64,000 nt of DNA from Granulicella sapmiensis (GTDB lineage Bacteria > Acidobacteriota > Terriglobia > Terriglobales > Acidobacteriaceae): the NCBI GenBank assembly GCA_026225395.1, contig JAMFSR010000004.1, forward strand, positions 41,837-105,836, in the 5' to 3' direction. The notes under the pieces are model-generated. The model was not told the DNA's origin. It worked only from the letters and a program-made list of their open reading frames with translations, and ran no database searches. Below, one piece after another: positions 1 through 64,000 of this stretch (positions are counted from its first letter, which is position 1; each line of letters opens with the position of its first letter). A program made the position numbers and the translations under genes.

Positions 1-787
1 GGTAGGTGAAGCTCGCGATGGGAGGCATGTACTCCTCCTGCTGCGTTGGAGGAATGTCCTTGACGTTAAGCTCATAGATCTGGGACGTCAGTCCATTTGA
101 GCCTTGTCCGGGAAGATCGTGGTGGACGATCTGAACGCCCGGAGGCAGAATCGGGAACCACGAAATGGCGTTGACTGGGGCGTCCGCTTCCGTATCCAGC
201 ATTTCATGGGTTGTGGGATACCAGGCATAGTGCGCCGCCTTGAGATAGAGCTCTCCCTGGATATACCAGTCCGGTGCCTCATAAACATTGTCGTTGTAGC
301 GCGTGGCGTAGCGGTACTCGATGATGCTGCCGACTTCGACATCCGGCAGGGTGAAGATGCGCTCCTGGACCTTGTAGTTCTGTTCCTTCTCGATGACCTT
401 GAGATAGGGTTTGCCGGTGAACGGAATGATGGTTCCATCGGCATGGATGGTGCGTCCGACGATATCGCCGAGCGACTTGTCGTCGCCCCCGTAGTCGCCG
501 ATGGCGGACGAACTGAGAAACGGAAGCTCGACGTTCGCGTACTTCTTGCCATCCTCGGTGAGGATCTTGATGCGGTCGTAATGCTGCTGCGTGTGGAGAT
601 CGTCCTTCGTGATCTCTTCGCGAAAGAGCACGACCGCGGAAGCGCCGGGATAGCCGGGGAGCGAGGTCATCGACAGCTCTTCCTTGGTCGGCTTGACGAA
701 GGTGTCGGCGCGCAGGCAGGGGGCGATGGCAAGTGCGGCGAGGGTCATTGTTAAGGCAATTCGATATGGGACGACGTTCCTGCTCAT
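1..787 (-). CDS. DUF3857-like secreted protein; only the N-terminal 262 aa are in the window (gene runs off the left edge)
   Basis: Absent from the ORF track, presumably because no stop lies in the window. My own translation of the minus strand from ATG at 787 gives MSRNVVPYRIALTMTLAALAIAPCLRADTF... (signal peptide) and stays open to position 1. The body (GRTIHADGTIIPFTGKPY, FTLPDVEVGSIIEYRY) resembles the N-terminal domain of the neighbouring 668-aa protein. Confidence 0.6.
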   Translation of the reverse strand, partial: MSRNVVPYRIALTMTLAALAIAPCLRADTFVKPTKEELSMTSLPGYPGASAVVLFREEITKDDLHTQQHYDRIKILTEDGKKYANVELPFLSSSAIGDYGGDDKSLGDIVGRTIHADGTIIPFTGKPYLKVIEKEQNYKVQERIFTLPDVEVGSIIEYRYATRYNDNVYEAPDWYIQGELYLKAAHYAWYPTTHEMLDTEADAPVNAISWFPILPPGVQIVHHDLPGQGSNGLTSQIYELNVKDIPPTQQEEYMPPIASFTY

Positions 788-849
788 ACTGTTCCTCAGA
801 CGTACATCGTTTTCAATTTCAGGAAGGATCTCGGGGACGCGGCTCGCTT

Positions 850-2856
850 CTATTGACTCCGCTTGAGGACGGCTCGTCCCTGCTCATCGCCTTCGATGAG
901 CCCGGCCAGCCGTTGCAGCTCCGGGTACTTTTCGGGTGGCAGCGATACCTGTCGCAAGGTGTAGCTGCTGGTGTAATGCAGCTTCGTGCCTTCGACCACG
1001 GTGGAGCTTTCGTAACTGGCAAAGCCCATGTCCACCTTCACCGGATCCGGCAGCTCATCCACAACGTAGCCGGCGGGAATCTCGATGTCGTAGTTGTCGC
1101 TGGCGTGCATGGTCTGCTTGAGATCGATGGCGACCTTGCGCTTCTTGTGGTCGACCGGCAGATTCACCGTGCCGAAGACGCGGGGACGCACCATGAGCAG
1201 TGGACCGGCCGCAGTGGCGAAGTGCTCCGCCAAGATGTTGAAGCTGGTCGTTACGTCTTTGTTCAGCGCGTCGACATCTTGCGATTTTAGATCGGTGAGT
1301 GAGACCGAAGCGAAGTCCTGCGCGGCGACGCGGTCCATGTACTGCTGTTGCTTCTTCTCGTCTTCGTGCGTAAACAGATTGCGGCGCCCTTCGGCAAGAT
1401 CGCCAAAGCGTTTTTCAACGACCGTGCCTTTGAGAGTTCCGTTGGCATCTAGCTGGAAAGTTGCGGAGCGGCGGACGGTGTTGAGGTCGGGGCTCATAAC
1501 CGGCAGCTGGATGGCCTGGCTGCTGGAGCCTTCAATGAGCACACCGTAGCTTCCCTGCAGATTGTTTTCAAGTTGGCCGAAGGGTGTCAGGTCCCAGGTG
1601 GGATCGAAGATCAGGTAGCGCTTGCCAGTCTTCGCGGTTACAACGCTGCGCAGCTTGGGCGACTTGTAGCCGGCGGGAATCTCAATGGCGCCGATCATGT
1701 GATTGCCCATGATGGAGGGCGCGTCGGGATCGACGACACCGCGTTCGGTATCCACCATCATGAGCGCGCTGTGGATGCCGACGCTGGAAAGCATGGCTGA
1801 AAGCAGCGTGGCTTTGTCCTTGCAATCGCCATAGCGGCCGCGGAAGATATCTGCCGCCGGATGCGGTTGGTAGCCGCCGACGCCCATCTCAATAACGAAG
1901 TAACGGATCTGTTTCTGCACGAACTCGCCGATGGCTTCGGCCTTATCGTAGAAGTCCGTTTTGCCCTGCGTAAGCTCTGCGGCCTTGGCTGCGATGTCCG
2001 GCGTGGCCACGATGCGATCGCGAGAAAGCGCTGTGTACCACTCGCCGATTCCCTGCCAGGTGCCGTCCTGCGGCATGGTCATGCCGGGGCCGGAGTAATG
2101 GACCGTCATGCGGGCGGCGAGAGACTCCGTCGCGGGCGACAACGGTATGTGCTCCAGGTCGATCGCAGGCTCGTTGTTCATGTCCCAGCGATAACTGTGG
2201 TTTTCGAGATCGGCTCCATCGACCTTTTCATGATGCGCCCAGGTTGTGGCGTAGGTGTAGCCGGGCGGCAGCACGAGAGTGAAATTCTGCGTGACGTGCG
2301 GAATTTCGTCCTGGAATCTCCAGTTGGTTTCGGCAAGGTAGGGGCGATCGCTGCGGACATACTCGTAGGCGACGATGCCACCGGGATCACGGCCGGGAGG
2401 GTCGGCGACTTTGGCTTTTTCGTCGGAGTACAACTGGCCGCCTTCGCCGGGCTCGCCGAACTCCCGAATCTCGTTGTCCTTCATCGCATACTCGTGGCCG
2501 GCCGGGTCGATGCTCCAGACGTGCATCGAGGTGACCTTGGAGTCCTTGTCGAACCACACGAAGGGATAGCCGTATGCTCTGCCCTGTGGACGCAGAATCT
2601 TGACCACGCGGCGAACGTGCTCGGTCGCCTTGCCATCGGGGCCAACCGTGTAGGTTGTTTCATCGAGCAGCATGACCGCTTTGGTGGTTTCGGAGTACTG
2701 CGGAGTCGTCTGTTGCGCTGCCGTCTTTACCCAGTCGGGGACGCTGGTAGCAGCGTACAGCGGAAGCGCTGCAGCGGCAGAGATTCCGGCGCTTGCAAGA
2801 GAAGAAACAACACTGCGGGCTCGGCCTGCAAAACGTACGTGAGCCCTGAACGACAT
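850..2856 (-). CDS. Secreted DUF3857 / transglutaminase-like (cysteine-protease fold) protein
   Basis: 668-aa ORF with ATG at 2856. Signal peptide SLASAGISAAAALPLYA. Transglutaminase-core Cys motif YGDCKDKATLLSAMLSSVGI. The overall DUF3857-TGase-DUF3858 layout is recalled from Pfam. Confidence 0.75.
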   Translation of the reverse strand: MSFRAHVRFAGRARSVVSSLASAGISAAAALPLYAATSVPDWVKTAAQQTTPQYSETTKAVMLLDETTYTVGPDGKATEHVRRVVKILRPQGRAYGYPFVWFDKDSKVTSMHVWSIDPAGHEYAMKDNEIREFGEPGEGGQLYSDEKAKVADPPGRDPGGIVAYEYVRSDRPYLAETNWRFQDEIPHVTQNFTLVLPPGYTYATTWAHHEKVDGADLENHSYRWDMNNEPAIDLEHIPLSPATESLAARMTVHYSGPGMTMPQDGTWQGIGEWYTALSRDRIVATPDIAAKAAELTQGKTDFYDKAEAIGEFVQKQIRYFVIEMGVGGYQPHPAADIFRGRYGDCKDKATLLSAMLSSVGIHSALMMVDTERGVVDPDAPSIMGNHMIGAIEIPAGYKSPKLRSVVTAKTGKRYLIFDPTWDLTPFGQLENNLQGSYGVLIEGSSSQAIQLPVMSPDLNTVRRSATFQLDANGTLKGTVVEKRFGDLAEGRRNLFTHEDEKKQQQYMDRVAAQDFASVSLTDLKSQDVDALNKDVTTSFNILAEHFATAAGPLLMVRPRVFGTVNLPVDHKKRKVAIDLKQTMHASDNYDIEIPAGYVVDELPDPVKVDMGFASYESSTVVEGTKLHYTSSYTLRQVSLPPEKYPELQRLAGLIEGDEQGRAVLKRSQ

Positions 2857-3088
2857 GAGGAAATCTCCGCTGGTTCTGTCCTGCGAAACGCCCGAAGGCC
2901 TTCACAAATCACAGAGCAAAACCGATCCTGCATAGAATGCGTGCCTGATTTATACGCACGCCTTCCGTCGAAATCAACTAAATTCCACGCGGGTGTCTTA
3001 CTCCGGCACGCCTGGGAGTTCTATAGAAGACACAGGGAGGTTCAGGGCCGCGAACGGGTGCGGGCGACGTTCCAGGGGATGGACGATT

Positions 3089-6000
3089 CTACGGAACGCG
3101 CAGCGGACGGAAGCCCTGGACCGGGAAAAGCCCGGTGGGGTAGTCAACGGTCTGGGCCTGCGGGCGGATGGTGTATCGGGCGAAGAATCCGCCCGACACG
3201 GTGTCGTAGTTGTTGGTGTTGTTGCCGCTCAGGAAGCCGCCGATGTACCAATGATCGGTGACGCGGTAAGCAAGCTTGGCATCAACCGAGAAGTTCAGGC
3301 CGGTGTTGGAGTTCAGCGGAATGAAGCCGCAAGGCTGCGCGGCGCTGGTGGTGACGCCGGTGCAGGCGTTCGAGGCCTGGTAGTTCAGCTGCAGGTTCGG
3401 GTCGAGCGGATAATACGGTTCGGAGGATTCCTGGAACGTCTGCACACCGAGACTGCCATTGATGGTGTAGTGGAGGTTTTCCTTGTAGTGGCCGTTGAAG
3501 GTGAGCGGAACGGCGAACAGGAAGTAGACGTTAGGGCTGAAATAGCCGCCCCAGCCGTAGCTTTCGACACGCTCGTTGTAGTTGTAATGCTCGCCGAAGA
3601 TGGTCCCGCCAATGTTGAGCGAGCCGTACTGCGGGAACGTTTTCACGCGGAAGTAAGCGCCCATGGTGCCGTCGTACTTGCGGTTTTCGAGCACGTGATA
3701 GCCGCTCAGGTCGGCGCCTTCACCCTGGATGTAGAGGCCGGCTTTCTCATCGCCGGCATCGAAGCGAATGCCTCCACCGGTTTGCACGACGCCGCCCCAG
3801 ATAGGACCGAGGGTAAAGTTGTTGGGCTGGCCGGGATCGCGCAGGCCGGCGTAAGAGAGCTGCGTCTCCTTGACGGGGTCACGTCCGCCGAAGAGCGTGA
3901 AGTGGCCGTTGCCGGGCTTCCAGCGGGCGCGGCCGATGACGTTGCGCACGAGGAATCCGTAAGCGGAGTAGCCGGCCGCGAAACCGAAGGTGTTGCTGAC
4001 CAGCTGGACTTCCCCGCCGACGCCGGTCGAGAACTGCTGCGGGTAGACGAGGTTGTTGTTTCCCTTGACGGTGCCGAAGATAGGCGTGGTGCCAAGGGTG
4101 GCGGTCGTCGTGTCGAGTACGCCGGAGTTGAGGAAGATGGCCGTCGGGACCGCGGTGACGCGCCAGCTCTTGCCGAGCGCAGCTGAGGCTTCGAAAGGAA
4201 CTTCGACGCCAGCCATGCGGTCGACGCCTGGTGTACCGCTGCGGTAGCTGCCGATGACGCTGCCGCCGAGCCAAGGGGTGTAGCTGCCTTCGATGAGAGC
4301 GAGATCGAGTTCAGCCTGCTGGCGGTCGCTCAGTGGGGTGGTGTCGTCTACGCGGGGATCGAAGTAGCCGCGGAGCGGTGGGACGGCCTTCTGCTGGAGT
4401 TCGTAGTCAGAGGGCGGTGTCGCCAAAGGGTAGGGCTGGCCAACCTGCGGGTAACCCTGGTTAGTGAGTGGCGCGTTGTAGCCGGGGTAGTTGATGTTGG
4501 GTTGCGGCGCGGCGGCGGGCGTTGTCGTGGTGGTCTGCGGAGCGGGCTTGGTGCTACGGCGACGTGTGGTTGTGGTGGTTCCGCGCGTATTGGGCTGTGG
4601 GTACTGCTGGCCGCTGCTGTCGCCTACCTGGCTGGGGTTGGCGTTCTGGTAGGTCAAGGTGTTCTGCTGCGGCTGGGTACGGACCGTGGTGGTGCTATTG
4701 GTTGGAGCGGTCGGCGGGAGCTGCGACTGCTGCACCTGCGAGCCCTGCATAGCGGCGGGGCTGTAGGGTTGGGTCGAGTATTGGGTGTTCTGGATCTGCG
4801 CGTTGGGGTCAGAGGTTTCGAAGGTCTCGGCGGGCGGATGGCTCTGGCCGGTCATCTCCTCAGGCGCCTCGGCCTGGTTGCGGCGGATGGCTTCAGCACG
4901 GGCACGGACCTGGGCGCTGGATTCACGCGGAGCGACGCGTTTGTGTATGGCCGGCTGGGAGGTCTGGAGGTAACCGACGATCGGTGTGCCGTCCGGCATC
5001 TGGCCCTCCTGCTGAGATGTAGTCTGCGGCAGGGCGCTGGAGGGTTGCGGATAGGCCGTTGCAGGCTCCGATGAGCTTCCAGGGGCGGTGTAGCCGGAAC
5101 CAGGCAGGTAGCCGGTGGGCTGTTGCGTGAGGATGGGCTTGGTGGAGTGCGTCGCCGGTGCCTTATAGGTCGTGGAAGCGGGCGGATAGCTGGTGGTCCG
5201 GGGCGGTGTGTAAGTCGCTGGCGGCGTATACGTGGGCGGTGTGTACACGGGGGGCGTATAGACCGGGGCCGGAGTGCTTGCGGCAGGCTGAGTCGACGGC
5301 GTGGACGACTGTCCCGAGCGCGGTGGTTGTGGGTAGTGCAGGTGGATGGGGTGCGGCTGCGTGGATTGCTGGGACGAGTTCGGAGCCGGGTAGCTGGTCT
5401 GCGGCTGTGTATTTGTGGCCGGTGGTGTATATGTCTGCTGCGTCTCCTGCGGCGGGGTGTAGGTTGCAGGAGGTGTGTACACGGGCGGCGTGTAGGTCTG
5501 CTGCGGGTGATAGCTCGCGACGGTCATGCGCGCGGTGATTTCTTCGGAAGTGTCACCGCTTTCAGCCAAAGTCCGCTCTCCGACGTTACGAGAGCCGGCA
5601 ACCGCGTGCGGGAGGCCTTCCGAGGGATTGTAGGAGACGTAGGGACCGTATTTGGCTTCCATTGCGGGCGAGGGATGCAGATAGATCACAGGCATCGGCG
5701 CAGCGGCAGTTGCAGCGGTGACGGGAGCCGGTATCTCAAGCCGGGACTGCGGGACGTAATCCTTGAGGGTTGAGTTGCGCTGTTGCTGCTGGAGCTTCTG
5801 GTCGCGATTGGTTGGGTTATAGACCGGGTAGCTGTTCTGCGGCGTCACGCCGTTGTTGGGATACGTGCCACCATTGGGATTGGTGCCGTTGCCGGGGCTG
5901 TAGATCTGGACCGGGGCTGTGCCGCCGGGGTTGTTGTAGCTGGGCAGATAGGGGTGTTGCTCCACGGGGATATCGAGGCCGCCGGCGGTATTGCGGTTCA

Positions 6001-8872
6001 CGTTGGGATCGGCCATGCCGAGCAGCGTCGCGAGATCCTGCGATTGCTGAACGGCCTGTACGCGGCGCACGAGCGGGCGCTTCATTTCGTCGGAGAGCGT
6101 CAGGCCGGGATCGTCCTGCGGGAGGACGCGCAGCGATGCCTGATAGTAGTCGGCGGCGCGGCCGGAGTCGCCGCGGGCGGTTTCAAACTTGGCGGCGAGT
6201 ACAAGCAGCTGGCCGTCGCGTGGGTATTGGTCGAGCCCGAAGCGAAGCCAGACTTCGGCGTCCTTGAGGTCGTTCGCGGCGAGCGCGGCGCCGACAGACG
6301 AGCGGTAGTCTTCCACCGTTCCGGTGCTGAGGTCCTGCGACTTGAAGATCTCTACGGCGTTCCTGGTGAGGCCGGCACTGGCGTATCCGCTGGCGAGCGC
6401 TTTGAGCACGTCTGGGTTGCCCGGGAAAGCCTTGGCGGCGGCGTTCAGGATAGCAATGGCGCGCTTGTAGTTCCCTTCCGCAATGTTCTGGTTAGCGCGG
6501 CGGACCGCCCAGTTCGCCCATATGGTCTGGACGGTGAGACGCTGCTGGTCGGTGAGGTCCTGGCGGCCGCCGAGCATCATCAGCTGACGAAAGAGCTGGG
6601 GGTCGTTGTGCGAGTTGAAGAGCAGCCAGGCTTCCAGGATGTCGACGTCCGCAGGCGGAGGGATGTGCTGCGCGGTGTAGCGGGCCTGCACGCGGTTGTA
6701 AAACGACATCGCTGTCTGAGGCTGATTGAGCCCAGCATAAATTGAGCCTACCGTCTGCAGGTAGGCCGGGTCAGTCTCTAGTTTCAGCCGGACATTCGGA
6801 GGTATTTGCTGGATTTCGGCAAGTGCCTCCTGATCGTGCCCGGTAGAGTGCAAGGAATTCAACAAACCATTCCATGCATCCGTTCGATCCGGACTAGCCT
6901 GTAACGCCGCGCGATAGAGCGGGTAGGCGTGTTCGGTATCGCCGTGCTGAAGATAGATGCCCGCAAGCTGCACCTCAGCCGCTACCGGGACCTTCTGGCC
7001 GGAAGCCTGCTCGTTGGCTACATAGGTTTCGAGCGTCTGCTGGGCCAGGTCGTAGTGTCCCTGTCCCGCGTAGATGGCAGCAACCGTGGTCTGAAAGCCT
7101 GCCTCCTGCATGGCTGCTTCGTAGGTAGCGGGAGGCATGCTTTGCAACGTCTGATACGCTTCTGCGTCGTGGCCGAGGACATGCTCCGTGTTGACGAGTC
7201 CCTCATACGCTGCTGTGTTGGTTGAATCCCCTTCCAGGACCTGCCGGTAGAGGCCGGCTGCCTGATCCTGATGTCCGGCGGCTGAGAGCAGCGCGGCATA
7301 CTGCAGCTGCATGTCTGCCCTTACGCCACGCGCGTCGGCGGGAAACGGGAGGTCCAGTGCGCTGCGCAGAACGCGTTGCGCATCGGCGTCGCGTCCGAGG
7401 GCCTGGTAGACGGAAGCGAGCGTGCGAAGGTAGTCGGGATCGGCGATGAGCTGCTTCTTGATTCCCACCGGAATCCGGCGGTCGGTATCGAGGGCCTGCG
7501 CGTACTGGCCGGCTCCGTACTGCGCCATGAAGAGTCCACGCCATGCTGCCTTATCGTTCGGCGCCATGCGGACGTATTCGGTGAACACGCCGACAGCGGG
7601 TTCCGGCTGCTGTGCCTTCATCAGCGTCCCGCCGAGACCGAGCAGAGGGCTTGGGTCGTTGGGGCGCATGTGCGCTGCGTTGCCAAACTGGGTTTGCGCG
7701 GTGACGAGGTCGTTTTCGTTGAGCGCGGCGGTCGCAACCTGCATGGTGTAGAAGAAGCGCGAATCGCGCAGCGCCTTTTCTACGCCGGCGTCCCTTGAGC
7801 CATCCTGTACGGCCTGCTCAAGGTAGCTGATGGCGCCACCAAAGTTCGACTGGCTCATCCGTACGTAACCGAGACCGGCGAGCGCGGAAGCGTTCTGCGG
7901 TTCCTTGGCAACGATGGCCTGGAAACGCTGTTCGGCTTCGCTATAGCGCTTGGCATTGAGCGCGTTGTAGGCGGCTTGTGATTCTGCGTTGCGCTCGCGC
8001 AAGGCGGCCTGCTCGGCAAGCTGTTCGGGAGTGGGTGGAGGCGCTGACGGACCGGCGACGCGCCCGCCGCTGCGGCGTTCGGCAGCTTCGGTCTGCGCCA
8101 GCGCGGTGGAAAGCTGCGCGTCCTTATGCTTGTTCAGGTAGGCGCGAATGTCGGCGGCCGTGGCGGGGTTCTGCGCGTCCCATACCAGCGACTGGCGAAG
8201 GGCCTCGGCCGCTTCGGGGTCGGCAGGATGCTTCTGGAGCAGCTTGCGGCCTTCCTCGCGTGTGCGGGGATTGTAGGTAAGAATCTTGCCGAGCGCGATC
8301 TGATAGCGCGAATCCTGCGGGTACTTGTCCACCAGATCGCGGAGGCCGGCGATGGCGTGCGGGCGGCCGTCTTCCGTCGCGGCTTCGGTCTGGTAGTACG
8401 AGAGTGCGGGGTCGCCCGGGGGTGGGTTAGAACCGTAGACGGACCGGAGAATCGTCATCGCGCGGGCGTATTGGCCGGCCTGGGCGAGGCGTCCGGCCTC
8501 AGTCAGCTGCGAGGACATATCCTGCGCGGTGCCCATGTTCTGCACGCGCTCGATGTTAGGATCATTGGGGTTAATGGCCCGCAGCTTGTTCAGATAAGTG
8601 TTGGCTTCTTCGTTCTTGCCTTCGAGTTTGGCGGCGCGAGCCATGCCGGCCAGGGCGTCGGAGTTGTTCGGGTCTACAAGCAGAACCTGCTGCCAGGTCT
8701 GCTTGGCCATATCCATGCGTCCGCGGACCTCAAGAGCATGTGCTTTGCCGAGCAACTGCACGGTCGTGGCCTGATCCACCTGCGCGGACCCCACCCGGCC
8801 AACGCAGCCCGCCGCCAGTGCAAAAAGCACCAGGCAGACTGCGCGCATTTGATTCGGCAAACCTCTCTTCAT
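3089..8872 (-). CDS. bcsC: Cellulose synthase operon protein C (BcsC): TPR array, long low-complexity linker, C-terminal beta-barrel
   Basis: 1,927-aa ORF. Signal/lipobox-like N-terminus (LFALAAGC). TPR-type repeats over roughly the first 950 aa. The C-terminal ~430 aa are Gly/aromatic-rich with a beta-strand pattern (LGGSVIGSYRSG ... GGFFARYTIRPQ), like the BcsC C-terminal domain. It is the last gene of the bcs cluster. Confidence 0.85.
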   Translation of the reverse strand: MKRGLPNQMRAVCLVLFALAAGCVGRVGSAQVDQATTVQLLGKAHALEVRGRMDMAKQTWQQVLLVDPNNSDALAGMARAAKLEGKNEEANTYLNKLRAINPNDPNIERVQNMGTAQDMSSQLTEAGRLAQAGQYARAMTILRSVYGSNPPPGDPALSYYQTEAATEDGRPHAIAGLRDLVDKYPQDSRYQIALGKILTYNPRTREEGRKLLQKHPADPEAAEALRQSLVWDAQNPATAADIRAYLNKHKDAQLSTALAQTEAAERRSGGRVAGPSAPPPTPEQLAEQAALRERNAESQAAYNALNAKRYSEAEQRFQAIVAKEPQNASALAGLGYVRMSQSNFGGAISYLEQAVQDGSRDAGVEKALRDSRFFYTMQVATAALNENDLVTAQTQFGNAAHMRPNDPSPLLGLGGTLMKAQQPEPAVGVFTEYVRMAPNDKAAWRGLFMAQYGAGQYAQALDTDRRIPVGIKKQLIADPDYLRTLASVYQALGRDADAQRVLRSALDLPFPADARGVRADMQLQYAALLSAAGHQDQAAGLYRQVLEGDSTNTAAYEGLVNTEHVLGHDAEAYQTLQSMPPATYEAAMQEAGFQTTVAAIYAGQGHYDLAQQTLETYVANEQASGQKVPVAAEVQLAGIYLQHGDTEHAYPLYRAALQASPDRTDAWNGLLNSLHSTGHDQEALAEIQQIPPNVRLKLETDPAYLQTVGSIYAGLNQPQTAMSFYNRVQARYTAQHIPPPADVDILEAWLLFNSHNDPQLFRQLMMLGGRQDLTDQQRLTVQTIWANWAVRRANQNIAEGNYKRAIAILNAAAKAFPGNPDVLKALASGYASAGLTRNAVEIFKSQDLSTGTVEDYRSSVGAALAANDLKDAEVWLRFGLDQYPRDGQLLVLAAKFETARGDSGRAADYYQASLRVLPQDDPGLTLSDEMKRPLVRRVQAVQQSQDLATLLGMADPNVNRNTAGGLDIPVEQHPYLPSYNNPGGTAPVQIYSPGNGTNPNGGTYPNNGVTPQNSYPVYNPTNRDQKLQQQQRNSTLKDYVPQSRLEIPAPVTAATAAAPMPVIYLHPSPAMEAKYGPYVSYNPSEGLPHAVAGSRNVGERTLAESGDTSEEITARMTVASYHPQQTYTPPVYTPPATYTPPQETQQTYTPPATNTQPQTSYPAPNSSQQSTQPHPIHLHYPQPPRSGQSSTPSTQPAASTPAPVYTPPVYTPPTYTPPATYTPPRTTSYPPASTTYKAPATHSTKPILTQQPTGYLPGSGYTAPGSSSEPATAYPQPSSALPQTTSQQEGQMPDGTPIVGYLQTSQPAIHKRVAPRESSAQVRARAEAIRRNQAEAPEEMTGQSHPPAETFETSDPNAQIQNTQYSTQPYSPAAMQGSQVQQSQLPPTAPTNSTTTVRTQPQQNTLTYQNANPSQVGDSSGQQYPQPNTRGTTTTTRRRSTKPAPQTTTTTPAAAPQPNINYPGYNAPLTNQGYPQVGQPYPLATPPSDYELQQKAVPPLRGYFDPRVDDTTPLSDRQQAELDLALIEGSYTPWLGGSVIGSYRSGTPGVDRMAGVEVPFEASAALGKSWRVTAVPTAIFLNSGVLDTTTATLGTTPIFGTVKGNNNLVYPQQFSTGVGGEVQLVSNTFGFAAGYSAYGFLVRNVIGRARWKPGNGHFTLFGGRDPVKETQLSYAGLRDPGQPNNFTLGPIWGGVVQTGGGIRFDAGDEKAGLYIQGEGADLSGYHVLENRKYDGTMGAYFRVKTFPQYGSLNIGGTIFGEHYNYNERVESYGWGGYFSPNVYFLFAVPLTFNGHYKENLHYTINGSLGVQTFQESSEPYYPLDPNLQLNYQASNACTGVTTSAAQPCGFIPLNSNTGLNFSVDAKLAYRVTDHWYIGGFLSGNNTNNYDTVSGGFFARYTIRPQAQTVDYPTGLFPVQGFRPLRVP
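4390..6010 (-). repeat. Low-complexity P/T/Q/Y/S-rich coding segment inside bcsC with degenerate (T)YTPP tandem units
   Basis: The translation contains QQTYTPPVYTPPATYTPPQETQQTYTPPATNTQP ... PVYTPPVYTPPTYTPPATYTPPRTTSYPP plus long Q/T/P/S tracts. Boundaries are approximate. Confidence 0.7.
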
Positions 8873-9036
8873 TGCGTCTCTTTGTGTCTTCTGGCGGACT
8901 GACGTCGAACCACTGCTGTTGTTGAAGATTACCGTTTTTTTACTGTGTGTTGTGGGTCTTTTTGGGTCTTTCGCGGCAAAAGCTGCATTTCTTTCCTGCC
9001 AGAGCCATTATCTCCCCTTTTCCCACACAGTTACAG

Positions 9037-10224
9037 CTATTTCCACTTCACATGTAGTTGGCCGTTAACATCAAAACTGTAACGTCCCTCGGCCCAACCG
9101 GTCTCGAAAAGAGCAAGGTTTTGGTCGTAATACTCCCCTCCGTGACCGTATAACCCGTTTTTCGGGTCTTTGGTCGCGGCCAACCTGTCGGTCTGGATGC
9201 CTTCTTCCTTTGTGAGCTTAAGAGCGTGGAGATAGGGTATCACTGCCGCGGAAAATCCAGTCGGCGCATTCTCGTCCAGCACTTTGCCTGTTTCGTCCAC
9301 CGTTTTGGGTGGAGTAACGTTCGATTTCAGGTACCTGGCCATGGCAGTCATGTTGCGCAGAGACGCCTTGACGCCGGGTGTATTCGGGTCGGCCAGCCCC
9401 ATCCAGAGATAAACACGAATAGCGTCGTAGCTGCCGATAGCAATGTGCCCCGGTTTGCCGTCTTCAAGCTCGGAAGGCTTCGCTATCGGGTGCAGCCCGC
9501 TGGTGCCGCCGCTGACCCAATCCATCACGAAGCCACCCTGGGAAACCGTAAGCGCGGGCAGGCTCTTGGCTACGTCATTCCAAACCGGATTGCCATGGGC
9601 AAAGTACGCCAGCAAGGAAGGCGGCATGTAGCTGGGGTTCAGGTACCAGGTCTGCGGGTCGGGATGGAAGCCCTTCTCTCCGGGCATGAGCGTCGTTCCC
9701 AGTCGCGGAACAAGGACAATCTCCTCCTTGGCGACGCGGTCGGCCATGATCTTGCCGAGCTTGGCGTAGCGGTCGTTGTTCCAGAGGCGACCGGCTTCTT
9801 CGAGCGAGTACGCCATCCAGAGGTCCGCGTCGGCAGCAGGGTTGGAGTCGAGCACGCGCCAACTGCCATCCGACGCCTTCCCCCATCTCCAGGCCGGAAG
9901 ATGCAGCGTAAGGTCGCCCTGGGCCAGGTTTTCTTCGGTCCAGTCCACGAGCTTGCCGAAACGGGCCGGATCGTTGGCCACGAGCGCGAAGAACATGGCG
10001 TAGGCTTCACCTTCGGTGGTGGTGCCGTCTCCGGCGCCGTGATCGATCACCCGGCCCTGGTTGTCGAGATACTTTGCGGTGTAGCTTTCCCACAAGCCCC
10101 AGGGCTCTTCCGCGCGACAACCGCTGCTGACCCAAAGTGTTGTCAACAACAATGCAGCGAGTCCCTGTCGTGCAAGAGTCCTGCGTCTCCCACCAGTTTT
10201 TTTAGCGCAAGCCAAATGCATCAT
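9037..10224 (-). CDS. bcsZ: Glycoside hydrolase family 8 endoglucanase (BcsZ)
   Basis: GH8 motifs TTEGEAYAMFFALVANDP and ADADLWMAYSLEEAG. Lipobox-like signal LLLTTLWVSSGC. The ORF-track start at 10323 overlaps bcsAB by 32 nt; I prefer the ATG-ATG at 10224/10221 (MMHLACAKK...), immediately before the signal peptide. Confidence 0.85.
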   Translation of the reverse strand: MMHLACAKKTGGRRRTLARQGLAALLLTTLWVSSGCRAEEPWGLWESYTAKYLDNQGRVIDHGAGDGTTTEGEAYAMFFALVANDPARFGKLVDWTEENLAQGDLTLHLPAWRWGKASDGSWRVLDSNPAADADLWMAYSLEEAGRLWNNDRYAKLGKIMADRVAKEEIVLVPRLGTTLMPGEKGFHPDPQTWYLNPSYMPPSLLAYFAHGNPVWNDVAKSLPALTVSQGGFVMDWVSGGTSGLHPIAKPSELEDGKPGHIAIGSYDAIRVYLWMGLADPNTPGVKASLRNMTAMARYLKSNVTPPKTVDETGKVLDENAPTGFSAAVIPYLHALKLTKEEGIQTDRLAATKDPKNGLYGHGGEYYDQNLALFETGWAEGRYSFDVNGQLHVKWK

Positions 10225-10291
10225 GAACTTCAAAGGTACCCCGCTCCCCGGCAGCTTGCTGATCCGCGGCCTCGGGTTGAGGCCGCGAGGT

Positions 10292-13200
10292 TTAGTCGTT
10301 ACCCTGCAAACGCCGCCGTGCATGACGCCGCAACAGTGCGCGCAAGAGAGCCGCCATCAGGAAGCAGATAATCGCGGCGCCGAGGACGACGAGCCATGGG
10401 AACTCCGCGAAGAGCAGGCTGATCCTGATCCAGAAACTTAACGTGCCCACATGATAGACGTCGGTGCCGAGGCGGTAGCTGATGAACTTCGTTCCCGTAA
10501 GCACGGCTACCGACTGCTGGATGTTGGACGACTGCGCGTCCTTGAGGAAGATCTTCAGGAAATTGGAGGTAACCGACTTGTCGCGAAGGGCGATCAGCAC
10601 CACAGAGCGGCCCGAAGTGTACGGCGACTCGATGCCTTCCACCAACGCATCCGGCAAGCCGCCCGCGGTTTCGAGCTTCCCTGTTTCGATATGGTCGGAG
10701 CTGCGCACCTTCCACCAGGCGTGCTCCAGAGGATTGAAGAAGCCCTGAGTGTCCTGAATGTGGACGCCGTTGCTCTCAATCCGGACGGGCATGTAGGGGT
10801 CCATCTGCGCGATGGCCGGCGAGTCGTCAACCGTTCCCATCACGAGCAAATCCTTGGTTGAACCTTTCATGCCGGCTGCGTTGGTCACCGTGACGTTCAG
10901 GACCGGATAGCCGGTCTGTGCGCCGAAATGGCCCATCATCGTCAAGTACATTTCGATCTCTTCCGGCTGGGGTGAATCAGGCAGCACGACGGCTGTATCG
11001 GAGAGATCTGCGAGGCGTGTAAACGGATAGCCGGCGTTCGAGAAGATCTCGAGGTTCGGCATCTGCTTCCAGTGCGGGATATTCCGGAGATCAAGGTACG
11101 AACTCTTGACGATCGCACCCTGCAGGTTCATCGGCGCGGTGTCCTGGCAACGGCCCTTTTTCGCGATCTGGAAGACGAACTTCAGGTTCATCGAGTTCGA
11201 AAACGGACGCATATCGGGCCATGGAACGGGAACGACCGTGGAAAGATTGGCGGAGGCCTTGTCCGTGTGCGGCATCGGCGTGGAGCTAACGTAGGCGCCG
11301 TTCATGTAGACCTGCAGCGAACTTTCATTGGCCAACGGAATGCCGTTGTAGCGATAGTTCATCTGGAAGGCGACGTTCTGGATGCCCTCCCAGTAAAGAT
11401 CAGGGGGGATGCGCGAGTAGATGACGACAGGAACGCTGCCGTCACCTTGCAGATCGCCCTGCTGCGACATGTCGCCGATGGTCGTGATGCGTGAGGTGGT
11501 TAGCCAGCGCGGGGCATCGTCGGGCTCTCGATTTGCTGGAGCTTTAGACATCGAGACCTGCGCAATGGCTCCTGCCAACTCATTGAACTGGAGCGTAAGC
11601 ACCTTGGCGGCGATGAGCAGATTATCCGCGTTCTCACCGGTGATGACTAACAGTTTCGAGTAAGGGTCGGATGGGTTGGTGACCATCGCGATAGTTGGCC
11701 CTGAGCTGGAGGCGACGCCGAGCGCCGCGGGTAAATCAGCTGTGTTTTCGCTGATTAAAATGGCATTGCCCGCCGGAATCGACCCAAAGGTCACAGGGAA
11801 CCGCACGGCCTTGTAGTCCGTCAGAATGCCGAACCAGGAAGCGATCGTTCCCGCGGCCTGCAGGGCTTTGGGCGAGGGCTGTGACAGAAAAACGATGGGC
11901 ACCGACGGATGCAGGTTTACGGCTTCGTCATAGAACGGCAGTGGTAAGAGCTTGAGATCGTTCTGCAGCGGAAGAAGACTTCCGGCAAGTTCGACGGTGG
12001 AGTTCGCATCCACATGCGACCACAGCGTGGAGTGCGAAGGATCTTCGCACTGCATGGTGTAGTGGCCGATGAACTCAAAGGTGAGCTCGTTGGTATGGAC
12101 GAGCATCTCGGCGGGCAGCGTAAGGGTCGCTACCATTAGAGCGCTGTTTTCGACGTGCAGCATCGCGCCGCTGGTTTGTTCCTGCAGCTTCTGATCGGTG
12201 GAGAGATCGTTCTCCATCGTGCCGATGGTGGTGGGCTGCTGGTTTACGGGGAGCGTGGCGAAGAGCGTGCCGTTGAGGCTCACCTTCAAGTGGCTGATAG
12301 CGGGAAGAAGGCCAGGCGAGAAGTGGTAGTACAGCTTCATCGTCGCGGACTTCACGTTCTGCGTTTGCGGGACCGAGAAGTAGACCGAGTGATAGGTGTC
12401 TACGCCACGGAGCACAATGGTATCCGCCACACCGACATCCGACAGCGTGAAGATGTTATCGAACTGACCGGGAGGGACAGGCCTCGCCTGCTGGCCGCCA
12501 TCGAGACCTTCGACGACCGGAGGCGGGGCGCCAGTGGTCAGCGTTGTCGGCGCAGCCGCCGTGAGGCCGGCTCCTGTGCTGATCTGTGCGGCAGCGTGCG
12601 GGACAAACATCATGTTTGCCAACAGGGCTACCAATAGCAACAAAGGCGCGATGCTCGTCGCGAGCTTGCCCTTCGGAGCAGGGGACTTCCCTGTCTTCAT
12701 CAGGCCGTGGAAGCTCTGGCTAAGGCCGTGGACAGAAAGCTGCAGGATGCGCCACATGCTGAGCAGCGGACGGTCGACTTCGCGCGACTCTCCCCAGCCG
12801 AGCCACGTGTCGGCGCGAGAGTAGAGGACCATGGTCAATGCTTCTTCTTCCTGAATGGTGAGAGGATCGAAGTAGGCGCGCAGCGTTGATCCGCGCACGT
12901 CCACAATGGTTGCGGGCAAAGCGGCATCGCCGTCGAGTACGGGAAAAATCAACTTTACGGACTCGCCGCCGGGAACTTCCATGGCTTCGTCCAGCTCCAT
13001 CATCACGCCGCCGCTCGAAAGATCGGTGGTGACGCCCTGAAGCACCGTTCCATCGGAAAGCAAAACGCCGGCAGGCACAGCCATCAACACGCGGACGGTC
13101 TGGCGGCGCTGCTGGCTTTCCCACGCGACGGCCGTCGCTACGCCGAGGATGATCATGTTGAAGACCGTCCACATCACATTCATGACGATCGTTCCGGGAT

Positions 13201-14872
13201 GCGTTCCGTCGTACATATTCGACAGGATGCTGAGCGGCCACGGCAGCGATCCGCCGGGGAAATGGAAGTAGCGCGGGATGCCGCACATCATGCCGAGGAA
13301 GTTGAGAAACAGCAGTACGAGGAACGGCTGCGCGATGCGTGTATCGAAGAAACTGCGACTGACAACGCCACCCTTAGCCGTTACGTTAAAGCTACCAAAC
13401 TTGGGATTGACGAGCGCGAGCATGGTGGGAAGGAAGATGTAAGGTGCGAGCACGGTTTCGTAAATCTCATTCCAGAACGAGTGCCGATGCTGTCCCTGCA
13501 CGCGCGAGTTGGTGATGTTGGAGAGCACAAGATGCGGGAAGGCGTACGCGAGAATGGCAGCCCAGTAGCCGGGGACGTTGGTGTGGCCGAGAACGAGATA
13601 GATCAGCGGCGCGGTGAGGAAGATAAGCCGCGGCAGCGCGTAGAGGAAGTGCGTCATCGCGTTGAAGTAGCAGAGGCGCTGCGCCGGCTTGAGCCCTGGA
13701 GCAAACAGCGGATTGTCCGTGCGTAGGATCTGGACCATGCCGCGAGCCCAGCGAATGCGCTGCTTTACATGGCCGCTGAGACGCTCGGTTGCAAGACCGG
13801 CGGCTTGCGGGATGTTAATGTACGCCGTATTCCAGCCACGTATCTGCATACGCAGCGAGGTGTGCGCGTCCTCCGTGACGGTTTCAGTAGCGATGCCGCC
13901 TACCTCGTCCAGAGCTGCACGGCGCATGACCGCGCAAGAGCCGCAGAAGAACGTGGCATTCCAGAAGTCATTGCCATCCTGCACAACGCCGTAGAACAGC
14001 TCACCTTCGTTGGGAATGACGCGGAACTGGCCGAGGTTGCGCTCGAACGGATCGGGTGAGTAGAAATGGTGCGGCGTCTGCAGCATGCCCAGTTTGGCAT
14101 CGCGGCCAAACCAGCCCATGGTGAGTTGCAGAAAGCTGCGCGTAGGCACATGGTCGGAGTCGAAGATGGCGACGAACGGAGCGTCGAGACGCTTGAGCGC
14201 ACGGTTGATGTTACCGGCCTTGGCGTGCGCGTTGTCGTCACGGGTCATGTAGCCGATGCCCGCTTCTTCCGCGAATGCGCGGAACTCTTCGCGCTTGCCG
14301 TCGTCGAGAATGTAGACATTCAGCTTGTCGGCGGGCCAGTCGATATTCATCGCGGCAAGCGCGGTGTAACGCACGACGTTCAAAGGCTCGTTGTAGGTGG
14401 GGATCAGCAGGTCGACTTCGGGCCAGAGGTCGGTATCTTCAGGCAACGGCACCGGAGTGCGGCGCAGCGGCCAGAGCGTCTGCATGAAACCAAGGAACAG
14501 GATGGCGAAGGAGTAGGCTTCAGCGAAGACCAGCAGCCAGATGAAGAACGCATCGAGCGGCGTCCAAACGGAGCCGGGATCGACGAAGAATTTGACGACC
14601 GTGGAGATACGCCAAAAACCGTAGCGGAAGGTCGAGAAACAGCTGAGCAGCATCAGCGTGAGCGTGACGAGGTAGGACGTGGAGCTGCGGTCCATCCAGA
14701 TGGCGAGCAGGACGAGCAGCAGCCCCATGACCGCTTGTTGTGGCCATGTGAGCTCAAGGATGCCGGCAAACAGCAGGAAGACAAAGCCGCCGCCCAGGAT
14801 CAGAAAGCGTATGAGGCGAAGAATGATATTGTCGCCGGATTCAAACTCTCTCCAAAGCGGAGACCTGGTCAT
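10292..14872 (-). CDS. bcsAB: Fused cellulose synthase catalytic subunit BcsA (GT2 + PilZ) and periplasmic subunit BcsB
   Basis: 1,526 aa. BcsA motifs: LIPTYNEP, YILDDG, FDSDHVPTRSFLQ, QTPHHF, FFCGSCAV, TEDAHTS, QRIRWARG (QxxRW). PilZ motifs RQTVR and DLSSGG. An internal hydrophobic segment follows, then ~780 aa of BcsB-like sequence ending in a C-terminal TM anchor. The start ATG overlaps the stop of the upstream gene (ATGA). Confidence 0.9.
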   Translation of the reverse strand: MTRSPLWREFESGDNIILRLIRFLILGGGFVFLLFAGILELTWPQQAVMGLLLVLLAIWMDRSSTSYLVTLTLMLLSCFSTFRYGFWRISTVVKFFVDPGSVWTPLDAFFIWLLVFAEAYSFAILFLGFMQTLWPLRRTPVPLPEDTDLWPEVDLLIPTYNEPLNVVRYTALAAMNIDWPADKLNVYILDDGKREEFRAFAEEAGIGYMTRDDNAHAKAGNINRALKRLDAPFVAIFDSDHVPTRSFLQLTMGWFGRDAKLGMLQTPHHFYSPDPFERNLGQFRVIPNEGELFYGVVQDGNDFWNATFFCGSCAVMRRAALDEVGGIATETVTEDAHTSLRMQIRGWNTAYINIPQAAGLATERLSGHVKQRIRWARGMVQILRTDNPLFAPGLKPAQRLCYFNAMTHFLYALPRLIFLTAPLIYLVLGHTNVPGYWAAILAYAFPHLVLSNITNSRVQGQHRHSFWNEIYETVLAPYIFLPTMLALVNPKFGSFNVTAKGGVVSRSFFDTRIAQPFLVLLFLNFLGMMCGIPRYFHFPGGSLPWPLSILSNMYDGTHPGTIVMNVMWTVFNMIILGVATAVAWESQQRRQTVRVLMAVPAGVLLSDGTVLQGVTTDLSSGGVMMELDEAMEVPGGESVKLIFPVLDGDAALPATIVDVRGSTLRAYFDPLTIQEEEALTMVLYSRADTWLGWGESREVDRPLLSMWRILQLSVHGLSQSFHGLMKTGKSPAPKGKLATSIAPLLLLVALLANMMFVPHAAAQISTGAGLTAAAPTTLTTGAPPPVVEGLDGGQQARPVPPGQFDNIFTLSDVGVADTIVLRGVDTYHSVYFSVPQTQNVKSATMKLYYHFSPGLLPAISHLKVSLNGTLFATLPVNQQPTTIGTMENDLSTDQKLQEQTSGAMLHVENSALMVATLTLPAEMLVHTNELTFEFIGHYTMQCEDPSHSTLWSHVDANSTVELAGSLLPLQNDLKLLPLPFYDEAVNLHPSVPIVFLSQPSPKALQAAGTIASWFGILTDYKAVRFPVTFGSIPAGNAILISENTADLPAALGVASSSGPTIAMVTNPSDPYSKLLVITGENADNLLIAAKVLTLQFNELAGAIAQVSMSKAPANREPDDAPRWLTTSRITTIGDMSQQGDLQGDGSVPVVIYSRIPPDLYWEGIQNVAFQMNYRYNGIPLANESSLQVYMNGAYVSSTPMPHTDKASANLSTVVPVPWPDMRPFSNSMNLKFVFQIAKKGRCQDTAPMNLQGAIVKSSYLDLRNIPHWKQMPNLEIFSNAGYPFTRLADLSDTAVVLPDSPQPEEIEMYLTMMGHFGAQTGYPVLNVTVTNAAGMKGSTKDLLVMGTVDDSPAIAQMDPYMPVRIESNGVHIQDTQGFFNPLEHAWWKVRSSDHIETGKLETAGGLPDALVEGIESPYTSGRSVVLIALRDKSVTSNFLKIFLKDAQSSNIQQSVAVLTGTKFISYRLGTDVYHVGTLSFWIRISLLFAEFPWLVVLGAAIICFLMAALLRALLRRHARRRLQGND

Positions 14873-17319
14873 CGTTCACTCCATCGGGCAGTTTTCAAGC
14901 CGCTTGCGGCCGGCGCGGATTGCATCCGCAGCCACGAAGCAAAGTTCATGTAGTCTCCCGCAACCGGTGCGTCCGGCGCGTAATCCATAACGGTCATGCC
15001 TTCAGCCAGAGCTTCGGAGACGACGGAAGATCTCCGAATGATGAACGGAAGCAGCCGGTCTCCCAGTTGTTGCCGCATCACCTCGCGCACATCCAGATGC
15101 AACGGAAGCGACGCATCGAACTGATTCAAAAGATAGTGCGGCTGAACGGGCCGTCCATCGCCATCGATCATACCTGCGAAAAACTTCTCTACGGGCCCCA
15201 AACTGATGACCGAGTTCATATCGGGAGCAACAGGCACCACAACGGTCGACCCCATCCGAACCAGCCGCTTGACGACCCAGGGGGAAATGGGGGAAAGATC
15301 GAGGATGACGCGCTGCATGCCACGACTCGCACGGATCAACTCATCATTCAACGACTCCTGCGCAGCCGTGTCGCCATTGTTCCGCGCCACGTCATAACTG
15401 ACGAGCGCGATGGCGGCATCGCTGGACCCGGCGGGTGGAGAGAACGTCCGCACCACACCGGGACGCAGTTCGCTGGCTCCGAAGTAGAACGGAAGGAGGC
15501 CGTGCGAGGTAGTGTCGGTCAGCAAAACTTTCTCGCCGATAGAAGAAAGGGCCCGGCCAAGCGTCGCCACCAGGCTCGTTTTACCCACACCGCCGGCGAG
15601 TGAGAACACCGTCAGCATAGGCACGCGAACTTCTTTTTGACGTACGGGCGCGGGCTCAGGCACCGGCTCCTGGCCATGGTGATCGAAGATGCCTTTGAGC
15701 GCAAACCACCGCGCCGCGACCCGCTCCCGCGAGTGTTGCAGCGTGTCGGCCACGGGCGAACTCGCCGGTTGAGAGCTTGCCACTTTGCGGACTACAGAGC
15801 TACTCCTGTCGTCCTGGATTCGGGGTTCGGCATGCCTTTGGGGTTCGGGCGTCCGCTGAGGTTCCGAGTAGCGTTGCGGCTCCGCATAGCGCTGGGGTTC
15901 TGCATGCCGCTGGATGTCCGCCGGTGAAGAGTTGATCCATGCCGGGACCGAACCTTCCGGCTCGGGGGTATCCGAGCCAAAAGCGTTGCCGTTGTAGCCC
16001 GGATGAACGCCACTCGCTTCGTCCGGCTGAAAGCCTCGTGCCCGGCGCGACTTCGAACTTGTCCGCGAGCTGGAAGATGCACTCACACGCGCTGCAGGCT
16101 CGATGGACTTGGCGGACTCAAATACGCCGCTTCTCTGCGCTGCCGCACGCGCTGCATTCGAATCGTAGGTCGCCCCACGGCGAGGCGAGCCCGGAATCGG
16201 GTCATACATTGCTCCGGCCTGCTGCGGTGCGGGCCGCACAGCCGCACGAACTACGCTGCTGTCATCTGTAGAATCCAAACCACCGAGACCGTAGATCGAG
16301 CCCCGACGCCGCGAAGACTCAAACACACCGGCACGCGGTGTTGGAGGAGCCGGATCCGCATAAGGTGTCTCGTGGCGCGGTTCGAGTGCTTGATCCCGCG
16401 CCGTATAAGGAGCAACCTGCGCATAGTGCTCTACGGCAGCGACTTTCTCGTGAGAGTCAGGCTCGTAATAGTAGCTGACGTGGCTCTTGGGCTTAGCGGC
16501 AGCATCTTCAATGGCCTGCGCCCCACCGGCGGCGATCCTGGCCTCATCCTCAACCGATCCCGTAACCCAATATTCCTTTATTTCCTTCATGTGCTCGGGA
16601 TCTCTCGGATCGGGCTGTGGTATCAGCAGCCGCGCTTCTCGTGACCGCGGCAAACGTGTCGGCTGCATGTCGTCTTCCTGCACATGCGGCTGGTGAAACA
16701 ACCGGCCCGGGAGAATTGCGGGCTCATCATTGGTGTAAGGGTCGGAGATCTGGCCCGGAACAATGGCCGATGGCTGCGGACCCGCCAGCGAGCGGCGCGT
16801 ATACTCCGATTCCGCATAACGGGCTGCCTGACGAGCGGCGGAGGCTTGCGCCTCTGCCATCTCGCGCGCCTCGCGACGAGCGGCAGCTTCGGCGGCGGCT
16901 ACGGCTTCCGCCCGGCGGGCGGCTTCCACACGCTCGGCGGCAGCTACGCGGTTCAACTCCGCGGCATGCTTCATGGCCCGCGCCTGCGCTGCCTCTTCTA
17001 TTTCAAAATCTTCAGAATGACGCTCGGCGGAAGCCTTCTTCGCGGCCGACTCATGGAAACGCGCCGCTTCTTCGGCCTCCCGCGCTGCGCGCTCTGCCTC
17101 CGCGGCTGCGGCCTCGGCTTCGCCTTTGGCTCGCACCTCTTCTTCACGCTGCTGTTCAGCTGCCCGGTGTCTCATCTGCGCGCGGTATTCGCGCCTGGAT
17201 GCCGAAAAATCACGATACTTGGCCCCCTGCAGGTTTGCCCAGGAATAAAGGACGGCTACATCCTCCGGCGTCTCCGCCAGGGCCCGTTCGTCCAGGGCTT
17301 CCGGATTTGGACTATCCAT
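14869..17319 (-). CDS. bcsQ: BcsQ (YhjQ)-type ParA/MinD-like ATPase with a ~560-aa N-terminal disordered/coiled-coil extension
   Basis: The C-terminal ~250 aa match the BcsQ pattern: FSLAGGVGKTSLVATLG (deviant Walker A), LLNQFD, LLPFIIRRSSVVSEALAEGMTVMDYAP. The ORF-track start at 17331 is a TTG. An ATG at 17319 (MDSPNPEAL) has GAGG 8 nt upstream. Confidence 0.75.
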   Translation of the reverse strand: MDSPNPEALDERALAETPEDVAVLYSWANLQGAKYRDFSASRREYRAQMRHRAAEQQREEEVRAKGEAEAAAAEAERAAREAEEAARFHESAAKKASAERHSEDFEIEEAAQARAMKHAAELNRVAAAERVEAARRAEAVAAAEAAARREAREMAEAQASAARQAARYAESEYTRRSLAGPQPSAIVPGQISDPYTNDEPAILPGRLFHQPHVQEDDMQPTRLPRSREARLLIPQPDPRDPEHMKEIKEYWVTGSVEDEARIAAGGAQAIEDAAAKPKSHVSYYYEPDSHEKVAAVEHYAQVAPYTARDQALEPRHETPYADPAPPTPRAGVFESSRRRGSIYGLGGLDSTDDSSVVRAAVRPAPQQAGAMYDPIPGSPRRGATYDSNAARAAAQRSGVFESAKSIEPAARVSASSSSRTSSKSRRARGFQPDEASGVHPGYNGNAFGSDTPEPEGSVPAWINSSPADIQRHAEPQRYAEPQRYSEPQRTPEPQRHAEPRIQDDRSSSVVRKVASSQPASSPVADTLQHSRERVAARWFALKGIFDHHGQEPVPEPAPVRQKEVRVPMLTVFSLAGGVGKTSLVATLGRALSSIGEKVLLTDTTSHGLLPFYFGASELRPGVVRTFSPPAGSSDAAIALVSYDVARNNGDTAAQESLNDELIRASRGMQRVILDLSPISPWVVKRLVRMGSTVVVPVAPDMNSVISLGPVEKFFAGMIDGDGRPVQPHYLLNQFDASLPLHLDVREVMRQQLGDRLLPFIIRRSSVVSEALAEGMTVMDYAPDAPVAGDYMNFASWLRMQSAPAASGLKTARWSER
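15817..15909 (-). repeat. Tandem pentapeptide-type repeats (A/S/T-EPQR-Y/H) in the BcsQ-like extension
   Basis: The translation reads HAEPQRYAEPQRYSEPQRTPEPQRHAEPR. Confidence 0.7.
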
Positions 17320-17440
17320 CCCATGCCTCAATTCCCGGCAATTCCGGCAAGTAACCCCAGAACTCCCTGAAAAACCTGCTTCAGCTTGCTGTATCTCTTA
17401 GGGTGAGGCTACTTTGCCGTCACTCGCAAGTCAATGCAAC

Positions 17441-17469
17441 TACCGTCACACTTTGGTGTGAAAACGGTA
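17441..17469. promoter_or_regulatory. Imperfect palindrome in the bcs upstream/leader region (candidate operator or leader hairpin)
   Basis: TACCG-TCACAC-TTTG-GTGTGA-AAA-CGGTA. It has a 6-bp perfect inner stem plus a 5-bp outer stem with a 3-nt bulge. It lies in the 294-nt divergent region between bcsQ and tRNA-Lys. Function unproven. Confidence 0.2.
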
Positions 17470-17613
17470 ATACATCGGGTTCCGAATCTACTTAGGTTCC
17501 GGATTCGGTCATTTCGTCTCATCTACTACAAACTCCAGCCTTAGAGCCGCACGAGTGGAACGGTCAGCCGTAGGAAAACAGACGGCCCAGCCGTGCTACC
17601 TTAACTGTGGGCC

Positions 17614-17689
17614 GAGCGGGTAGCTCAGTTGGTAGAGCATCGCCCTTTTAAGGCGTTGGTCCTGGGTTCGAGCCCCAGCCCGCTCACCA
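17614..17689 (+). tRNA. tRNA-Lys (anticodon UUU)
   Basis: Cloverleaf read by eye. Acceptor GAGCGGG/CCCGCTC. D-arm GCTC-AGTTGGTA-GAGC. Anticodon loop CTTTTAA. Variable loop TGGTC. T-arm CTGGG-TTCGAGC-CCCAG. Discriminator A and encoded CCA. Position 27:43 is a U-U mismatch. Confidence 0.9.
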
Positions 17690-17697
17690 CTTCTTTT

Positions 17698-18927
17698 CTA
17701 ATCCCTAACCCCTGTTTCTACGAGGTCGGCTTGTCCGGCGTCCATGCGCGCGTAAAAGTCGTCCAGAAACCGGGCGCCATACTCCTCCAACAGCCCCTGC
17801 ACGCGCTCCGGCGACTCCGAACGCACGATCAGGCCGGCATGGTGGTGCTTATGCAGGCGGCTGACGATCTCCGGAGCATCGTAGGCCGAGGTATCCGGCT
17901 CCTCCTGCCGGGCCAGGCAGATCACGCTGCCGGCATAGTCCTTACGAAGGCGCGGCAGGATGTACTCTTCCCCAAGCAGCGCGGCGACTTCAATCCGGGC
18001 CCACTCCGCCCACGGATTCAGCCCGCTGGCGTACTCGACCACCTCGGCAATGTACGCACCGCCGACGCGCGCGGCTGTTTCCAGAAAGTAAAACTTACCG
18101 TCGGCGTGCGCCTTGATGAACTCCGAGTGCGTTACACCGTTCCGCATACCGAGCGCGGCCAGTATTGCCGCGTGGATCCTGCGTAGCGCGGTCGCATCGT
18201 CACTGTCGCGATCAAGCGTGCGTGTGGTGAAGACGCCGCCCTGGTGCATGGTCTGCATCGGAGGCTGGCCGTACTTGTGCGGAGCCGCGAACAGCACCTC
18301 ACCACCCCAGGAAATGCCTTCCACGTGGAAGATGTCTCCGGGGACGAAACACTCCAGCAGGTGGTCCGTGGCCGCATCGCCTAGCTGTTCGAGGAACGGC
18401 CAAACATCGTTCGGTTGTTCGACCTTCTTGATACCGATAGCCGACGCGCTCCAGCGCGGCTTGAGCAGCCACGGCCCCTGCGTGTGATTCAGAAAGTACC
18501 ACACATCGTCGTGGTTGGAGACGCCAATGAAGTCCGGCACCGCGATCCCCGCTGCGCGCGCCGCGATCCGCATCGCCAGCTTATCGCGGAAGAACCGTGT
18601 TGCGGTCTGGCCCATGCCGGGCAGTCGAAGATGCTCGCGGAGCAGTGCGGCTGCTTCAAGGTCGAACTCGTCGAGCGCGACCACGCGGTCGATCGGCCAG
18701 TGCGTGGCGAAGCGTGTGACGAAGTGCTGCACCTGCTCGGGTGTCAGGTTTTCGGGCATGGTGTGGAAGCCGGCGAGCACATCCTTCGGCCAATCACCTT
18801 CGGCAAGCTTATCGACGGTGAGAAGCGTAACGTCGCAAGCCAGGCTCGCAGCCTCACGCAGAAACGCCTGCCCCTTTTCGTAGGTGCTGATACAAAGCAT
18901 CGACGGCTTGCGTCCTGACTCGCTCAC
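17698..18927 (-). CDS. ATP-grasp domain protein (carboxylate-amine ligase type, substrate unknown)
   Basis: 409 aa. ATP-grasp-like segments: WLLKPRWSASAIGIKKV, LLECFVPGDIFHVEG, FYFLETAARVGGAYI. GTG start at 18927 preceded by AGGAG with a 6-nt spacer. It lies 38 nt downstream of hldD. Confidence 0.7.
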   Translation of the reverse strand: MSESGRKPSMLCISTYEKGQAFLREAASLACDVTLLTVDKLAEGDWPKDVLAGFHTMPENLTPEQVQHFVTRFATHWPIDRVVALDEFDLEAAALLREHLRLPGMGQTATRFFRDKLAMRIAARAAGIAVPDFIGVSNHDDVWYFLNHTQGPWLLKPRWSASAIGIKKVEQPNDVWPFLEQLGDAATDHLLECFVPGDIFHVEGISWGGEVLFAAPHKYGQPPMQTMHQGGVFTTRTLDRDSDDATALRRIHAAILAALGMRNGVTHSEFIKAHADGKFYFLETAARVGGAYIAEVVEYASGLNPWAEWARIEVAALLGEEYILPRLRKDYAGSVICLARQEEPDTSAYDAPEIVSRLHKHHHAGLIVRSESPERVQGLLEEYGARFLDDFYARMDAGQADLVETGVRD

Positions 18928-18965
18928 AGCGTGCTCCTGGCGCTTCCGAAATTCGTTCTGCTGCG

Positions 18966-19946
18966 TTAGTCAACCGGCTCTTCTGCGAATGTCTGGCGTA
19001 TACCGTCTTCGAGCGCAGTGAAGGGGCTGCCATAACCCGCCTGGCGAAGGCCGGCGATGTCGGCTTCCGTAAAGTGCTGGTAGCGATTCTTCAGATCGCC
19101 GGGAAATGGGATGTACTCGATCTTGCCCTGACCGTGGACGGCCATCAGGGACTCTGCCACGGCCTTGAACGTCCGCGCCTCACCGGTGCCCGCGTTGACC
19201 ACAGCCTGTACCGGCATCTTAGGGCTCTCGGGAAGTAGGCCGCCGAAGAAGAGGTTGACCTTCGCGAGGTCCTTGACGAACACGAAGTCGCGGCGTTGCT
19301 CGCCATCACCGTAGCCGCCTGAGCCTTCAAACATACGGATCGTGCCGGTATCCTTAAGCTGCTTGGTGAAGTGGTGTATCACACTTGCCATGCGGCCCTT
19401 GTGCTGCTCGCGCGGACCGTAGACGTTGAAGTAGCGCAGCCCGACGACCGTGCTCTTGATTTCCGGCATAAGCCGCCGCACGTAGTTGTCGAATACCAGC
19501 TTCGAGTAGCCGTAGACGTTCAGTGGGCGTTCATTCTCAGGCGTTTCCTTGAACGTCTCGGAAAGGCCATAGACAGCCGCCGTCGACGCATACACCAGCG
19601 GGATTGCGCGCTCGACCGCGAAGTGCAACAGCTCCTTCGAGTAGGTGAAGTTGTTGTCCATCATGTAACGGCCGTCATCTTCCAGAGTGTTCGAGCAGGC
19701 GCCCTGGTGCAGTATGGCTCGGACACTCGCGTTCCTGAAGTCGCCGGCAGCCAGCGCGGCGCGGAACTCGCGCTTGTCCATGAAGTCGCTATACTCCGCG
19801 CCCCATAGGTTCAGGAACTTGGGCCCGCTCAGGTTCGGCGCAGGAGCAAAGTTGTCCACCAGCAAAATGTCGCGCTCACCCATTTGGTTGAGCTGCCGGA
19901 TCAGGTTGCTTCCTATAAACCCGGCACCACCGGTCACGATGATCAT
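18966..19946 (-). CDS. hldD: ADP-L-glycero-D-manno-heptose 6-epimerase
   Basis: MIIVTGGAGFIGSNLIRQLN Rossmann start, YGYSKLVFD (YxxxK), length 326 aa. The start overlaps the hldE stop (ATGA). Confidence 0.9.
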   Translation of the reverse strand: MIIVTGGAGFIGSNLIRQLNQMGERDILLVDNFAPAPNLSGPKFLNLWGAEYSDFMDKREFRAALAAGDFRNASVRAILHQGACSNTLEDDGRYMMDNNFTYSKELLHFAVERAIPLVYASTAAVYGLSETFKETPENERPLNVYGYSKLVFDNYVRRLMPEIKSTVVGLRYFNVYGPREQHKGRMASVIHHFTKQLKDTGTIRMFEGSGGYGDGEQRRDFVFVKDLAKVNLFFGGLLPESPKMPVQAVVNAGTGEARTFKAVAESLMAVHGQGKIEYIPFPGDLKNRYQHFTEADIAGLRQAGYGSPFTALEDGIRQTFAEEPVD

Positions 19947-21412
19947 GCGTTCCCCTGTAGCTTCTTCACAATATTGCTGGTCGAAAAGCCTTCTACCGTG
20001 GGCACAATCTCCACACGCCCGCCAGCGGCTATGACGGCCTCATGCCCCACGACTGTCTCCACACTATAATCCCCGCCTTTTACAAGCACATCCGGTTTCA
20101 CCAGCTTGATCAGCTCCAGCGGCGTATCCTCAGCGAACAAGACCACGGCATCTACGGCGGCCAGCGCCGCCATCACGCGCATGCGCTCGTTTTCGCCAAC
20201 GATAGGCCGCGACGGCCCTTTGAGCCGGCAGATAGAAGCATCCGCGTTGAGACCCAGCACAAGCTTCGAGCCGAACTTGTGGCAGTCCTCAAGCAGCGTA
20301 ATGTGCCCTACATGCAGAAGGTCGAAGCAGCCGTTGGTGAACACAATGGTTTCCCCCGCGGCGCGCCACTCCGCCACACGCTTCAGTAGCCGCTCGCCGT
20401 CGAGCATCTTTTCGCCGCTCGTGATCCCGCTCGAAGGCGTAAGCGCGGCGATCAGCTCATGCTTGGCGATCGGCACCGTTCCGACCGTCGCGACAACAAT
20501 GCCGGCGGCAAGGTTCGCCAGATCGACCGCGGTTTCAATGGGCAGCTTCGCCGCGAGGCAGGCTGCCATCGTCGCGATAACGGTATCGCCCGCGCCGGAG
20601 ACGTCATACACCTCACGCGCTCGTGCCGGCGAGTGAAACGTACGGCCCTCCGACAACACACGAATTCCCTTCTCGCTCATCGTCAGGGTCAGGTAGGTGA
20701 GGTCGTGCTCCTGCCGCTGGGCTTCGCCCGCAACCAGCAACTCTTCAATTTCATGTGCCGCCACACCGGTCGCCGCGGAGAGCTCCTTCAGGTTCGGGCA
20801 GACGGCGGTTGCGCCCGAATACATGCTGAAGTCCGTCGACTTGGGATCGACCAGCACCGGCACCCCCATACGCCTCGCCGCGCGAATCGCCGTCTCGCAC
20901 AGTTGTGCCGTAAGCGCGCCCTTGGCGTAGTCGGAGAGCACCACTGCGTGTACTTTGCTGACGAGCTGCTCCACGCGTTCCAGCAGATGCTGTTGATCTT
21001 CGGCGCTCGGCCGCTCACGGCTCTCGATATCCAGCCGCAGCAGCTGCTGCATGCGGCCAAGAATGCGAGTCTTCGAAATTGTCGGCAGCGAGGTTGTGAC
21101 CACCCCTGCCGTATCGACCCCCGCCTTTTCCAGGAACACCGCCAGCTCGCGTTGTTCGGTGTCGTTGCCCCAAAAGCCGGCCAGCAGCGTGGTGCAGCCC
21201 AGTCCGGCGAGGTTCATGGCGACATTCGCCGCTCCGCCCGGCCGCTCGTAGCGCTGGGCATGGCGAAGCACCGGCACCGGCGCCTCGGGGGAGATGCGCT
21301 CGACCTCGCCGAGGATGTAGCGGTCCAGCATGAGGTCGCCCACCACAAGGACCTTCAGATTGCCAAAACCGCCTTCGAGCAAATTCAGTACCGCATGTAT
21401 CTCCTGCATCAT
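19943..21412 (-). CDS. hldE: Bifunctional D-beta-D-heptose 7-phosphate kinase / D-beta-D-heptose 1-phosphate adenylyltransferase
   Basis: 489 aa. Ribokinase-like N-terminal half (GGAANVA, DVSGAGDTV) and cytidylyltransferase C-terminal half (FTNGCFDLLHVGHITLL). Confidence 0.9.
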   Translation of the reverse strand: MMQEIHAVLNLLEGGFGNLKVLVVGDLMLDRYILGEVERISPEAPVPVLRHAQRYERPGGAANVAMNLAGLGCTTLLAGFWGNDTEQRELAVFLEKAGVDTAGVVTTSLPTISKTRILGRMQQLLRLDIESRERPSAEDQQHLLERVEQLVSKVHAVVLSDYAKGALTAQLCETAIRAARRMGVPVLVDPKSTDFSMYSGATAVCPNLKELSAATGVAAHEIEELLVAGEAQRQEHDLTYLTLTMSEKGIRVLSEGRTFHSPARAREVYDVSGAGDTVIATMAACLAAKLPIETAVDLANLAAGIVVATVGTVPIAKHELIAALTPSSGITSGEKMLDGERLLKRVAEWRAAGETIVFTNGCFDLLHVGHITLLEDCHKFGSKLVLGLNADASICRLKGPSRPIVGENERMRVMAALAAVDAVVLFAEDTPLELIKLVKPDVLVKGGDYSVETVVGHEAVIAAGGRVEIVPTVEGFSTSNIVKKLQGNA

Positions 21413-22521
21413 CGACTTCTCTCCTCAGCCATTTGCATGCTCCACAGATGTTCCCTCGCCGCGAGGAAGGCTTCCTCGACTCCGATCGAGAGGATGCACT
21501 TCTTTCGTTCTACGATGCACGTCTCAAGCCCGCAGGCGCCGCAGTCTACCCAGTGGAGCACGATCCGGACGTGGGCACCATGCGGCACCCACTCGCCGGA
21601 CTTCATGCGGGCGCTGAAGATGCCGAGCACCGGCGTTCCGACGGACGCTGCCATATGGCCCGGGCCGCTGTCGTGCCCGAAAAACAGCACGGCGCGCTCG
21701 ACGACCGCGGCGCTAACTCTGGGCTTCGACAGGCCACAGAGATTCAATGCGGGGCCACTGCCTTCGACGGCGCGCCAGGCGCCTGCGACCGTCTCGCTGA
21801 CTTCGCGCTCGTCGGGCGCGCCGATGATAGCCAATCCGTGGCCGGGCCATTCTCTGGCCACTTTGGCAAGGAGTTCCTGCCAGCGCTCGATGCCCCATTG
21901 ATTAGCCTGGGCCTTGGTGCCCAGGCTGAAGGCGAAGTATTTGGTTCCAGACAATCCCGCCGTCAGCTCAAAACCTTCCTCGCGCTCAGCCGGTGTCAGG
22001 CCCGGAGACCAACTTTCCTGTTCGTCTATATGGGCATCGCCAAGCTCCGCGACACAGCGAGCGAGACGCAGGCCTTCCTGCTCGTACCAGGGCACGCCCT
22101 CGCGGAAGCCTTCACTTCGGGTACGCTGGAGGTCTTTTGTGAGCGGGACGCCGATGATGCGTTTAATGCCGCAGAAGCGAAAGAACCTGGCATCGCGGCG
22201 AACGGCGTGGTCACCGCGCACGGGCGCAAGATAAACCATCACGTCCGGACGCCAGCGGAAGATTATCCACCACAGCTTTGCGAGAGACCAGATGCCGCGC
22301 TCTCCCACCACGTAAGTCAAGTAGCCGTCGACAAGGCCGCTGCCGTCGAGGACGGCTTCCGCAGCCGCGGCTTTCCCGCTCACAGGGACGTTGGTCAGCA
22401 GCCGGACCTCGGCGCCTGGAAAGGCGCGACGCACGAGCCTGTAGCAAGGCAAGGCCACCATATGATCGCCCAGACTCCCTAATCGGAAGACCAGTACGCG
22501 GTTGACTTTGGTTGACCCCAT
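21409..22521 (-). CDS. Glycosyltransferase family 9 (LPS heptosyltransferase-like)
   Basis: RVLVFRLGSLGDHMVALP start and the C-terminal GT9 motif FFGHDSGPGHMAASVGTPV. The ORF-track start at 22653 would overlap the divergent gene; I chose ATG 22521 (22581 is also possible). Confidence 0.8.
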   Translation of the reverse strand: MGSTKVNRVLVFRLGSLGDHMVALPCYRLVRRAFPGAEVRLLTNVPVSGKAAAAEAVLDGSGLVDGYLTYVVGERGIWSLAKLWWIIFRWRPDVMVYLAPVRGDHAVRRDARFFRFCGIKRIIGVPLTKDLQRTRSEGFREGVPWYEQEGLRLARCVAELGDAHIDEQESWSPGLTPAEREEGFELTAGLSGTKYFAFSLGTKAQANQWGIERWQELLAKVAREWPGHGLAIIGAPDEREVSETVAGAWRAVEGSGPALNLCGLSKPRVSAAVVERAVLFFGHDSGPGHMAASVGTPVLGIFSARMKSGEWVPHGAHVRIVLHWVDCGACGLETCIVERKKCILSIGVEEAFLAAREHLWSMQMAEERSR

Positions 22522-22596
22522 GCCTCCAGTGTATCCGTGCCTCGCGACGGACAGTATCTTCGACCGGGAACTTGCTACCATGCCTCTAGTCCCTAG

Positions 22597-23202
22597 ATGC
22601 TCAACGCTTCCATCATCCCGCTGCTTCACGACCAATCGACCGCCCACTGGCACGACTCATTCGTTCCCCTTCCTGCCGCAGGCACGGACTTCGAGACCCT
22701 TGTGCTCGACCAACACCGCGCAAACTTCGACCTGTGGCACCGCGAAGACGAAGCACGCGCCCCGCTGGCCGATGGCACTGCCATGATCGAGATCAAGCAC
22801 GCCATCGACAGCCTGAACCAACTCCGCAACGACCTCGTCGAACGCATCGACGTCGCGCTGCTCGAAGCTGCGCCCGTGCAGCCGGCGTCCGCGCCGCTGC
22901 ACTCCGAGACTCCCGGGCTGATGATCGACCGGCTCTCCATCCTTGCGCTCAAGATCTTCCACACCGCGGAAGAGACGCGCCGGGCGGACGCCTCTGCGCA
23001 ACATCACCAGCGCAACCGGGAGCGCCTGGCTTTGCTCAACGAGCAGCGAAGTGACCTCGCCGGCTGTCTCGCAGCTCTTTGGACCGAAGTTCTCGCCGGC
23101 GAGCGCCGATTTAAACTCTACCGGCAGCTAAAGATGTATAACGATCCCGCCCTCAACCCAGTCTTATACGGCAACCCGAGTGAGCACAAAGGAACACGTT
23201 GA
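22597..23202 (+). CDS. DUF4254-like protein (function unknown)
   Basis: 201 aa. Pattern HRANFDLWHREDEAR ... HSETPGLMIDRLSILALKIFH ... FKLYRQLKMYNDPALNP matches my recollection of the DUF4254 family. Divergent from the GT9 gene. Confidence 0.55.
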   Translation: MLNASIIPLLHDQSTAHWHDSFVPLPAAGTDFETLVLDQHRANFDLWHREDEARAPLADGTAMIEIKHAIDSLNQLRNDLVERIDVALLEAAPVQPASAPLHSETPGLMIDRLSILALKIFHTAEETRRADASAQHHQRNRERLALLNEQRSDLAGCLAALWTEVLAGERRFKLYRQLKMYNDPALNPVLYGNPSEHKGTR

Positions 23203-23356
23203 ACGCAGCATTTGACCCGCGGCACCTCTGGCCCGTATAAAACCGAAGCAGCAGCAATAGGCACTCGGGCAAAGTTCTACGTCTGCCGTTACAATAAAGT
23301 TTCACTGATCCCACAACATTTCAACCAAAGTCCGGTTTCATTCAACGAGACACACC

Positions 23357-23935
23357 ATGGCCACCAAGTCGGGTATCCCCATCACACCATCTACTCCTAT
23401 CCCCGTTAAGAAGACGCCGCGTACGATCGCCGGCAGTCCCCAGGCCGTTGACGCCGCGGCTCGCAAACAGACCCTTGCGCTGTACGAGAGCGCCCTCAAG
23501 CTGATGCAGGCCGGCAAGTACGACAAGGCCCACGTCGCCTTCACCGCCATGCTTGAGGCCGCCCCGAACGACTTCGCCGACCGCATCCGCATGTATATCT
23601 CTGCCTGCGTCGGCCAGATCAAAAAGGGCACCACCAGCTTCGAGACCCACGAAGAGCGTTATGACTACGCCATCTCCCTGCTGAACCACGGCAACTATGA
23701 GGATGCGCGCGAGCACTTCCAGGCAATCCTGCTCAAGGACAGCTCCGCCGACTACGCCTTCTACGGCCTCGCTCTGCTTTCCAGCATGACCGGCGACACG
23801 CAGACCTGCATCGACCACCTGACCGAGGCCATCCGTCTCAACGCCCAGTACCGCTTCCAGGCCCGCTCGGACTCGGACTTCGACTCGGTTGCAGACGACC
23901 CCCGCTTCACCGAACTGCTGTACCCCGAAGCATAG
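23357..23935 (+). CDS. Hypothetical protein with TPR-like helical repeats
   Basis: 192 aa. Helical-hairpin patterns (YESALKLMQAGKYDKAHVAFTAML, AISLLNHGNYEDAREHFQAIL). It ends 28 nt upstream of yvcK. Confidence 0.45.
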   Translation: MATKSGIPITPSTPIPVKKTPRTIAGSPQAVDAAARKQTLALYESALKLMQAGKYDKAHVAFTAMLEAAPNDFADRIRMYISACVGQIKKGTTSFETHEERYDYAISLLNHGNYEDAREHFQAILLKDSSADYAFYGLALLSSMTGDTQTCIDHLTEAIRLNAQYRFQARSDSDFDSVADDPRFTELLYPEA

Positions 23936-23963
23936 CCTCCGGAAACGTCTACACTAGACCCCG

Positions 23964-25004
23964 ATGGCAACACCGAAACCCAAGCAGCTCCGCGTAGTCG
24001 CTATCGGCGGCGGCACCGGCCTTTCCACGCTCCTGCGGGGCCTCAAACGCTATGTAGCCGCGCCTCAGGGCACCAACCCCGTCGTCCATCCGGCCTACAA
24101 ACACCTTCCCTGTCTCATCCGCGACCTCACCGCCATCGTCACCGTCACCGACGACGGTGGCTCCTCCGGCAGGCTCCGCGAAGACCTGAAGATGCTCCCG
24201 CCGGGAGACGTCCGCAACTGCATGGTCGCGCTCTCCGAAGACGAGCACCTGCTCTCGCGGCTCTTCCAGTACCGCTTCGAGCAAGGCGACCTCGGCGGAC
24301 ACAGCTTCGGCAACATCTTCGTCGCCGCACTTTCGGCAATTACCGGGGACTTCGCGCAGGCCGTGCAGATGTCCTCGCAGATCCTCGCTACGCGCGGCCA
24401 CATCTTTCCGTCCACCACCGCCAACGCCACGCTCATCGCGCGCATGGACGACGACTCGCTGGTCCATGGCGAAACCAACATTTCCGCCAGCAAGCGCTCC
24501 ATCTCCGAGCTGATGCTTGAACCCGCCGACGCCGGCCCGCTGCCCGAGACCCTCGAAGCCATCGCTAGCGCCGACCTCATCACGCTCGGCCCAGGCTCGC
24601 TCTACACGTCGCTCATCACCAACCTGCTCGTCCGCGGCATCCCGGAAGCGCTTGCCTCCAGCAATGCCACGCGCGTGTATATCTGCAACCTCATGACGCA
24701 GGCCAACGAAAGCCTCGGCCTCACCGCCTCGCAGCACATCGAAAAGATCCTTGACCACGCCGGCGCAAAGATCTTCGACTACGCCCTGATCAACACTTCG
24801 CCAATCCTGCCCGCGACGGTGACTCAGTATGCGCGCTTCGGACAGACCCCCATCGAGCCCGATCTCGAGCGCATCCGCTCGCTCGGCGTCGAACCCATCA
24901 CCGGCAACTTTGTCCACGAAGGCGAAGTGCTGCGCCATAGCTACGATTTTGTCGCCGAAACAGTGCTGAATCTCGCGCAGCGCGTCCCAACCTCTTTATC
25001 CTGA
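23964..25004 (+). CDS. yvcK: YvcK/CofD-family gluconeogenesis factor-like protein
   Basis: VVAIGGGTGLSTLLRGLK, VTVTDDGGSSGRLR, GPGSLYTSLI. These are the canonical YvcK family motifs. Confidence 0.85.
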   Translation: MATPKPKQLRVVAIGGGTGLSTLLRGLKRYVAAPQGTNPVVHPAYKHLPCLIRDLTAIVTVTDDGGSSGRLREDLKMLPPGDVRNCMVALSEDEHLLSRLFQYRFEQGDLGGHSFGNIFVAALSAITGDFAQAVQMSSQILATRGHIFPSTTANATLIARMDDDSLVHGETNISASKRSISELMLEPADAGPLPETLEAIASADLITLGPGSLYTSLITNLLVRGIPEALASSNATRVYICNLMTQANESLGLTASQHIEKILDHAGAKIFDYALINTSPILPATVTQYARFGQTPIEPDLERIRSLGVEPITGNFVHEGEVLRHSYDFVAETVLNLAQRVPTSLS

Positions 25005-25059
25005 ACTTCGGAGCACTCTGCGGAGCGTCCTGGCTCATCCGGCCACTAAATTCGCGATT

Positions 25060-25091
25060 CTCTACACTCTACCCTCTATCCTCTACACTCT
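25060..25091 (+). repeat. Two perfect 11-bp direct repeats (CTCTACACTCT) 21 bp apart, just upstream of the GNAT gene
   Basis: Repeats at 25060-25070 and 25081-25091, with a related CTCTATC between them. The second repeat ends 5 nt before ATG 25097. Confidence 0.5.
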
Positions 25092-25096
25092 GTCTT

Positions 25097-25693
25097 ATGG
25101 AGACTCCCACCTTAGAAGGCCCCCACGTCCGTCTCGAACCGCTCACCCTCGAACACATCCCCCCGCTCGAAACCATCGCCTTCGACCCCTCCATCTGGCG
25201 CTATATGGTCTACCCCATGACCACCTCCGAACATCTACGCAACTGGGTGGAGGGCGCGCTCAACGCGCAGGCCGCCGGCACAGCGTTGCCGTGGATCACG
25301 ATCCATAAGGGCAGCGAGGGCAACCCCGAACAGATCGCCGGTGGCACCCGATTCATGGACCTCGACCTGAAGCACCGCTCCACCGAACTAGGCAGCACCT
25401 GGCTCGTCCAAGCGTTCCGCGGCACCCGCGTAAACCTCGAAGCCAAACTGCTGCAGCTCACGTACGCCTTTGAAACACTCAACCTGCTGCGTGTCGCCTT
25501 CAAAACCCACGACCACAACCAACGCTCGAAAGCTGCCATTCGCTCGATCGGCGCCATCTATGAAGGGACCTTCCGCAACCATTACGTGATGCCCGATGGC
25601 TCCAGCCGCGACAGCGCGTGGTTTTCAATCATCAAGCAGGATTGGCCTGATGTGAAGGAAATGCTGACGAGGCGTTTGAACGCGCCGCTGTAA
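25097..25693 (+). CDS. GNAT family N-acetyltransferase (RimJ/RimL-like)
   Basis: 198 aa. LRVAFKTHDHNQRSKAAIRSIGAIYEGTFRNH is a typical Acetyltransf_3 core. Confidence 0.75.
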   Translation: METPTLEGPHVRLEPLTLEHIPPLETIAFDPSIWRYMVYPMTTSEHLRNWVEGALNAQAAGTALPWITIHKGSEGNPEQIAGGTRFMDLDLKHRSTELGSTWLVQAFRGTRVNLEAKLLQLTYAFETLNLLRVAFKTHDHNQRSKAAIRSIGAIYEGTFRNHYVMPDGSSRDSAWFSIIKQDWPDVKEMLTRRLNAPL

Positions 25694-25702
25694 TGCTTGT
25701 GC

Positions 25703-25990
25703 CTAAAGAACTATGGGCCATTCCTGTCCGCCGTGAATAACTCGCAAAACATAAACTAGATCGTCTTGAAGACGATAGACCACGACACAACGATCATGGG
25801 GAACTATAAGTTCACGAGTACCAGGCATTCGTCCGGCAGGCCCAAGTTCGGGGTAACCTGCAAGCATTCGAACTCGGTCACGAATCCGCGCATCCATTGC
25901 CAGCGCGTTGGGAACGCTTTCGTCTGCGATATACATGACAATCGCATCCAGATCAGCTTCAGCCACCTCCGTCCAAAGTATCTGGATCAT
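25703..25990 (-). CDS. Type II toxin, RelE/ParE family
   Basis: 95 aa. The family is assigned from size, position directly downstream of the antitoxin, and a ParE-like pattern (A..DL..I..YI ... GR.PGTRELIV ... Y.V.YR). The start overlaps the antitoxin stop (ATGA). Confidence 0.75.
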   Translation of the reverse strand: MIQILWTEVAEADLDAIVMYIADESVPNALAMDARIRDRVRMLAGYPELGPAGRMPGTRELIVPHDRCVVVYRLQDDLVYVLRVIHGGQEWPIVL

Positions 25991-26286
25991 GCCTTTAGCT
26001 TAGCTAACAGTTTCGCGCGTCTTACCGCCGCACGACGATCTACCTCTTCCATGGTGATAGCCGGTCTCGGATCATCCAATGCTTCCTGCACCTTCGCACG
26101 AAACCATGCGTCGTACGCAGCGTCATGCACCGGGGTAAACGGCACCGCTCCCTCATTGGCGGTTCGTGTCAGCAGAACTCTCACTGCATCAGAAACCGTC
26201 ATCCCCACAGCCTCAAGAACGACCGAAGCACGATCCCTTATCTCTGAATCAATCCGAGTCTGCACAAGCGCATTGGAAGCCATCAT
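25987..26286 (-). CDS. Type II antitoxin, RelB/DinJ family
   Basis: The N-terminus VQTRIDSEIRDRASVVLEAVGMTVSDAVRVLLTRTANEGAVPF is DinJ-like (ribbon-helix-helix). Start trimmed to ATG-ATG at 26286/26283, with GAGG 5 nt upstream. Confidence 0.75.
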   Translation of the reverse strand: MMASNALVQTRIDSEIRDRASVVLEAVGMTVSDAVRVLLTRTANEGAVPFTPVHDAAYDAWFRAKVQEALDDPRPAITMEEVDRRAAVRRAKLLAKLKA

Positions 26287-26325
26287 TTTGCCCTCACAGT
26301 AATTGTAATGCAATTGCATGACAAG

Positions 26326-27564
26326 CTAAATCGCCGCCGCCCCAATCACCACCAGCTCCGGCTCCGCCACCGTCCGCTTCAACTGCCCGCAGGCCGCATA
26401 AATATCCCGCCCGCGGGGACGCCGAATATACGTCGCAATTCCGCCATCGATCAGCATCTTCTGAAACACCGCAACATCCCCCGGCTTCGGCTGCACATAA
26501 TCGATCCCCGGTCCCGGGTTCCACACGATCAGATTCACCTTCGCCCGCATGCCTGCAAGCAAATCCAGCACCTCGCGCGCATGCTCCGGCTGATCGTTCA
26601 CTCCACCCAGCAGGACATACTCAAACGTCACCCACTCGCGCGTGCGCAGCGGAATCTTCTGCACGGCCTCCAGCAGCGCCGCAATGTCCCACTTGCGCGT
26701 GATCGGCATGATGCGCTCGCGCACCACATCATTCGAAGCATTCAACGACAACGCCAGCTTCGGCCGCACCGTCTCTTTCGCAAACGCTTCAATCCCCGGC
26801 AGAATCCCGCTGGTCGACACCGTCATCCGCGACTCCGGAATGCCGATTCCCTCCACCAGCAGCATCACGCTCTTCATAAAGCTGTCGTAGTTCAGGAACG
26901 GCTCGCCCATGCCCATGAACACCAGGTTGATGCGGTCCTTGCCGATCTGAATGTTGTGCCGGTTCAGCACCGCGGCTACTTGCCCGGCGATCTCACCCGC
27001 CGTCAGGTTCCGCCTGATCCCCAACTTCGCCGTCAGGCAGAACTGGCAGTTCACCGCACAACCCACCTGGCTGGAAATACAAATCGTCGCCCTGCGAAAT
27101 CCGTTCTCCGCCAGCGTCCCAAAATTCGAACGAGCCCGCCCCTCCCCACGCCGTGACCAATAGCCGCCGTCGCTCTTCACACCCGCAACAGCCTCTTCCG
27201 CAGTCTCAGTCTCAGAGGCCTCCTCGACCGCAGCCTCACTCCCATCACCACGCTCGCCGCCGTCGCCATCCGGCATCCACACGGTCTCCACCGTCTCACC
27301 GTCGGCCATCCGCATCAGGTACCGCTCGGTTCCATCGACAGACGTAGCCGTCTGCACCATCTCCGGCAATTCAACCGACCAACCGGCCTGAACCAGTTCC
27401 GAACGCAGCGCCACCGACAGCGTGGTCATCTCCTCCACGCCCGTAACCCGCTGCTTATAGAGCGCCTCAAACACCTGCCTCGCGCGATACGGCTTCTGCC
27501 CCAGCTCGGACATCATCTCCGTCAGCTCCGGCAAGTTCATCCCAAATAGCGCACGCGTATCCAT
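26326..27564 (-). CDS. rlmN: 23S rRNA/tRNA (adenine-C2)-methyltransferase RlmN (radical SAM)
   Basis: ARQVFEALYKQ N-terminal domain, radical-SAM motif SSQVGCAVNCQFC, C-terminal IYAACGQL. It contains an acidic ~58-aa insertion. Confidence 0.9.
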   Translation of the reverse strand: MDTRALFGMNLPELTEMMSELGQKPYRARQVFEALYKQRVTGVEEMTTLSVALRSELVQAGWSVELPEMVQTATSVDGTERYLMRMADGETVETVWMPDGDGGERGDGSEAAVEEASETETAEEAVAGVKSDGGYWSRRGEGRARSNFGTLAENGFRRATICISSQVGCAVNCQFCLTAKLGIRRNLTAGEIAGQVAAVLNRHNIQIGKDRINLVFMGMGEPFLNYDSFMKSVMLLVEGIGIPESRMTVSTSGILPGIEAFAKETVRPKLALSLNASNDVVRERIMPITRKWDIAALLEAVQKIPLRTREWVTFEYVLLGGVNDQPEHAREVLDLLAGMRAKVNLIVWNPGPGIDYVQPKPGDVAVFQKMLIDGGIATYIRRPRGRDIYAACGQLKRTVAEPELVVIGAAAI

Positions 27565-27595
27565 GGTTCCAGTTTACCGCCCTATAATCTTCGGC

Positions 27596-28009
27596 ATGGC
27601 GTCCACAAGCGTCCTGCCCGAAACCGCCCCGGAGCTGCTCCCAATCCTCGACGATCTCCACCGTCGCGAACCTATCTTTCATCGACCCGCCTTCCCCACG
27701 ACCATGTCTCCGGACTACTGGGAAGTCGGCGCCTCCGGTCGCCGCTACAGCCGAGACTTCATCCTCGAAACCCTGACCTTGCATCCACCCATCGATGCCG
27801 AGGTCGCTCATTGGCAAACCACGGACTTCGTCCTGCAGCAACTTGCCCCCAACACCTACCTCCTGACCTATACGCTCGACCAGACAGGCCGGGTCACCCG
27901 ACGGTCGACTCTGTGGCACAAGGTCCAGGAAGGCTGGCAAATTCTTTATCACCAAGGCACCATCGTCTCGCCGGAGGCCCTTCAGGAAGCCAACACCGTT
28001 CCAACCTAA
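27596..28009 (+). CDS. NTF2-like / DUF4440-like small protein
   Basis: 137 aa. Segments DYWEVGASGRRYSRDFIL and STLWHKVQEGWQILYHQGT resemble SnoaL/DUF4440 folds. ATG 27596 is preferred over ATG 27563. Confidence 0.45.
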   Translation: MASTSVLPETAPELLPILDDLHRREPIFHRPAFPTTMSPDYWEVGASGRRYSRDFILETLTLHPPIDAEVAHWQTTDFVLQQLAPNTYLLTYTLDQTGRVTRRSTLWHKVQEGWQILYHQGTIVSPEALQEANTVPT

Positions 28010-28019
28010 TCGTGACTGC

Positions 28020-28928
28020 ATGGTGACACTCGTACGACCAAGACGTCTGACCACAAACAGGCTTCCGCCTCAGGTCATTCATGAAACGAACCTCCGGAAT
28101 CAGAACTGCACTTATTGCTCTTCCACTCCTGCTCTATACGTTTCTCGGCTGCGGCAAAGACCTCTTCACTCTTGCGACAGGCGTCCTTCGTCTCCCACCA
28201 CCCCAAACACCCCCATTCCCAGCAACTGGATCATCAGCGGTTTCTACAGACCGACTCCGGACACTCTAACCTCGTATAACTTCTTCGGCTCGATGGTCAA
28301 CAACGGCGGCCAGCTCAGTGGCGTTTTCCACTCTCTCACAAGTTGCTTCGACCAGGGGTACGAGGACATTCCCTACACCGGCACGCTGGACAGCAATAAC
28401 AATCTGAGCATCGCCTCCTCTTCCGTCGACGGACAGGTCCTTACCTTCAACGGCAAGCTCGCTGCCGATGGTGCATCGATTACAGGAGGCTCGTTCACCA
28501 TTCTCGGCGGATGCAGCGGCACTATCGTTAGCGTCACGTTCGAAGACGGTCCCGGAGCCTACGTGCAAACCACGGCAATGCGCCTGCCCGGCATCACCGG
28601 CAACTGGGCAACCACGGCTGTTTCGTCTCCCGGCCTCATGCTCACCGAGCAGCTCGCGGAATCTTCCACACCCGATGCACATGGAGACTTCGCTCTCACT
28701 GGCGCCGTCACCGTTCAAGGCTCGACCTGCTTCACCCAGGGTACGATCCAATCCGGAAGCTACCTTACCGGGTACATTGGGCGCCAAATCATTCTTATGA
28801 ATGACGGTTCCACCCTGGACGCGACCCTCAATCTCTCGTACGGTTCCAACGTCACCCCTGGCTTCCTCCTCACCGGCGTCATTTCAGGAGGTAACTGCAA
28901 CGGAAACGTCACCCTCAATCTCCAGTAG
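28020..28928 (+). CDS. Hypothetical secreted beta-rich protein; the probable lipoprotein signal peptide lies in another frame (possible frameshift or pseudogene)
   Basis: The body from ~28220 looks like real protein (Gly/Ser/Thr/Asn-rich strands, paired Cys). The N-terminal part of this frame is non-hydrophobic. ORF 28081..28269 in the adjacent frame encodes MKRTSGIRTALIALPLLLYTFLGCGKD (lipobox). Confidence 0.5.
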   Translation: MVTLVRPRRLTTNRLPPQVIHETNLRNQNCTYCSSTPALYVSRLRQRPLHSCDRRPSSPTTPNTPIPSNWIISGFYRPTPDTLTSYNFFGSMVNNGGQLSGVFHSLTSCFDQGYEDIPYTGTLDSNNNLSIASSSVDGQVLTFNGKLAADGASITGGSFTILGGCSGTIVSVTFEDGPGAYVQTTAMRLPGITGNWATTAVSSPGLMLTEQLAESSTPDAHGDFALTGAVTVQGSTCFTQGTIQSGSYLTGYIGRQIILMNDGSTLDATLNLSYGSNVTPGFLLTGVISGGNCNGNVTLNLQ

Positions 28929-28977
28929 CCTACGGCCTCGTCGCACGTTCAGCTCCAATCGTGAAACAATAAAACCG

Positions 28978-30306
28978 ATGCCTATTACCGTTCCTGTGGC
29001 CGAAAACCTCGCCACCACTGCCTCCACTCCGCATCCACGCGACATCCGCCAGACCACGCTCCCCAACGGCCTCCTGGTCCTCACCGAGCGCATGCCTTAC
29101 GTCCGCTCCGTCGCCATGGGTGTCTGGATCGACTGCGGCTCCCGCGACGAGACGCCCGAAACCAATGGCATCTCTCACTTCATCGAGCACATGGTCTTCA
29201 AGGGCACCACTACCCGCTCGGCCAAGGACTTCGCCCGCGAGATCGACGCCATCGGCGGCAACCTCGACGCCTTCACAGGCAAAGAGACTATCTGCTTCAA
29301 CATCAAGGTGTTGGACGAAAATGTTCCAGCCGCGCTCGACCTTCTGACCGACCTCGTCCTGCACCCCACCTTCGCCCCAGACGACATCGCCAAGGAACAG
29401 GGCGTCATCCTCGAAGAGATCAAAATCGACGAAGACAGCCCCGACTACCTCGTCCACGAGCTCTTCACGCAGAACTTCTGGAAGGGCGACGCCCTAGGCC
29501 GTCCCATCCTCGGCACCGCCAAGACCGTCTCCAGCTTCACCCAGCAAATCGTTCTCGACGAGTACGCCCGCCGCTTCACACCGCCCAATATGGTCTTCTC
29601 CGCGGCCGGCAATTTGGACCATGAAGATTTCGTAGCGCAGGTAGCCCAGGCCTTCAACTCGCTCAGCGCAAGCTCCGGTGAAAAAATCGCCAAGCACGCC
29701 GCGCCCAAGGCCTTCCCGCACATCACCCTCAAGAACAAGAAGTCTCTCGAGCAGGTTCAGTTCTGCCTCGCCATGCCTTCGCTTCCCGTCTCGCACTCCG
29801 ACCGTTTCGGCATCCACCTGCTGAATTCAATCCTTGGCGGCGGCATGAGCTCGCGGCTCTTCCAGTCCATCCGCGAAGACCGCGGCCTTGCCTATTCGAT
29901 CTACTCGGAAATGAACCCCTTCCGCGATACCGGTTCGCTGGCCGTCTACGCCGGTTGCGCCGTCGACAAAACCCGCGAAGTCCTCGCCCTCACGCTCGCC
30001 GAGTTCACCCGCATGAAGACCGAGCTCGTCACCGACGAGGAGCTCAAGCGCGCCAAGGATCAGTCCAAGGGCAACATGGTGCTGGGCCTGGAAAGCTCCG
30101 GCTCGCGAATGTCCAACCTCGCCCGCCAGCAGATGTACCACGGTCGCTTCTATTCGGTCGACGACATCACCGCCGAAATCGACTGCATCACCGCCGCAGA
30201 CGTCCAGCGCCTGGCGCAGCAACTCCTGCTCTCAGAGAATATGGCGCTCACCCTACTCGGCAACCTCGGCACCCTGAAGATCGAGCGCGGCGATCTGGCC
30301 TGCTAA
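28978..30306 (+). CDS. M16 family (pitrilysin/insulinase-like) zinc metallopeptidase
   Basis: HxxEH zinc motif in GISHFIEHMVFKGT and a downstream EIDAIGGNLDAFT segment. Start trimmed to ATG 28978 (MPITVPV), after the upstream gene ends. Confidence 0.85.
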   Translation: MPITVPVAENLATTASTPHPRDIRQTTLPNGLLVLTERMPYVRSVAMGVWIDCGSRDETPETNGISHFIEHMVFKGTTTRSAKDFAREIDAIGGNLDAFTGKETICFNIKVLDENVPAALDLLTDLVLHPTFAPDDIAKEQGVILEEIKIDEDSPDYLVHELFTQNFWKGDALGRPILGTAKTVSSFTQQIVLDEYARRFTPPNMVFSAAGNLDHEDFVAQVAQAFNSLSASSGEKIAKHAAPKAFPHITLKNKKSLEQVQFCLAMPSLPVSHSDRFGIHLLNSILGGGMSSRLFQSIREDRGLAYSIYSEMNPFRDTGSLAVYAGCAVDKTREVLALTLAEFTRMKTELVTDEELKRAKDQSKGNMVLGLESSGSRMSNLARQQMYHGRFYSVDDITAEIDCITAADVQRLAQQLLLSENMALTLLGNLGTLKIERGDLAC

Positions 30307-30426
30307 CTGCGATATCCGGGTGGCCGTATTTCGCCAAACCGGCGTCTACCCTCTGTTCGAGCGAACCGTCTATACTCTGTACCTGTCAGAACACCAGCGC
30401 TCAAGCGCACCCCTTCGAGGACCACC

Positions 30427-30936
30427 ATGCTCAAAACCCAGCAAAAGCGCTCCACAGAATCCGGCTTCACCCTGATCGAACTCCTGATCGTTATGTCGAT
30501 CATCCTCATCCTGGCCACCCTCGCCATCCCGGCCATGCAGAACTCCATCAAGAAGGCCAACCAGACTTCGGCCATCGCTTCGCTCAAGGACATCGCCGCC
30601 CAGGAGAATAACTACAACTCCGACTACCCCACCCACGGTTTTGCCTGCTCACTGGCCGCGCTCGGCGGCAAACCTGGCACCGGTGCGCCCTCGTCCGATG
30701 CCGCACAGCTCATCCCCGAAGAGCTTGCCGCGGGTAACAAGTCCGGCTACACCTTCGCCATCACCAACTGCAACAAGATCACGGTCAACAACCAGGACCA
30801 GATCACCGGTTACACCGTCACTGCCGTTCCGAACTCCGTCGGACACTCCGGCGACCGCGGCTACTGCACCGACGAGAACGGCCAGATCCACTACGACCCC
30901 AAGGGCGGCACCAACTGCACCGAGCTGCTGCAGTAA
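30427..30936 (+). CDS. Type IV pilin (prepilin-type N-terminal cleavage/methylation domain)
   Basis: Leader MLKTQQKRSTESG followed by FTLIELLIVMSIILILATLAIP. C-terminal Cys pair (CTDENGQIHYDPKGGTNC). Confidence 0.85.
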   Translation: MLKTQQKRSTESGFTLIELLIVMSIILILATLAIPAMQNSIKKANQTSAIASLKDIAAQENNYNSDYPTHGFACSLAALGGKPGTGAPSSDAAQLIPEELAAGNKSGYTFAITNCNKITVNNQDQITGYTVTAVPNSVGHSGDRGYCTDENGQIHYDPKGGTNCTELLQ

Positions 30937-30954
30937 AACTGCTGCCGGAGCCGA

Positions 30955-30988
30955 CAAGGGCCGTCCCCGGACGGCCCTTGTGCTTTCG
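30955..30988 (+). terminator. Rho-independent terminator after the pilin gene
   Basis: CAAGGGCCGTCC/GGACGGCCCTTG arms (10-12 bp GC-rich stem, small loop) followed by TGCTTTCG. Confidence 0.6.
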
Positions 30989-31006
30989 TCGTCATCCTAG
31001 AGTGAA

Positions 31007-31693
31007 GTGAAGGATCTCCGAATTTTGTTCCTACAACCCCGCAATCTAAACCGTCGATCCGTTGCATCGTTTCTGTTGGCGTTTTCTACATGCGTTCTCC
31101 ACGCGCAAGCCCCCACCGCTGCATCGCTAGCCAAGATCGTCGATGCCCATTACAACCACCTGCAATCCCTGCAGGCCCATTACACCGAGCGTTACCAGAG
31201 CATGGGTCTCGACCGCTCCGAGACCGGCACACTCACCCTCAAGAAGCCCGGTCGCATGCGCTGGGTCTACGACTCCCCCGCCGGCAAGCTCTTCCTGCTC
31301 GACGGCCACTCCGCCATCACCTACACCCCCGGCGACGCGCAAGCCACCCGCATCCCCGAAAAACAGCTCGACGATCTCCGCAGCCCGCTGCGTTTCCTCC
31401 TCGGCCACACAGAGCTTGCCAAAGAGCTCGACAACCTCACCCTCACCCCTGTCAGCGCGGGCGTCTACACGCTCTCCGGCACGCCCAAAGGCATGCAACA
31501 ACGCCTCCACTCGCTCGCACTAACGGTCAACGCAGCAGGCCAAATTCAAACCATGCGCATCGAAGACACCGACGGCGCCACCACAACCTTCACCTTCACC
31601 GGCATGCACGAAAACATCCCCACCACCGACACAGACTTCACCTTCACCCCACCACCAGGCATTCCAATCCTCAACGGAACCAACCCGATTTGA
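31007..31693 (+). CDS. LolA-like outer-membrane lipoprotein carrier family protein
   Basis: GTG start and a signal peptide (SFLLAFSTCVLHAQA). GTLTLKKPGRMRWVYDSPAGKLFLLDG matches the LolA family core pattern. Confidence 0.7.
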   Translation: MKDLRILFLQPRNLNRRSVASFLLAFSTCVLHAQAPTAASLAKIVDAHYNHLQSLQAHYTERYQSMGLDRSETGTLTLKKPGRMRWVYDSPAGKLFLLDGHSAITYTPGDAQATRIPEKQLDDLRSPLRFLLGHTELAKELDNLTLTPVSAGVYTLSGTPKGMQQRLHSLALTVNAAGQIQTMRIEDTDGATTTFTFTGMHENIPTTDTDFTFTPPPGIPILNGTNPI

Positions 31694-31700
31694 GGGCGAG

Positions 31701-31807
31701 CAGTGAATAGTGAATAGTGAATAGTGAATAAGACAAAAACAAAGGCCCGCAGTCGATCAAGACGCGGGCCTTTACTTTATTCACTATTCACTACTCACTA
31801 TTCACTG
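31701..31807. terminator. Nested palindrome between convergent genes: four GTGAATA heptamers and their inverted copies flank a GC-rich hairpin (probable bidirectional terminator)
   Basis: Left arm CA(GTGAATA)x4AG at 31701-31732. Inner hairpin AAAGGCCCGC...GCGGGCCTTT at 31741-31773. Right arm TTATTCAC TATTCAC TACTCAC TATTCAC TG at ~31777-31807. There is one mismatch in ~30 bp. The right arm overlaps the stop codon of the minus-strand gene. Confidence 0.6.
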
Positions 31808-32332
31808 AACTTCCACATGCCCCGCTTCCCCAATCTCAATCTTCCCTCCAGTAGCCGCCGCGAACGCGTACTTCGCCATCATCACAACCTTGCTGGACGA
31901 AGCCTCCCAGTAATCCGCCTCTGACACTTCCACACGCAGCACCGCGATCTCCGGATCATCCTCGCCCTTCGGAAACCATGCCTTGTACATCGGGTTCCAA
32001 AGCTCCTTGATCTTCGCCTTGTCCTGACTCGTAGCGGCAATACCCTTCAGCGAGATGTACTTGGAATCCTTCGGCTCCGCGAACGTCAACGTCACATCCT
32101 GGTCCTTCGCAATCTCGCCGATCTTCTCCGAGGTCACGCGCGTCAGAAACCACAGCGTTCCATCGAACGGCTTATCCTGCACCGCCATCGGTCGCGAACT
32201 CATCTTCCTGTCCGCGGCCACGGTCGTCATCATGCAGATGTGAATCCCCTTCACCAACTCGGAGATCTTCTCCATCCCCTCCTTGCCGCTCAGTTCCTTG
32301 TAATGCGCATCCCGATCATGTTTCTCACTCAT
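31802..32332 (-). CDS. Pyridoxamine 5'-phosphate oxidase family protein (general stress protein 26-like)
   Basis: 176 aa from ATG 32332 (MSEKHDRDAHYK...). Segments ICMMTTVAADRKMSSRPMA and KELWNPMYKAWFPKG are typical. The upstream part of the 312-aa ORF is R/G-rich, overlaps the GH20 gene start and was discarded. Confidence 0.75.
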   Translation of the reverse strand: MSEKHDRDAHYKELSGKEGMEKISELVKGIHICMMTTVAADRKMSSRPMAVQDKPFDGTLWFLTRVTSEKIGEIAKDQDVTLTFAEPKDSKYISLKGIAATSQDKAKIKELWNPMYKAWFPKGEDDPEIAVLRVEVSEADYWEASSSKVVMMAKYAFAAATGGKIEIGEAGHVEVQ

Positions 32333-32462
32333 AAGAACCACCTCGATCACTTCAGATGCAATGAGCTCCTCACCGAAGTTGTTGCCACGAGGATCAACTT
32401 TCGCCCCATCACAACCGCCCGACTTCCTATTTCCTGCCCTCCATTTCCTGTACCGTATTTTC

Positions 32463-34673
32463 ATGCGCTTCCGGTCCCTTGCCGCTCTTCTCCTCACCCT
32501 CCCAGCCACAGCCCAGACCCTCCATCTGATCCCGACGCCCAGGGCAGTCACCCCCGGCGCCACGCTGTCGCTCCCCACCGGCATTCGCATCGACTGCGCC
32601 AGCCCCTGCGACCCCGAAGACTCCTTCGCCATCGCCGACCTTCGCCAATCGCTCTCCGACCGCCACATCCCCACCACCGAAGCCCCCAACGCCCCGCACA
32701 TCCTCGTCGCCCGGTTCAGCACCAACATTGGCCGCGCCACCTACACCGAGTCGCTTCCACCCGCCCAGCAGGCCAGCAAGCCCACCGCTATGGGGCCCGA
32801 AATGGCCGCCGAAGGCTACGTCATCCTGCCCGACCCCAACGGAACCCGCGACTCCGGCCTCGTACTCACCGCCAACACCTCCGCCGGCATCTTCTACGCC
32901 CTCCAGACCATCAAGCAACTCATTATTGGAGATGGCGCGACGGCACAACTCCAGATCGCCACCATCCGCGACTGGCCCGCCATGCAGTACCGCGGCCTGC
33001 ACGACGATCTCTCCCGTGGCCCCATCGACACCCTCGACTTCCAGAAGAAGCTCATCCGCACCCTCGCCGCCTACAAGGACAACCTCTACTCCCCCTACTT
33101 CGAAACCACGCAGGCCTACGCCTCGAACCCTCTCGCCGCCGTCCCCGGCGCCGCCCTCACGGCAGACGACGCCCGCCAGCTCGTCGCCTACGCCCGCCAG
33201 TACCACGTCACCGTCGTCCCTGAGCAGGAAGCCTTCGGCCACCTCCGCCACATGCTCATCAACGAGCAGTACGCTGACGTCGCCGAAACCCCGCACGGTG
33301 CCGTCCTCTCCCCCGGCGCACCTGGCTCCATCCCCCTCATCCACAGCATGTTCACCGAGCTTGCACAGCTTTATCCATCGCCTTTCCTCCACGTCGGAGG
33401 CGACGAAACCATCGACCTCGGCCTCGGTCGCACCAAGGCCGACGTCGACGCCCGCGGCCTCGCGCCCGTCTACCTCGACTTCATCCAGCAGATCGTCGCC
33501 TCGCTCCAGCCGTTGCACCGCAAAATCCTCTTCTGGGGCGACGTCGCACAGGACGCCCCAGCCCTGGTCAAAGCCCTTCCACAATCCTTCAAAGACCAGA
33601 CCATCGCCCTCGCCTGGGGATACTCCCCCAACCCTAAGGGCTTCGCTTCGCAAATCAAGCCGTTTACCGACGCTGGCCTCGAAACCTGGGTCTCGCCCGC
33701 CATCAACAACTACCGCCAGGTCTGGCCCAACCAGCAGCAAGCCCTCGACGACATCCAGGAGTTCACCCGAGACGGCCAGCGCTACGGCGCTACCGGCCAG
33801 CTCAACACCCTTTGGGACGACGACGGCGAATCCCTCGCCAACATGAACTGGTACGGCATCCTCTTCGGCGCAGCCGCCGCCTGGCAGCCCGGCGAGAGCT
33901 CCATCCCCCAGTTCCAGCAGAGTTTCGGACAGGTTTTTCATGGCGATGCTACCGGTCTGATCAATCAAGCGCAGGATGAACTTACCGCCGCCATGTCATT
34001 GATTCACGACGATAAAATCGTCTCCGCCACCGAAGGCACTGACACCCTGTTCTGGGTCGACCCCTGGTCCAAAGATGGACAAGTCTTCGCCACCCGCATG
34101 CGCCCCATCTCACCGGCCCTGCGCCTCCACGCCGAGCATGCCATCGTCCTCGTCGCGCAGGCCCGCAACACCAACCCCAACCTCCGCGAGCAGGACGCAC
34201 TCGACGCCATGGACTTCGGCGCCCGCCGCATCGACTTCCTCGCCCTCAAATTCCAGCTCGCCGACGAAATGGCCGCCGGCTACGCCCAGGCCGTCGCCAC
34301 CATCCCCGCCGCCCTCGCCTTCAAACCAGGCACCGGCGCCCAGCGGCCCAAGCCCTCGGTCCCGGCGCTGCTCTCTGATATCAACGGCGTCAACGGCCGC
34401 CTCGAAGACCTCACCTACGGCTATGCCCAATTGCGCGACATGTTCCAGCAGCAGTGGCTCCGCACCTACCGTCCCGCTAACCTGACGCCCGTCCTCGAGC
34501 GCTTCGACTTCACCACGCAACTCTGGCTCTCACGCATCGACAAAGTCCGCTCCGCCCAGCGCCAGTGGACCGAAACCAAGTCGCTCCCCGCCGCCGCTGA
34601 TCTCGGCATCCCGGCTCCCGCTTTCGAAGCACCCGTTTCCATTCAGCTAGCCCCAGCAGTTTCTCCGAGGTAA
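32463..34673 (+). CDS. Glycoside hydrolase family 20 beta-N-acetylhexosaminidase (secreted)
   Basis: Signal peptide MRFRSLAALLLTLPATAQT, then LHLIPTPR. Catalytic-region motif FLHVGGDETIDLG (H-x-G-G-D-E). Start trimmed to ATG 32463. Confidence 0.8.
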   Translation: MRFRSLAALLLTLPATAQTLHLIPTPRAVTPGATLSLPTGIRIDCASPCDPEDSFAIADLRQSLSDRHIPTTEAPNAPHILVARFSTNIGRATYTESLPPAQQASKPTAMGPEMAAEGYVILPDPNGTRDSGLVLTANTSAGIFYALQTIKQLIIGDGATAQLQIATIRDWPAMQYRGLHDDLSRGPIDTLDFQKKLIRTLAAYKDNLYSPYFETTQAYASNPLAAVPGAALTADDARQLVAYARQYHVTVVPEQEAFGHLRHMLINEQYADVAETPHGAVLSPGAPGSIPLIHSMFTELAQLYPSPFLHVGGDETIDLGLGRTKADVDARGLAPVYLDFIQQIVASLQPLHRKILFWGDVAQDAPALVKALPQSFKDQTIALAWGYSPNPKGFASQIKPFTDAGLETWVSPAINNYRQVWPNQQQALDDIQEFTRDGQRYGATGQLNTLWDDDGESLANMNWYGILFGAAAAWQPGESSIPQFQQSFGQVFHGDATGLINQAQDELTAAMSLIHDDKIVSATEGTDTLFWVDPWSKDGQVFATRMRPISPALRLHAEHAIVLVAQARNTNPNLREQDALDAMDFGARRIDFLALKFQLADEMAAGYAQAVATIPAALAFKPGTGAQRPKPSVPALLSDINGVNGRLEDLTYGYAQLRDMFQQQWLRTYRPANLTPVLERFDFTTQLWLSRIDKVRSAQRQWTETKSLPAAADLGIPAPAFEAPVSIQLAPAVSPR

Positions 34674-34677
34674 CACT

Positions 34678-34995
34678 GTGCCAACGGTCGCTCCTGCGAT
34701 GACATGGCTTTGTATCGGCGCAGTCCTGCTCCTTGTCGGTATCATCAGGATCATTACATCGAAGGCATCCAGAAACTCGTGGAAACCGCTCCTGATCCCT
34801 CCCATAATGCTGATGACGAGCTTCCTCACCGCCAAACTATATTGGAACTTCGTCTATGACATCGTTACCGGCCATGCGTTGATCAGCACGAAAGCCACAC
34901 AGGATTTCATCGTTGGACTCTGCGGCGTGACCCCACCGCTCTTGGCATATTTTGTTTGGCGCACTACCAGAAGAAAGCAAGAACCCTCCGCATGA
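34678..34995 (+). CDS. Small hypothetical membrane protein (about 3 TM)
   Basis: 105 aa with a GTG start 5 nt after the GH20 stop. Its stop overlaps the nagA ATG (ATGA). Hydrophobic segments include WLCIGAVLLLVGIIRII, LLIPPIMLMTSFL and FIVGLCGVTPPLLAYFVW. The region is visibly less GC-rich than its neighbours. Confidence 0.4.
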   Translation: MPTVAPAMTWLCIGAVLLLVGIIRIITSKASRNSWKPLLIPPIMLMTSFLTAKLYWNFVYDIVTGHALISTKATQDFIVGLCGVTPPLLAYFVWRTTRRKQEPSA

Positions 34996-36191
34996 CCCAT
35001 ACCCTCACAGCCCGCCGCCTCATCACCGACATCGGCACCGTCGAGTTCCCTGTCCTCACCATCACCGACGGCCTCATCGCCGACATTTCGTCGGACCCGC
35101 AGGCCCTCGCCCACGAAACCGACACCCTCACCGCCGCTTTCTTCGACATCCACACCCACGGCGCCATGAACCACGACGTCATGCACGTCACCCCGGCCGA
35201 ACTCGGCGCAGTCCAACGCTTCCTCGCCACGCACGGCGTAGCCCACTACCTGCCAACCACGGTTACAGCACCCGTCGACACGACCCTGCGCGCCCTCGAA
35301 GCCCTCGCCAACGCCATCGACTCACCCACTGCCGAAAACGAAGCCACGCCCATCGGCATTCACCTCGAAGGTCCATTCCTTTCGCACGCCAAGCGCGGCG
35401 TCCATCCCATCGCCGACCTGCAACCACCGTCCATCGAGCTCTTCGACCGCTTCCAAACCGCCGCCCACGGCCACATCAAGCTAGTCACCATCGCCCCCGA
35501 ACCCAACGCCGCCAAGCCGTCTTCTGGACCCTTGGCCCCGGGCCCTGGGCCCTCAGCCGCCACCGACCTCATCGCCCACGCCACATCCCAGGGCGTCCGC
35601 GTCTCCCTCGGCCACTCCAACGCCACAGCCGCCGAGACCCTCCCCGCCATAGCCGCCGGAGCCTCCTCCGCCACCCACACCTTCAACGCCATGCGCTCCA
35701 TGGACCACCGCGAACCCGGCATCCTCGGCACAGTCCTCACCGACGACCGCCTCTTCGCCGAGCTCATCTGCGACGGCGTCCACGTCGCACCCGCCATGGT
35801 CCGCCTCTGGCTCCGTGCCAAAGGTCTCGACCGCGCCATCCTCGTCACCGACGCCATGTCCGCCGCCGGCATGCCCCCCGGCCCCTACACGCTCGCGGGC
35901 CAGCCCGTCACCGTCACCAACGACCGCGCCGTCCTCACCAACGCGCCCGAAACCCTCGCCGGCTCCATCCTCACCATGGACGCCGCCGTAGCCAACCTCC
36001 AAACCTTCACCGCAGCCTCGCTGGCCGAAGCCACCCGCCTCGCCACCCACAACCCTGCCGCGATGCTCGGCATCCCAGCCCTCACTCGCCTCGCACCCGG
36101 CAGCTCTGCCAACCTGAACCGCTTCAACGCCACCAACCAGCTAACCGCCACCTACCTCCGCGGCACCAAACTCCCAACCCCCAAACCCTAA
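34992..36191 (+). CDS. nagA: N-acetylglucosamine-6-phosphate deacetylase
   Basis: FFDIHTHGA, IGIHLEGPFLS, SLGHSNA, THTFNAM, DGVH. These are the canonical NagA metal and active-site motifs. Start at ATG 34992. Confidence 0.9.
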   Translation: MTHTLTARRLITDIGTVEFPVLTITDGLIADISSDPQALAHETDTLTAAFFDIHTHGAMNHDVMHVTPAELGAVQRFLATHGVAHYLPTTVTAPVDTTLRALEALANAIDSPTAENEATPIGIHLEGPFLSHAKRGVHPIADLQPPSIELFDRFQTAAHGHIKLVTIAPEPNAAKPSSGPLAPGPGPSAATDLIAHATSQGVRVSLGHSNATAAETLPAIAAGASSATHTFNAMRSMDHREPGILGTVLTDDRLFAELICDGVHVAPAMVRLWLRAKGLDRAILVTDAMSAAGMPPGPYTLAGQPVTVTNDRAVLTNAPETLAGSILTMDAAVANLQTFTAASLAEATRLATHNPAAMLGIPALTRLAPGSSANLNRFNATNQLTATYLRGTKLPTPKP

Positions 36192-36205
36192 CCCCCAAAA
36201 CCTGT

Positions 36206-37117
36206 CTACCCCCGTCGCGCAATCCAAAGCGCACCCTCCAGCGCATTCACCTCGCTCTGCGACACCGTCATCTCCGGCACCAGTTCCTTCAGCCTCTCGG
36301 TCATCGCCTCGCGCACCAGCGAAATCCTGCCCAACACACTCCCCGTAAAGCAAAGCCGTGTCACATCGCCCGCCTCGCACCGCACGATCCGCATCTTGCG
36401 AACCACCAGAGACACCTGCTCCGCCAGGTCCTCGCCCGCACGCTCCAAAACCCGCAGCGCCACGGGATCGCCATGTTCGGCGCCACTGGCTACCACCGTC
36501 GTCAGCTCCGCAAAGTTGGTCCGCTTGGAGTGGTTGGCCTTCGCCACCAACTCCCCCAGGCTCTTCAATCCCCAGAAACCCTGAATCTCTTCCAGCAAAT
36601 CCGTCGGCTGCCCACGGTCACGCGCCCGCAGCGCCGCCTTCACGGCCTCCAACCCGATCCAACCACCCGACCCCTCATCCCCAATCACCGGCCCCCATCC
36701 ACCTGCCGTCAACCGCGTCCCATCCGAACACCGCCCGATCACATTCGATCCCGTCCCCGCGATCACGAACACCCCCGGCCCACCCTGGAACGCGGCCTCC
36801 AGCGCAATCGCCTCATCCCCCAGCACCGCAACCTTGCCCGAGACCATCCCACGCAGCGTCTTCTCACCCCACTGCCGCACATTGTCGGCGCCGATACCCG
36901 CCAGCCCCATGCACGTCCGCGTAATCTCATCCGGCCCTACATGCGCCTCAATCGCCGCACCGCGCACCAGCTCCTGCAGCCGCCTGGTGGCGACTTCCTC
37001 GCCCACGCTCATCAGCTTCACCGTGCCACCGGTCGCGCTGGCCAGCACCCGCGTTTCGTCCGCAACCCAGCACTGTGTCTTGGTCCCACCTGCATCAATT
37101 GCAACAAACTTCGCCAT
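36206..37117 (-). CDS. BadF/BadG/BcrA/BcrD-type ATPase: N-acetylglucosamine (or MurNAc) kinase
   Basis: MAKFVAIDAGGTKTQCWV phosphate-1 motif, VIAGTGSNVIG, WGPVIGDEGSGGWIG. 303 aa. Confidence 0.8.
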   Translation of the reverse strand: MAKFVAIDAGGTKTQCWVADETRVLASATGGTVKLMSVGEEVATRRLQELVRGAAIEAHVGPDEITRTCMGLAGIGADNVRQWGEKTLRGMVSGKVAVLGDEAIALEAAFQGGPGVFVIAGTGSNVIGRCSDGTRLTAGGWGPVIGDEGSGGWIGLEAVKAALRARDRGQPTDLLEEIQGFWGLKSLGELVAKANHSKRTNFAELTTVVASGAEHGDPVALRVLERAGEDLAEQVSLVVRKMRIVRCEAGDVTRLCFTGSVLGRISLVREAMTERLKELVPEMTVSQSEVNALEGALWIARRG

Positions 37118-37211
37118 CGTTCCCCGTGCTCTCCTCAGATTCGGCCCGCAAAGCCGTTATCATAACCTGCATCGCCCTAAAGCGTTCGAAGTCCCAGTCC
37201 CAGGAGTCACG

Positions 37212-40200
37212 TTGCCCCAGCCGCTTGCCGCCCTTGCCATCGTCACCACCCCGCAGCGGCTCAGCGCCTTCGACCTCACCGTGATCGCCGTCTACCTCGC
37301 CGGCATCACCCTCTTCGGTCTGCGATTCCGCGAAAAAAAGGGTGCCACCAAACAGGATAAGTCCCTCAAGTCCTACTTCCTGGCCAACAACACCATCCCT
37401 TGGTGGGCCATCGCGCTCTCCATCGTCTCGGCCGAAACCTCGACCCTCACCATCATCTCCATCCCGGGCGTAGCCTTTGCAGGCGACTTCGGCTTCCTGC
37501 AGGTCGTCCTCGGCTACATGCTCGGCCGCATCGTAGTCGCCGCGCTGTTCCTGCCGCGCTACTTCGCCGGAGAGATGCTCACCGCCTACCAGCTCATCGA
37601 CCAGCGCTTCGGCAAAGTGCTGCACAAAACCACCGCCGGCCTCTTCCTGCTCACCCGCGCCGCCGCCGAAGGCGTCCGCGTCTTCGCCGTCTCCATCGTC
37701 GTCGGCATCGCCATCGGCACGCGCGACATCCTCTCCATCGCCATCATCTCCGCCCTCACCCTTCTCTACACGTTCGAAGGCGGCATGGCCGCCGTCATCT
37801 GGACCGACGTCGTCCAGATGGCCATCTACATCGGCGGCACCGTCGTCGCCATCCTCACGCTCGGAACGCATGTACAAGGCGGCTGGACGACCATCCACCA
37901 CGTCGCCGGAGCCGCGGGCAAGTTCCACATGCTCAACTTCGCCTTCAACCTCACCCAGACCTACACCTTCTGGGCGGGCGTGCTCGGCGGCACATTTCTC
38001 ACCATGGCCTCGCACGGCACCGACCAGCTCATGGTCCAGCGCATGCTGGCCGCTCGCAGCCTGCGCGAATCCCGCCTCGCGCTGCTCTCCTCCGGCGTAG
38101 TCATCTTCATCCAGTTCGCGCTCTTCCTTCTCATCGGCGCCGGCCTCTACGTCTTCTACGGCCAACACCCGACGACCTTCGCTTCCGGCGACCGCATCTT
38201 CCCCACCTTCATCGTCCGCGAGATGCCCATCGGCATCGCCGGCCTCCTCGTCGCCGCGATCCTCGCCGCCGCCATGTCCAACCTCTCCGCCGCGCTCAAC
38301 AGCCTTTCCTCAACCACCGTCGTCGACTTCTACATGCACCTTCGCCCCAGGGCCGACGACCGTGAGCGCAACCTCATCAGCAAATCCTCTACCGTCCTCT
38401 GGGCGCTTGTGCTCTTCGCCATAGCTGTCTACTCCGTAAAGGTCGGCGGCAGGGGCCACGTCGTCGAAATCGGCCTCAGCATCGCATCCGTCGCCTACGG
38501 CTGCCTGCTCGGCGTCTTCCTGCTCGGCACGCTCACCAAATTCGCCACAGAAATCGGGACAGCCGTCGGTATGGTCGTCGGCTTCATTCTTAACCTCTGG
38601 CTCTGGCAAGGAACCTTCCCTGTGCATCTCGGCCCCATCACCATCCCCAAAATCGCCTTTACCTGGTACGTCCTGATCGGAGCCATCGTGACCTTCGCCG
38701 TCGGCAGCCTCGCCAGCCTCATCTTCCGCAAGCAATCGATACGCAAGCCCATCGCTGCGTCTTTGCTCTTGCTCTTTTTGTTGTCCTTCCCGCAGGGAAT
38801 CTGCGTCTCCACCGCACAGGCACAAACGCTTGAAACTCCCCTCACCTTCACCCCCGTTACCAACCTCATCACCGAGGCCACCGCAGCCCACCACCCCCCC
38901 GGCGCGGTCGTCATCATCGGCCACAACGGCAAGGTCGTCTACGACCACGTCTTCGGCGACCGCAAGCTAGCCGGCGAACCCGGCCCCCTACCAGGACCAG
39001 ACGGCAAACCCGACCTCGCCCCGGAGCCCATGACCGAAGACACCATCTTCGACATGGCCTCGCTCTCCAAAGACCTCGCCACCGCGACCTCCATCATGCA
39101 ACTTTACGAAGCCGGTAAGCTCCAGTTCGACGCCCCCGTCGAGCAATACCTGCCCGCCTTCAACACCGATCACGATCCCGTCCGCGCCAAGGTCACCATC
39201 CGCATGCTGCTCACGCACACCTCCGGCGAAGACCCGGACGTCTCCCTCAAAGCTCCCTGGGGCCTCGCCACACCGGACAAAGCCGAAGGCTTCCGCCTGG
39301 CCCTCACCACCCCGCTCCTCAACCCACCCGCCAGCAAATTCCTCTACTCCGACATCAACTTCATCCTCCTCGGCGACATTATCGAAACCCTCTCCGGCCA
39401 AACCGAAGACGTCTACACCCACGACCACATCTTCCAGCCCCTCGGCATGACCGAAACCCGCTACCTCCCACTCGCCAAAGCCTGCGGCCCGCACAAAGTC
39501 GTCGGCGCGGCCATCGTCTGGGCGCCCACACCTCCAGGACGCATCACCTACGCCTGCGCCCCCGGCACATGGTCCACCTCGCTGCTCTCGCGCATCGCCC
39601 CCGAAACCCACGACGACGAAGGCAACGCACAAACCAACCCCCACTTCGACATGCTCACCCGCGGCTCCGTCCACGACCCCACCACGCGCCGCATGGGCGG
39701 CGTAGCCGGACACGCCGGCGTATTCTCAACCGCACACGATATCTCGCTCTACGCCTCTGCTCTGCTCGAAAAGCTCCTCCACAACACCGGCCCATTCCCC
39801 CTCAAGCAGTCCACGCTCCTGCTCATGACCACCCCTCAACAGCCCGGCCATGAACCCGGCCAGATCGCCGACGCGCAAGCCGCTAACGACACAGCCATCA
39901 AGGCCGGCGACAAGCCATCCGCCGACAACCTTGCCCCGCACTATCCCGCAATCAAAGGACAGGACCTCCGCGGCTTCGGCTGGGACATCGACACCGCCTT
40001 CTCCAAACCCCGCGGCGCCATCTTCCCCATCGGCAGCTTCGGTCACACCGGCTTCACCGGAACCAGCCTATGGATGGATCCAACCACCGATACCTACGTG
40101 ATCATGCTGGCGAACGCCGTCCACCCCCGTGGCAACACACCCATTTCAAATCTCCGCGGTCAACTGGCTACACTTGCTGCTAAGGCACTTGGAATAGCAG

Positions 40201-41612
40201 GCCCTTGCCCAACAAACGCAAATTGCGATCTAGTGGTCCGCGTCGGAGATGTTACGGTTGTTCCATCCACGGCAACAGTGCAGACGTTGATAGGCGAATC
40301 GTCGCCACAAACCCTCACCGGCATCGACATCCTCGAACAAACCAAAGCCTCCGCCCTCCGCGTGCTTTCCAACGCCCCAGACGGCTCTCTCCGCGTCGGC
40401 CTCCTCACCAACCAGAACGGCCTAGACAGCCAGGGCCACCGCACCATCGACTACCTCGCCAGCCTCGCCCCCACCAAGATCCACCTCACCACTCTCTTCT
40501 CCCCTGAGCACGGCATCACCGGCAAGCTCGACCAAGCCTCCGTCAACGGCGAAACCGACGCCGCCACCGGCCTGCATGTCACCTCACTCTACGGCGCCAA
40601 AGAAGCCGACCGCCGTCCCACGCACGACCAACTCAAAGACCTCGACGCCGTCGTCATCGACCTCCAGGACGCCGGCGTCCCCTTCTGGACTTACGAGTCC
40701 GTCCTCGGCTACTTCCTCGAAGCCGTCTCGCACGAAGTCCACGACTATCAGCACAACCTCAACATCATCGTGCTCGACCGCCCCAACCCCGTAGGCGGCC
40801 TCGCTGTCCAGGGCCCAGTCGTCGACCCCGACAAGACCTCCTACGTCGCCTACACCACCATTCCCATCCGCCACGGTCTCACCTACGGCGAACTCGCCCG
40901 CTACATCAACGCGACCAAACACCTCGACGCGCCCCTCGCCGTCATCACCATGCAGAACTGGCATCGCGCCGAGCTCTGGCCCGACACTGGCCTTCCCTGG
41001 ACCAGTCCAAGCCCCAACCTCCGCTCGCCCGAAGCCGCCATCCTCTACCCCGCACTTGGCCTCATTGAATACACCAACATCTCCGTAGGCCGAGGCACCC
41101 CGCACCCCTTCAGCTTCTTCGGCGCCGGTATCCCACCCGCCCCCAAACCCACCACCACCCCGGGTGCCCCATCTTCGCCGACGGCTTCATCGTCGACTAA
41201 GGTGGGTTCGCAGGCATCCTCGCTCCAGAAAGCGTGGTTCAACGCCCACACTGTAGCCGACGCCCTCACCGCCCGCCACATTCCCGGCGTCACCTTCACC
41301 CCCACCACCGAGCCCATCGTCGAAGACGCCAACCACTACCCCTTCCACGGCCAGACCATCGAAGCCGTCCACGTCACCGCCACCGACGTTCACCTCCTCG
41401 ACACCCCCGAGCTCGGCATCGAGATCCTCTCTACCCTCCACCATCTCTACCCCACCCAGTTCCAGCTTGAAAAATCTATGCCACTCGTCGCCAACCGCGC
41501 CACCATGGACGCCATCGCGCATGGCGACGATCCCCGCACCATCGCCGCCTCGTGGCAGCCCGCGCTCGACACCTTCAAAGCGGAACGCTCCCCGATCCTG
41601 CTGTACCCATAG
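37212..41612 (+). CDS. Tripartite fusion: sodium:solute symporter (SSS) + beta-lactamase-fold serine hydrolase + DUF1343/NamZ-like exo-beta-N-acetylmuramidase module
   Basis: One open frame. SSS motifs: GGMAAVIWTDVVQ, HGTDQLMVQRMLAARS, ~13 TM. Junction: RKQSIRKPIAASLLLLFLLSFPQGICVSTAQAQ. Hydrolase motifs: SLSK (SxxK), YSDIN, FGHTGFTG. DUF1343 motifs: LLTNQNGLD, LFSPEHG, DLQDAGVPFWTYES, RPNPVGG. The part of the ORF upstream of 37212 overlaps the kinase gene. TTG 37212 has AGGAG 5 nt upstream. Confidence 0.8.
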   Translation: MPQPLAALAIVTTPQRLSAFDLTVIAVYLAGITLFGLRFREKKGATKQDKSLKSYFLANNTIPWWAIALSIVSAETSTLTIISIPGVAFAGDFGFLQVVLGYMLGRIVVAALFLPRYFAGEMLTAYQLIDQRFGKVLHKTTAGLFLLTRAAAEGVRVFAVSIVVGIAIGTRDILSIAIISALTLLYTFEGGMAAVIWTDVVQMAIYIGGTVVAILTLGTHVQGGWTTIHHVAGAAGKFHMLNFAFNLTQTYTFWAGVLGGTFLTMASHGTDQLMVQRMLAARSLRESRLALLSSGVVIFIQFALFLLIGAGLYVFYGQHPTTFASGDRIFPTFIVREMPIGIAGLLVAAILAAAMSNLSAALNSLSSTTVVDFYMHLRPRADDRERNLISKSSTVLWALVLFAIAVYSVKVGGRGHVVEIGLSIASVAYGCLLGVFLLGTLTKFATEIGTAVGMVVGFILNLWLWQGTFPVHLGPITIPKIAFTWYVLIGAIVTFAVGSLASLIFRKQSIRKPIAASLLLLFLLSFPQGICVSTAQAQTLETPLTFTPVTNLITEATAAHHPPGAVVIIGHNGKVVYDHVFGDRKLAGEPGPLPGPDGKPDLAPEPMTEDTIFDMASLSKDLATATSIMQLYEAGKLQFDAPVEQYLPAFNTDHDPVRAKVTIRMLLTHTSGEDPDVSLKAPWGLATPDKAEGFRLALTTPLLNPPASKFLYSDINFILLGDIIETLSGQTEDVYTHDHIFQPLGMTETRYLPLAKACGPHKVVGAAIVWAPTPPGRITYACAPGTWSTSLLSRIAPETHDDEGNAQTNPHFDMLTRGSVHDPTTRRMGGVAGHAGVFSTAHDISLYASALLEKLLHNTGPFPLKQSTLLLMTTPQQPGHEPGQIADAQAANDTAIKAGDKPSADNLAPHYPAIKGQDLRGFGWDIDTAFSKPRGAIFPIGSFGHTGFTGTSLWMDPTTDTYVIMLANAVHPRGNTPISNLRGQLATLAAKALGIAGPCPTNANCDLVVRVGDVTVVPSTATVQTLIGESSPQTLTGIDILEQTKASALRVLSNAPDGSLRVGLLTNQNGLDSQGHRTIDYLASLAPTKIHLTTLFSPEHGITGKLDQASVNGETDAATGLHVTSLYGAKEADRRPTHDQLKDLDAVVIDLQDAGVPFWTYESVLGYFLEAVSHEVHDYQHNLNIIVLDRPNPVGGLAVQGPVVDPDKTSYVAYTTIPIRHGLTYGELARYINATKHLDAPLAVITMQNWHRAELWPDTGLPWTSPSPNLRSPEAAILYPALGLIEYTNISVGRGTPHPFSFFGAGIPPAPKPTTTPGAPSSPTASSSTKVGSQASSLQKAWFNAHTVADALTARHIPGVTFTPTTEPIVEDANHYPFHGQTIEAVHVTATDVHLLDTPELGIEILSTLHHLYPTQFQLEKSMPLVANRATMDAIAHGDDPRTIAASWQPALDTFKAERSPILLYP

Positions 41613-41704
41613 CCCACTTTCTAGGCATGACGAACCTCCCGCCTAGGCGTATGCTCACACTCACAACAGAGTTCAAAAGCCTGTCGCAGCAGAAGGAGAG
41701 CACC

Positions 41705-42166
41705 ATGCACCTGATCGTCATTGCACTTCTCATCGGCATCATCGCCGGACTCCGCGCCTTCACCGCTCCCGCAGCCGTCAGTTGGGCCGCAAAGTTTGGC
41801 GTCCTCTCTCTTGGCGGAACGCACCTCGCCTGGCTCGGCGCGACCGTCACGACATGGATCATCACCGCGCTCGCCCTCTTTGAACTCGTCAACGACCAGA
41901 ACCCCAAGACCCCCAGCCGCAAAGTCCCACCGCAGTTCATCACCCGCGTTGTAACGGGCGGGTTCTCCGGCGCCGCCATCGGTCTAGGTCTCGGCAATCT
42001 CTGGATCGGCCTCGTCTGCGGCGCTATCGGTGCGGTCATCGGCACGCTCGGCGGCGCAGCCTTCCGCGGCGCCCTCGCCAAAGCCTTCGGCCGCGACCTT
42101 CCCGCCGGTCTTCTCGAAGACGCCATCGCCATCGTTGGCGCTTACCTCATCGTTTCGCACATCTAG
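41705..42166 (+). CDS. DUF4126-like integral membrane protein
   Basis: 153 aa from ATG 41705 (GAAGGAGAG upstream). There are four hydrophobic segments. LRAFTAPAAVSWAA and LVNDQNPKTPSRK resemble my recollection of DUF4126. Confidence 0.6.
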   Translation: MHLIVIALLIGIIAGLRAFTAPAAVSWAAKFGVLSLGGTHLAWLGATVTTWIITALALFELVNDQNPKTPSRKVPPQFITRVVTGGFSGAAIGLGLGNLWIGLVCGAIGAVIGTLGGAAFRGALAKAFGRDLPAGLLEDAIAIVGAYLIVSHI

Positions 42167-42172
42167 ACACTC

Positions 42173-43555
42173 ATGCCCACTTTCGACGCCATCATCATCG
42201 GGGCCGGCCAGGCCGGCCCCGCACTTGCCAATCGCCTCGCCGCCGCCGGACAGACTGTCGCCTACGTGGAACGCCACCTCTTCGGCGGCACCTGCGTGAA
42301 CACGGGCTGCACCCCTACAAAAGCCATGGTAGCCAGCGCCTACGCCGCTCGCGAGGCTCAGCGTGCAGCCGAGTACGGCATCATCCTTCCGCCCGGCCCT
42401 CTCACCACCGACATCAAGAAAGTGAACGCCCGCCGCGACGCCATCGTCGCCAAGTCACGCGACGGCGTCGAAAACTGGCTCCGCGGCAACAAGCAGATCA
42501 CCGTATTCAAAGGCACCGCCAGCTTCACTTCATCCACCACGATGAAGGTTGACGACAACATCCTCGAAGCCAAACAGGTCTTCCTCAACGTAGGCGGTCG
42601 CGCCAATATCCCCGACCTGCCCGGCGTCCACGACGTTCCCTATCTCACCAACACAAGTCTTCTCGCACTCGACACACTTCCCGAACATCTCGTCATCGTC
42701 GGCGGCAGCTACATCGGCATCGAGTTCGGCCAGATGTACCGCCGCTTCGGTTCGAAGGTCACCATCATCGAAAAGGCAAAACGCCTCGTATCGCATGAAG
42801 ATGAAGACGTCTCCGCCGCTATCCTCTCCATCCTGCAGGCCGAAGGCATCGAGGTCCGCCTCGACGTGGAATGCATCTCCCTCGCCCCACACCCCGAAGG
42901 CGTCAGCGTGGGCGTCACCTGCCCCGTCGGCCAGGAACCTTCCACCGCCGGCTCGCATGTTCTACTCGCCGTAGGCCGCACGCCCAACACGCAGGACCTC
43001 GGCCTCGACAAAGCCGGCGTCGCCACCGACGACCGCGGCTACATCACCGTCGACGACCACTGCCGCACCAACGTCCCCCACATCTACGCACTCGGCGACT
43101 GCAACGGAAAAGGCGCTTTCACCCACACCGCTTACAACGACTACGAAATCGTAGCCGCCAACCTGCTCGATAACGACCCGCGCAAGATCAGCGACCGCAT
43201 TCCCTGCTATGCCATGTACATGGATCCACCGCTCGCCCGCATCGGACTTACCGAAGACCAGGCCCGCAAGACCGGCAAACCCGCGCTCATCGCCACCCGC
43301 GCTATGAGCCGCGTCAACCGCGCGCTGGAAAAAGGCGAAAGCCTCGGCTTCATGAAAGCCCTCGTCGACGCCGACACCAAAAAAATCCTCGGCGCCTCCC
43401 TGCTGGGCGTAGGCTGCGACGAAGCCATCCACTGCCTGCTCGACATCATGTACGCCGACGCACCCTACACCACCATTTCGCGCGCCGTACACATCCACCC
43501 GACGGTCTCAGAGCTCATCCCCACACTTCTGCAAGACCTCAAGCCCCTCATCTAG
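42173..43555 (+). CDS. Class I FAD-dependent pyridine nucleotide-disulfide oxidoreductase (LipDH/GR/MerA-like, substrate unknown)
   Basis: DAIIIGAGQAGP FAD fold, redox CxxxxC in GGTCVNTGCTPTK, second Rossmann VIVGGSYIGIEF, C-terminal HIHPTVSE. It has no NmerA domain and no C-terminal Cys pair, so I do not call it mercuric reductase. Confidence 0.8.
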   Translation: MPTFDAIIIGAGQAGPALANRLAAAGQTVAYVERHLFGGTCVNTGCTPTKAMVASAYAAREAQRAAEYGIILPPGPLTTDIKKVNARRDAIVAKSRDGVENWLRGNKQITVFKGTASFTSSTTMKVDDNILEAKQVFLNVGGRANIPDLPGVHDVPYLTNTSLLALDTLPEHLVIVGGSYIGIEFGQMYRRFGSKVTIIEKAKRLVSHEDEDVSAAILSILQAEGIEVRLDVECISLAPHPEGVSVGVTCPVGQEPSTAGSHVLLAVGRTPNTQDLGLDKAGVATDDRGYITVDDHCRTNVPHIYALGDCNGKGAFTHTAYNDYEIVAANLLDNDPRKISDRIPCYAMYMDPPLARIGLTEDQARKTGKPALIATRAMSRVNRALEKGESLGFMKALVDADTKKILGASLLGVGCDEAIHCLLDIMYADAPYTTISRAVHIHPTVSELIPTLLQDLKPLI

Positions 43556-43577
43556 CACCACGGACAACCAAAAATCT

Positions 43578-43616
43578 GTCATCCTGAGCGAAGCGCAGCG
43601 GAGCCGAAGGACCTGC
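43578..43616. repeat. Short REP-like intergenic motif GTCATCCTGAGCGAAGCGCAGCGGAGCCGAAGGACCTGC
   Basis: It lies between convergent gene ends. A degenerate look-alike (GTCATCCTAGAGTGAAGTGAAGGATCTC) is at 30991-31018. It resembles a motif I recall recurring in soil-bacterial intergenic regions; this is unverified. Confidence 0.3.
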
Positions 43617-43665
43617 TGTAAGCTCGCAGCACCTCGACAGACCGCGCCTTTCAACCGCGAAAACG

Positions 43666-44880
43666 TTACTGCACAGTCGTCGCCGGCAGCAACGCCTTCA
43701 CATACCCTGCATTCACCTTCTCATTCTCAAACTTAATATTCGTCAGCAGCCCATCGAACGCCGCATGAATCACCTCATCCGTCGGCCGCGCCCGCAGCGG
43801 CGAGTGCTTCGTATCGATCATCCACGAATGCGCCGCATAATCCACAATCTCATCCCAATGCGCCGGCTTCGCAAACGTCACTTCGCACGACCCGCTCTCC
43901 ATCTTCTTATAAGGCCAGAACGCCCACCCGATATCGTTCTTCTCCAACACCTCACGATAATCCGCTACCCACGCATCCTCGTTCTCACCGGACTCACCCA
44001 GCCAAAGCGGCACGTTGTACTTCTCACGGAACGCGATAAACGAAGCAATCGCATCCTGCTTCGATCCCGAGATCCCATACTTGTGGAACGTATACATCGA
44101 GTTCGAATCGAACGGCGCACCCAACACCGAAAAATCCCCATCCCAGTTCGCACCCGTGATGATCACGACATGGTTCTTATCGACCGTCCGCACCGCTGCC
44201 ACCAGCTTCTTAAACATCGGCTCCAACATCGGCTTCAAATGCGCCAGCGTCAGAATCCCCGGGATTGGCTCATTCAGCAAGTCATACCCCAGCACCGTCT
44301 TGTTGGTCGCATAATGCTTCGCAATCCGCGTCCAAATCTCAACAGTCTCTTTCTGCGCCGAAGGAGACTCATAGAGCCACGGATAGTTGTCGCTATCGTC
44401 AATGTTCGCGCCCGTCTGCCCACCCGGCGCATCATGCATGTCGAGGATCACATACATACCCTCCTCATGCGCCCACGCCACAACCGGATCGATCAACGCA
44501 AAACCTTCATTACTTCCATTCGCGAAGAACTTATAGTGGAACGGAATCCGAATCGAGTTGAACCCAGCGCGCTTCATAAACTGCACATCGCCGCGCATGA
44601 TGTAGTCCTTGCGCCAAGTCGTCCAGAACTGCGCCGCACCCTCCGGCCCGAGCATCGTCCGGGTCAGCGCCTCAATCGTCCCCGGCGACTGCGGCCCACC
44701 CGTCAGCTTCAGCATGTAGCCTTCGGGCTCGAGCCAGTTGCCAAAGCTCGTGCCGCGAAGCAGCAGCGGTTTACCCGTGCCATCCACCAGGGTCTTTCCC
44801 TGCTGATGCACATACCCACTCTGCGCCCACGCGCCCATCGAAACGACAAGCAACACACCAGCCACCAAACCAGTCTTCAT
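43666..44880 (-). CDS. Glycoside hydrolase family 5 (cellulase-superfamily) secreted enzyme
   Basis: FNSIRIPFHY, YVILDMHDAPGGQ, acid/base GYDLLNEP, nucleophile region PLWLGESGEN. Signal peptide MKTGLVAGVLLVVSMGAWAQ from ATG 44880 (the ORF-track start at 44895 is a GTG). Confidence 0.8.
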   Translation of the reverse strand: MKTGLVAGVLLVVSMGAWAQSGYVHQQGKTLVDGTGKPLLLRGTSFGNWLEPEGYMLKLTGGPQSPGTIEALTRTMLGPEGAAQFWTTWRKDYIMRGDVQFMKRAGFNSIRIPFHYKFFANGSNEGFALIDPVVAWAHEEGMYVILDMHDAPGGQTGANIDDSDNYPWLYESPSAQKETVEIWTRIAKHYATNKTVLGYDLLNEPIPGILTLAHLKPMLEPMFKKLVAAVRTVDKNHVVIITGANWDGDFSVLGAPFDSNSMYTFHKYGISGSKQDAIASFIAFREKYNVPLWLGESGENEDAWVADYREVLEKNDIGWAFWPYKKMESGSCEVTFAKPAHWDEIVDYAAHSWMIDTKHSPLRARPTDEVIHAAFDGLLTNIKFENEKVNAGYVKALLPATTVQ

Positions 44881-44991
44881 CTTCAAGCGGTCCACTCCTT
44901 ACCCGCGGCCCCGCTCAGGGGCTCCGCAGCACAGCGGCCATTCTTACAGACAAACGCTTGTCTTGGATAGACTCTTTTGTGGGGTTTCGAT

Positions 44992-45687
44992 CTATTGCCC
45001 GTACGTCGCCTTCGCTCCATGCTTGCGAAAGTAATGCCGGTCCAGCAGCGCCTGCGACACCTCATCCGCATTCGCCTTCAACGACACCGTCCGATACGCC
45101 ATCCGCGCCACCGCCTCCAACACCACGGCATTGTGCGCCGCGTCATGCGCGTTCCTGCCCCACGCAAACGGCGCATGCCCATTCACCAGGCAGGCCGGCA
45201 CCGCCATCGGATCGATCCCACCCTGCCGAAACCGCTCCACAATCGCCAGTCCGGTCTCATGCACATACCGCCCGCCGATCGCCTCATCGGTCAGCACCTT
45301 CGTCACCGGCACCGGACCATAAAAGTAGTCGGCATGCGTCGTCCCAAACGCCGGAATCGGCAACCCAGCCTGCGCAAAGCTCGTCGCAAACTCCGAGTGC
45401 GTATGCACCACCGCGCCAATATCCAGAAACTCCCGATACAGCAGCGTATGCGTATCCAAATCCGACGACGGCTTGAACTCGCCCTCAACGATCTTCCCGT
45501 GCAGATCCGTCACCACCATCTGCTCCGGCTTCAACACGTCATAGTCGACACCCGAAGGCTTGATCACCACCAACCCCTGCTCGCGGTCCACGCCCGAAGC
45601 ATTCCCAAACGTGTACAGCACCAACCCTCGCTTCACCAGCTCCAGATTGGCCTCAAGCACCTCTTCCCGCAGTTTCTTAAGCAGCAT
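44992..45687 (-). CDS. araD: L-ribulose-5-phosphate 4-epimerase (class II aldolase fold)
   Basis: MLLKKLREEVLEANLELVKRGLVLYTFGNASGVDRE, then VVHTHSEFATSFAQAG and HADYFYGPVP. These are typical AraD motifs. ATG 45687 overlaps the araB end by 11 nt. Confidence 0.85.
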   Translation of the reverse strand: MLLKKLREEVLEANLELVKRGLVLYTFGNASGVDREQGLVVIKPSGVDYDVLKPEQMVVTDLHGKIVEGEFKPSSDLDTHTLLYREFLDIGAVVHTHSEFATSFAQAGLPIPAFGTTHADYFYGPVPVTKVLTDEAIGGRYVHETGLAIVERFRQGGIDPMAVPACLVNGHAPFAWGRNAHDAAHNAVVLEAVARMAYRTVSLKANADEVSQALLDRHYFRKHGAKATYGQ

Positions 45688-47275
45688 GGACGCCCTTTCC
45701 TTCTCGCACCTTCGCCGCAATCTCTCGCAGACTCCTCAACACATCCGCCAACCCCTGCGGCGCCGCGCCATCATCACCAAACGCAAAATAGACCCGCCTG
45801 TACAGCTGATACAACTCCTCATACACCGCCGCATTCTCCGCATTCGGCGTGTACACCTTATGCTTAGGACACATCGCCGCCTGCGCCTCTTCCACCGTCG
45901 CAAAAATCCCCGCCGCCAGCTGCGCAAAAATTCCCGACCCAATACTCGTCGGCACGCTGTCCGGCACCAGCACCGCCTTGTTCAGTACATCCGCATACAC
46001 ATGGTTCAGCATCGAGTTGTTCTGCGGAATCCCGCCCGCATTAATCACCCGCTCAATCGGCACGCCATACTCTGCCATCCGCTCCAGAATAATCCGCGTA
46101 TGAAATGCCGTTCCCTCAATCGCCGCGAACAACTCATCCTGCGCCGTATGCAGCAGGTTCCACCCCAGCGTAATTCCACCAAGCTCACTCTTCACCAGCA
46201 CCGTGCGATCGCCGTTATCCCACGACAGCCGCAGCAGCCCCGTCTGCCCCGCCTTATAGCTCTCCAGCCCCTGAGACAGCGTCTTCACATCCGTTCCCGC
46301 ACGCTTTGCAATGGCCTCAAAAATATCGCCCACCGCCGACAAGCCAGCCTCAACCCCCGTATACGCCGGATGCACACTCCCCGGCACAACCCCGCACACA
46401 CCCGGGATCAGAGTCGTCTCCTTCTGCATCGCGATGATACATGTCGAAGTCCCCACCACATTCACGACATCGCCTTCACGGCAGCCTGCGCCAATCGCAT
46501 CCCAATGCGCATCGAACGCCCCCACCGGCACCGGAATCCCCGCCCGCAATCCAAGCTTCTCCGCCCACTCTGTCGATAGATGCCCCGCCAGCGCATCCGA
46601 CGCCAGCACCTCACCCGCAAGCTTCTCTCTCACTCCATCAAACAGCGGATCGAGCTCCGACAAAAACGCCTGCGCCGGAAATCCATCCCACTTCTTGTTC
46701 CACATCCACTTATGCCCCAGCGCACAAACGCTCCGCTTCACCAATTTCGGATCGGTCACCCCACACAGCGTCGCCGCGACCATATCGCAGTGCTCAAACG
46801 CCGATGCAAACGCCGCACGCTTCTCCGGATTATGCCGCAGCCAGTGCAGCAGCTTCGCAAAGCCCCACTCATGCGAGTACACCCCACCGCACCACTCAAT
46901 CGCCTCCAATCCACGCGCATGAGCCAGTGCCGTAATCTGCTGCGCTTCCTTCATCGCGCGATGGTCACACCAAAGGTAGTAATCATCGATCGGCTGCATC
47001 GTCTCATCGACAAAGATCACGCTCGACCCCGTCGTATCAAGCGCTAGCGCCTGCACATCCTGCCCCGAGATCCCCGTCTGCGCCAGCACCTCACGCATCG
47101 CCTTCGCCAGCGCTTCCATCTGCTCCGCGTGCGACTGCGTCGCAAAATCCGGATCTTCCCTCTTCCGTTTCAGCGCATACCCTGCCGACGCCGTCCCCAA
47201 CCGCCCTCGCTCGCTATCGAGCAGCGTCACCCGCGTACTCAGCGTTCCAAAGTCCACTCCCGCAACGATTTTCAT
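45677..47275 (-). CDS. araB: Ribulokinase (FGGY family)
   Basis: MKIVAGVDFGTLSTRV. GGVYSHEWGFAKLLHWLRHNP parallels E. coli AraB GGIYSSEWFWAKILH. Start trimmed to ATG 47275. Confidence 0.85.
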   Translation of the reverse strand: MKIVAGVDFGTLSTRVTLLDSERGRLGTASAGYALKRKREDPDFATQSHAEQMEALAKAMREVLAQTGISGQDVQALALDTTGSSVIFVDETMQPIDDYYLWCDHRAMKEAQQITALAHARGLEAIEWCGGVYSHEWGFAKLLHWLRHNPEKRAAFASAFEHCDMVAATLCGVTDPKLVKRSVCALGHKWMWNKKWDGFPAQAFLSELDPLFDGVREKLAGEVLASDALAGHLSTEWAEKLGLRAGIPVPVGAFDAHWDAIGAGCREGDVVNVVGTSTCIIAMQKETTLIPGVCGVVPGSVHPAYTGVEAGLSAVGDIFEAIAKRAGTDVKTLSQGLESYKAGQTGLLRLSWDNGDRTVLVKSELGGITLGWNLLHTAQDELFAAIEGTAFHTRIILERMAEYGVPIERVINAGGIPQNNSMLNHVYADVLNKAVLVPDSVPTSIGSGIFAQLAAGIFATVEEAQAAMCPKHKVYTPNAENAAVYEELYQLYRRVYFAFGDDGAAPQGLADVLRSLREIAAKVREGKGVHAA

Positions 47276-47509
47276 GCGTCCTTCGCCCTTCAGTAAACGT
47301 TCTCTCAGCGACGATAGTATTCGATCTCGCGCTCTCTGTCCTATCCCAAACCCACCAATCCCACGAATCGGAACCTGGCTGGCCCTTGATTTGCCAACCC
47401 TCACCTTCATGACGAATAATCCCGCCGAGCTGTCAGACAGCCTTTTCGCCTGTCTGAAAATTCGTCCACCGCCAACAGCCATGCCTCATCCGCAACCGGA
47501 GCCTTAATC

Positions 47510-50500
47510 GTGCGCCTTTCGTTCCGCATCGCAGCCTCGCTCGTCCTCGCCGCCACACCCCTGGTGTTCGCGCAGCAACAGCCCACAGGCACACCCGCCG
47601 CTCCCTCACCCGAGCCCGGCCTGCTCTTCTATCTCTCCGCAGACCACGGCTTCAAGGCCGACTACGCCGCAGGAGGCACGCCCGACCCCAACTTCCTCAA
47701 GGACGTCAAAATCCTCCCCGGCGGCTCCAAAGGCAGCTACCTCCAGTGCGGCAACGACCAGCTCCTCAGCTACTGGGCCCCCGGCAACATCTACTCCCAG
47801 CGTGGCACCCTCGTCTTCGACTGGCGCTCCCGCATGCCCGTCGACGAGACCGAGTTCCCCATCTTCCGCGTCGGCTTCGGCGACCACTCCTCCTGGGACA
47901 TGACCTGGCTCCGCATCGACTACAACGGCCACGGCTTCGACGCCTTCGTCACCGACGTCAACCTCGGCCGCACCCGCGTCTCCGTCTCTGTCCCCAACTT
48001 CCCCAAGCCCGACGAGTGGGTCCACCTCGCCCTCGCTTGGGACGAAACAAACGGTATCCGCTTCTACGTCAACGGCAAGCTCGCCGCCACCAAACCCGCC
48101 ACCGGCCTGTTTGACAGCGCACTCGACCAGTTCGGCCCCCACTCCCGCATCATCGCGCCCACCGGCGTCGAAAGCTCCTACAACTACGACCGCGGCGGCG
48201 ATCTCGACGAGCTCCGCATCTACGACCGCGAGCTCTCCGACGACAACATCGCCCAACTCGCCAACCACGAGATCCCGCAATCCATTCCCACAATCCCCGT
48301 CGATGCCGACGCCAAACTCCGCGCCGCCGACTTCGACCATCGCTTCGGCTTCGACCGCTCCAACGATTTTCCTGCACTTCTCCCCGCCACCAACACCGTA
48401 GTCCGCAAAGTCGAGATCCAGGACGTCTACGACCTCAAGCGCTGGCAAGGCAAAGGCACTGATGGAATCCGCGAAACCACCTGGCCCGGCGTCTACAATC
48501 GCTCGCCGCTCACCGGCCGCTTCGATTACTTCCAGCTCCCCGACTGGGACACCTACGCCATCTCCGGCAAGTCCGTCACCTTCTACATGCCCGACGAACC
48601 CTGGAACCACCTCGAAATCCAGGGCGGTGCCTGGGGTCAGTTCGCCACGCTCACACCCGGCAACGGCGACCCCAAAGCCGTCGCCGACCCCGACCAGCAC
48701 GACCCCAGCCCACAGCTCGTCCACCCCATGTTCGAGCGCCCCAAAGGCCTCGAGCGCAGCACGCATGACCTCAAGCAGCCCATCACCGGCGAGCGCATCC
48801 GCTTCACCAACGTCGAGCAGTGGCAGCCCATCGGCGAGTTCGCTGCTTACTACGTCCACCCCGGCGACGCACCCGCAGGCATCTTCACCCTCCGCTACAA
48901 CGTCACGACCCACGCCGACTTCACCAACCCCACCGTCACCCCACTCACCAACTACATCGCCGAGCGTTACACACCAGAAGAACGCAGCACCATGATCGCC
49001 TCGCCCGGCGCCGCAGCCGGCGACGCCCGCTCCGCCCTCGGCCACAACACCAAACCCTCTGGACCCTCGTCCCTGGGTCCTGGCCCTTCGCCCATCGTCC
49101 ACATCCTCATCCCTGCCAGCTTCCGCAGCCTGCAGGCCGACGAAGGCCACGGCGCCACTTACTCCTGGGAAAACCTCCACGCCGGCCTCGACGGCATCGC
49201 CATCGACCTGCCCGCACTCAACCTCAAACCAACCCACGGCGACGTCATCCCGCTCAACATCCAGATCAAAGACCCCATCTGGAACATGCGCGACATGTTC
49301 GACTTCAGCTTCTCCGTCAAACCCAACGAGCCGCACACGCTCTTCCTCGACACCCGCGACCGCATCCTCCCCAACGGCAAAAGCCTCTGGATCCAGATCG
49401 CCTCCGCCAACCCCGACTTCAACACCACCTCACTCGAAGGCGCCCACATCCGCCTCATCTTCAAGCCCTTCGAAGAAGCCGTTCCCGAACATGTCGCCGA
49501 CCGCCTCACCCAGGTGCGCGACAACTACGCCAACATCGTCGAAGAGTCCGTCAACTCCAACCGCCTGAACATCTACAACCGTTACGAGGCCGACATCACC
49601 GACCTCCTCCGCGTCGATCCCACCAACGAGCTCGCCCTCCACTACTGGCACGAGAAAAATCCCGAACAGCCCGACACTGCCTACACTCCACCACCCACAC
49701 CCGCCGGCGTTCCCGACTGGGCCTGGCTCCAGACCCGCGATCTCGCCGAGCTCCGCTCCCTCATCAACTGGTACATCGACAACCGCCAGACCACCGACGG
49801 CGAGCTCGGCGGTGGCCTCTCCGACGACACCGACTTCTGGAACTGGTGGCCCGGCCTCGCCCTCATGGGCTCCACGCCCGACAAGGTCAAAGCCTCCCTC
49901 AACCGCGGCCTCGAAGCCACTTTCAACAACGGCATGTGGGAGAACGGCCTCGCCCGCGCCCAGTACGACGAGCTGCACAGCTACGAGGACGGCCTCAACA
50001 CCCTAAGCCAGTCCATGTTCCTCGACTACGGCAGTCCCAAGCAGCTCGAGCGCGCCATGCAGACCTCCAAACGCCTCGAATGGCTCACCGGCTACAACTC
50101 CGCCGGCCAGCGTCAAATCCGTTCCTCTTACTACAGCGGCACCAAGATAGCCGAAAACGGCGTCTGGGGATGGGCCAAGGACCGCAGCTACTACGTCATG
50201 TTTCCCGCTCTCCTGCTCGCCAACTACAACGGCACACCCGAAACTGAGAAGATGATCACCGAAGTAGCGGACGGCTTCCTCGCCCATCGCCACACCGACG
50301 CCGACGGCCGTATGCACATGCACTTCAACGTCAACTTCCACACCAACGAAGACCTTCCCTCGAACGGTCTCCCTGCATGGTTCATGCTCTGGGGCGCCTA
50401 CAAGTTCACCAACGATCAAAAGTACCTCGTCCCCTTCGCCGATAACCCGCCCGAAGCCCTCCGCACCATCAACGCCGACGCACTCGACATCCTCAACGTC

Positions 50501-51424
50501 CGCGACACCTGGGGCAAGCAGCTTCTGAACACCGCCGCCGGCAACCGCCGCTCCGACTCCGGCAACGCCAGCGAAACCACCAACGTGCTCGATTGGCAGC
50601 TCACCGGCGATACGTCCTTCCTCAACAAGACCTACACCGCCCAACTCCAAACCGCCTTCGACCGCCAGTTCATCAACCGCGAAGGCTCACTCTGGATCGA
50701 CCGCATCTACTTCAACAACGGCGAGCTCCAGCGCAGCCGTCTCGGCGGCGTAGCGCTTATGCGCAACTACAACTTCCCCGGCAACGTCGTCAGCTGGCGC
50801 TTCACACCCACGCCATCTGACCCCCAACCCGACACCAGCGTAGGCATTCTCGTCCCCGTCGGCACGCCCGACCACATCAAGATCACCGCCTTCAACATGG
50901 ACAAAGAGCCCATCACCGCCCAGCTAACCGGCTGGGAAATCAACCCTGGCAAGTGGGACATCATCCAGGGCACCATGACCTCGGACAACGGCCCAATCTC
51001 AAACGCCGGCAGCAAGATCATCGACTTCGAACGCAGCGCCAGTACCACCCTCACGCTCGCCCCCGGCTACAACTCCATCGAACTCACCCTCAAAACTCCC
51101 GGCGTCCCCTATTGGTCCCGCCCCGACCTCGGCATCGACCCCGAGGACGTAAAAATCACCGGCCGCAAAATGTCCGTAACCATCCACTCCCTCGGCGCCA
51201 TCGATGCTCCGCCCGCAAGACTCATCCTCCGCGACGCCACCGGCAAGGTCCTCGCCACCACCACCACCCCCACCCTCAAACCACCGACCGACCTTATCCC
51301 CAAGACCGCAACCGTCTCCCTAACCCTCCCCGCCAAATCCGACTACAAAGGCGGCACCCTAACCATCGAATCCTCAGGCCCCATTCCCGAGATCACCCAA
51401 CTCAATAACGAAGTCCACTTCTAA
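47510..51424 (+). CDS. Large secreted LamG (concanavalin A-like) domain protein, probable uncharacterised carbohydrate-active enzyme
   Basis: 1,304 aa. GTG start with GGAG 8 nt upstream. Signal peptide ASLVLAATPLVFAQQ. LamG hallmarks WVHLALAWDETNGIRFYVNGK and GDLDELRIYDRELSDDNIAQL. The central ~450 aa is helix-rich and Trp/Tyr/Asn-rich (toroid-like). The C-terminal part is beta-rich. Confidence 0.6.
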   Translation: MRLSFRIAASLVLAATPLVFAQQQPTGTPAAPSPEPGLLFYLSADHGFKADYAAGGTPDPNFLKDVKILPGGSKGSYLQCGNDQLLSYWAPGNIYSQRGTLVFDWRSRMPVDETEFPIFRVGFGDHSSWDMTWLRIDYNGHGFDAFVTDVNLGRTRVSVSVPNFPKPDEWVHLALAWDETNGIRFYVNGKLAATKPATGLFDSALDQFGPHSRIIAPTGVESSYNYDRGGDLDELRIYDRELSDDNIAQLANHEIPQSIPTIPVDADAKLRAADFDHRFGFDRSNDFPALLPATNTVVRKVEIQDVYDLKRWQGKGTDGIRETTWPGVYNRSPLTGRFDYFQLPDWDTYAISGKSVTFYMPDEPWNHLEIQGGAWGQFATLTPGNGDPKAVADPDQHDPSPQLVHPMFERPKGLERSTHDLKQPITGERIRFTNVEQWQPIGEFAAYYVHPGDAPAGIFTLRYNVTTHADFTNPTVTPLTNYIAERYTPEERSTMIASPGAAAGDARSALGHNTKPSGPSSLGPGPSPIVHILIPASFRSLQADEGHGATYSWENLHAGLDGIAIDLPALNLKPTHGDVIPLNIQIKDPIWNMRDMFDFSFSVKPNEPHTLFLDTRDRILPNGKSLWIQIASANPDFNTTSLEGAHIRLIFKPFEEAVPEHVADRLTQVRDNYANIVEESVNSNRLNIYNRYEADITDLLRVDPTNELALHYWHEKNPEQPDTAYTPPPTPAGVPDWAWLQTRDLAELRSLINWYIDNRQTTDGELGGGLSDDTDFWNWWPGLALMGSTPDKVKASLNRGLEATFNNGMWENGLARAQYDELHSYEDGLNTLSQSMFLDYGSPKQLERAMQTSKRLEWLTGYNSAGQRQIRSSYYSGTKIAENGVWGWAKDRSYYVMFPALLLANYNGTPETEKMITEVADGFLAHRHTDADGRMHMHFNVNFHTNEDLPSNGLPAWFMLWGAYKFTNDQKYLVPFADNPPEALRTINADALDILNVRDTWGKQLLNTAAGNRRSDSGNASETTNVLDWQLTGDTSFLNKTYTAQLQTAFDRQFINREGSLWIDRIYFNNGELQRSRLGGVALMRNYNFPGNVVSWRFTPTPSDPQPDTSVGILVPVGTPDHIKITAFNMDKEPITAQLTGWEINPGKWDIIQGTMTSDNGPISNAGSKIIDFERSASTTLTLAPGYNSIELTLKTPGVPYWSRPDLGIDPEDVKITGRKMSVTIHSLGAIDAPPARLILRDATGKVLATTTTPTLKPPTDLIPKTATVSLTLPAKSDYKGGTLTIESSGPIPEITQLNNEVHF

Positions 51425-51718
51425 AACACAATGGGCGAGGCCGTCACCTCAAACCTCACCCCTCCAGCCCTCAAACCTCTACAGGCCCATTCAGAATATT
51501 GTCAAGCACCCAAACCCTCTAAGCTACTGTCAGCACAAGAGATACCCATTGCGCATTTTCACGTTGCGGCTGCGATAATAGAAGTAGATCGAGACAAAGC
51601 ACCGCTGGGCATTCGCGACCAGGGGTAGACTTCCACAAGTCCGGGCCTAAGTCCCAATCCCTCCGGACTTTAGCCCAAAAAGTACCCGGGGGGAGGGGCC
51701 CCACCACACGGAGAACGC

Positions 51719-52060
51719 ATGAATTCCATCGAAGTTACCCCCTCCCAGGACGCCGGCATGACCACCCCCGAACCCGGCCTCCGCCGCCAGGTCATGAGCT
51801 ACACCAAAGACCTCATGCTCGTACGCCACAAGATGGAAAAAGGCTGGGTCGGCGCCAAGCACCAGCACCCCCACGAGCAGATGGTCTTCATCATCAGCGG
51901 CCACATTGTCTTCGAGTCACCCACCGGCAAGATCAAAGCCCGCGCCGGCGACAGCTTCATCGTCCCCGGCAACACCGACCACCAGGCCTCCGCGCTCGAA
52001 GACTCCGAAGTCCTCGACGTCTTTACGCCCTACCGCGAAGACTACGCTCCCAAATCCTGA
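51719..52060 (+). CDS. Cupin domain protein
   Basis: 113 aa. GAKHQHPHEQMVFIISGHIVFE ... GDSFIVPGNTDHQA is the two-motif cupin signature. Confidence 0.7.
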   Translation: MNSIEVTPSQDAGMTTPEPGLRRQVMSYTKDLMLVRHKMEKGWVGAKHQHPHEQMVFIISGHIVFESPTGKIKARAGDSFIVPGNTDHQASALEDSEVLDVFTPYREDYAPKS

Positions 52061-52968
52061 CGGCGGAGCCCATGCTCCAGCTTCACCCGAGAGCCCATCG
52101 TGGCATGCGCTCCGGGCGCGAGCACAAGGCCGTTGTCACCAACGTTCCCCGTCTCCATCGCGACCATCTCATGCCAGTCCCACTCTCCCAGGTCCGGCAG
52201 GGACTCCCACGGATTCCACACAATCGTCGACTTCGACCCTGACTTCTCCAGAAAAATACGTCGCCGTCCAGCGACATCATGAATCACATAGGGTCCCGTC
52301 GTATTGCCGTAAACGCGGTCGACTTTCTTGGTGAAAGCAATCGGCTCATCATCGGCCGGCTTCACCGCCATGGCATCGGTCTTGTCGATGTACTTCACTG
52401 TCTCAAGGCCCGCAATCGTCGCCTCGTGAACATCCATCACCCGGAAGAATGTGTGAAACGCCTCTTCAAACGGTAGTGGAGTATCGCCCGTATTCGTCAC
52501 CGTCAGCCGCATGGTTAGCTCGCGGCCCAGGTGGAACTCCAGCGATAGTTGAAAGTGGTCATACCCCATGGAACGGCTCAAGTCGGTCGGACCCAGCGTG
52601 AAGGTCATCTGCACCGTATCCTTCACCCGCTTCACCGCATCCAGCGACCACTCCTGCAGCCGTGCGAACCCATGGAACGGCCCAGGATGACCGTCAACGC
52701 GGTCCCGCTTCCTGTCATCCGCAAACCACGGAAACACAACCGGAATCCCACCGCGGATGGCCTTTCCCGCCGCAAACTCGCTCGTATGGCTCAGTAGAAT
52801 CGCGGGCTCAAACCCTTCAGGCTGCCAAGCCGTAAGGTGCGCTCCCTGCACATAGATCGTGGATATCACATCCGGTGTAGCGACCTGCACATACACCAGC
52901 CCATTGTTCGTGCCAAAGCGAACACCCTCAACGTTGAACTGCTGCCGCAATGTATCCACAGTAGCCAT
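52042..52968 (-). CDS. D-hexose-6-phosphate mutarotase (aldose 1-epimerase family, YeaD-like)
   Basis: IRGGIPVVFPWF ... HGFARLQEW ... WNPW pattern. ATG 52968 (the ORF-track TTG is at 52971) overlaps the stop of the upstream gene (ATGA). Its 3' end overlaps the convergent cupin gene by 19 nt. Confidence 0.8.
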   Translation of the reverse strand: MATVDTLRQQFNVEGVRFGTNNGLVYVQVATPDVISTIYVQGAHLTAWQPEGFEPAILLSHTSEFAAGKAIRGGIPVVFPWFADDRKRDRVDGHPGPFHGFARLQEWSLDAVKRVKDTVQMTFTLGPTDLSRSMGYDHFQLSLEFHLGRELTMRLTVTNTGDTPLPFEEAFHTFFRVMDVHEATIAGLETVKYIDKTDAMAVKPADDEPIAFTKKVDRVYGNTTGPYVIHDVAGRRRIFLEKSGSKSTIVWNPWESLPDLGEWDWHEMVAMETGNVGDNGLVLAPGAHATMGSRVKLEHGLRRQDLGA

Positions 52969-53828
52969 CAAACGCCAAACACCTTGCGAATGTATTCACG
53001 ATCCGGCGCAATCGCAGCCGTATCCGATCCCTGCGGTGTGCCACCCTCTTCATCCATCAACCACCCGCTCCACCCGGTCTTGGCAACCGCGGCCGCGAGC
53101 TTTTCAAAACCCCAATCACCCTGCCCCAGCGGCACCTGGATGGTGTTGTTCTTGAACGTCTTCAAATGGCAGCCCACAATCCGCTTCGCATTCCGCAACA
53201 TGAACTCCGCTGGATCCCCGCCGCCCTGGTATCCGTGGCCTGCATCCATCAAAAAGTTCACCAGCGCCGGATCGGTGTGATCGCCAATGCCCTGGTTCTC
53301 CGCATTGTGGTTCGCGAACTCATGCGTGTGGTTGTGATACGCAAGCGCCATGCCATGATCCTTGCACACCTTGCCATATTGCTCCAATTGCACACACTTT
53401 GCCTTCAGTGCTTCAGCCGTAAATATCCCATCCGGAGAAAGCCCACCCGAGCTCATCACGATGTACTGCGCCCCGAGTGCAACGCCGCCATCGCACGTCT
53501 TTGCGAGGTCGCTCTTCGCGGCTTCATCCATCGATGTGTGCATGCCAATGAAGGTCGAGCCGATCGCATCCAGCCTTTCACGCGCCGGCGCGGGATTCGC
53601 AAACTGATCGCTGACAAAACGCACGTTCGTCTCAAACCCAACGTAGCCGAGATCCTTAGCCTGTTTCACAAACCCAACAATCGCGTCGAAGTCCCCAGCC
53701 TCCGGCCCGAACCCATTCAGCTGGCATCCTACTCGCGGCTTTGCCCTTTGCGCCCAAACACGAGCGCCAGCCGTAGCCAGGGCCGATGAAACAAGGAACG
53801 TTCTACGGGTCATTACGGCGGGCTTCAT
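52968..53828 (-). CDS. Sugar phosphate isomerase/epimerase (xylose isomerase-like TIM barrel) with twin-arginine signal
   Basis: TAT motif in MKPAVMTRRTFLVSSALATAGARVWAQ. TIM-barrel AP-endonuclease-2 type pattern (GFETNVRF, YHNHTHEF). Confidence 0.8.
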   Translation of the reverse strand: MKPAVMTRRTFLVSSALATAGARVWAQRAKPRVGCQLNGFGPEAGDFDAIVGFVKQAKDLGYVGFETNVRFVSDQFANPAPARERLDAIGSTFIGMHTSMDEAAKSDLAKTCDGGVALGAQYIVMSSGGLSPDGIFTAEALKAKCVQLEQYGKVCKDHGMALAYHNHTHEFANHNAENQGIGDHTDPALVNFLMDAGHGYQGGGDPAEFMLRNAKRIVGCHLKTFKNNTIQVPLGQGDWGFEKLAAAVAKTGWSGWLMDEEGGTPQGSDTAAIAPDREYIRKVFGV

Positions 53829-53880
53829 TCAGGTCTCCAGTAGGCAGCAATCCACTGCACGAAGAGCATACATCCTCTAG

Positions 53881-54786
53881 CTAGGCTTGCGCTTCCAGCT
53901 GTTTCATGCGCTGTGCGAGTCTCTCGACAAACTCGCGAGTGAGCGGCGGCAAAGCGCGCGACGATGGAATGATCACTGCCATTTGCATGGCATCCGACAT
54001 GCCAAATGCAAGCGGCCGCCACACAACCGTGCCACTTGCAATTTCATCCAGAAACGCGATCTTGCTGATAAACGCAATCCCTCGACCCGCGATGACCAAG
54101 TGCTTTAGCATGACCGTCGAGTTGCAGGTCACCACCGGCATGAGCGTGTTCCAAAGGTCGGCCATATCGGAGGAAACGATACTATCCACGCCCGTGAGTC
54201 CGCCGCTGCGGAGGATGGCATGTCCCTTACAATCGTCCACGGTCACACTTTGCTTCTTCGCGAGAGGATGTGCGCTATCCATCACCACACCGGCTGGAAA
54301 ATTGAACATCGCGAATGCCTTCACGCCAACTGCTGTTTTGTTGAAGAAGGTAATGCCTACATCGCACTGTCCTGAGGATACTTTTTCAACGATCTTCTGC
54401 GGCGCTACCGCGGCGACGGAGTAGGTGACGGCCGGATAGAGTTGCGCGAAGTCCACGACGGTCGCCGGGAGAACTCGAATGAGCAGAGAGTCCAGCGCAG
54501 CCACTTTGATATGCCCGGTTCGCTCGCCTTTAAGGGCATCCAGCTGCATTCGCAGATCCTGATAGTCCTCCATCGTGCTGCGAATGTGAAGCAGCACTCG
54601 TTCTCCTGCTGCGGTCAAACGAATGCCGGTCGGCAGTCGGACGAACAACTCCGTGTTCAACTCCTGTTCCAGGTTCAAGATCTGGCGATTGACAGCACTC
54701 GAGGCGACATAAAGATTCCTGGCCGCTTTTCGGATCGATCCGCAGCGGGCTACCTCTACGAAATACTTCAGTACAGTGGCATGCAT
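53881..54786 (-). CDS. LysR family transcriptional regulator
   Basis: N-terminal wHTH LKYFVEVARCGSIRKAARNLYVASSAVNRQILNLEQEL and a C-terminal substrate-binding domain. 301 aa. Confidence 0.85.
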   Translation of the reverse strand: MHATVLKYFVEVARCGSIRKAARNLYVASSAVNRQILNLEQELNTELFVRLPTGIRLTAAGERVLLHIRSTMEDYQDLRMQLDALKGERTGHIKVAALDSLLIRVLPATVVDFAQLYPAVTYSVAAVAPQKIVEKVSSGQCDVGITFFNKTAVGVKAFAMFNFPAGVVMDSAHPLAKKQSVTVDDCKGHAILRSGGLTGVDSIVSSDMADLWNTLMPVVTCNSTVMLKHLVIAGRGIAFISKIAFLDEIASGTVVWRPLAFGMSDAMQMAVIIPSSRALPPLTREFVERLAQRMKQLEAQA

Positions 54787-54811
54787 AAAGTTCCTTTGGC
54801 CGCTCTCTTAA

Positions 54812-55585
54812 CTACCGTCCACTCCATACCGGCGCGCGTTTTTCGCGAAACGCGCGTACGCCCTCCTCGGAGTCTTCAGCTTCGAGTGCCGCGATCAATG
54901 CGGGTAGGCGCGCGCGCTGTGCTTCGACCGGCGTAAGCGTCGAAGTCAAACGAGCGCATTGCTTGATGGCTCGCAGCGATGTTGGTGCGCAAGCGAGAAT
55001 GTCCTTCACCCATCGGCCAACAGCCTCATCGAGTTCTGCACGCGGAACGACTTCATTGATGAGACCCATCGTGAGTGCTTCCCGCGCGGAGATGTGCCGG
55101 CCGGTCATCAGCATTCCCATCGCTTGCCGGTAAGGGATATGGCGCTGCAGCAACACCGCTCCTCCATCAAGCGGTATATGTCCCACGCGAGGTTCGGGCA
55201 GACCGAACTTTGCTTCTTCTACGGCGACGATGATGTCGGCGCCGAGAACCATCTCGAAGCCGCCGCCGAGCGCATATCCATTCACGCGCGCAATGATGGG
55301 AGTATTCAGCGTCTCACGTAGCGCGATACCGCCAAAGCCTCCGGGCGTTGGATGAGCCCAATAATCCAGACCGTATCTGCCCGGCTCTTTGAGGTCGGCG
55401 CCCACACAGAAAGCGCGGTCACCTTCGCCCGTGAGAACGATGACACGCACGTCTGTGTTGGCTTCAAGAGACGACCAGATCGCCAACAACTCATCTCTCG
55501 TCGCTAAATCCACCGCATTCATCGCAGTGGGGCGCGATAGCGTAACGGTTGCTACATGGTTCTCGATTGTTAGACGAACATTCAT
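54812..55585 (-). CDS. Enoyl-CoA hydratase/isomerase (crotonase) family protein
   Basis: VATVTLSRPTAMNAVD, VIVLTGEGDRAFCVGADLKE, NGYALGGGFEMVLGADI. These are crotonase oxyanion-hole motifs. Confidence 0.85.
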   Translation of the reverse strand: MNVRLTIENHVATVTLSRPTAMNAVDLATRDELLAIWSSLEANTDVRVIVLTGEGDRAFCVGADLKEPGRYGLDYWAHPTPGGFGGIALRETLNTPIIARVNGYALGGGFEMVLGADIIVAVEEAKFGLPEPRVGHIPLDGGAVLLQRHIPYRQAMGMLMTGRHISAREALTMGLINEVVPRAELDEAVGRWVKDILACAPTSLRAIKQCARLTSTLTPVEAQRARLPALIAALEAEDSEEGVRAFREKRAPVWSGR

Positions 55586-55619
55586 TGTTCAACAGCCTTC
55601 TTTCGATCTTCGAATTGCA

Positions 55620-56783
55620 CTAATTTTTCGCACGGACTTCCGCCATCACTTCTTCGGTATGCTGCCCTAGTCGCGGCGGCGGTATTCTCACGCTGACCGT
55701 TGATCGAGAGAGGTGAACAGGATTGTTCACAAGCCGCAGATGTTGCCCTTCGCCCGGGCCTTCAAGGATCATCTGGTTGACGGCCGTCTGAGGATCTTCG
55801 AGGGCTTCTTTCATCGTACGGACCGGAGCGCAAAGGATATCCTGCTCATCGAGCTTTTCAATCCAATGCGCCTTCGTGTTCGTGATGAACTTCGCGCGGA
55901 AAGCTGCCTGCAGCTCCGGCTTGTTGTTGAACTGTTCGGTGAGGTTTGAGAACTTGGGATCGGCGGAGAGATCAGGCAGGCCGAGAGCGTCGCAGATGTT
56001 TTTCAGCGGATTTTCCTTGAAAGCACCGACCATCACGATGGGACCGTCAAGCGTGTCGAACACTCCGCAAAGCGGCATCGCCGCCCAGTTCACCTCGGAG
56101 TCCGACATCATGTGCATCGCCGCCTCCTGCATCTGCAGCGCAAGCATGGAGTCATACAGGCAGACATTTACCTTCTGTCCTTCGCCGGTCTTGCTGCGCT
56201 GAATCAACGCGAGAAGAATTCCCTGCACCATGTGCATGCCGGCTGCGTAGTCCGCCGGCGAAACCGGATACAGCGACGTCGGGATGGAAGCGTCCGCCTT
56301 CCGCATCATTACGCCGCTCAAAGCCTGCGCCAGGAAATCCTGCCCTCCCTTATGGGCGTGCGGCCCAGTCTCTCCATAGCCTGTACCGACCGCATAGATG
56401 ATGGCCGGATTAAGCTTCATGCAATCTTCATAGCCGAGCCCGAGACGCTGCATCACGCCGGAGCGAAAATTATTGACGACAACATCCGCCTCCGCAATGA
56501 GCTTGCGCACCATCGACATCTGCTCTTCGTCACGCAGATCAACCGCAACACTTCGCTTGTTGCGGTTGAGACTGCAGAAGATCGGGTTATCTGCTCCGGC
56601 AATCTGCTTGAAACTGGATCTGCTTAGGTCACCAGAATGTGCGCGTTCAATCTTGATGACGTCGGCACCAAAGTCTGCAAGGGTTTGCGTGCAGACAGGC
56701 CCCATCATGACCTGGGTGAAGTCGATTACCCGTATGCCGCTAAGCGGCAGCGTGTTTCCGTTTGGTTCTGCTTTAGTTTCCAT
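55620..56783 (-). CDS. Family III CoA-transferase (CaiB/BaiF type)
   Basis: LSGIRVIDFTQVMMGPVCTQTLADFGADVIKIE, SLNRNKRSV. ATG 56783 overlaps the upstream gene by 11 nt. Confidence 0.85.
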   Translation of the reverse strand: METKAEPNGNTLPLSGIRVIDFTQVMMGPVCTQTLADFGADVIKIERAHSGDLSRSSFKQIAGADNPIFCSLNRNKRSVAVDLRDEEQMSMVRKLIAEADVVVNNFRSGVMQRLGLGYEDCMKLNPAIIYAVGTGYGETGPHAHKGGQDFLAQALSGVMMRKADASIPTSLYPVSPADYAAGMHMVQGILLALIQRSKTGEGQKVNVCLYDSMLALQMQEAAMHMMSDSEVNWAAMPLCGVFDTLDGPIVMVGAFKENPLKNICDALGLPDLSADPKFSNLTEQFNNKPELQAAFRAKFITNTKAHWIEKLDEQDILCAPVRTMKEALEDPQTAVNQMILEGPGEGQHLRLVNNPVHLSRSTVSVRIPPPRLGQHTEEVMAEVRAKN

Positions 56784-58173
56784 GGTTCTCCGCGAATTGT
56801 TTGGCGATAGCCAGTGATGGAACGTCTGAATTTTTTCCTGCTTGATCTCCGGGGTCTGCTCCCTGTTGGCGCAGCAATCGTTGCAGCGCACTCACATCAA
56901 TGTTGCGCACTGCGACAGACGCATTGATCGCCAGCGCCGCAGCAACGCCGGCCGCCTCGCCCATCGCCATACAGGGAGGGATCTCGCGTGACATCTTCTG
57001 AGCCTGCGACGTTGCCGAATAATGACGGCCTGCGACCAGCAGATTGTCGATCTTCTGCGGAACGAGAGTGCGATACGGCATGAAATAGTCACGGCCTCGA
57101 GCGATGCTATCGGGAAAACGCGTTCTAGCAGCGAGGTCTTCCTTGGTCATCACGTACTCGCCTTCAAGCAACCGCGTCTGGCGAACGCCCGTTTGTGGAG
57201 CGACGTCCACGACATAACATTTCTCAAAGCCGGGCATCTTGCTGCGCGCAAACTCTACCGCTGCATAGATATGCTTGCGGCCTTTGATTTCGGCTGTTGT
57301 AAGGTCTCCTACATTGACTCCGTCGAGACCGAGCATATGCGGGCAGTTGCACCAAACCACCCCGGGAAGCGGTGTCTTCAACCACCACAGACCCCACGAT
57401 CCACCGAGAATATGTTTGATCTCTTTGTCGAGCTGCGCATATGTTTCCGGATCTTCTCGCTCAAAGCGTTCCGCTTCATCCGTATCGACGCCACCCAGAC
57501 GAAACACGGTCGTCAACATGTAGCGGCCGCTAATGTGCGGAGCCTCCGCGGAGGACGCGACATCGAGGTCTCCGGTCGCGTCGATCACAACATCGCCAAG
57601 AATCGCTTCTGTCCCCTCCTTCGTATTGCAGATGACTCCCTTCACCTTGCCTTCTTCCACAAGGGTCTTTGAAAACCACGAGTGCAGCCGAAGCTGGATG
57701 CCGTGCTCCTGCACCATATCCAACGCCACACGCTTCCACGCATCGGGATCGAAGGCCGCAGCGAAACAGATGGGGTGAGGTTTCGTATGCGTGTGAAAGT
57801 CGAAGGCGCCCCAGCGCGTCCAGCGCCGCAGCGAATCAGGATCGGTCCCCCATTCGTCCGACTTTGGGAACTTCGCCAGTCCCATGGCCGCCATGCGCTC
57901 GATCATTGTGAGCATAATCCCGCGCACTGAAATCTCCTGCTGGTGGTTGTCCCACATATCGTCGAGCACCAGCACCATGCCACCCGACGCCAGCCCACCG
58001 AGGTAGTTGTAACGCTCCAGCAGAATGACCTTCACGCCGTTGCGCGCAGCAGCCAGTGCTGCAGCAAAGCCAGCCGGTCCGCCGCCTACCACGACGACAT
58101 CTGCCTTTGCGGCTACCTTGATCTCACACGCTGCCTGGCCAATCCAATCCCCAACTTCACTCATTCCGCTCAT
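56773..58173 (-). CDS. FAD-dependent oxidoreductase (FAD_oxidored/GidA-like fold, substrate unknown)
   Basis: ADVVVVGGGPAGFAAALAAARNGVKVILLERYNYLGGLASGG dinucleotide-binding start. 466 aa. An alternative ATG at 58164 has better SD spacing. Confidence 0.75.
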   Translation of the reverse strand: MSGMSEVGDWIGQAACEIKVAAKADVVVVGGGPAGFAAALAAARNGVKVILLERYNYLGGLASGGMVLVLDDMWDNHQQEISVRGIMLTMIERMAAMGLAKFPKSDEWGTDPDSLRRWTRWGAFDFHTHTKPHPICFAAAFDPDAWKRVALDMVQEHGIQLRLHSWFSKTLVEEGKVKGVICNTKEGTEAILGDVVIDATGDLDVASSAEAPHISGRYMLTTVFRLGGVDTDEAERFEREDPETYAQLDKEIKHILGGSWGLWWLKTPLPGVVWCNCPHMLGLDGVNVGDLTTAEIKGRKHIYAAVEFARSKMPGFEKCYVVDVAPQTGVRQTRLLEGEYVMTKEDLAARTRFPDSIARGRDYFMPYRTLVPQKIDNLLVAGRHYSATSQAQKMSREIPPCMAMGEAAGVAAALAINASVAVRNIDVSALQRLLRQQGADPGDQAGKNSDVPSLAIAKQFAENHGN

Positions 58174-58186
58174 CCTCTCTGCTGCT

Positions 58187-59023
58187 CTAGTGCGAACCCT
58201 CAGCGGGCCACACGATCGTTAGTTTTTCAAAGTAGGTGATGACAACAAAGAAGGCGCCAGCAAGCAGTGTGCTCATCAGGATTGCGGAGTACAACAACCC
58301 TGTGTCGAAGGCATAGGTCGCTTGTAGAATCAGCGCCCCGATGCCTCTGGTCGATCCGATCCACTCCCCGACGACCGCGCCGATTACAGACATCGATGCG
58401 GCAATTCGCATGGAGGAAAACAGATATGGAAGCGAGTTGTAGAAACGAACCTTGAACAAAACTTGAGCTTTGCTCGCGGAAAGAATTTCCATCAACTCCA
58501 TCACTTGTGGATCGACGGAGCCAAGCCCTTCCAGCATGTTCACAAGCGTTGGGAAGAAGCAGACGAACGCGGCGATAGTCGTCTTCGGTGCAAGGCCACT
58601 GCCCATGATCAGGATCAGGATCGGCGCTTTCGCTACTACCGGGATGGAGTTCAACATCACTGCGACCGGGAAGAATATCTGCCGCAGCGGTTTTACGTGG
58701 ACGAAAAGGATCGCCATGGCAATCGCAGTCAGGTTGCCGATAAGGAAGCCCCCAACGGCTTCTACCGCCGTCGGCAAAAGGTTGCCGAACAGGATCGCGT
58801 GGTTCCTCGCAAAGGATGTTGCCACCAGAAGTGGCGATGGTGCAATGAACGGTCGCACATGAAAGCCCTTGACGACAGCCCACCAAAAAAACAGCAAGCC
58901 GACGACACCGAAGATCGGCAAGACGAGATCGAGGATCTTCTCTTTTCGGCGCTTCGCCAGATAAACTTGCAGTGCCGCATTCTGCGAAGCTGTCGCGTTC
59001 AAGGAACCTGAAGGCTTCGTCAT
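58187..59023 (-). CDS. ABC transporter permease (NitT/TauT family)
   Basis: 278 aa, about 6 TM, with an EAA-like loop (ILSASKAQVLFKVRFYNSLPYLFSSMRIA). Its ATGA overlaps the ATPase gene. Confidence 0.85.
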   Translation of the reverse strand: MTKPSGSLNATASQNAALQVYLAKRRKEKILDLVLPIFGVVGLLFFWWAVVKGFHVRPFIAPSPLLVATSFARNHAILFGNLLPTAVEAVGGFLIGNLTAIAMAILFVHVKPLRQIFFPVAVMLNSIPVVAKAPILILIMGSGLAPKTTIAAFVCFFPTLVNMLEGLGSVDPQVMELMEILSASKAQVLFKVRFYNSLPYLFSSMRIAASMSVIGAVVGEWIGSTRGIGALILQATYAFDTGLLYSAILMSTLLAGAFFVVITYFEKLTIVWPAEGSH

Positions 59024-59829
59024 GAGGCTTCCTCCATCAATCTTCTTAACCGCGCGGATAATGCAATGAACTCACTGTTCTCGCGGATGCGAAGCGTGCG
59101 ATCTTCCGGCAGGTCGACACGCAGGATTTCCTTCACGCGTCCGGGGTTGGCGGCCAGCATTAGCACGCGCTGGCCGAGGTAGGCGGCTTCGTAAATGCCG
59201 TGCGTTACGAAGAGGATCGTTACGCCAGTCTTTTTCCATATGCGGCGAAGCTCTTCATTCAGGCGGTCTCTCGTGATTTCGTCCAGCGCCGCGAACGGCT
59301 CATCCATGAGCAGAATCTTGGGGTCACTCACCAGGGCGCGGGCGATCGAAACCCGCTGCCGCATGCCTCCGGAAAGCTCATGCGGATAGGCGTGTCTGCG
59401 CGCGCCCAGCCCCATAAAGTCGAGCATCTCTTCCGCACGCTGCAGTTGCTGCTTCGGGGCTTCGTGCGAGACCTCTAGAGGCAGCGCAACATTTTCCAGC
59501 GCAGTCCGCCACGGCAGCAAGGCAGCATCCTGAAACACGAACCCGATGTCTCTTCGCCTCCGCGCCAGGGCTGCCGTGGTCCCGAGAACCTCCACCGAAC
59601 CGGCGCTCGGTTGCACAAGGCCGGAGACAACCCGCAGCAGTGTAGATTTGCCGCATCCTGACGGTCCCAGCAGCGCAAGGAACTCGCCTCGTGCAACCTC
59701 GAGGCTCAGGCCCTCGATCGCACTTACGCTTTGGCGGCCTTTGAAGAAGGTGACAGACACATCGTCGCAGCGAATGCACGGTTCGCCTGCGGGCGTCGCG
59801 GCAATTGGATTTGGAAAGGCGTCACTCAC
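59020..59829 (-). CDS. ABC transporter ATP-binding protein (NitT/TauT family)
   Basis: Walker A GPSGCGKST, signature LSGGMRQR, Walker B ILLMDEPF. GTG start 3 nt after the SBP stop. Confidence 0.9.
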   Translation of the reverse strand: MSDAFPNPIAATPAGEPCIRCDDVSVTFFKGRQSVSAIEGLSLEVARGEFLALLGPSGCGKSTLLRVVSGLVQPSAGSVEVLGTTAALARRRRDIGFVFQDAALLPWRTALENVALPLEVSHEAPKQQLQRAEEMLDFMGLGARRHAYPHELSGGMRQRVSIARALVSDPKILLMDEPFAALDEITRDRLNEELRRIWKKTGVTILFVTHGIYEAAYLGQRVLMLAANPGRVKEILRVDLPEDRTLRIRENSEFIALSARLRRLMEEAS

Positions 59830-59832
59830 TGG

Positions 59833-60879
59833 TTACAACCTCATCCGGTAGGATTGTGTCGCGTTCAGCACCTTCATCGTCATCACCTCAGACACCGTAG
59901 GCACATGGTTTGTAAACTGCCCTAGTTGCTTGTACATATCAATCTGGGCCTGCCACATGCCGCCATCCATCGTTCCCCAGCCAAGCTCATTCGCCTTGTC
60001 CTCAAACGCGAAAGCGAGCATCGCTTCAATTTCGACACGTTCATCGTCACGGTTCAAATTCGGATACTCGGCCACGAGCAACTCCGCTGCTTCATCCACA
60101 TGGTTTCTTGCATACACCCAGCCACGAGCGGTGGCGCGCATGAAGCGGACGATGGAATCGAACTCATGCTCCAGCGTGTGTGTCGCAGCATAGTATGGCA
60201 GCGCATACAGATGGATTCCTGTGTCCCACATGCTGAGGTCGATCCTGTTCGATCCAAGAGCGCGAAGAGCCGTGGTGTTGGTCGACCAGGCGGAGATGAC
60301 ATCTACCTGCCCCGTAAGCAGCGGCGACATATCGGCCCCTATGGGCACAATGTCTACACTGCTTAGCGGCAGGTTTGCCTTGGCAAGCGTCGCTTTCAAC
60401 AGCACGCCCGCCGTGGAAGGAATGCCGATCTTCTTATGCACCATGTCGGAGATGGATCGAACGGGATTGCTCTTCAGCGAGAAGTACGTATAAGGATGCC
60501 GCTGCAGTGCCGCGGCAAAACACTGAATGGGAATGTTCTGCGAAACGGCGAGCATGATCGAAGGGCTCGAAGAAATCTGCCCCGCCTGCGCGCTATCCGA
60601 GGCCACCACAGAAACGCCATCGATGCTGGGGCCTCCGCCGGAGATGCGGAACTGAATACCTTCCTGCAGGTAGTAGCCGAGGCGCTTCGCGACGATCTCG
60701 CCGATTTGCTGTGGACCGGGGAGCCAGCCTAATTGCAGCACCATGCTGGCGGCGTCGGTTCCCAGCTTGCGCAGCGCCAGATAACCTCCCCCGGCGAGCA
60801 GCGCTCCTGTCGCCGCGAGCGAACCTTTCAGCAAGCGGCGGCGTTGCAGGTTGAACTCGGTCGAGTTGTCGACAGACAT
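59833..60879 (-). CDS. ABC transporter substrate-binding protein (NMT1/THI5-like) with TAT-type signal
   Basis: RRRLLKGSLAATGALLAGG signal. Size and position are as for NitT/TauT-type periplasmic binding proteins. Confidence 0.7.
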   Translation of the reverse strand: MSVDNSTEFNLQRRRLLKGSLAATGALLAGGGYLALRKLGTDAASMVLQLGWLPGPQQIGEIVAKRLGYYLQEGIQFRISGGGPSIDGVSVVASDSAQAGQISSSPSIMLAVSQNIPIQCFAAALQRHPYTYFSLKSNPVRSISDMVHKKIGIPSTAGVLLKATLAKANLPLSSVDIVPIGADMSPLLTGQVDVISAWSTNTTALRALGSNRIDLSMWDTGIHLYALPYYAATHTLEHEFDSIVRFMRATARGWVYARNHVDEAAELLVAEYPNLNRDDERVEIEAMLAFAFEDKANELGWGTMDGGMWQAQIDMYKQLGQFTNHVPTVSEVMTMKVLNATQSYRMRL

Positions 60880-61124
60880 AACTACCTCATTGGCAAAAGG
60901 TGGCGTACATCATTCACAACGTCAACAAAGCAAGGGAAACAAGACCGAATGTGCGGCAGTACTTCGGAGGAGTTCTAAGAAGTTAGACTCTCGCAATGAT
61001 TCTAGGCTGAATTTTCGAGTGATAGACTGGCTCGGCACGGAACTCTTAAAGGCTCAAGATGATGCCGAAATTAGAGCGCCATTCTCGCTGAAGAGATGAT
61101 TCGCGAACCGCAACGCAGCTGGTG

Positions 61125-62696
61125 TTAGTTCGCCTTGGGGGTCAGATCCACCTGGAACGTAACGCGCCGGTCCAGGTCCTGCTCCTCGGCTTCATCCGTG
61201 ACGTGCCCAGGCTCTTTGGCTCCGAGACCTGCAGCCGACAGCAGGCTGGCGTCGATGCCACGGCTCACCAGCGAGTGGACGATAGCTTCCGCGCGTTGCT
61301 GGCTCAGCTGATTGTTGTGCTCATCGGTCCCGGTCGTGTCCGTGTGGCCGTAGAGCTGGATGTGGAGCTGCCTGTTCTGGCTGGCAGCGTCAGCCGCCAG
61401 CTCATGGATCTCATCCGCGACAGTGTCTACGAGGGCGAGTTGATCGATAGGCAGTTTGATGGAGTCCACCTCGAACCGCACTGCCTGCTTGCGTAGGACG
61501 GTTGCCTCTGCGTCAAGCCTGCGCACGTTTGCAAACCGCGGATCGAGCGAGAAGTAGGCTTCCCAATGCTCCGATACATTCTTCGCAGGCAGGCGATAGT
61601 CCGAGAGCAACGACTCAGGAACGATAGCCATAGGGTCGCGCAAACCTCGTACAAAAAGCTTTCGCCCCTTGCGCTGGTCGTCGATGACGACAATCCCGGG
61701 TTGTCGCTGTAGCGCGTCGAGATAATTCGACCAGCGGTGCAGGTAGCGGATATGAACAAACAGCGCGCCGGCCATAGCGGCCAGAAGAAGAACACCGGCA
61801 ATTTTGAACTTCAGGTACGACTGCTTGCCAGCGTTGGCATCCTCCACGAGGCACTCGTCCAGGCCGGCCTCAATCCCCGGCACCGCCTGTCCGGTACTCT
61901 CGAACTTCGCCATCCCGCTGTGGAAGTCCTTATGAATTTGCTCCACACGCACGAGAAATAAGTTGCGAAGAGATGCTGGCGGCTGACCACGCACCACCGC
62001 AGCAAGCAACGCAACCGGGCCGTGCTGCAGCCAGATTTTGAACTCGCCCAGTTGGATGACCTCAAGGTCGTCCTTCTTTTCGGATGTGAACGAGTCGCGC
62101 GCAAAGTCCTGAATGGCCGTGAGCATGCCGACCACCATGTCAGCATCCTGCAGCAGGTTAGCCTGATTGGTCACCTCCGCTAACAGAAGCCCGGTCTTGC
62201 GATGGATGATGTACACGTGTTCCACGCGATAAGACAGGCTGCGGGCGAGTGCGACCTCAGCGAAAGTCTTGCCGCTACGCCGGGCCTCGAACCGCCAACG
62301 CCAGCGCTTGAGTGAGAAGCTCTGCGCCAGGATAGCGTTCATGGAGTCGAACATCTGCTGCAGCGCGTGCGCTACGGCCTTGCGTACCGCCTCGCCGACG
62401 ATCGGAAACAAAGCGCCGGCCAGCATAGCGGGGTCGCGTTCCACGGAAAGACGCAGCGATTCTTCTACCAACGGCTGCAGCGCCATTTTCAGTTTTGGGT
62501 CACGTTTGGCTGAAAGTGTAAGAGACTGAGCCAGAACTTTGCTGTCTTCCAGCGCGCGCAGATCAGCGTCATCCAGCCGGTTTCGGAGGTGCTGCACGTG
62601 GCGCATGTACTCGCCAAAGAGCAGCTCCTGCAATTCAGCAAGACTCTTCGCATCCGAGTTTGCCGATGCGTCCTCCGCCGTGCCGCTTAGCTCCAC
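61125..62696 (-). CDS. OmpA-like (peptidoglycan-binding) domain protein with a large cytoplasmic N-terminal region and one TM
   Basis: C-terminal OmpA-like motif LYGHTDTTGTDEHNNQLSQQRAEAIVHSLVSRGI. TM segment FKIAGVLLLAAMAGALFVHI. GTG start 12 nt after the upstream stop. Confidence 0.75.
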   Translation of the reverse strand: MELSGTAEDASANSDAKSLAELQELLFGEYMRHVQHLRNRLDDADLRALEDSKVLAQSLTLSAKRDPKLKMALQPLVEESLRLSVERDPAMLAGALFPIVGEAVRKAVAHALQQMFDSMNAILAQSFSLKRWRWRFEARRSGKTFAEVALARSLSYRVEHVYIIHRKTGLLLAEVTNQANLLQDADMVVGMLTAIQDFARDSFTSEKKDDLEVIQLGEFKIWLQHGPVALLAAVVRGQPPASLRNLFLVRVEQIHKDFHSGMAKFESTGQAVPGIEAGLDECLVEDANAGKQSYLKFKIAGVLLLAAMAGALFVHIRYLHRWSNYLDALQRQPGIVVIDDQRKGRKLFVRGLRDPMAIVPESLLSDYRLPAKNVSEHWEAYFSLDPRFANVRRLDAEATVLRKQAVRFEVDSIKLPIDQLALVDTVADEIHELAADAASQNRQLHIQLYGHTDTTGTDEHNNQLSQQRAEAIVHSLVSRGIDASLLSAAGLGAKEPGHVTDEAEEQDLDRRVTFQVDLTPKAN

Positions 62697-62708
62697 CGTG
62701 TCCCCTGC

Positions 62709-63302
62709 CTACTCTGCCGCTGGCACTTCGTGGTTCTCAAGCTGGGTCGCCATCTCACGCATCAGGTCTGAGATGAGCGCACGGTCGGCCTTCTGTGAAC
62801 GCAGCTCGGAAACCCGCGATTCCATCAGGCCACGCACACTGTCCTGGCGCAGGCCGATCTCCTCCAGCAGCTTCCGCGACTCCGACATGAGGTCCTTGCG
62901 CAGCGCGCTATGGCCTTCATTCATGGCCGTGTCCAGATCACCGAGCCGACGCCCCAGCGCGGTCAGCGCTTCCTTCATTTCGCGGTCGTGCGCTGCAAAG
63001 ACCGACATTCGCTCTTCGCGCTCGGCACGGAGACGGCCCGCCAAGGCTTCGGTTTCGCTGCGGAAGAAGTCCTCAATCGATTCAAAGCGCTTGCGCATGA
63101 TGTCTTTGAGCTCATAGGTCTCGCGCGCCAGGCCCTCTTCCAACCGAACGAAGCGAGCCTCATAGTTCTTGCTTTGCGACCCGAAAAGGATGTCGCGAAC
63201 CTTGTCGATGCCTGCGCCGTGTTCGGCTGGCGGCGGAGGAGGGGGAGTCTGCCTGAAAGACTCCTCGGAGTCCAAAACTCCATCGTGATTTTGATTGAAC
63301 AT
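62709..63302 (-). CDS. Hypothetical coiled-coil protein
   Basis: About 197 aa from ATG 63302 (GAAGGTGG upstream). Heptad-like charged helices run throughout (FVRLEEGLARETYELKDIMRKRFESIEDFF...). No recognisable catalytic motif. Confidence 0.5.
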   Translation of the reverse strand: MFNQNHDGVLDSEESFRQTPPPPPPAEHGAGIDKVRDILFGSQSKNYEARFVRLEEGLARETYELKDIMRKRFESIEDFFRSETEALAGRLRAEREERMSVFAAHDREMKEALTALGRRLGDLDTAMNEGHSALRKDLMSESRKLLEEIGLRQDSVRGLMESRVSELRSQKADRALISDLMREMATQLENHEVPAAE

Positions 63303-63371
63303 CGGTACCACCTTCGATCCGGGATATTGTTTCGTGAAGCCATCGCTGCAAAGCAGCCAGTTGATCGGCAG

Positions 63372-64000
63372 TTATCGTTGATGCGGTGCAGCAACGACTG
63401 CCCGGTTGCGGCCTTCATGCTTAGCCCGATAGAGCGCCGCATCTACAGCCTCGATGATCTGTGCGGTCGCCCGGTCGCCATCCGGCTGCCTGGTATAAAC
63501 TCCGAGGCTGGCCGTGACAAAGGGACAAACGTCCGATCCTTTGTTTGGAATCTCTAAATCTCGTATGGCCCGATTGATGCTGTTCGCCATCTGCAACGCG
63601 TCGACCCCGTCGGTGTCCGGAAGCAGGATGGCAAACTCTTCTCCTCCGAAGCGAGCTACCATGTCGGTGGGACGACGGACAACATCCCTCAGGACTTGTC
63701 CAACGGTACGCAGGCAATCATCTCCGGCTGAATGTCCATAAGTATCGTTGAGCAGCTTGAATTTGTCTATGTCCATAAACAGCAGCGAGAGCGGACCGCC
63801 TCCCCGCATGGCGCGGCTCAGCTCAAGGTCGAAGACCCTGTCGAAGTGGCGGCGGTTGAAGAGCCCCGTCAGCGCGTCACGGATCGAAAGCTCGCTCAGC
63901 TGATCGTTGGCGGCGCTGAGCGCACGCGCCGATTCTTCCACCTGGCCCTTGAGCCGTTCGATGACCTTCAGTTGGATGGTCGTCTCATGCGCATAAAGCT
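63372..64000 (-). CDS. GGDEF-domain diguanylate cyclase; only the C-terminal part is in the window (gene continues past the right edge)
   Basis: DALTGLFNRR, active site GGEEF, I-site RPTD five residues upstream. The frame stays open upstream of the ORF-track GTG at 63941 as far as 64000 (...LYAHETTIQLKVIERLKGQ), which looks like a coiled coil. Confidence 0.85.
   Translation of the reverse strand, partial: LYAHETTIQLKVIERLKGQVEESARALSAANDQLSELSIRDALTGLFNRRHFDRVFDLELSRAMRGGGPLSLLFMDIDKFKLLNDTYGHSAGDDCLRTVGQVLRDVVRRPTDMVARFGGEEFAILLPDTDGVDALQMANSINRAIRDLEIPNKGSDVCPFVTASLGVYTRQPDGDRATAQIIEAVDAALYRAKHEGRNRAVVAAPHQR

Follow-up and report, generated by a model that had tools for sequence, protein, structure and literature searches.

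A conserved gene fusion of the Acidobacteriaceae joins a sodium:solute symporter to two putative peptidoglycan hydrolases through a predicted signal peptide

In Bacillus subtilis, NagZ, AmiE and NamZ digest peptidoglycan together, and the exported AmiE and NamZ act sequentially from the non-reducing end with an exo-N-acetylglucosaminidase, the sugars being imported and catabolised (PMC8054146). The Gram-negative Tannerella forsythia has periplasmic NamZ1 and NamZ2 with A↓Q signal-peptide sites (bioRxiv 10.1101/2021.12.02.470905; PMC7670621; PMC10465942), and non-PTS inner-membrane importers, MurT and AmpG, followed by the ASKHA-family MurNAc kinase MurK, and MurQ (PMC7670621; PMC10465942); MurT has been described as a transporter family of its own in the Bacteroidetes (PMC7670621). 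Here, we analyse an Acidobacteriaceae locus in which a symporter, a Beta-lactamase-fold hydrolase and a NamZ module share a single open reading frame (ORF).

The window, that is, the whole 64,000-nt stretch of Granulicella sapmiensis DNA analysed, contains a frame without stops from position 36834 to the terminal stop codon at 41610–41612. Taking the TTG at 37212 as the start gives a protein of 1,466 amino acids, identical in length and sequence to the database protein P0001. A Pfam search found SSF (residues 55–457, 1.5e-37), Beta-lactamase (550–974, 8.1e-55), NamZ_N (1062–1273, 9.2e-67) and NamZ_C (1341–1465, 1.3e-29) in that order on the one chain, confirming the fusion of SSF, Beta-lactamase and DUF1343/NamZ modules that a sequence-only reading of this DNA had noticed. 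The NCBIfam model TIGR00813 (sss) scored 210 bits, above its cut-off of 184. The ORF is organized as follows.

37212..41612, + strand: fusion ORF, 1,466 amino acids plus stop (reading frame, Pfam, database match)
37212..38726, + strand: sodium:solute symporter module, residues 1–505, about 13 transmembrane (TM) segments (Pfam SSF, TIGR00813, hydropathy scan)
38727..38822, + strand: internal signal-peptide-like segment (TM14), residues 506–537 (sequence; 120-homologue comparison)
38784..38804, + strand: short hairpin-type dispersed repeat TCCTTCCCGCAGGGAATCTGC, read in frame as SFPQGIC within the signal-like segment
38859..40133, + strand: Beta-lactamase-fold serine hydrolase module, residues 550–974 (Pfam)
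39060–39071, + strand: motif S617LSK620; Y712SDIN716 and H945TG lie in the same module
40395..41606, + strand: NamZ (GH171, DUF1343) module, predicted exo-beta-N-acetylmuramidase (Pfam)

The fusion is a conserved feature of the Acidobacteriaceae. The same four Pfam domains occur in all of the best 120 database matches (65–100% identity, 1380–1583 amino acids), which form our homologue set, and a search of genome contigs found a relative encoded in 588 matched stretches. The architecture extends over Granulicella, Edaphobacter, Tunturiibacter, Terriglobus and Bryocella, to about 48% identity; it is common to over 120 clusters, drawn from independent assemblies, and is present on the complete chromosomes of the cultured strains Tunturiibacter psychrotolerans (NZ_CP132941) and T. 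empetritectus (NZ_CP132929). The SSF/Beta-lactamase junction is in-frame and open at 75 of the 79 loci with both parts, and one unbroken frame runs from end to end at 67 of the 76 having all three.

Catalytic motifs are invariant or nearly so among the 120 homologues (S617-x-x-K620, Y712-S-D-x-N716, H945-T-G and E1099 of PEHG), and the same holds for every motif cited in the sequence-only reading, each of which was found in the fusion protein. The Beta-lactamase-fold module, to which solved structures gave generic matches only, is presumed to be a periplasmic, AmiE-like MurNAc-L-Ala amidase. In the NamZ module a Pro/Thr/Ser-rich insertion separates NamZ_N from NamZ_C; E1099 (40506–40508), H1100, G1101 and R1294 (in GRGT) are invariant in the homologue set, PDB matches include 4K05 (2.3e-49) and 4JJA (4e-36), and the AlphaFold2 pLDDT is about 85–95. 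From these sequence features we infer amidase and muramidase activities for the two modules.

The neighbours named in the earlier reading (GH20, NagA and a BadF-type kinase) were all located beside the fusion by Pfam.

32361..34673, + strand: GH20 beta-N-acetylhexosaminidase (Pfam Glyco_hydro_20, Glyco_hydro_20b)
34956..36191, + strand: putative NagA-like amidohydrolase (GlcNAc-6-phosphate deacetylase type), cytoplasmic (Pfam Amidohydro_1)
36206..37117, − strand: BadF/BcrAD-type sugar kinase, divergent from the fusion gene (Pfam BcrAD_BadFG, 5.3e-35)
37118..37211, no strand: 94-bp intergenic spacer separating the divergent kinase and fusion genes, presumed to be a shared regulatory region (coordinates)

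The likely GH20 start, Met at 32463, yields a signal peptide, MRFRSLAALLLTLPATA↓QT, and the enzyme presumably removes terminal GlcNAc in the periplasm, the role of NagZ in B. subtilis. The NagA assignment draws on sequence pattern and context. The kinase is probably a MurNAc/GlcNAc kinase, its best solved structure being 8ZO3 (‘N-acetylmuramic acid/N-acetylglucosamine kinase’, 1.4e-32, full length). Of 80 related loci, 53 have GH20 upstream of the fusion gene, 30 have the NagA-like gene next to it and 31 have the kinase as its divergent neighbour, a neighbourhood that fits peptidoglycan amino-sugar salvage.

The best solved structure for the symporter is 5NV9 (‘putative sodium:solute symporter’, 3.2e-45 over residues 23–462), which we take to be the Proteus mirabilis sialic-acid symporter SiaT. 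SiaT has 13 TM segments, with the N terminus outside and the C terminus inside, and the fusion symporter resembles it in this layout, although identity is only modest. A hydropathy scan found 13 hydrophobic segments plus a 14th, the predicted cytoplasmic loops hold 22 Lys and Arg residues versus 5 in the periplasmic loops, and RKQSIRK precedes TM14. These features indicate that the symporter itself has its N terminus outside and its C terminus in the cytoplasm, and that the 14th segment places the hydrolases on the periplasmic side, as the earlier reading supposed, rather than in the cytoplasm. In the alignment to 5NV9, the conserved D199, S356 and S359 match SiaT D182, S342 and S345, residues with a functional role in SiaT. 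By contrast, SiaT T58, Q82 and R135 are not conserved (T58 is replaced by E75 and Q82 by Tyr), and the invariant R149 and R156 of the fusion symporter flank, on the same helix, the position of the carboxylate-binding R135.

The segment that links the transporter to the hydrolases has the anatomy of a canonical cleavable Sec signal peptide: an n-region (RKQSIRK), a hydrophobic core (PIAASLLLLFLLSF) and a c-region (PQGICVSTAQA), with a predicted signal peptidase I site, AQA↓Q, between A537 (38820–38822) and Q538 (38823–38825). All 120 homologues have a positively charged n-region followed by a short core without charges. A small-x-small↓Q pattern occurs at the junction in 114 of them, versus 21.7% of shuffles, and the remaining six have AxA↓E. 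The aligned columns hold A, S, T or G at −1 and Gln at +1 (103/120), while the surrounding columns are hypervariable and gap-rich; the A↓Q ending also recurs in all five plausible secreted proteins of the window. The c-region is long (11–13 residues) in many homologues, the window's included, with an in-frame repeat insertion and sometimes charged residues. TCCTTCCCGCAGGGAATCTGC is single-copy in the window, and its relatives in other loci lie both at the junction and at other, mostly intergenic, sites.

Two-domain Beta-lactamase+NamZ proteins occur widely, in dozens of clusters at 50% identity, and the Beta-lactamase-fold domain is joined to NamZ in many other lineages. The stand-alone forms, of about 750–830 residues, mostly have N-terminal signal peptides; they carry no transporter in the chain, and most of their sampled contexts are missing an SSF gene. 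P0128, P0134, P0141, P0163 and P0199 share the hydrolase module at 38–51% identity, and their signal peptide is N-terminal, at the place of the fusion's internal one. P0128 (51% identical) begins MRRTLCLPLSLLALFLCAHAAAA↓QIPTQPDF, a signal peptide that TM14 matches in position, and is encoded at locus L081 in the order GH20 - SSF - TAG c GTG - Blac-NamZ, as an adjacent gene separate from an orthologous SSF gene, which has 62% identity to the SSF part in the window. At three fusion-family loci (L045, L058 and L072) a stop codon falls exactly at the SSF/Beta-lactamase junction, followed in L045 and L058 by Met and then a signal peptide. What sets the fusion apart is the added transporter alone. 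The three-part architecture had been put forward as novel; we found no description of it in the literature searched, though the claim narrows to the transporter, because the hydrolase pairing is widespread.

We lean towards a polyprotein cut by signal peptidase I over a permanently tethered machine, because the junction is a predicted Sec signal peptide placed as in the stand-alone orthologues, because a stop splits hydrolase from transporter gene in L081, L045, L058 and L072, and because one clade (L042–L057) has a hydrophobic core of only about 11 residues, with the hydrolase fold beginning some 5 residues past the site. The gene would have arisen by fusion of a transporter gene to a signal-peptide-bearing hydrolase gene immediately downstream. 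During membrane insertion the symporter C terminus would stay cytoplasmic, the internal Sec-type signal peptide, as a 14th membrane-crossing segment, would export the hydrolase half, and signal peptidase I would most likely cut after A537, freeing a soluble bifunctional enzyme of ~930 residues and leaving the transporter in the membrane.

The sequence-only reading instead had both hydrolases tethered to the transporter and substrate released directly at the importer mouth, neither of which the cleavable AQA↓Q joint and the split relatives support. A permanent tether, with the 14th segment retained as a signal-anchor and hydrolases on a flexible linker releasing MurNAc at the symporter's periplasmic entrance, is possible, though less likely. 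Retention of a single frame at 75/79 loci suggests selection on linkage itself, a variable Pro/Ala/Thr-rich stretch of 12–54 residues follows the hydrophobic segment in most members, the window's uncharged P513–A537 (25 residues) is long enough to span the membrane, and long or charged c-regions arising from repeat insertions could impair signal peptidase. An anchor, however, has no need of the small −3/−1 residues and the +1 Gln, which are conserved in a hypervariable stretch and match the organism's own cleavage motif; nor does a tether suit a whole clade whose core is short (~11 residues) and whose linker is all but absent, or the split forms, in which the hydrolase must act untethered. Some features count against the favoured cleavage as well: only 43/120 homologues pass a stricter rule of no charge before the site, in keeping with the long, repeat-bearing c-regions; the stretch after the site is tether-like in many members; and at least 75 sampled lineages retain the fusion, although the halves would be separated anyway.

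After cleavage, the hydrolases and the periplasmic GH20 may dismantle peptidoglycan fragments from the non-reducing end, removing GlcNAc, then the stem peptide, then MurNAc. One of the sugars set free would enter through the symporter; MurNAc, a carboxylate sugar, is our favoured guess, and the symporter's nearest solved relatives (SiaT, SMCT1, NIS and SMVT) carry anions or carboxylates. The divergently encoded kinase would phosphorylate the imported sugar for further processing by NagA. Counting against this scheme, the closest solved transporter takes sialic acid, several of its sugar-binding residues differ here, and no MurQ gene was found near the fusion.

It is unlikely that the same architecture serves another N-acetylated or acidic glycan, such as exopolysaccharide or chitin-derived oligomers, with import of GlcNAc or another product. 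The GH20, NagA and kinase neighbours would suit GlcNAc/chitin catabolism equally, a search with a hand-typed MurQ query gave no such gene either in the window or, at 80 loci, within 10 kb of the fusion, the Beta-lactamase-fold domain has only generic structural matches, and the symporter's putative sugar-contact residues are unlike those of SiaT. NamZ-family specificity also varies, TfNamZ1 releasing disaccharides (bioRxiv 10.1101/2021.12.02.470905), but all characterised NamZ enzymes use MurNAc-terminated substrates (PMC8054146; bioRxiv 10.1101/2021.12.02.470905). Against this alternative stand also the kinase's best solved relative, the carboxylate preference among the symporter's relatives, and family composition: Beta-lactamase+NamZ and GH3+Beta-lactamase+NamZ chains reproduce the B. 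subtilis amiE-nagZ-namZ set. P0199, one such GH3+Beta-lactamase+NamZ chain, shares its operon with genes for an SSF transporter and an M14 peptidase; the M14 gene in the operon of this triple fusion (L086) likewise points to peptidoglycan, the M14 family including murein-peptide peptidases. Finally, an artefact (missed stop codon, frameshift or chimeric assembly joining two or three separate genes) is suggested by junction stops or frame changes in a few related loci (L045, L058, L072, L080, L018, L046, L074 and L075, MAGs among them) but is for practical purposes refuted, and the missed stop or indel that had been a concern ruled out, by the identical P0001, the independently assembled clusters with complete chromosomes among them, and the open junctions.

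The analogy with B. subtilis MurQ-MurR-MurP-AmiE-NagZ-NamZ, already drawn in the earlier reading, is supported by the shared Beta-lactamase-fold amidase (AmiE) and GH171 NamZ families (PMC8054146). B. subtilis secretes three separate enzymes with a GH3 glucosaminidase, whereas here amidase and NamZ form one chain and GH20 is the candidate glucosaminidase; sugars enter B. subtilis through MurP, a PTS transporter that phosphorylates them in transit (PMC8054146), and here the importer would be a symporter in that same ORF, so that phosphorylation would need a separate kinase, and no MurQ gene was found nearby. The NamZ proteins of T. forsythia, in which the amidase is unidentified, are stand-alone, without transporter fusion. 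Compared with SiaT, only the fusion has the 14th segment and a 930-residue periplasmic extension. A parallel for such a layout is the FbcH cytochrome b/c1 precursor of Bradyrhizobium japonicum, which Thony-Meyer, James and Hennecke (PNAS, 1991) reportedly found to be processed into two proteins. FbcH belongs to unrelated families and functions as respiratory complex subunits, but it is likewise said to comprise, in one ORF, a polytopic membrane protein, then an internal signal peptide, then a protein that faces the periplasm.

An open forward-strand frame extends from 36834 to the stop codon at 41610–41612, and translation from a TTG start at 37212 gives a 1,466-aa protein that matches P0001 of a public protein collection at the same length, with 100% identity and coverage. 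Pfam recognizes four domains in this protein.

Pfam domains of the fusion protein (37212–41612, + strand), with Pfam values
aa 55–457, sodium:solute symporter (SSF), 1.5e-37
aa 550–974, Beta-lactamase, 8.1e-55
aa 1062–1273, NamZ_N, 9.2e-67
aa 1341–1465, NamZ_C, 1.3e-29

The same four families are present in all of the 120 best database clusters (65–100% identity, 1380–1583 aa), which are named, where a name is given, only 'SSS family transporter' or 'sodium/solute symporter'. The motifs quoted in the sequence-only reading are found in the ORF and are invariant or near-invariant in an alignment of 120 homologues, which indicates purifying selection on all three modules. A scan of one genome per species found relatives encoded in 588 stretches. 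Nearly all of the best 80 carry Acidobacteriaceae or other Acidobacteriota labels, with a few MAGs labelled otherwise; cultured Granulicella, Edaphobacter modestus, Bryocella elongata, Terriglobus and two complete Tunturiibacter chromosomes are among them, and full-length matches reach down to about 48% identity. A single unbroken frame spans all three parts in 67 of 76 loci; in most of the others the frame changes, and several of these lie in metagenome-assembled genomes. Recurrence in independent assemblies, together with a transporter/hydrolase junction that is in frame and read through in 75 of 79 loci, rules out an artefact such as a missed stop, an indel or a chimera.

The transporter part, a member of the sodium:solute symporter (SSS) family (TC 2.A.21), scores 129.9 bits against PF00474 (cut-off 22.8) and 210.2 bits against the NCBIfam superfamily model TIGR00813 (cut-off 184), and its motifs WTDVVQ and TDQLMVQR are invariant or near-invariant in the 120 homologues. 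Its best solved relative is PDB 5NV9 (3.2e-45, aligned over aa 23–462), deposited as a 'putative sodium:solute symporter', which we take to be SiaT, the sialic-acid symporter of Proteus mirabilis, with 13 transmembrane (TM) helices, the N terminus outside and the C terminus inside; the next-best solved relatives, SMCT1, NIS and SMVT, belong to the anion/carboxylate branch of the SSS family. D199, S356 and S359, invariant in the homologues, align with D182, S342 and S345 of SiaT, which, like its S343 and S346, are presumably sodium-site residues; in the 5NV9 alignment, S343 and S346 correspond to N357 and A360 of the window, whose symporter may be sodium-coupled. A hydropathy scan found 13 segments in aa 19–505 and a 14th at 512–532, with RKQSIRK as the loop between TM13 and TM14, and in the N-out orientation Lys and Arg number 22 in the predicted cytoplasmic loops versus 5 in the periplasmic ones. 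From the hydrophobic segments and this charge distribution, the hydrolase half is therefore predicted to be exported: the topology puts it outside, where the sequence-only reading had needed it, and not in the cytoplasm. An AlphaFold2 model of aa 1–573 (transporter and TM14, 30-sequence alignment) was unusable (pLDDT 46, pTM 0.32).

In the hydrolase half, the Beta-lactamase module (PF00144, 186.7 bits) has S617-x-x-K620, Y712-S-D-x-N716 and H945-T-G, all invariant in the 120 homologues. Its PDB matches are generic (best 7SPN, 1.4e-16), and the best NCBIfam model, PBP4B, scores 127 bits, under its cut-off of 385. Association, namely fusion with NamZ here and with GH3 and NamZ in the protein P0199, suggests that this module may act as an AmiE-type MurNAc-L-Ala amidase. 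NamZ_N (PF07075) and NamZ_C (PF20732), the two domains of NamZ exo-beta-N-acetylmuramidases (CAZy GH171), score 224.8 and 104.3 bits, and the NamZ module matches PDB 4K05 at 2.3e-49, its PEHG aligning with the PEHG of 4K05 and 4JJA. E1099 (in the E-H-G of PEHG) and R1294 (in GRGT) are invariant in the 120 homologues. In BsNamZ, the putative catalytic Glu92 lies at the tip of strand 2, and Arg279 lies in the C-terminal domain (PMC8054146); judged by position, E1099 and R1294 are probably their counterparts. Family membership and gene context likewise point to the enzymatic and transport functions that we ascribe to the fusion. An AlphaFold2 model of the hydrolase half (pLDDT 70.8, pTM 0.50) was confident for NamZ and moderate for the Beta-lactamase module, with unreliable inter-domain geometry. 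Compared with stand-alone proteins of about 800 aa, the Beta-lactamase module is about 100 residues longer (aa 760–935, about 39490–40016), and the NamZ module has a Pro/Thr/Ser-rich insertion between its two domains (aa 1306–1340, about 41127–41231); AlphaFold2 confidence is low in this insertion and in parts of the Beta-lactamase region.

The segment joining the two halves reads as an internal signal peptide, with the predicted signal peptidase I site (↓) between A537 and Q538.

Junction after TM13 in the window (+ strand)
n-region, RKQSIRK
core, PIAASLLLLFLLSF
c-region, PQGICVSTAQA↓QT, with small residues at −3 and −1
sequence from Q538, after the predicted site, QTLETPLTFTPVTNLITEATAAHHPPGAVVIIGHNGK

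The n-region has a net charge of +1 to +4 in 120 of 120 homologues, and the core sequence is hypervariable. Small-x-small↓Q occurs in 114 and AxA↓E in the remaining 6, at 15–30 residues past the last Lys or Arg; Ala occupies position −1 in 97 sequences and Ser does so in 15. Shuffles of the same residues yield such a site in 21.7%; under a strict rule that allows no charge before the site, 43 of 120 sequences pass versus 5% of shuffles, and among these 43 alone the median core is 14 residues. The aligned −1 column holds A, S, T or G, and +1 is Gln in 103 of 120 rows, with the surrounding columns mostly gaps. A↓Q also stands at the likely site of the window's five plausible secreted proteins (GH20, LolA, GH5 and the ORFs at 8872 and 47510), matching the 'Q-rule' of the T. 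forsythia NamZ enzymes, in which cyclisation of the +1 Gln is proposed to follow cleavage (bioRxiv 10.1101/2021.12.02.470905). Conservation of Gln at +1 would be hard to explain unless it were turned into an N terminus. One clade (loci L042–L057; L numbers denote contig stretches with relatives) has a core of only about 11 residues, for example KKRYAVLLVVLLVPQLKA↓QDGEFRQIDRI, and the first hydrolase helix about 5 residues past the site; by prediction, this core is too short for a stable membrane anchor and no linker is left.

Relatives outside the fusion place this junction in context. A search with aa 300–1466 against 1.84 billion representatives returned only a handful of long three-part clusters, and dozens of clusters of about 750–830 aa at 38–46% identity, which by Pfam consist of Beta-lactamase, NamZ_N and NamZ_C and mostly have a signal or lipoprotein peptide at the N terminus. 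Some further variants carry additional FG-GAP/propeller domains, and P0255 combines two NamZ units with SLH domains. The closest stand-alone protein, P0128, is 51% identical, and its N terminus, MRRTLCLPLSLLALFLCAHAAAA↓QIPTQPDFSAEDRLL..., aligns with ...AQA↓QTLETPLTFTPVTNLI... of the window. On its contig (L081), GH20 and SSF genes are followed by TAG, one base and the GTG of the Beta-lactamase–NamZ gene, the last two genes being in different frames; the SSF protein (505 aa) is 62% identical to the window's transporter part. Among the sampled Acidobacteriaceae, an in-frame stop falls precisely on the junction in three loci (L045, L058 and L072); in L045 and L058, a Met and a signal peptide come next. 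The P0128 alignment and the split loci therefore indicate that the fusion joined a transporter gene to an adjoining downstream hydrolase gene bearing a signal peptide. On sequence evidence, TM14 is the positional counterpart of the stand-alone hydrolase's signal peptide, and the family contains both fused and split forms.

No SSF neighbour was found at five distant Beta-lactamase–NamZ genes (P0134, P0137, P0139, P0141 and P0163), so the transporter linkage appears lineage-specific, with one independent case. This case (L086, Logan SRR13608733, 882–8397) is an overlapping operon of SSF, Peptidase_M14 and P0199, a single 1,349-aa chain of GH3, Beta-lactamase and NamZ. Its SSF (608 aa) is unrelated to that of the window (25% identity), an independent hint that SSS transporters may have been recruited to this chemistry. 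A CpeT-family gene lies nearby on the sister contig L087. In two distant lineages (L085, 3873–8358; L088, 3803–8391), Polysacc_deac_1 and DUF4015 genes precede the stand-alone gene, a recurrent alternative context that hints at de-N-acetylated or modified glycan substrates.

Taken together, the conserved −3/−1/+1 pattern, the match to the organism's own motif, the short cores without a linker in one clade and the split relatives lead us to lean towards cleavage by signal peptidase I at the junction. The coexistence of fused and split forms argues that the fused form gives the same products, because a split hydrolase is necessarily free in the periplasm. The Bradyrhizobium FbcH cytochrome b/c1 precursor is said to be a precedent for such cleavage. 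Partial processing lies between cleavage and a permanent tether. The latter, in which symporter and hydrolases remain covalently joined, we consider rather unlikely in view of the same site pattern and split relatives; it draws on the persistence of the fusion itself, on the Pro/Ala/Thr-rich spacers of 12–54 aa past the site in most members and on c-regions that are long and sometimes charged in many members, including the window. It is equally doubtful that the precursor is uncleaved or only partly cleaved, with the symporter bearing its own amidase and exo-muramidase on the 14th helix. A lipoprotein at the QGIC cysteine is rejected, as −1 is I or P, which makes no lipobox, and the Cys is missing in many homologues; an internal translation start in the window fails too, as none of codons 506–516 is ATG, GTG or TTG, and a start at the first TTG, inside the hydrophobic core, would drop the n-region.

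A repeat search detected no inverted repeat at the junction at its thresholds; a 5-bp hairpin and a dispersed repeat there were detected by eye and by blastn-short. The element is a short dispersed hairpin repeat of Acidobacteriaceae (for example, TGTCATTCCCGNAGGGAATCTGC; variants have a longer loop) that occurs in intergenic DNA and, in frame, within the fusion junction, where it is translated as LSFPQGIC, VILSxAKDP or LSFRxAAEE.

Copies of the hairpin repeat
window, 38784–38804
L046, 9931–9979 and 11638–11686
L024, 3094–3127
L019, 14758–14809
L079, 4481–4520
L058, 12418–12440
L061, 2291–2360 and 11582–11615

In L052 the repeat lies in the Beta-lactamase/NamZ linker, and the L066 contig begins inside the element. 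The linkers of the fusion protein tolerate in-frame repeat insertions, which explains part of the variation in linker length.

The fusion gene is accompanied by GH20, NagA and a BadF-type kinase, as the sequence-only reading had said, and each of the three recurs beside it in part of the 80 loci. The genes downstream are not conserved.

Neighbours of the fusion gene and their recurrence
upstream, GH20 with its own signal peptide, 53 of 80 loci
upstream, after GH20, NagA-like amidohydrolase, 30 of 80 loci
divergent, 94 bp from the fusion start, BadF-type kinase, 31 of 80 loci

The kinase scores 121.7 bits against PF01869, and its best PDB match, over the full length, is 8ZO3, 'N-acetylmuramic acid/N-acetylglucosamine kinase' (1.4e-32); with 8OW9 ('putative novel MurNAc kinase'), from T. 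forsythia, the match is borderline (E about 1e-3). Non-PTS import requires a separate kinase, as in the MurT/MurK/MurQ route of T. forsythia (PMC10465942). In the route that we propose for the window, GH20 would take off GlcNAc, the beta-lactamase-fold domain the stem peptide and NamZ the MurNAc; the symporter would then import the product and the kinase phosphorylate it, with NagA acting downstream. We infer MurNAc to be the favoured cargo, with GlcNAc possible, because MurNAc is the product of NamZ, because the closest solved transporters have carboxylates or anions as cargo and MurNAc is itself a carboxylate sugar, and because the invariant R149 and R156 flank, each at a distance of one helical turn, the position that aligns with R135 of SiaT, a residue that we take to be carboxylate-binding. 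T58 and Q82 of SiaT are not conserved, being E75 and Y in the window. A tblastn search with an approximate E. coli MurQ query gave no match in the window or in the 80 loci with 10-kb flanks, a weak negative.

Several related genomes have, between the GH20 and fusion genes, an Hsp70/actin-like ORF of about 445 aa (...GIDFGTTNSS...) that is absent from the window; the BadF-type kinase is absent in some of these genomes and also present in others.

Hsp70/actin-like ORFs
L009, 5077–6516
L016, 7647–8960
L020, 8317–9654
L021, 8595–9938
L071, 6604–7938

Downstream in the window, the ORF listed at 41552–42166 shares 61 bases with the end of the fusion gene; its real start is probably an ATG near 41702 (MHLIVIALLIG...). 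It scores 25.6 bits against DUF4126, under the Pfam threshold of 27.5, and since just 3 of 80 loci have a comparable gene after the fusion, it does not belong to the system.

The region is also very strongly asymmetric in strand composition. Over about 28 kb (24000–52000 of the window), GC skew stays at −0.25 to −0.34 regardless of gene orientation; it is +0.05 to +0.19 in 1–16000 and near 0 in 52000–64000. At third codon positions, + strand genes have 65–73% C and 12–18% G, and − strand genes 56–61% G and 17% C. At the orthologous locus in other Acidobacteriaceae (L001–L080) the skew varies between −0.44 and +0.31, and the flanks share its sign. The asymmetry looks like a lineage-wide strand-specific mutational bias, and its switches within the window may mark rearrangement or replication landmarks.

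In the literature that we searched, we found no paper linking DUF1343/NamZ with Acidobacteria, a symporter or domain fusions; the founding NamZ paper names Bacteroidetes, some Firmicutes, Actinobacteria and gamma-proteobacteria, and says nothing of fusions. The families of all three modules are already known and the amidase–NamZ pair is common in databases, although we found no paper discussing the pair. What is new is the in-frame union of this pair with a sodium:solute symporter and an internal signal peptide across a major soil-bacterial family. As a Rosetta-stone link, the fusion proposes for an uncharacterised SSS subfamily a class of substrates that can be tested, namely amino sugars derived from peptidoglycan, with MurNAc as the first candidate, and points to how abundant soil Acidobacteriaceae may use bacterial necromass as food or recycle their own wall. 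It would also be a naturally occurring and widely distributed bacterial example in which a single ORF yields, by way of an internal signal peptide, both a polytopic membrane protein and a secreted enzyme; its close split relatives offer built-in controls for studying such peptides in bacterial polytopic proteins. The junction suggests how two closely adjacent genes can become fused with very little change in sequence and with the targeting information kept.

In B. subtilis, NagZ, AmiE and NamZ digest peptidoglycan from the non-reducing end jointly, not singly, and MurNAc is taken up by the PTS transporter MurP (PMC8054146). The single chain P0199 has the same family composition as these three enzymes. 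If the window's protein were uncleaved, it would form a covalently coupled 'digest-and-import' unit, an unusual fusion of a secondary transporter to periplasmic enzymes making its substrate, and would add to MurT and the PTS transporter MurP a third family of MurNAc importers, of SSS type.
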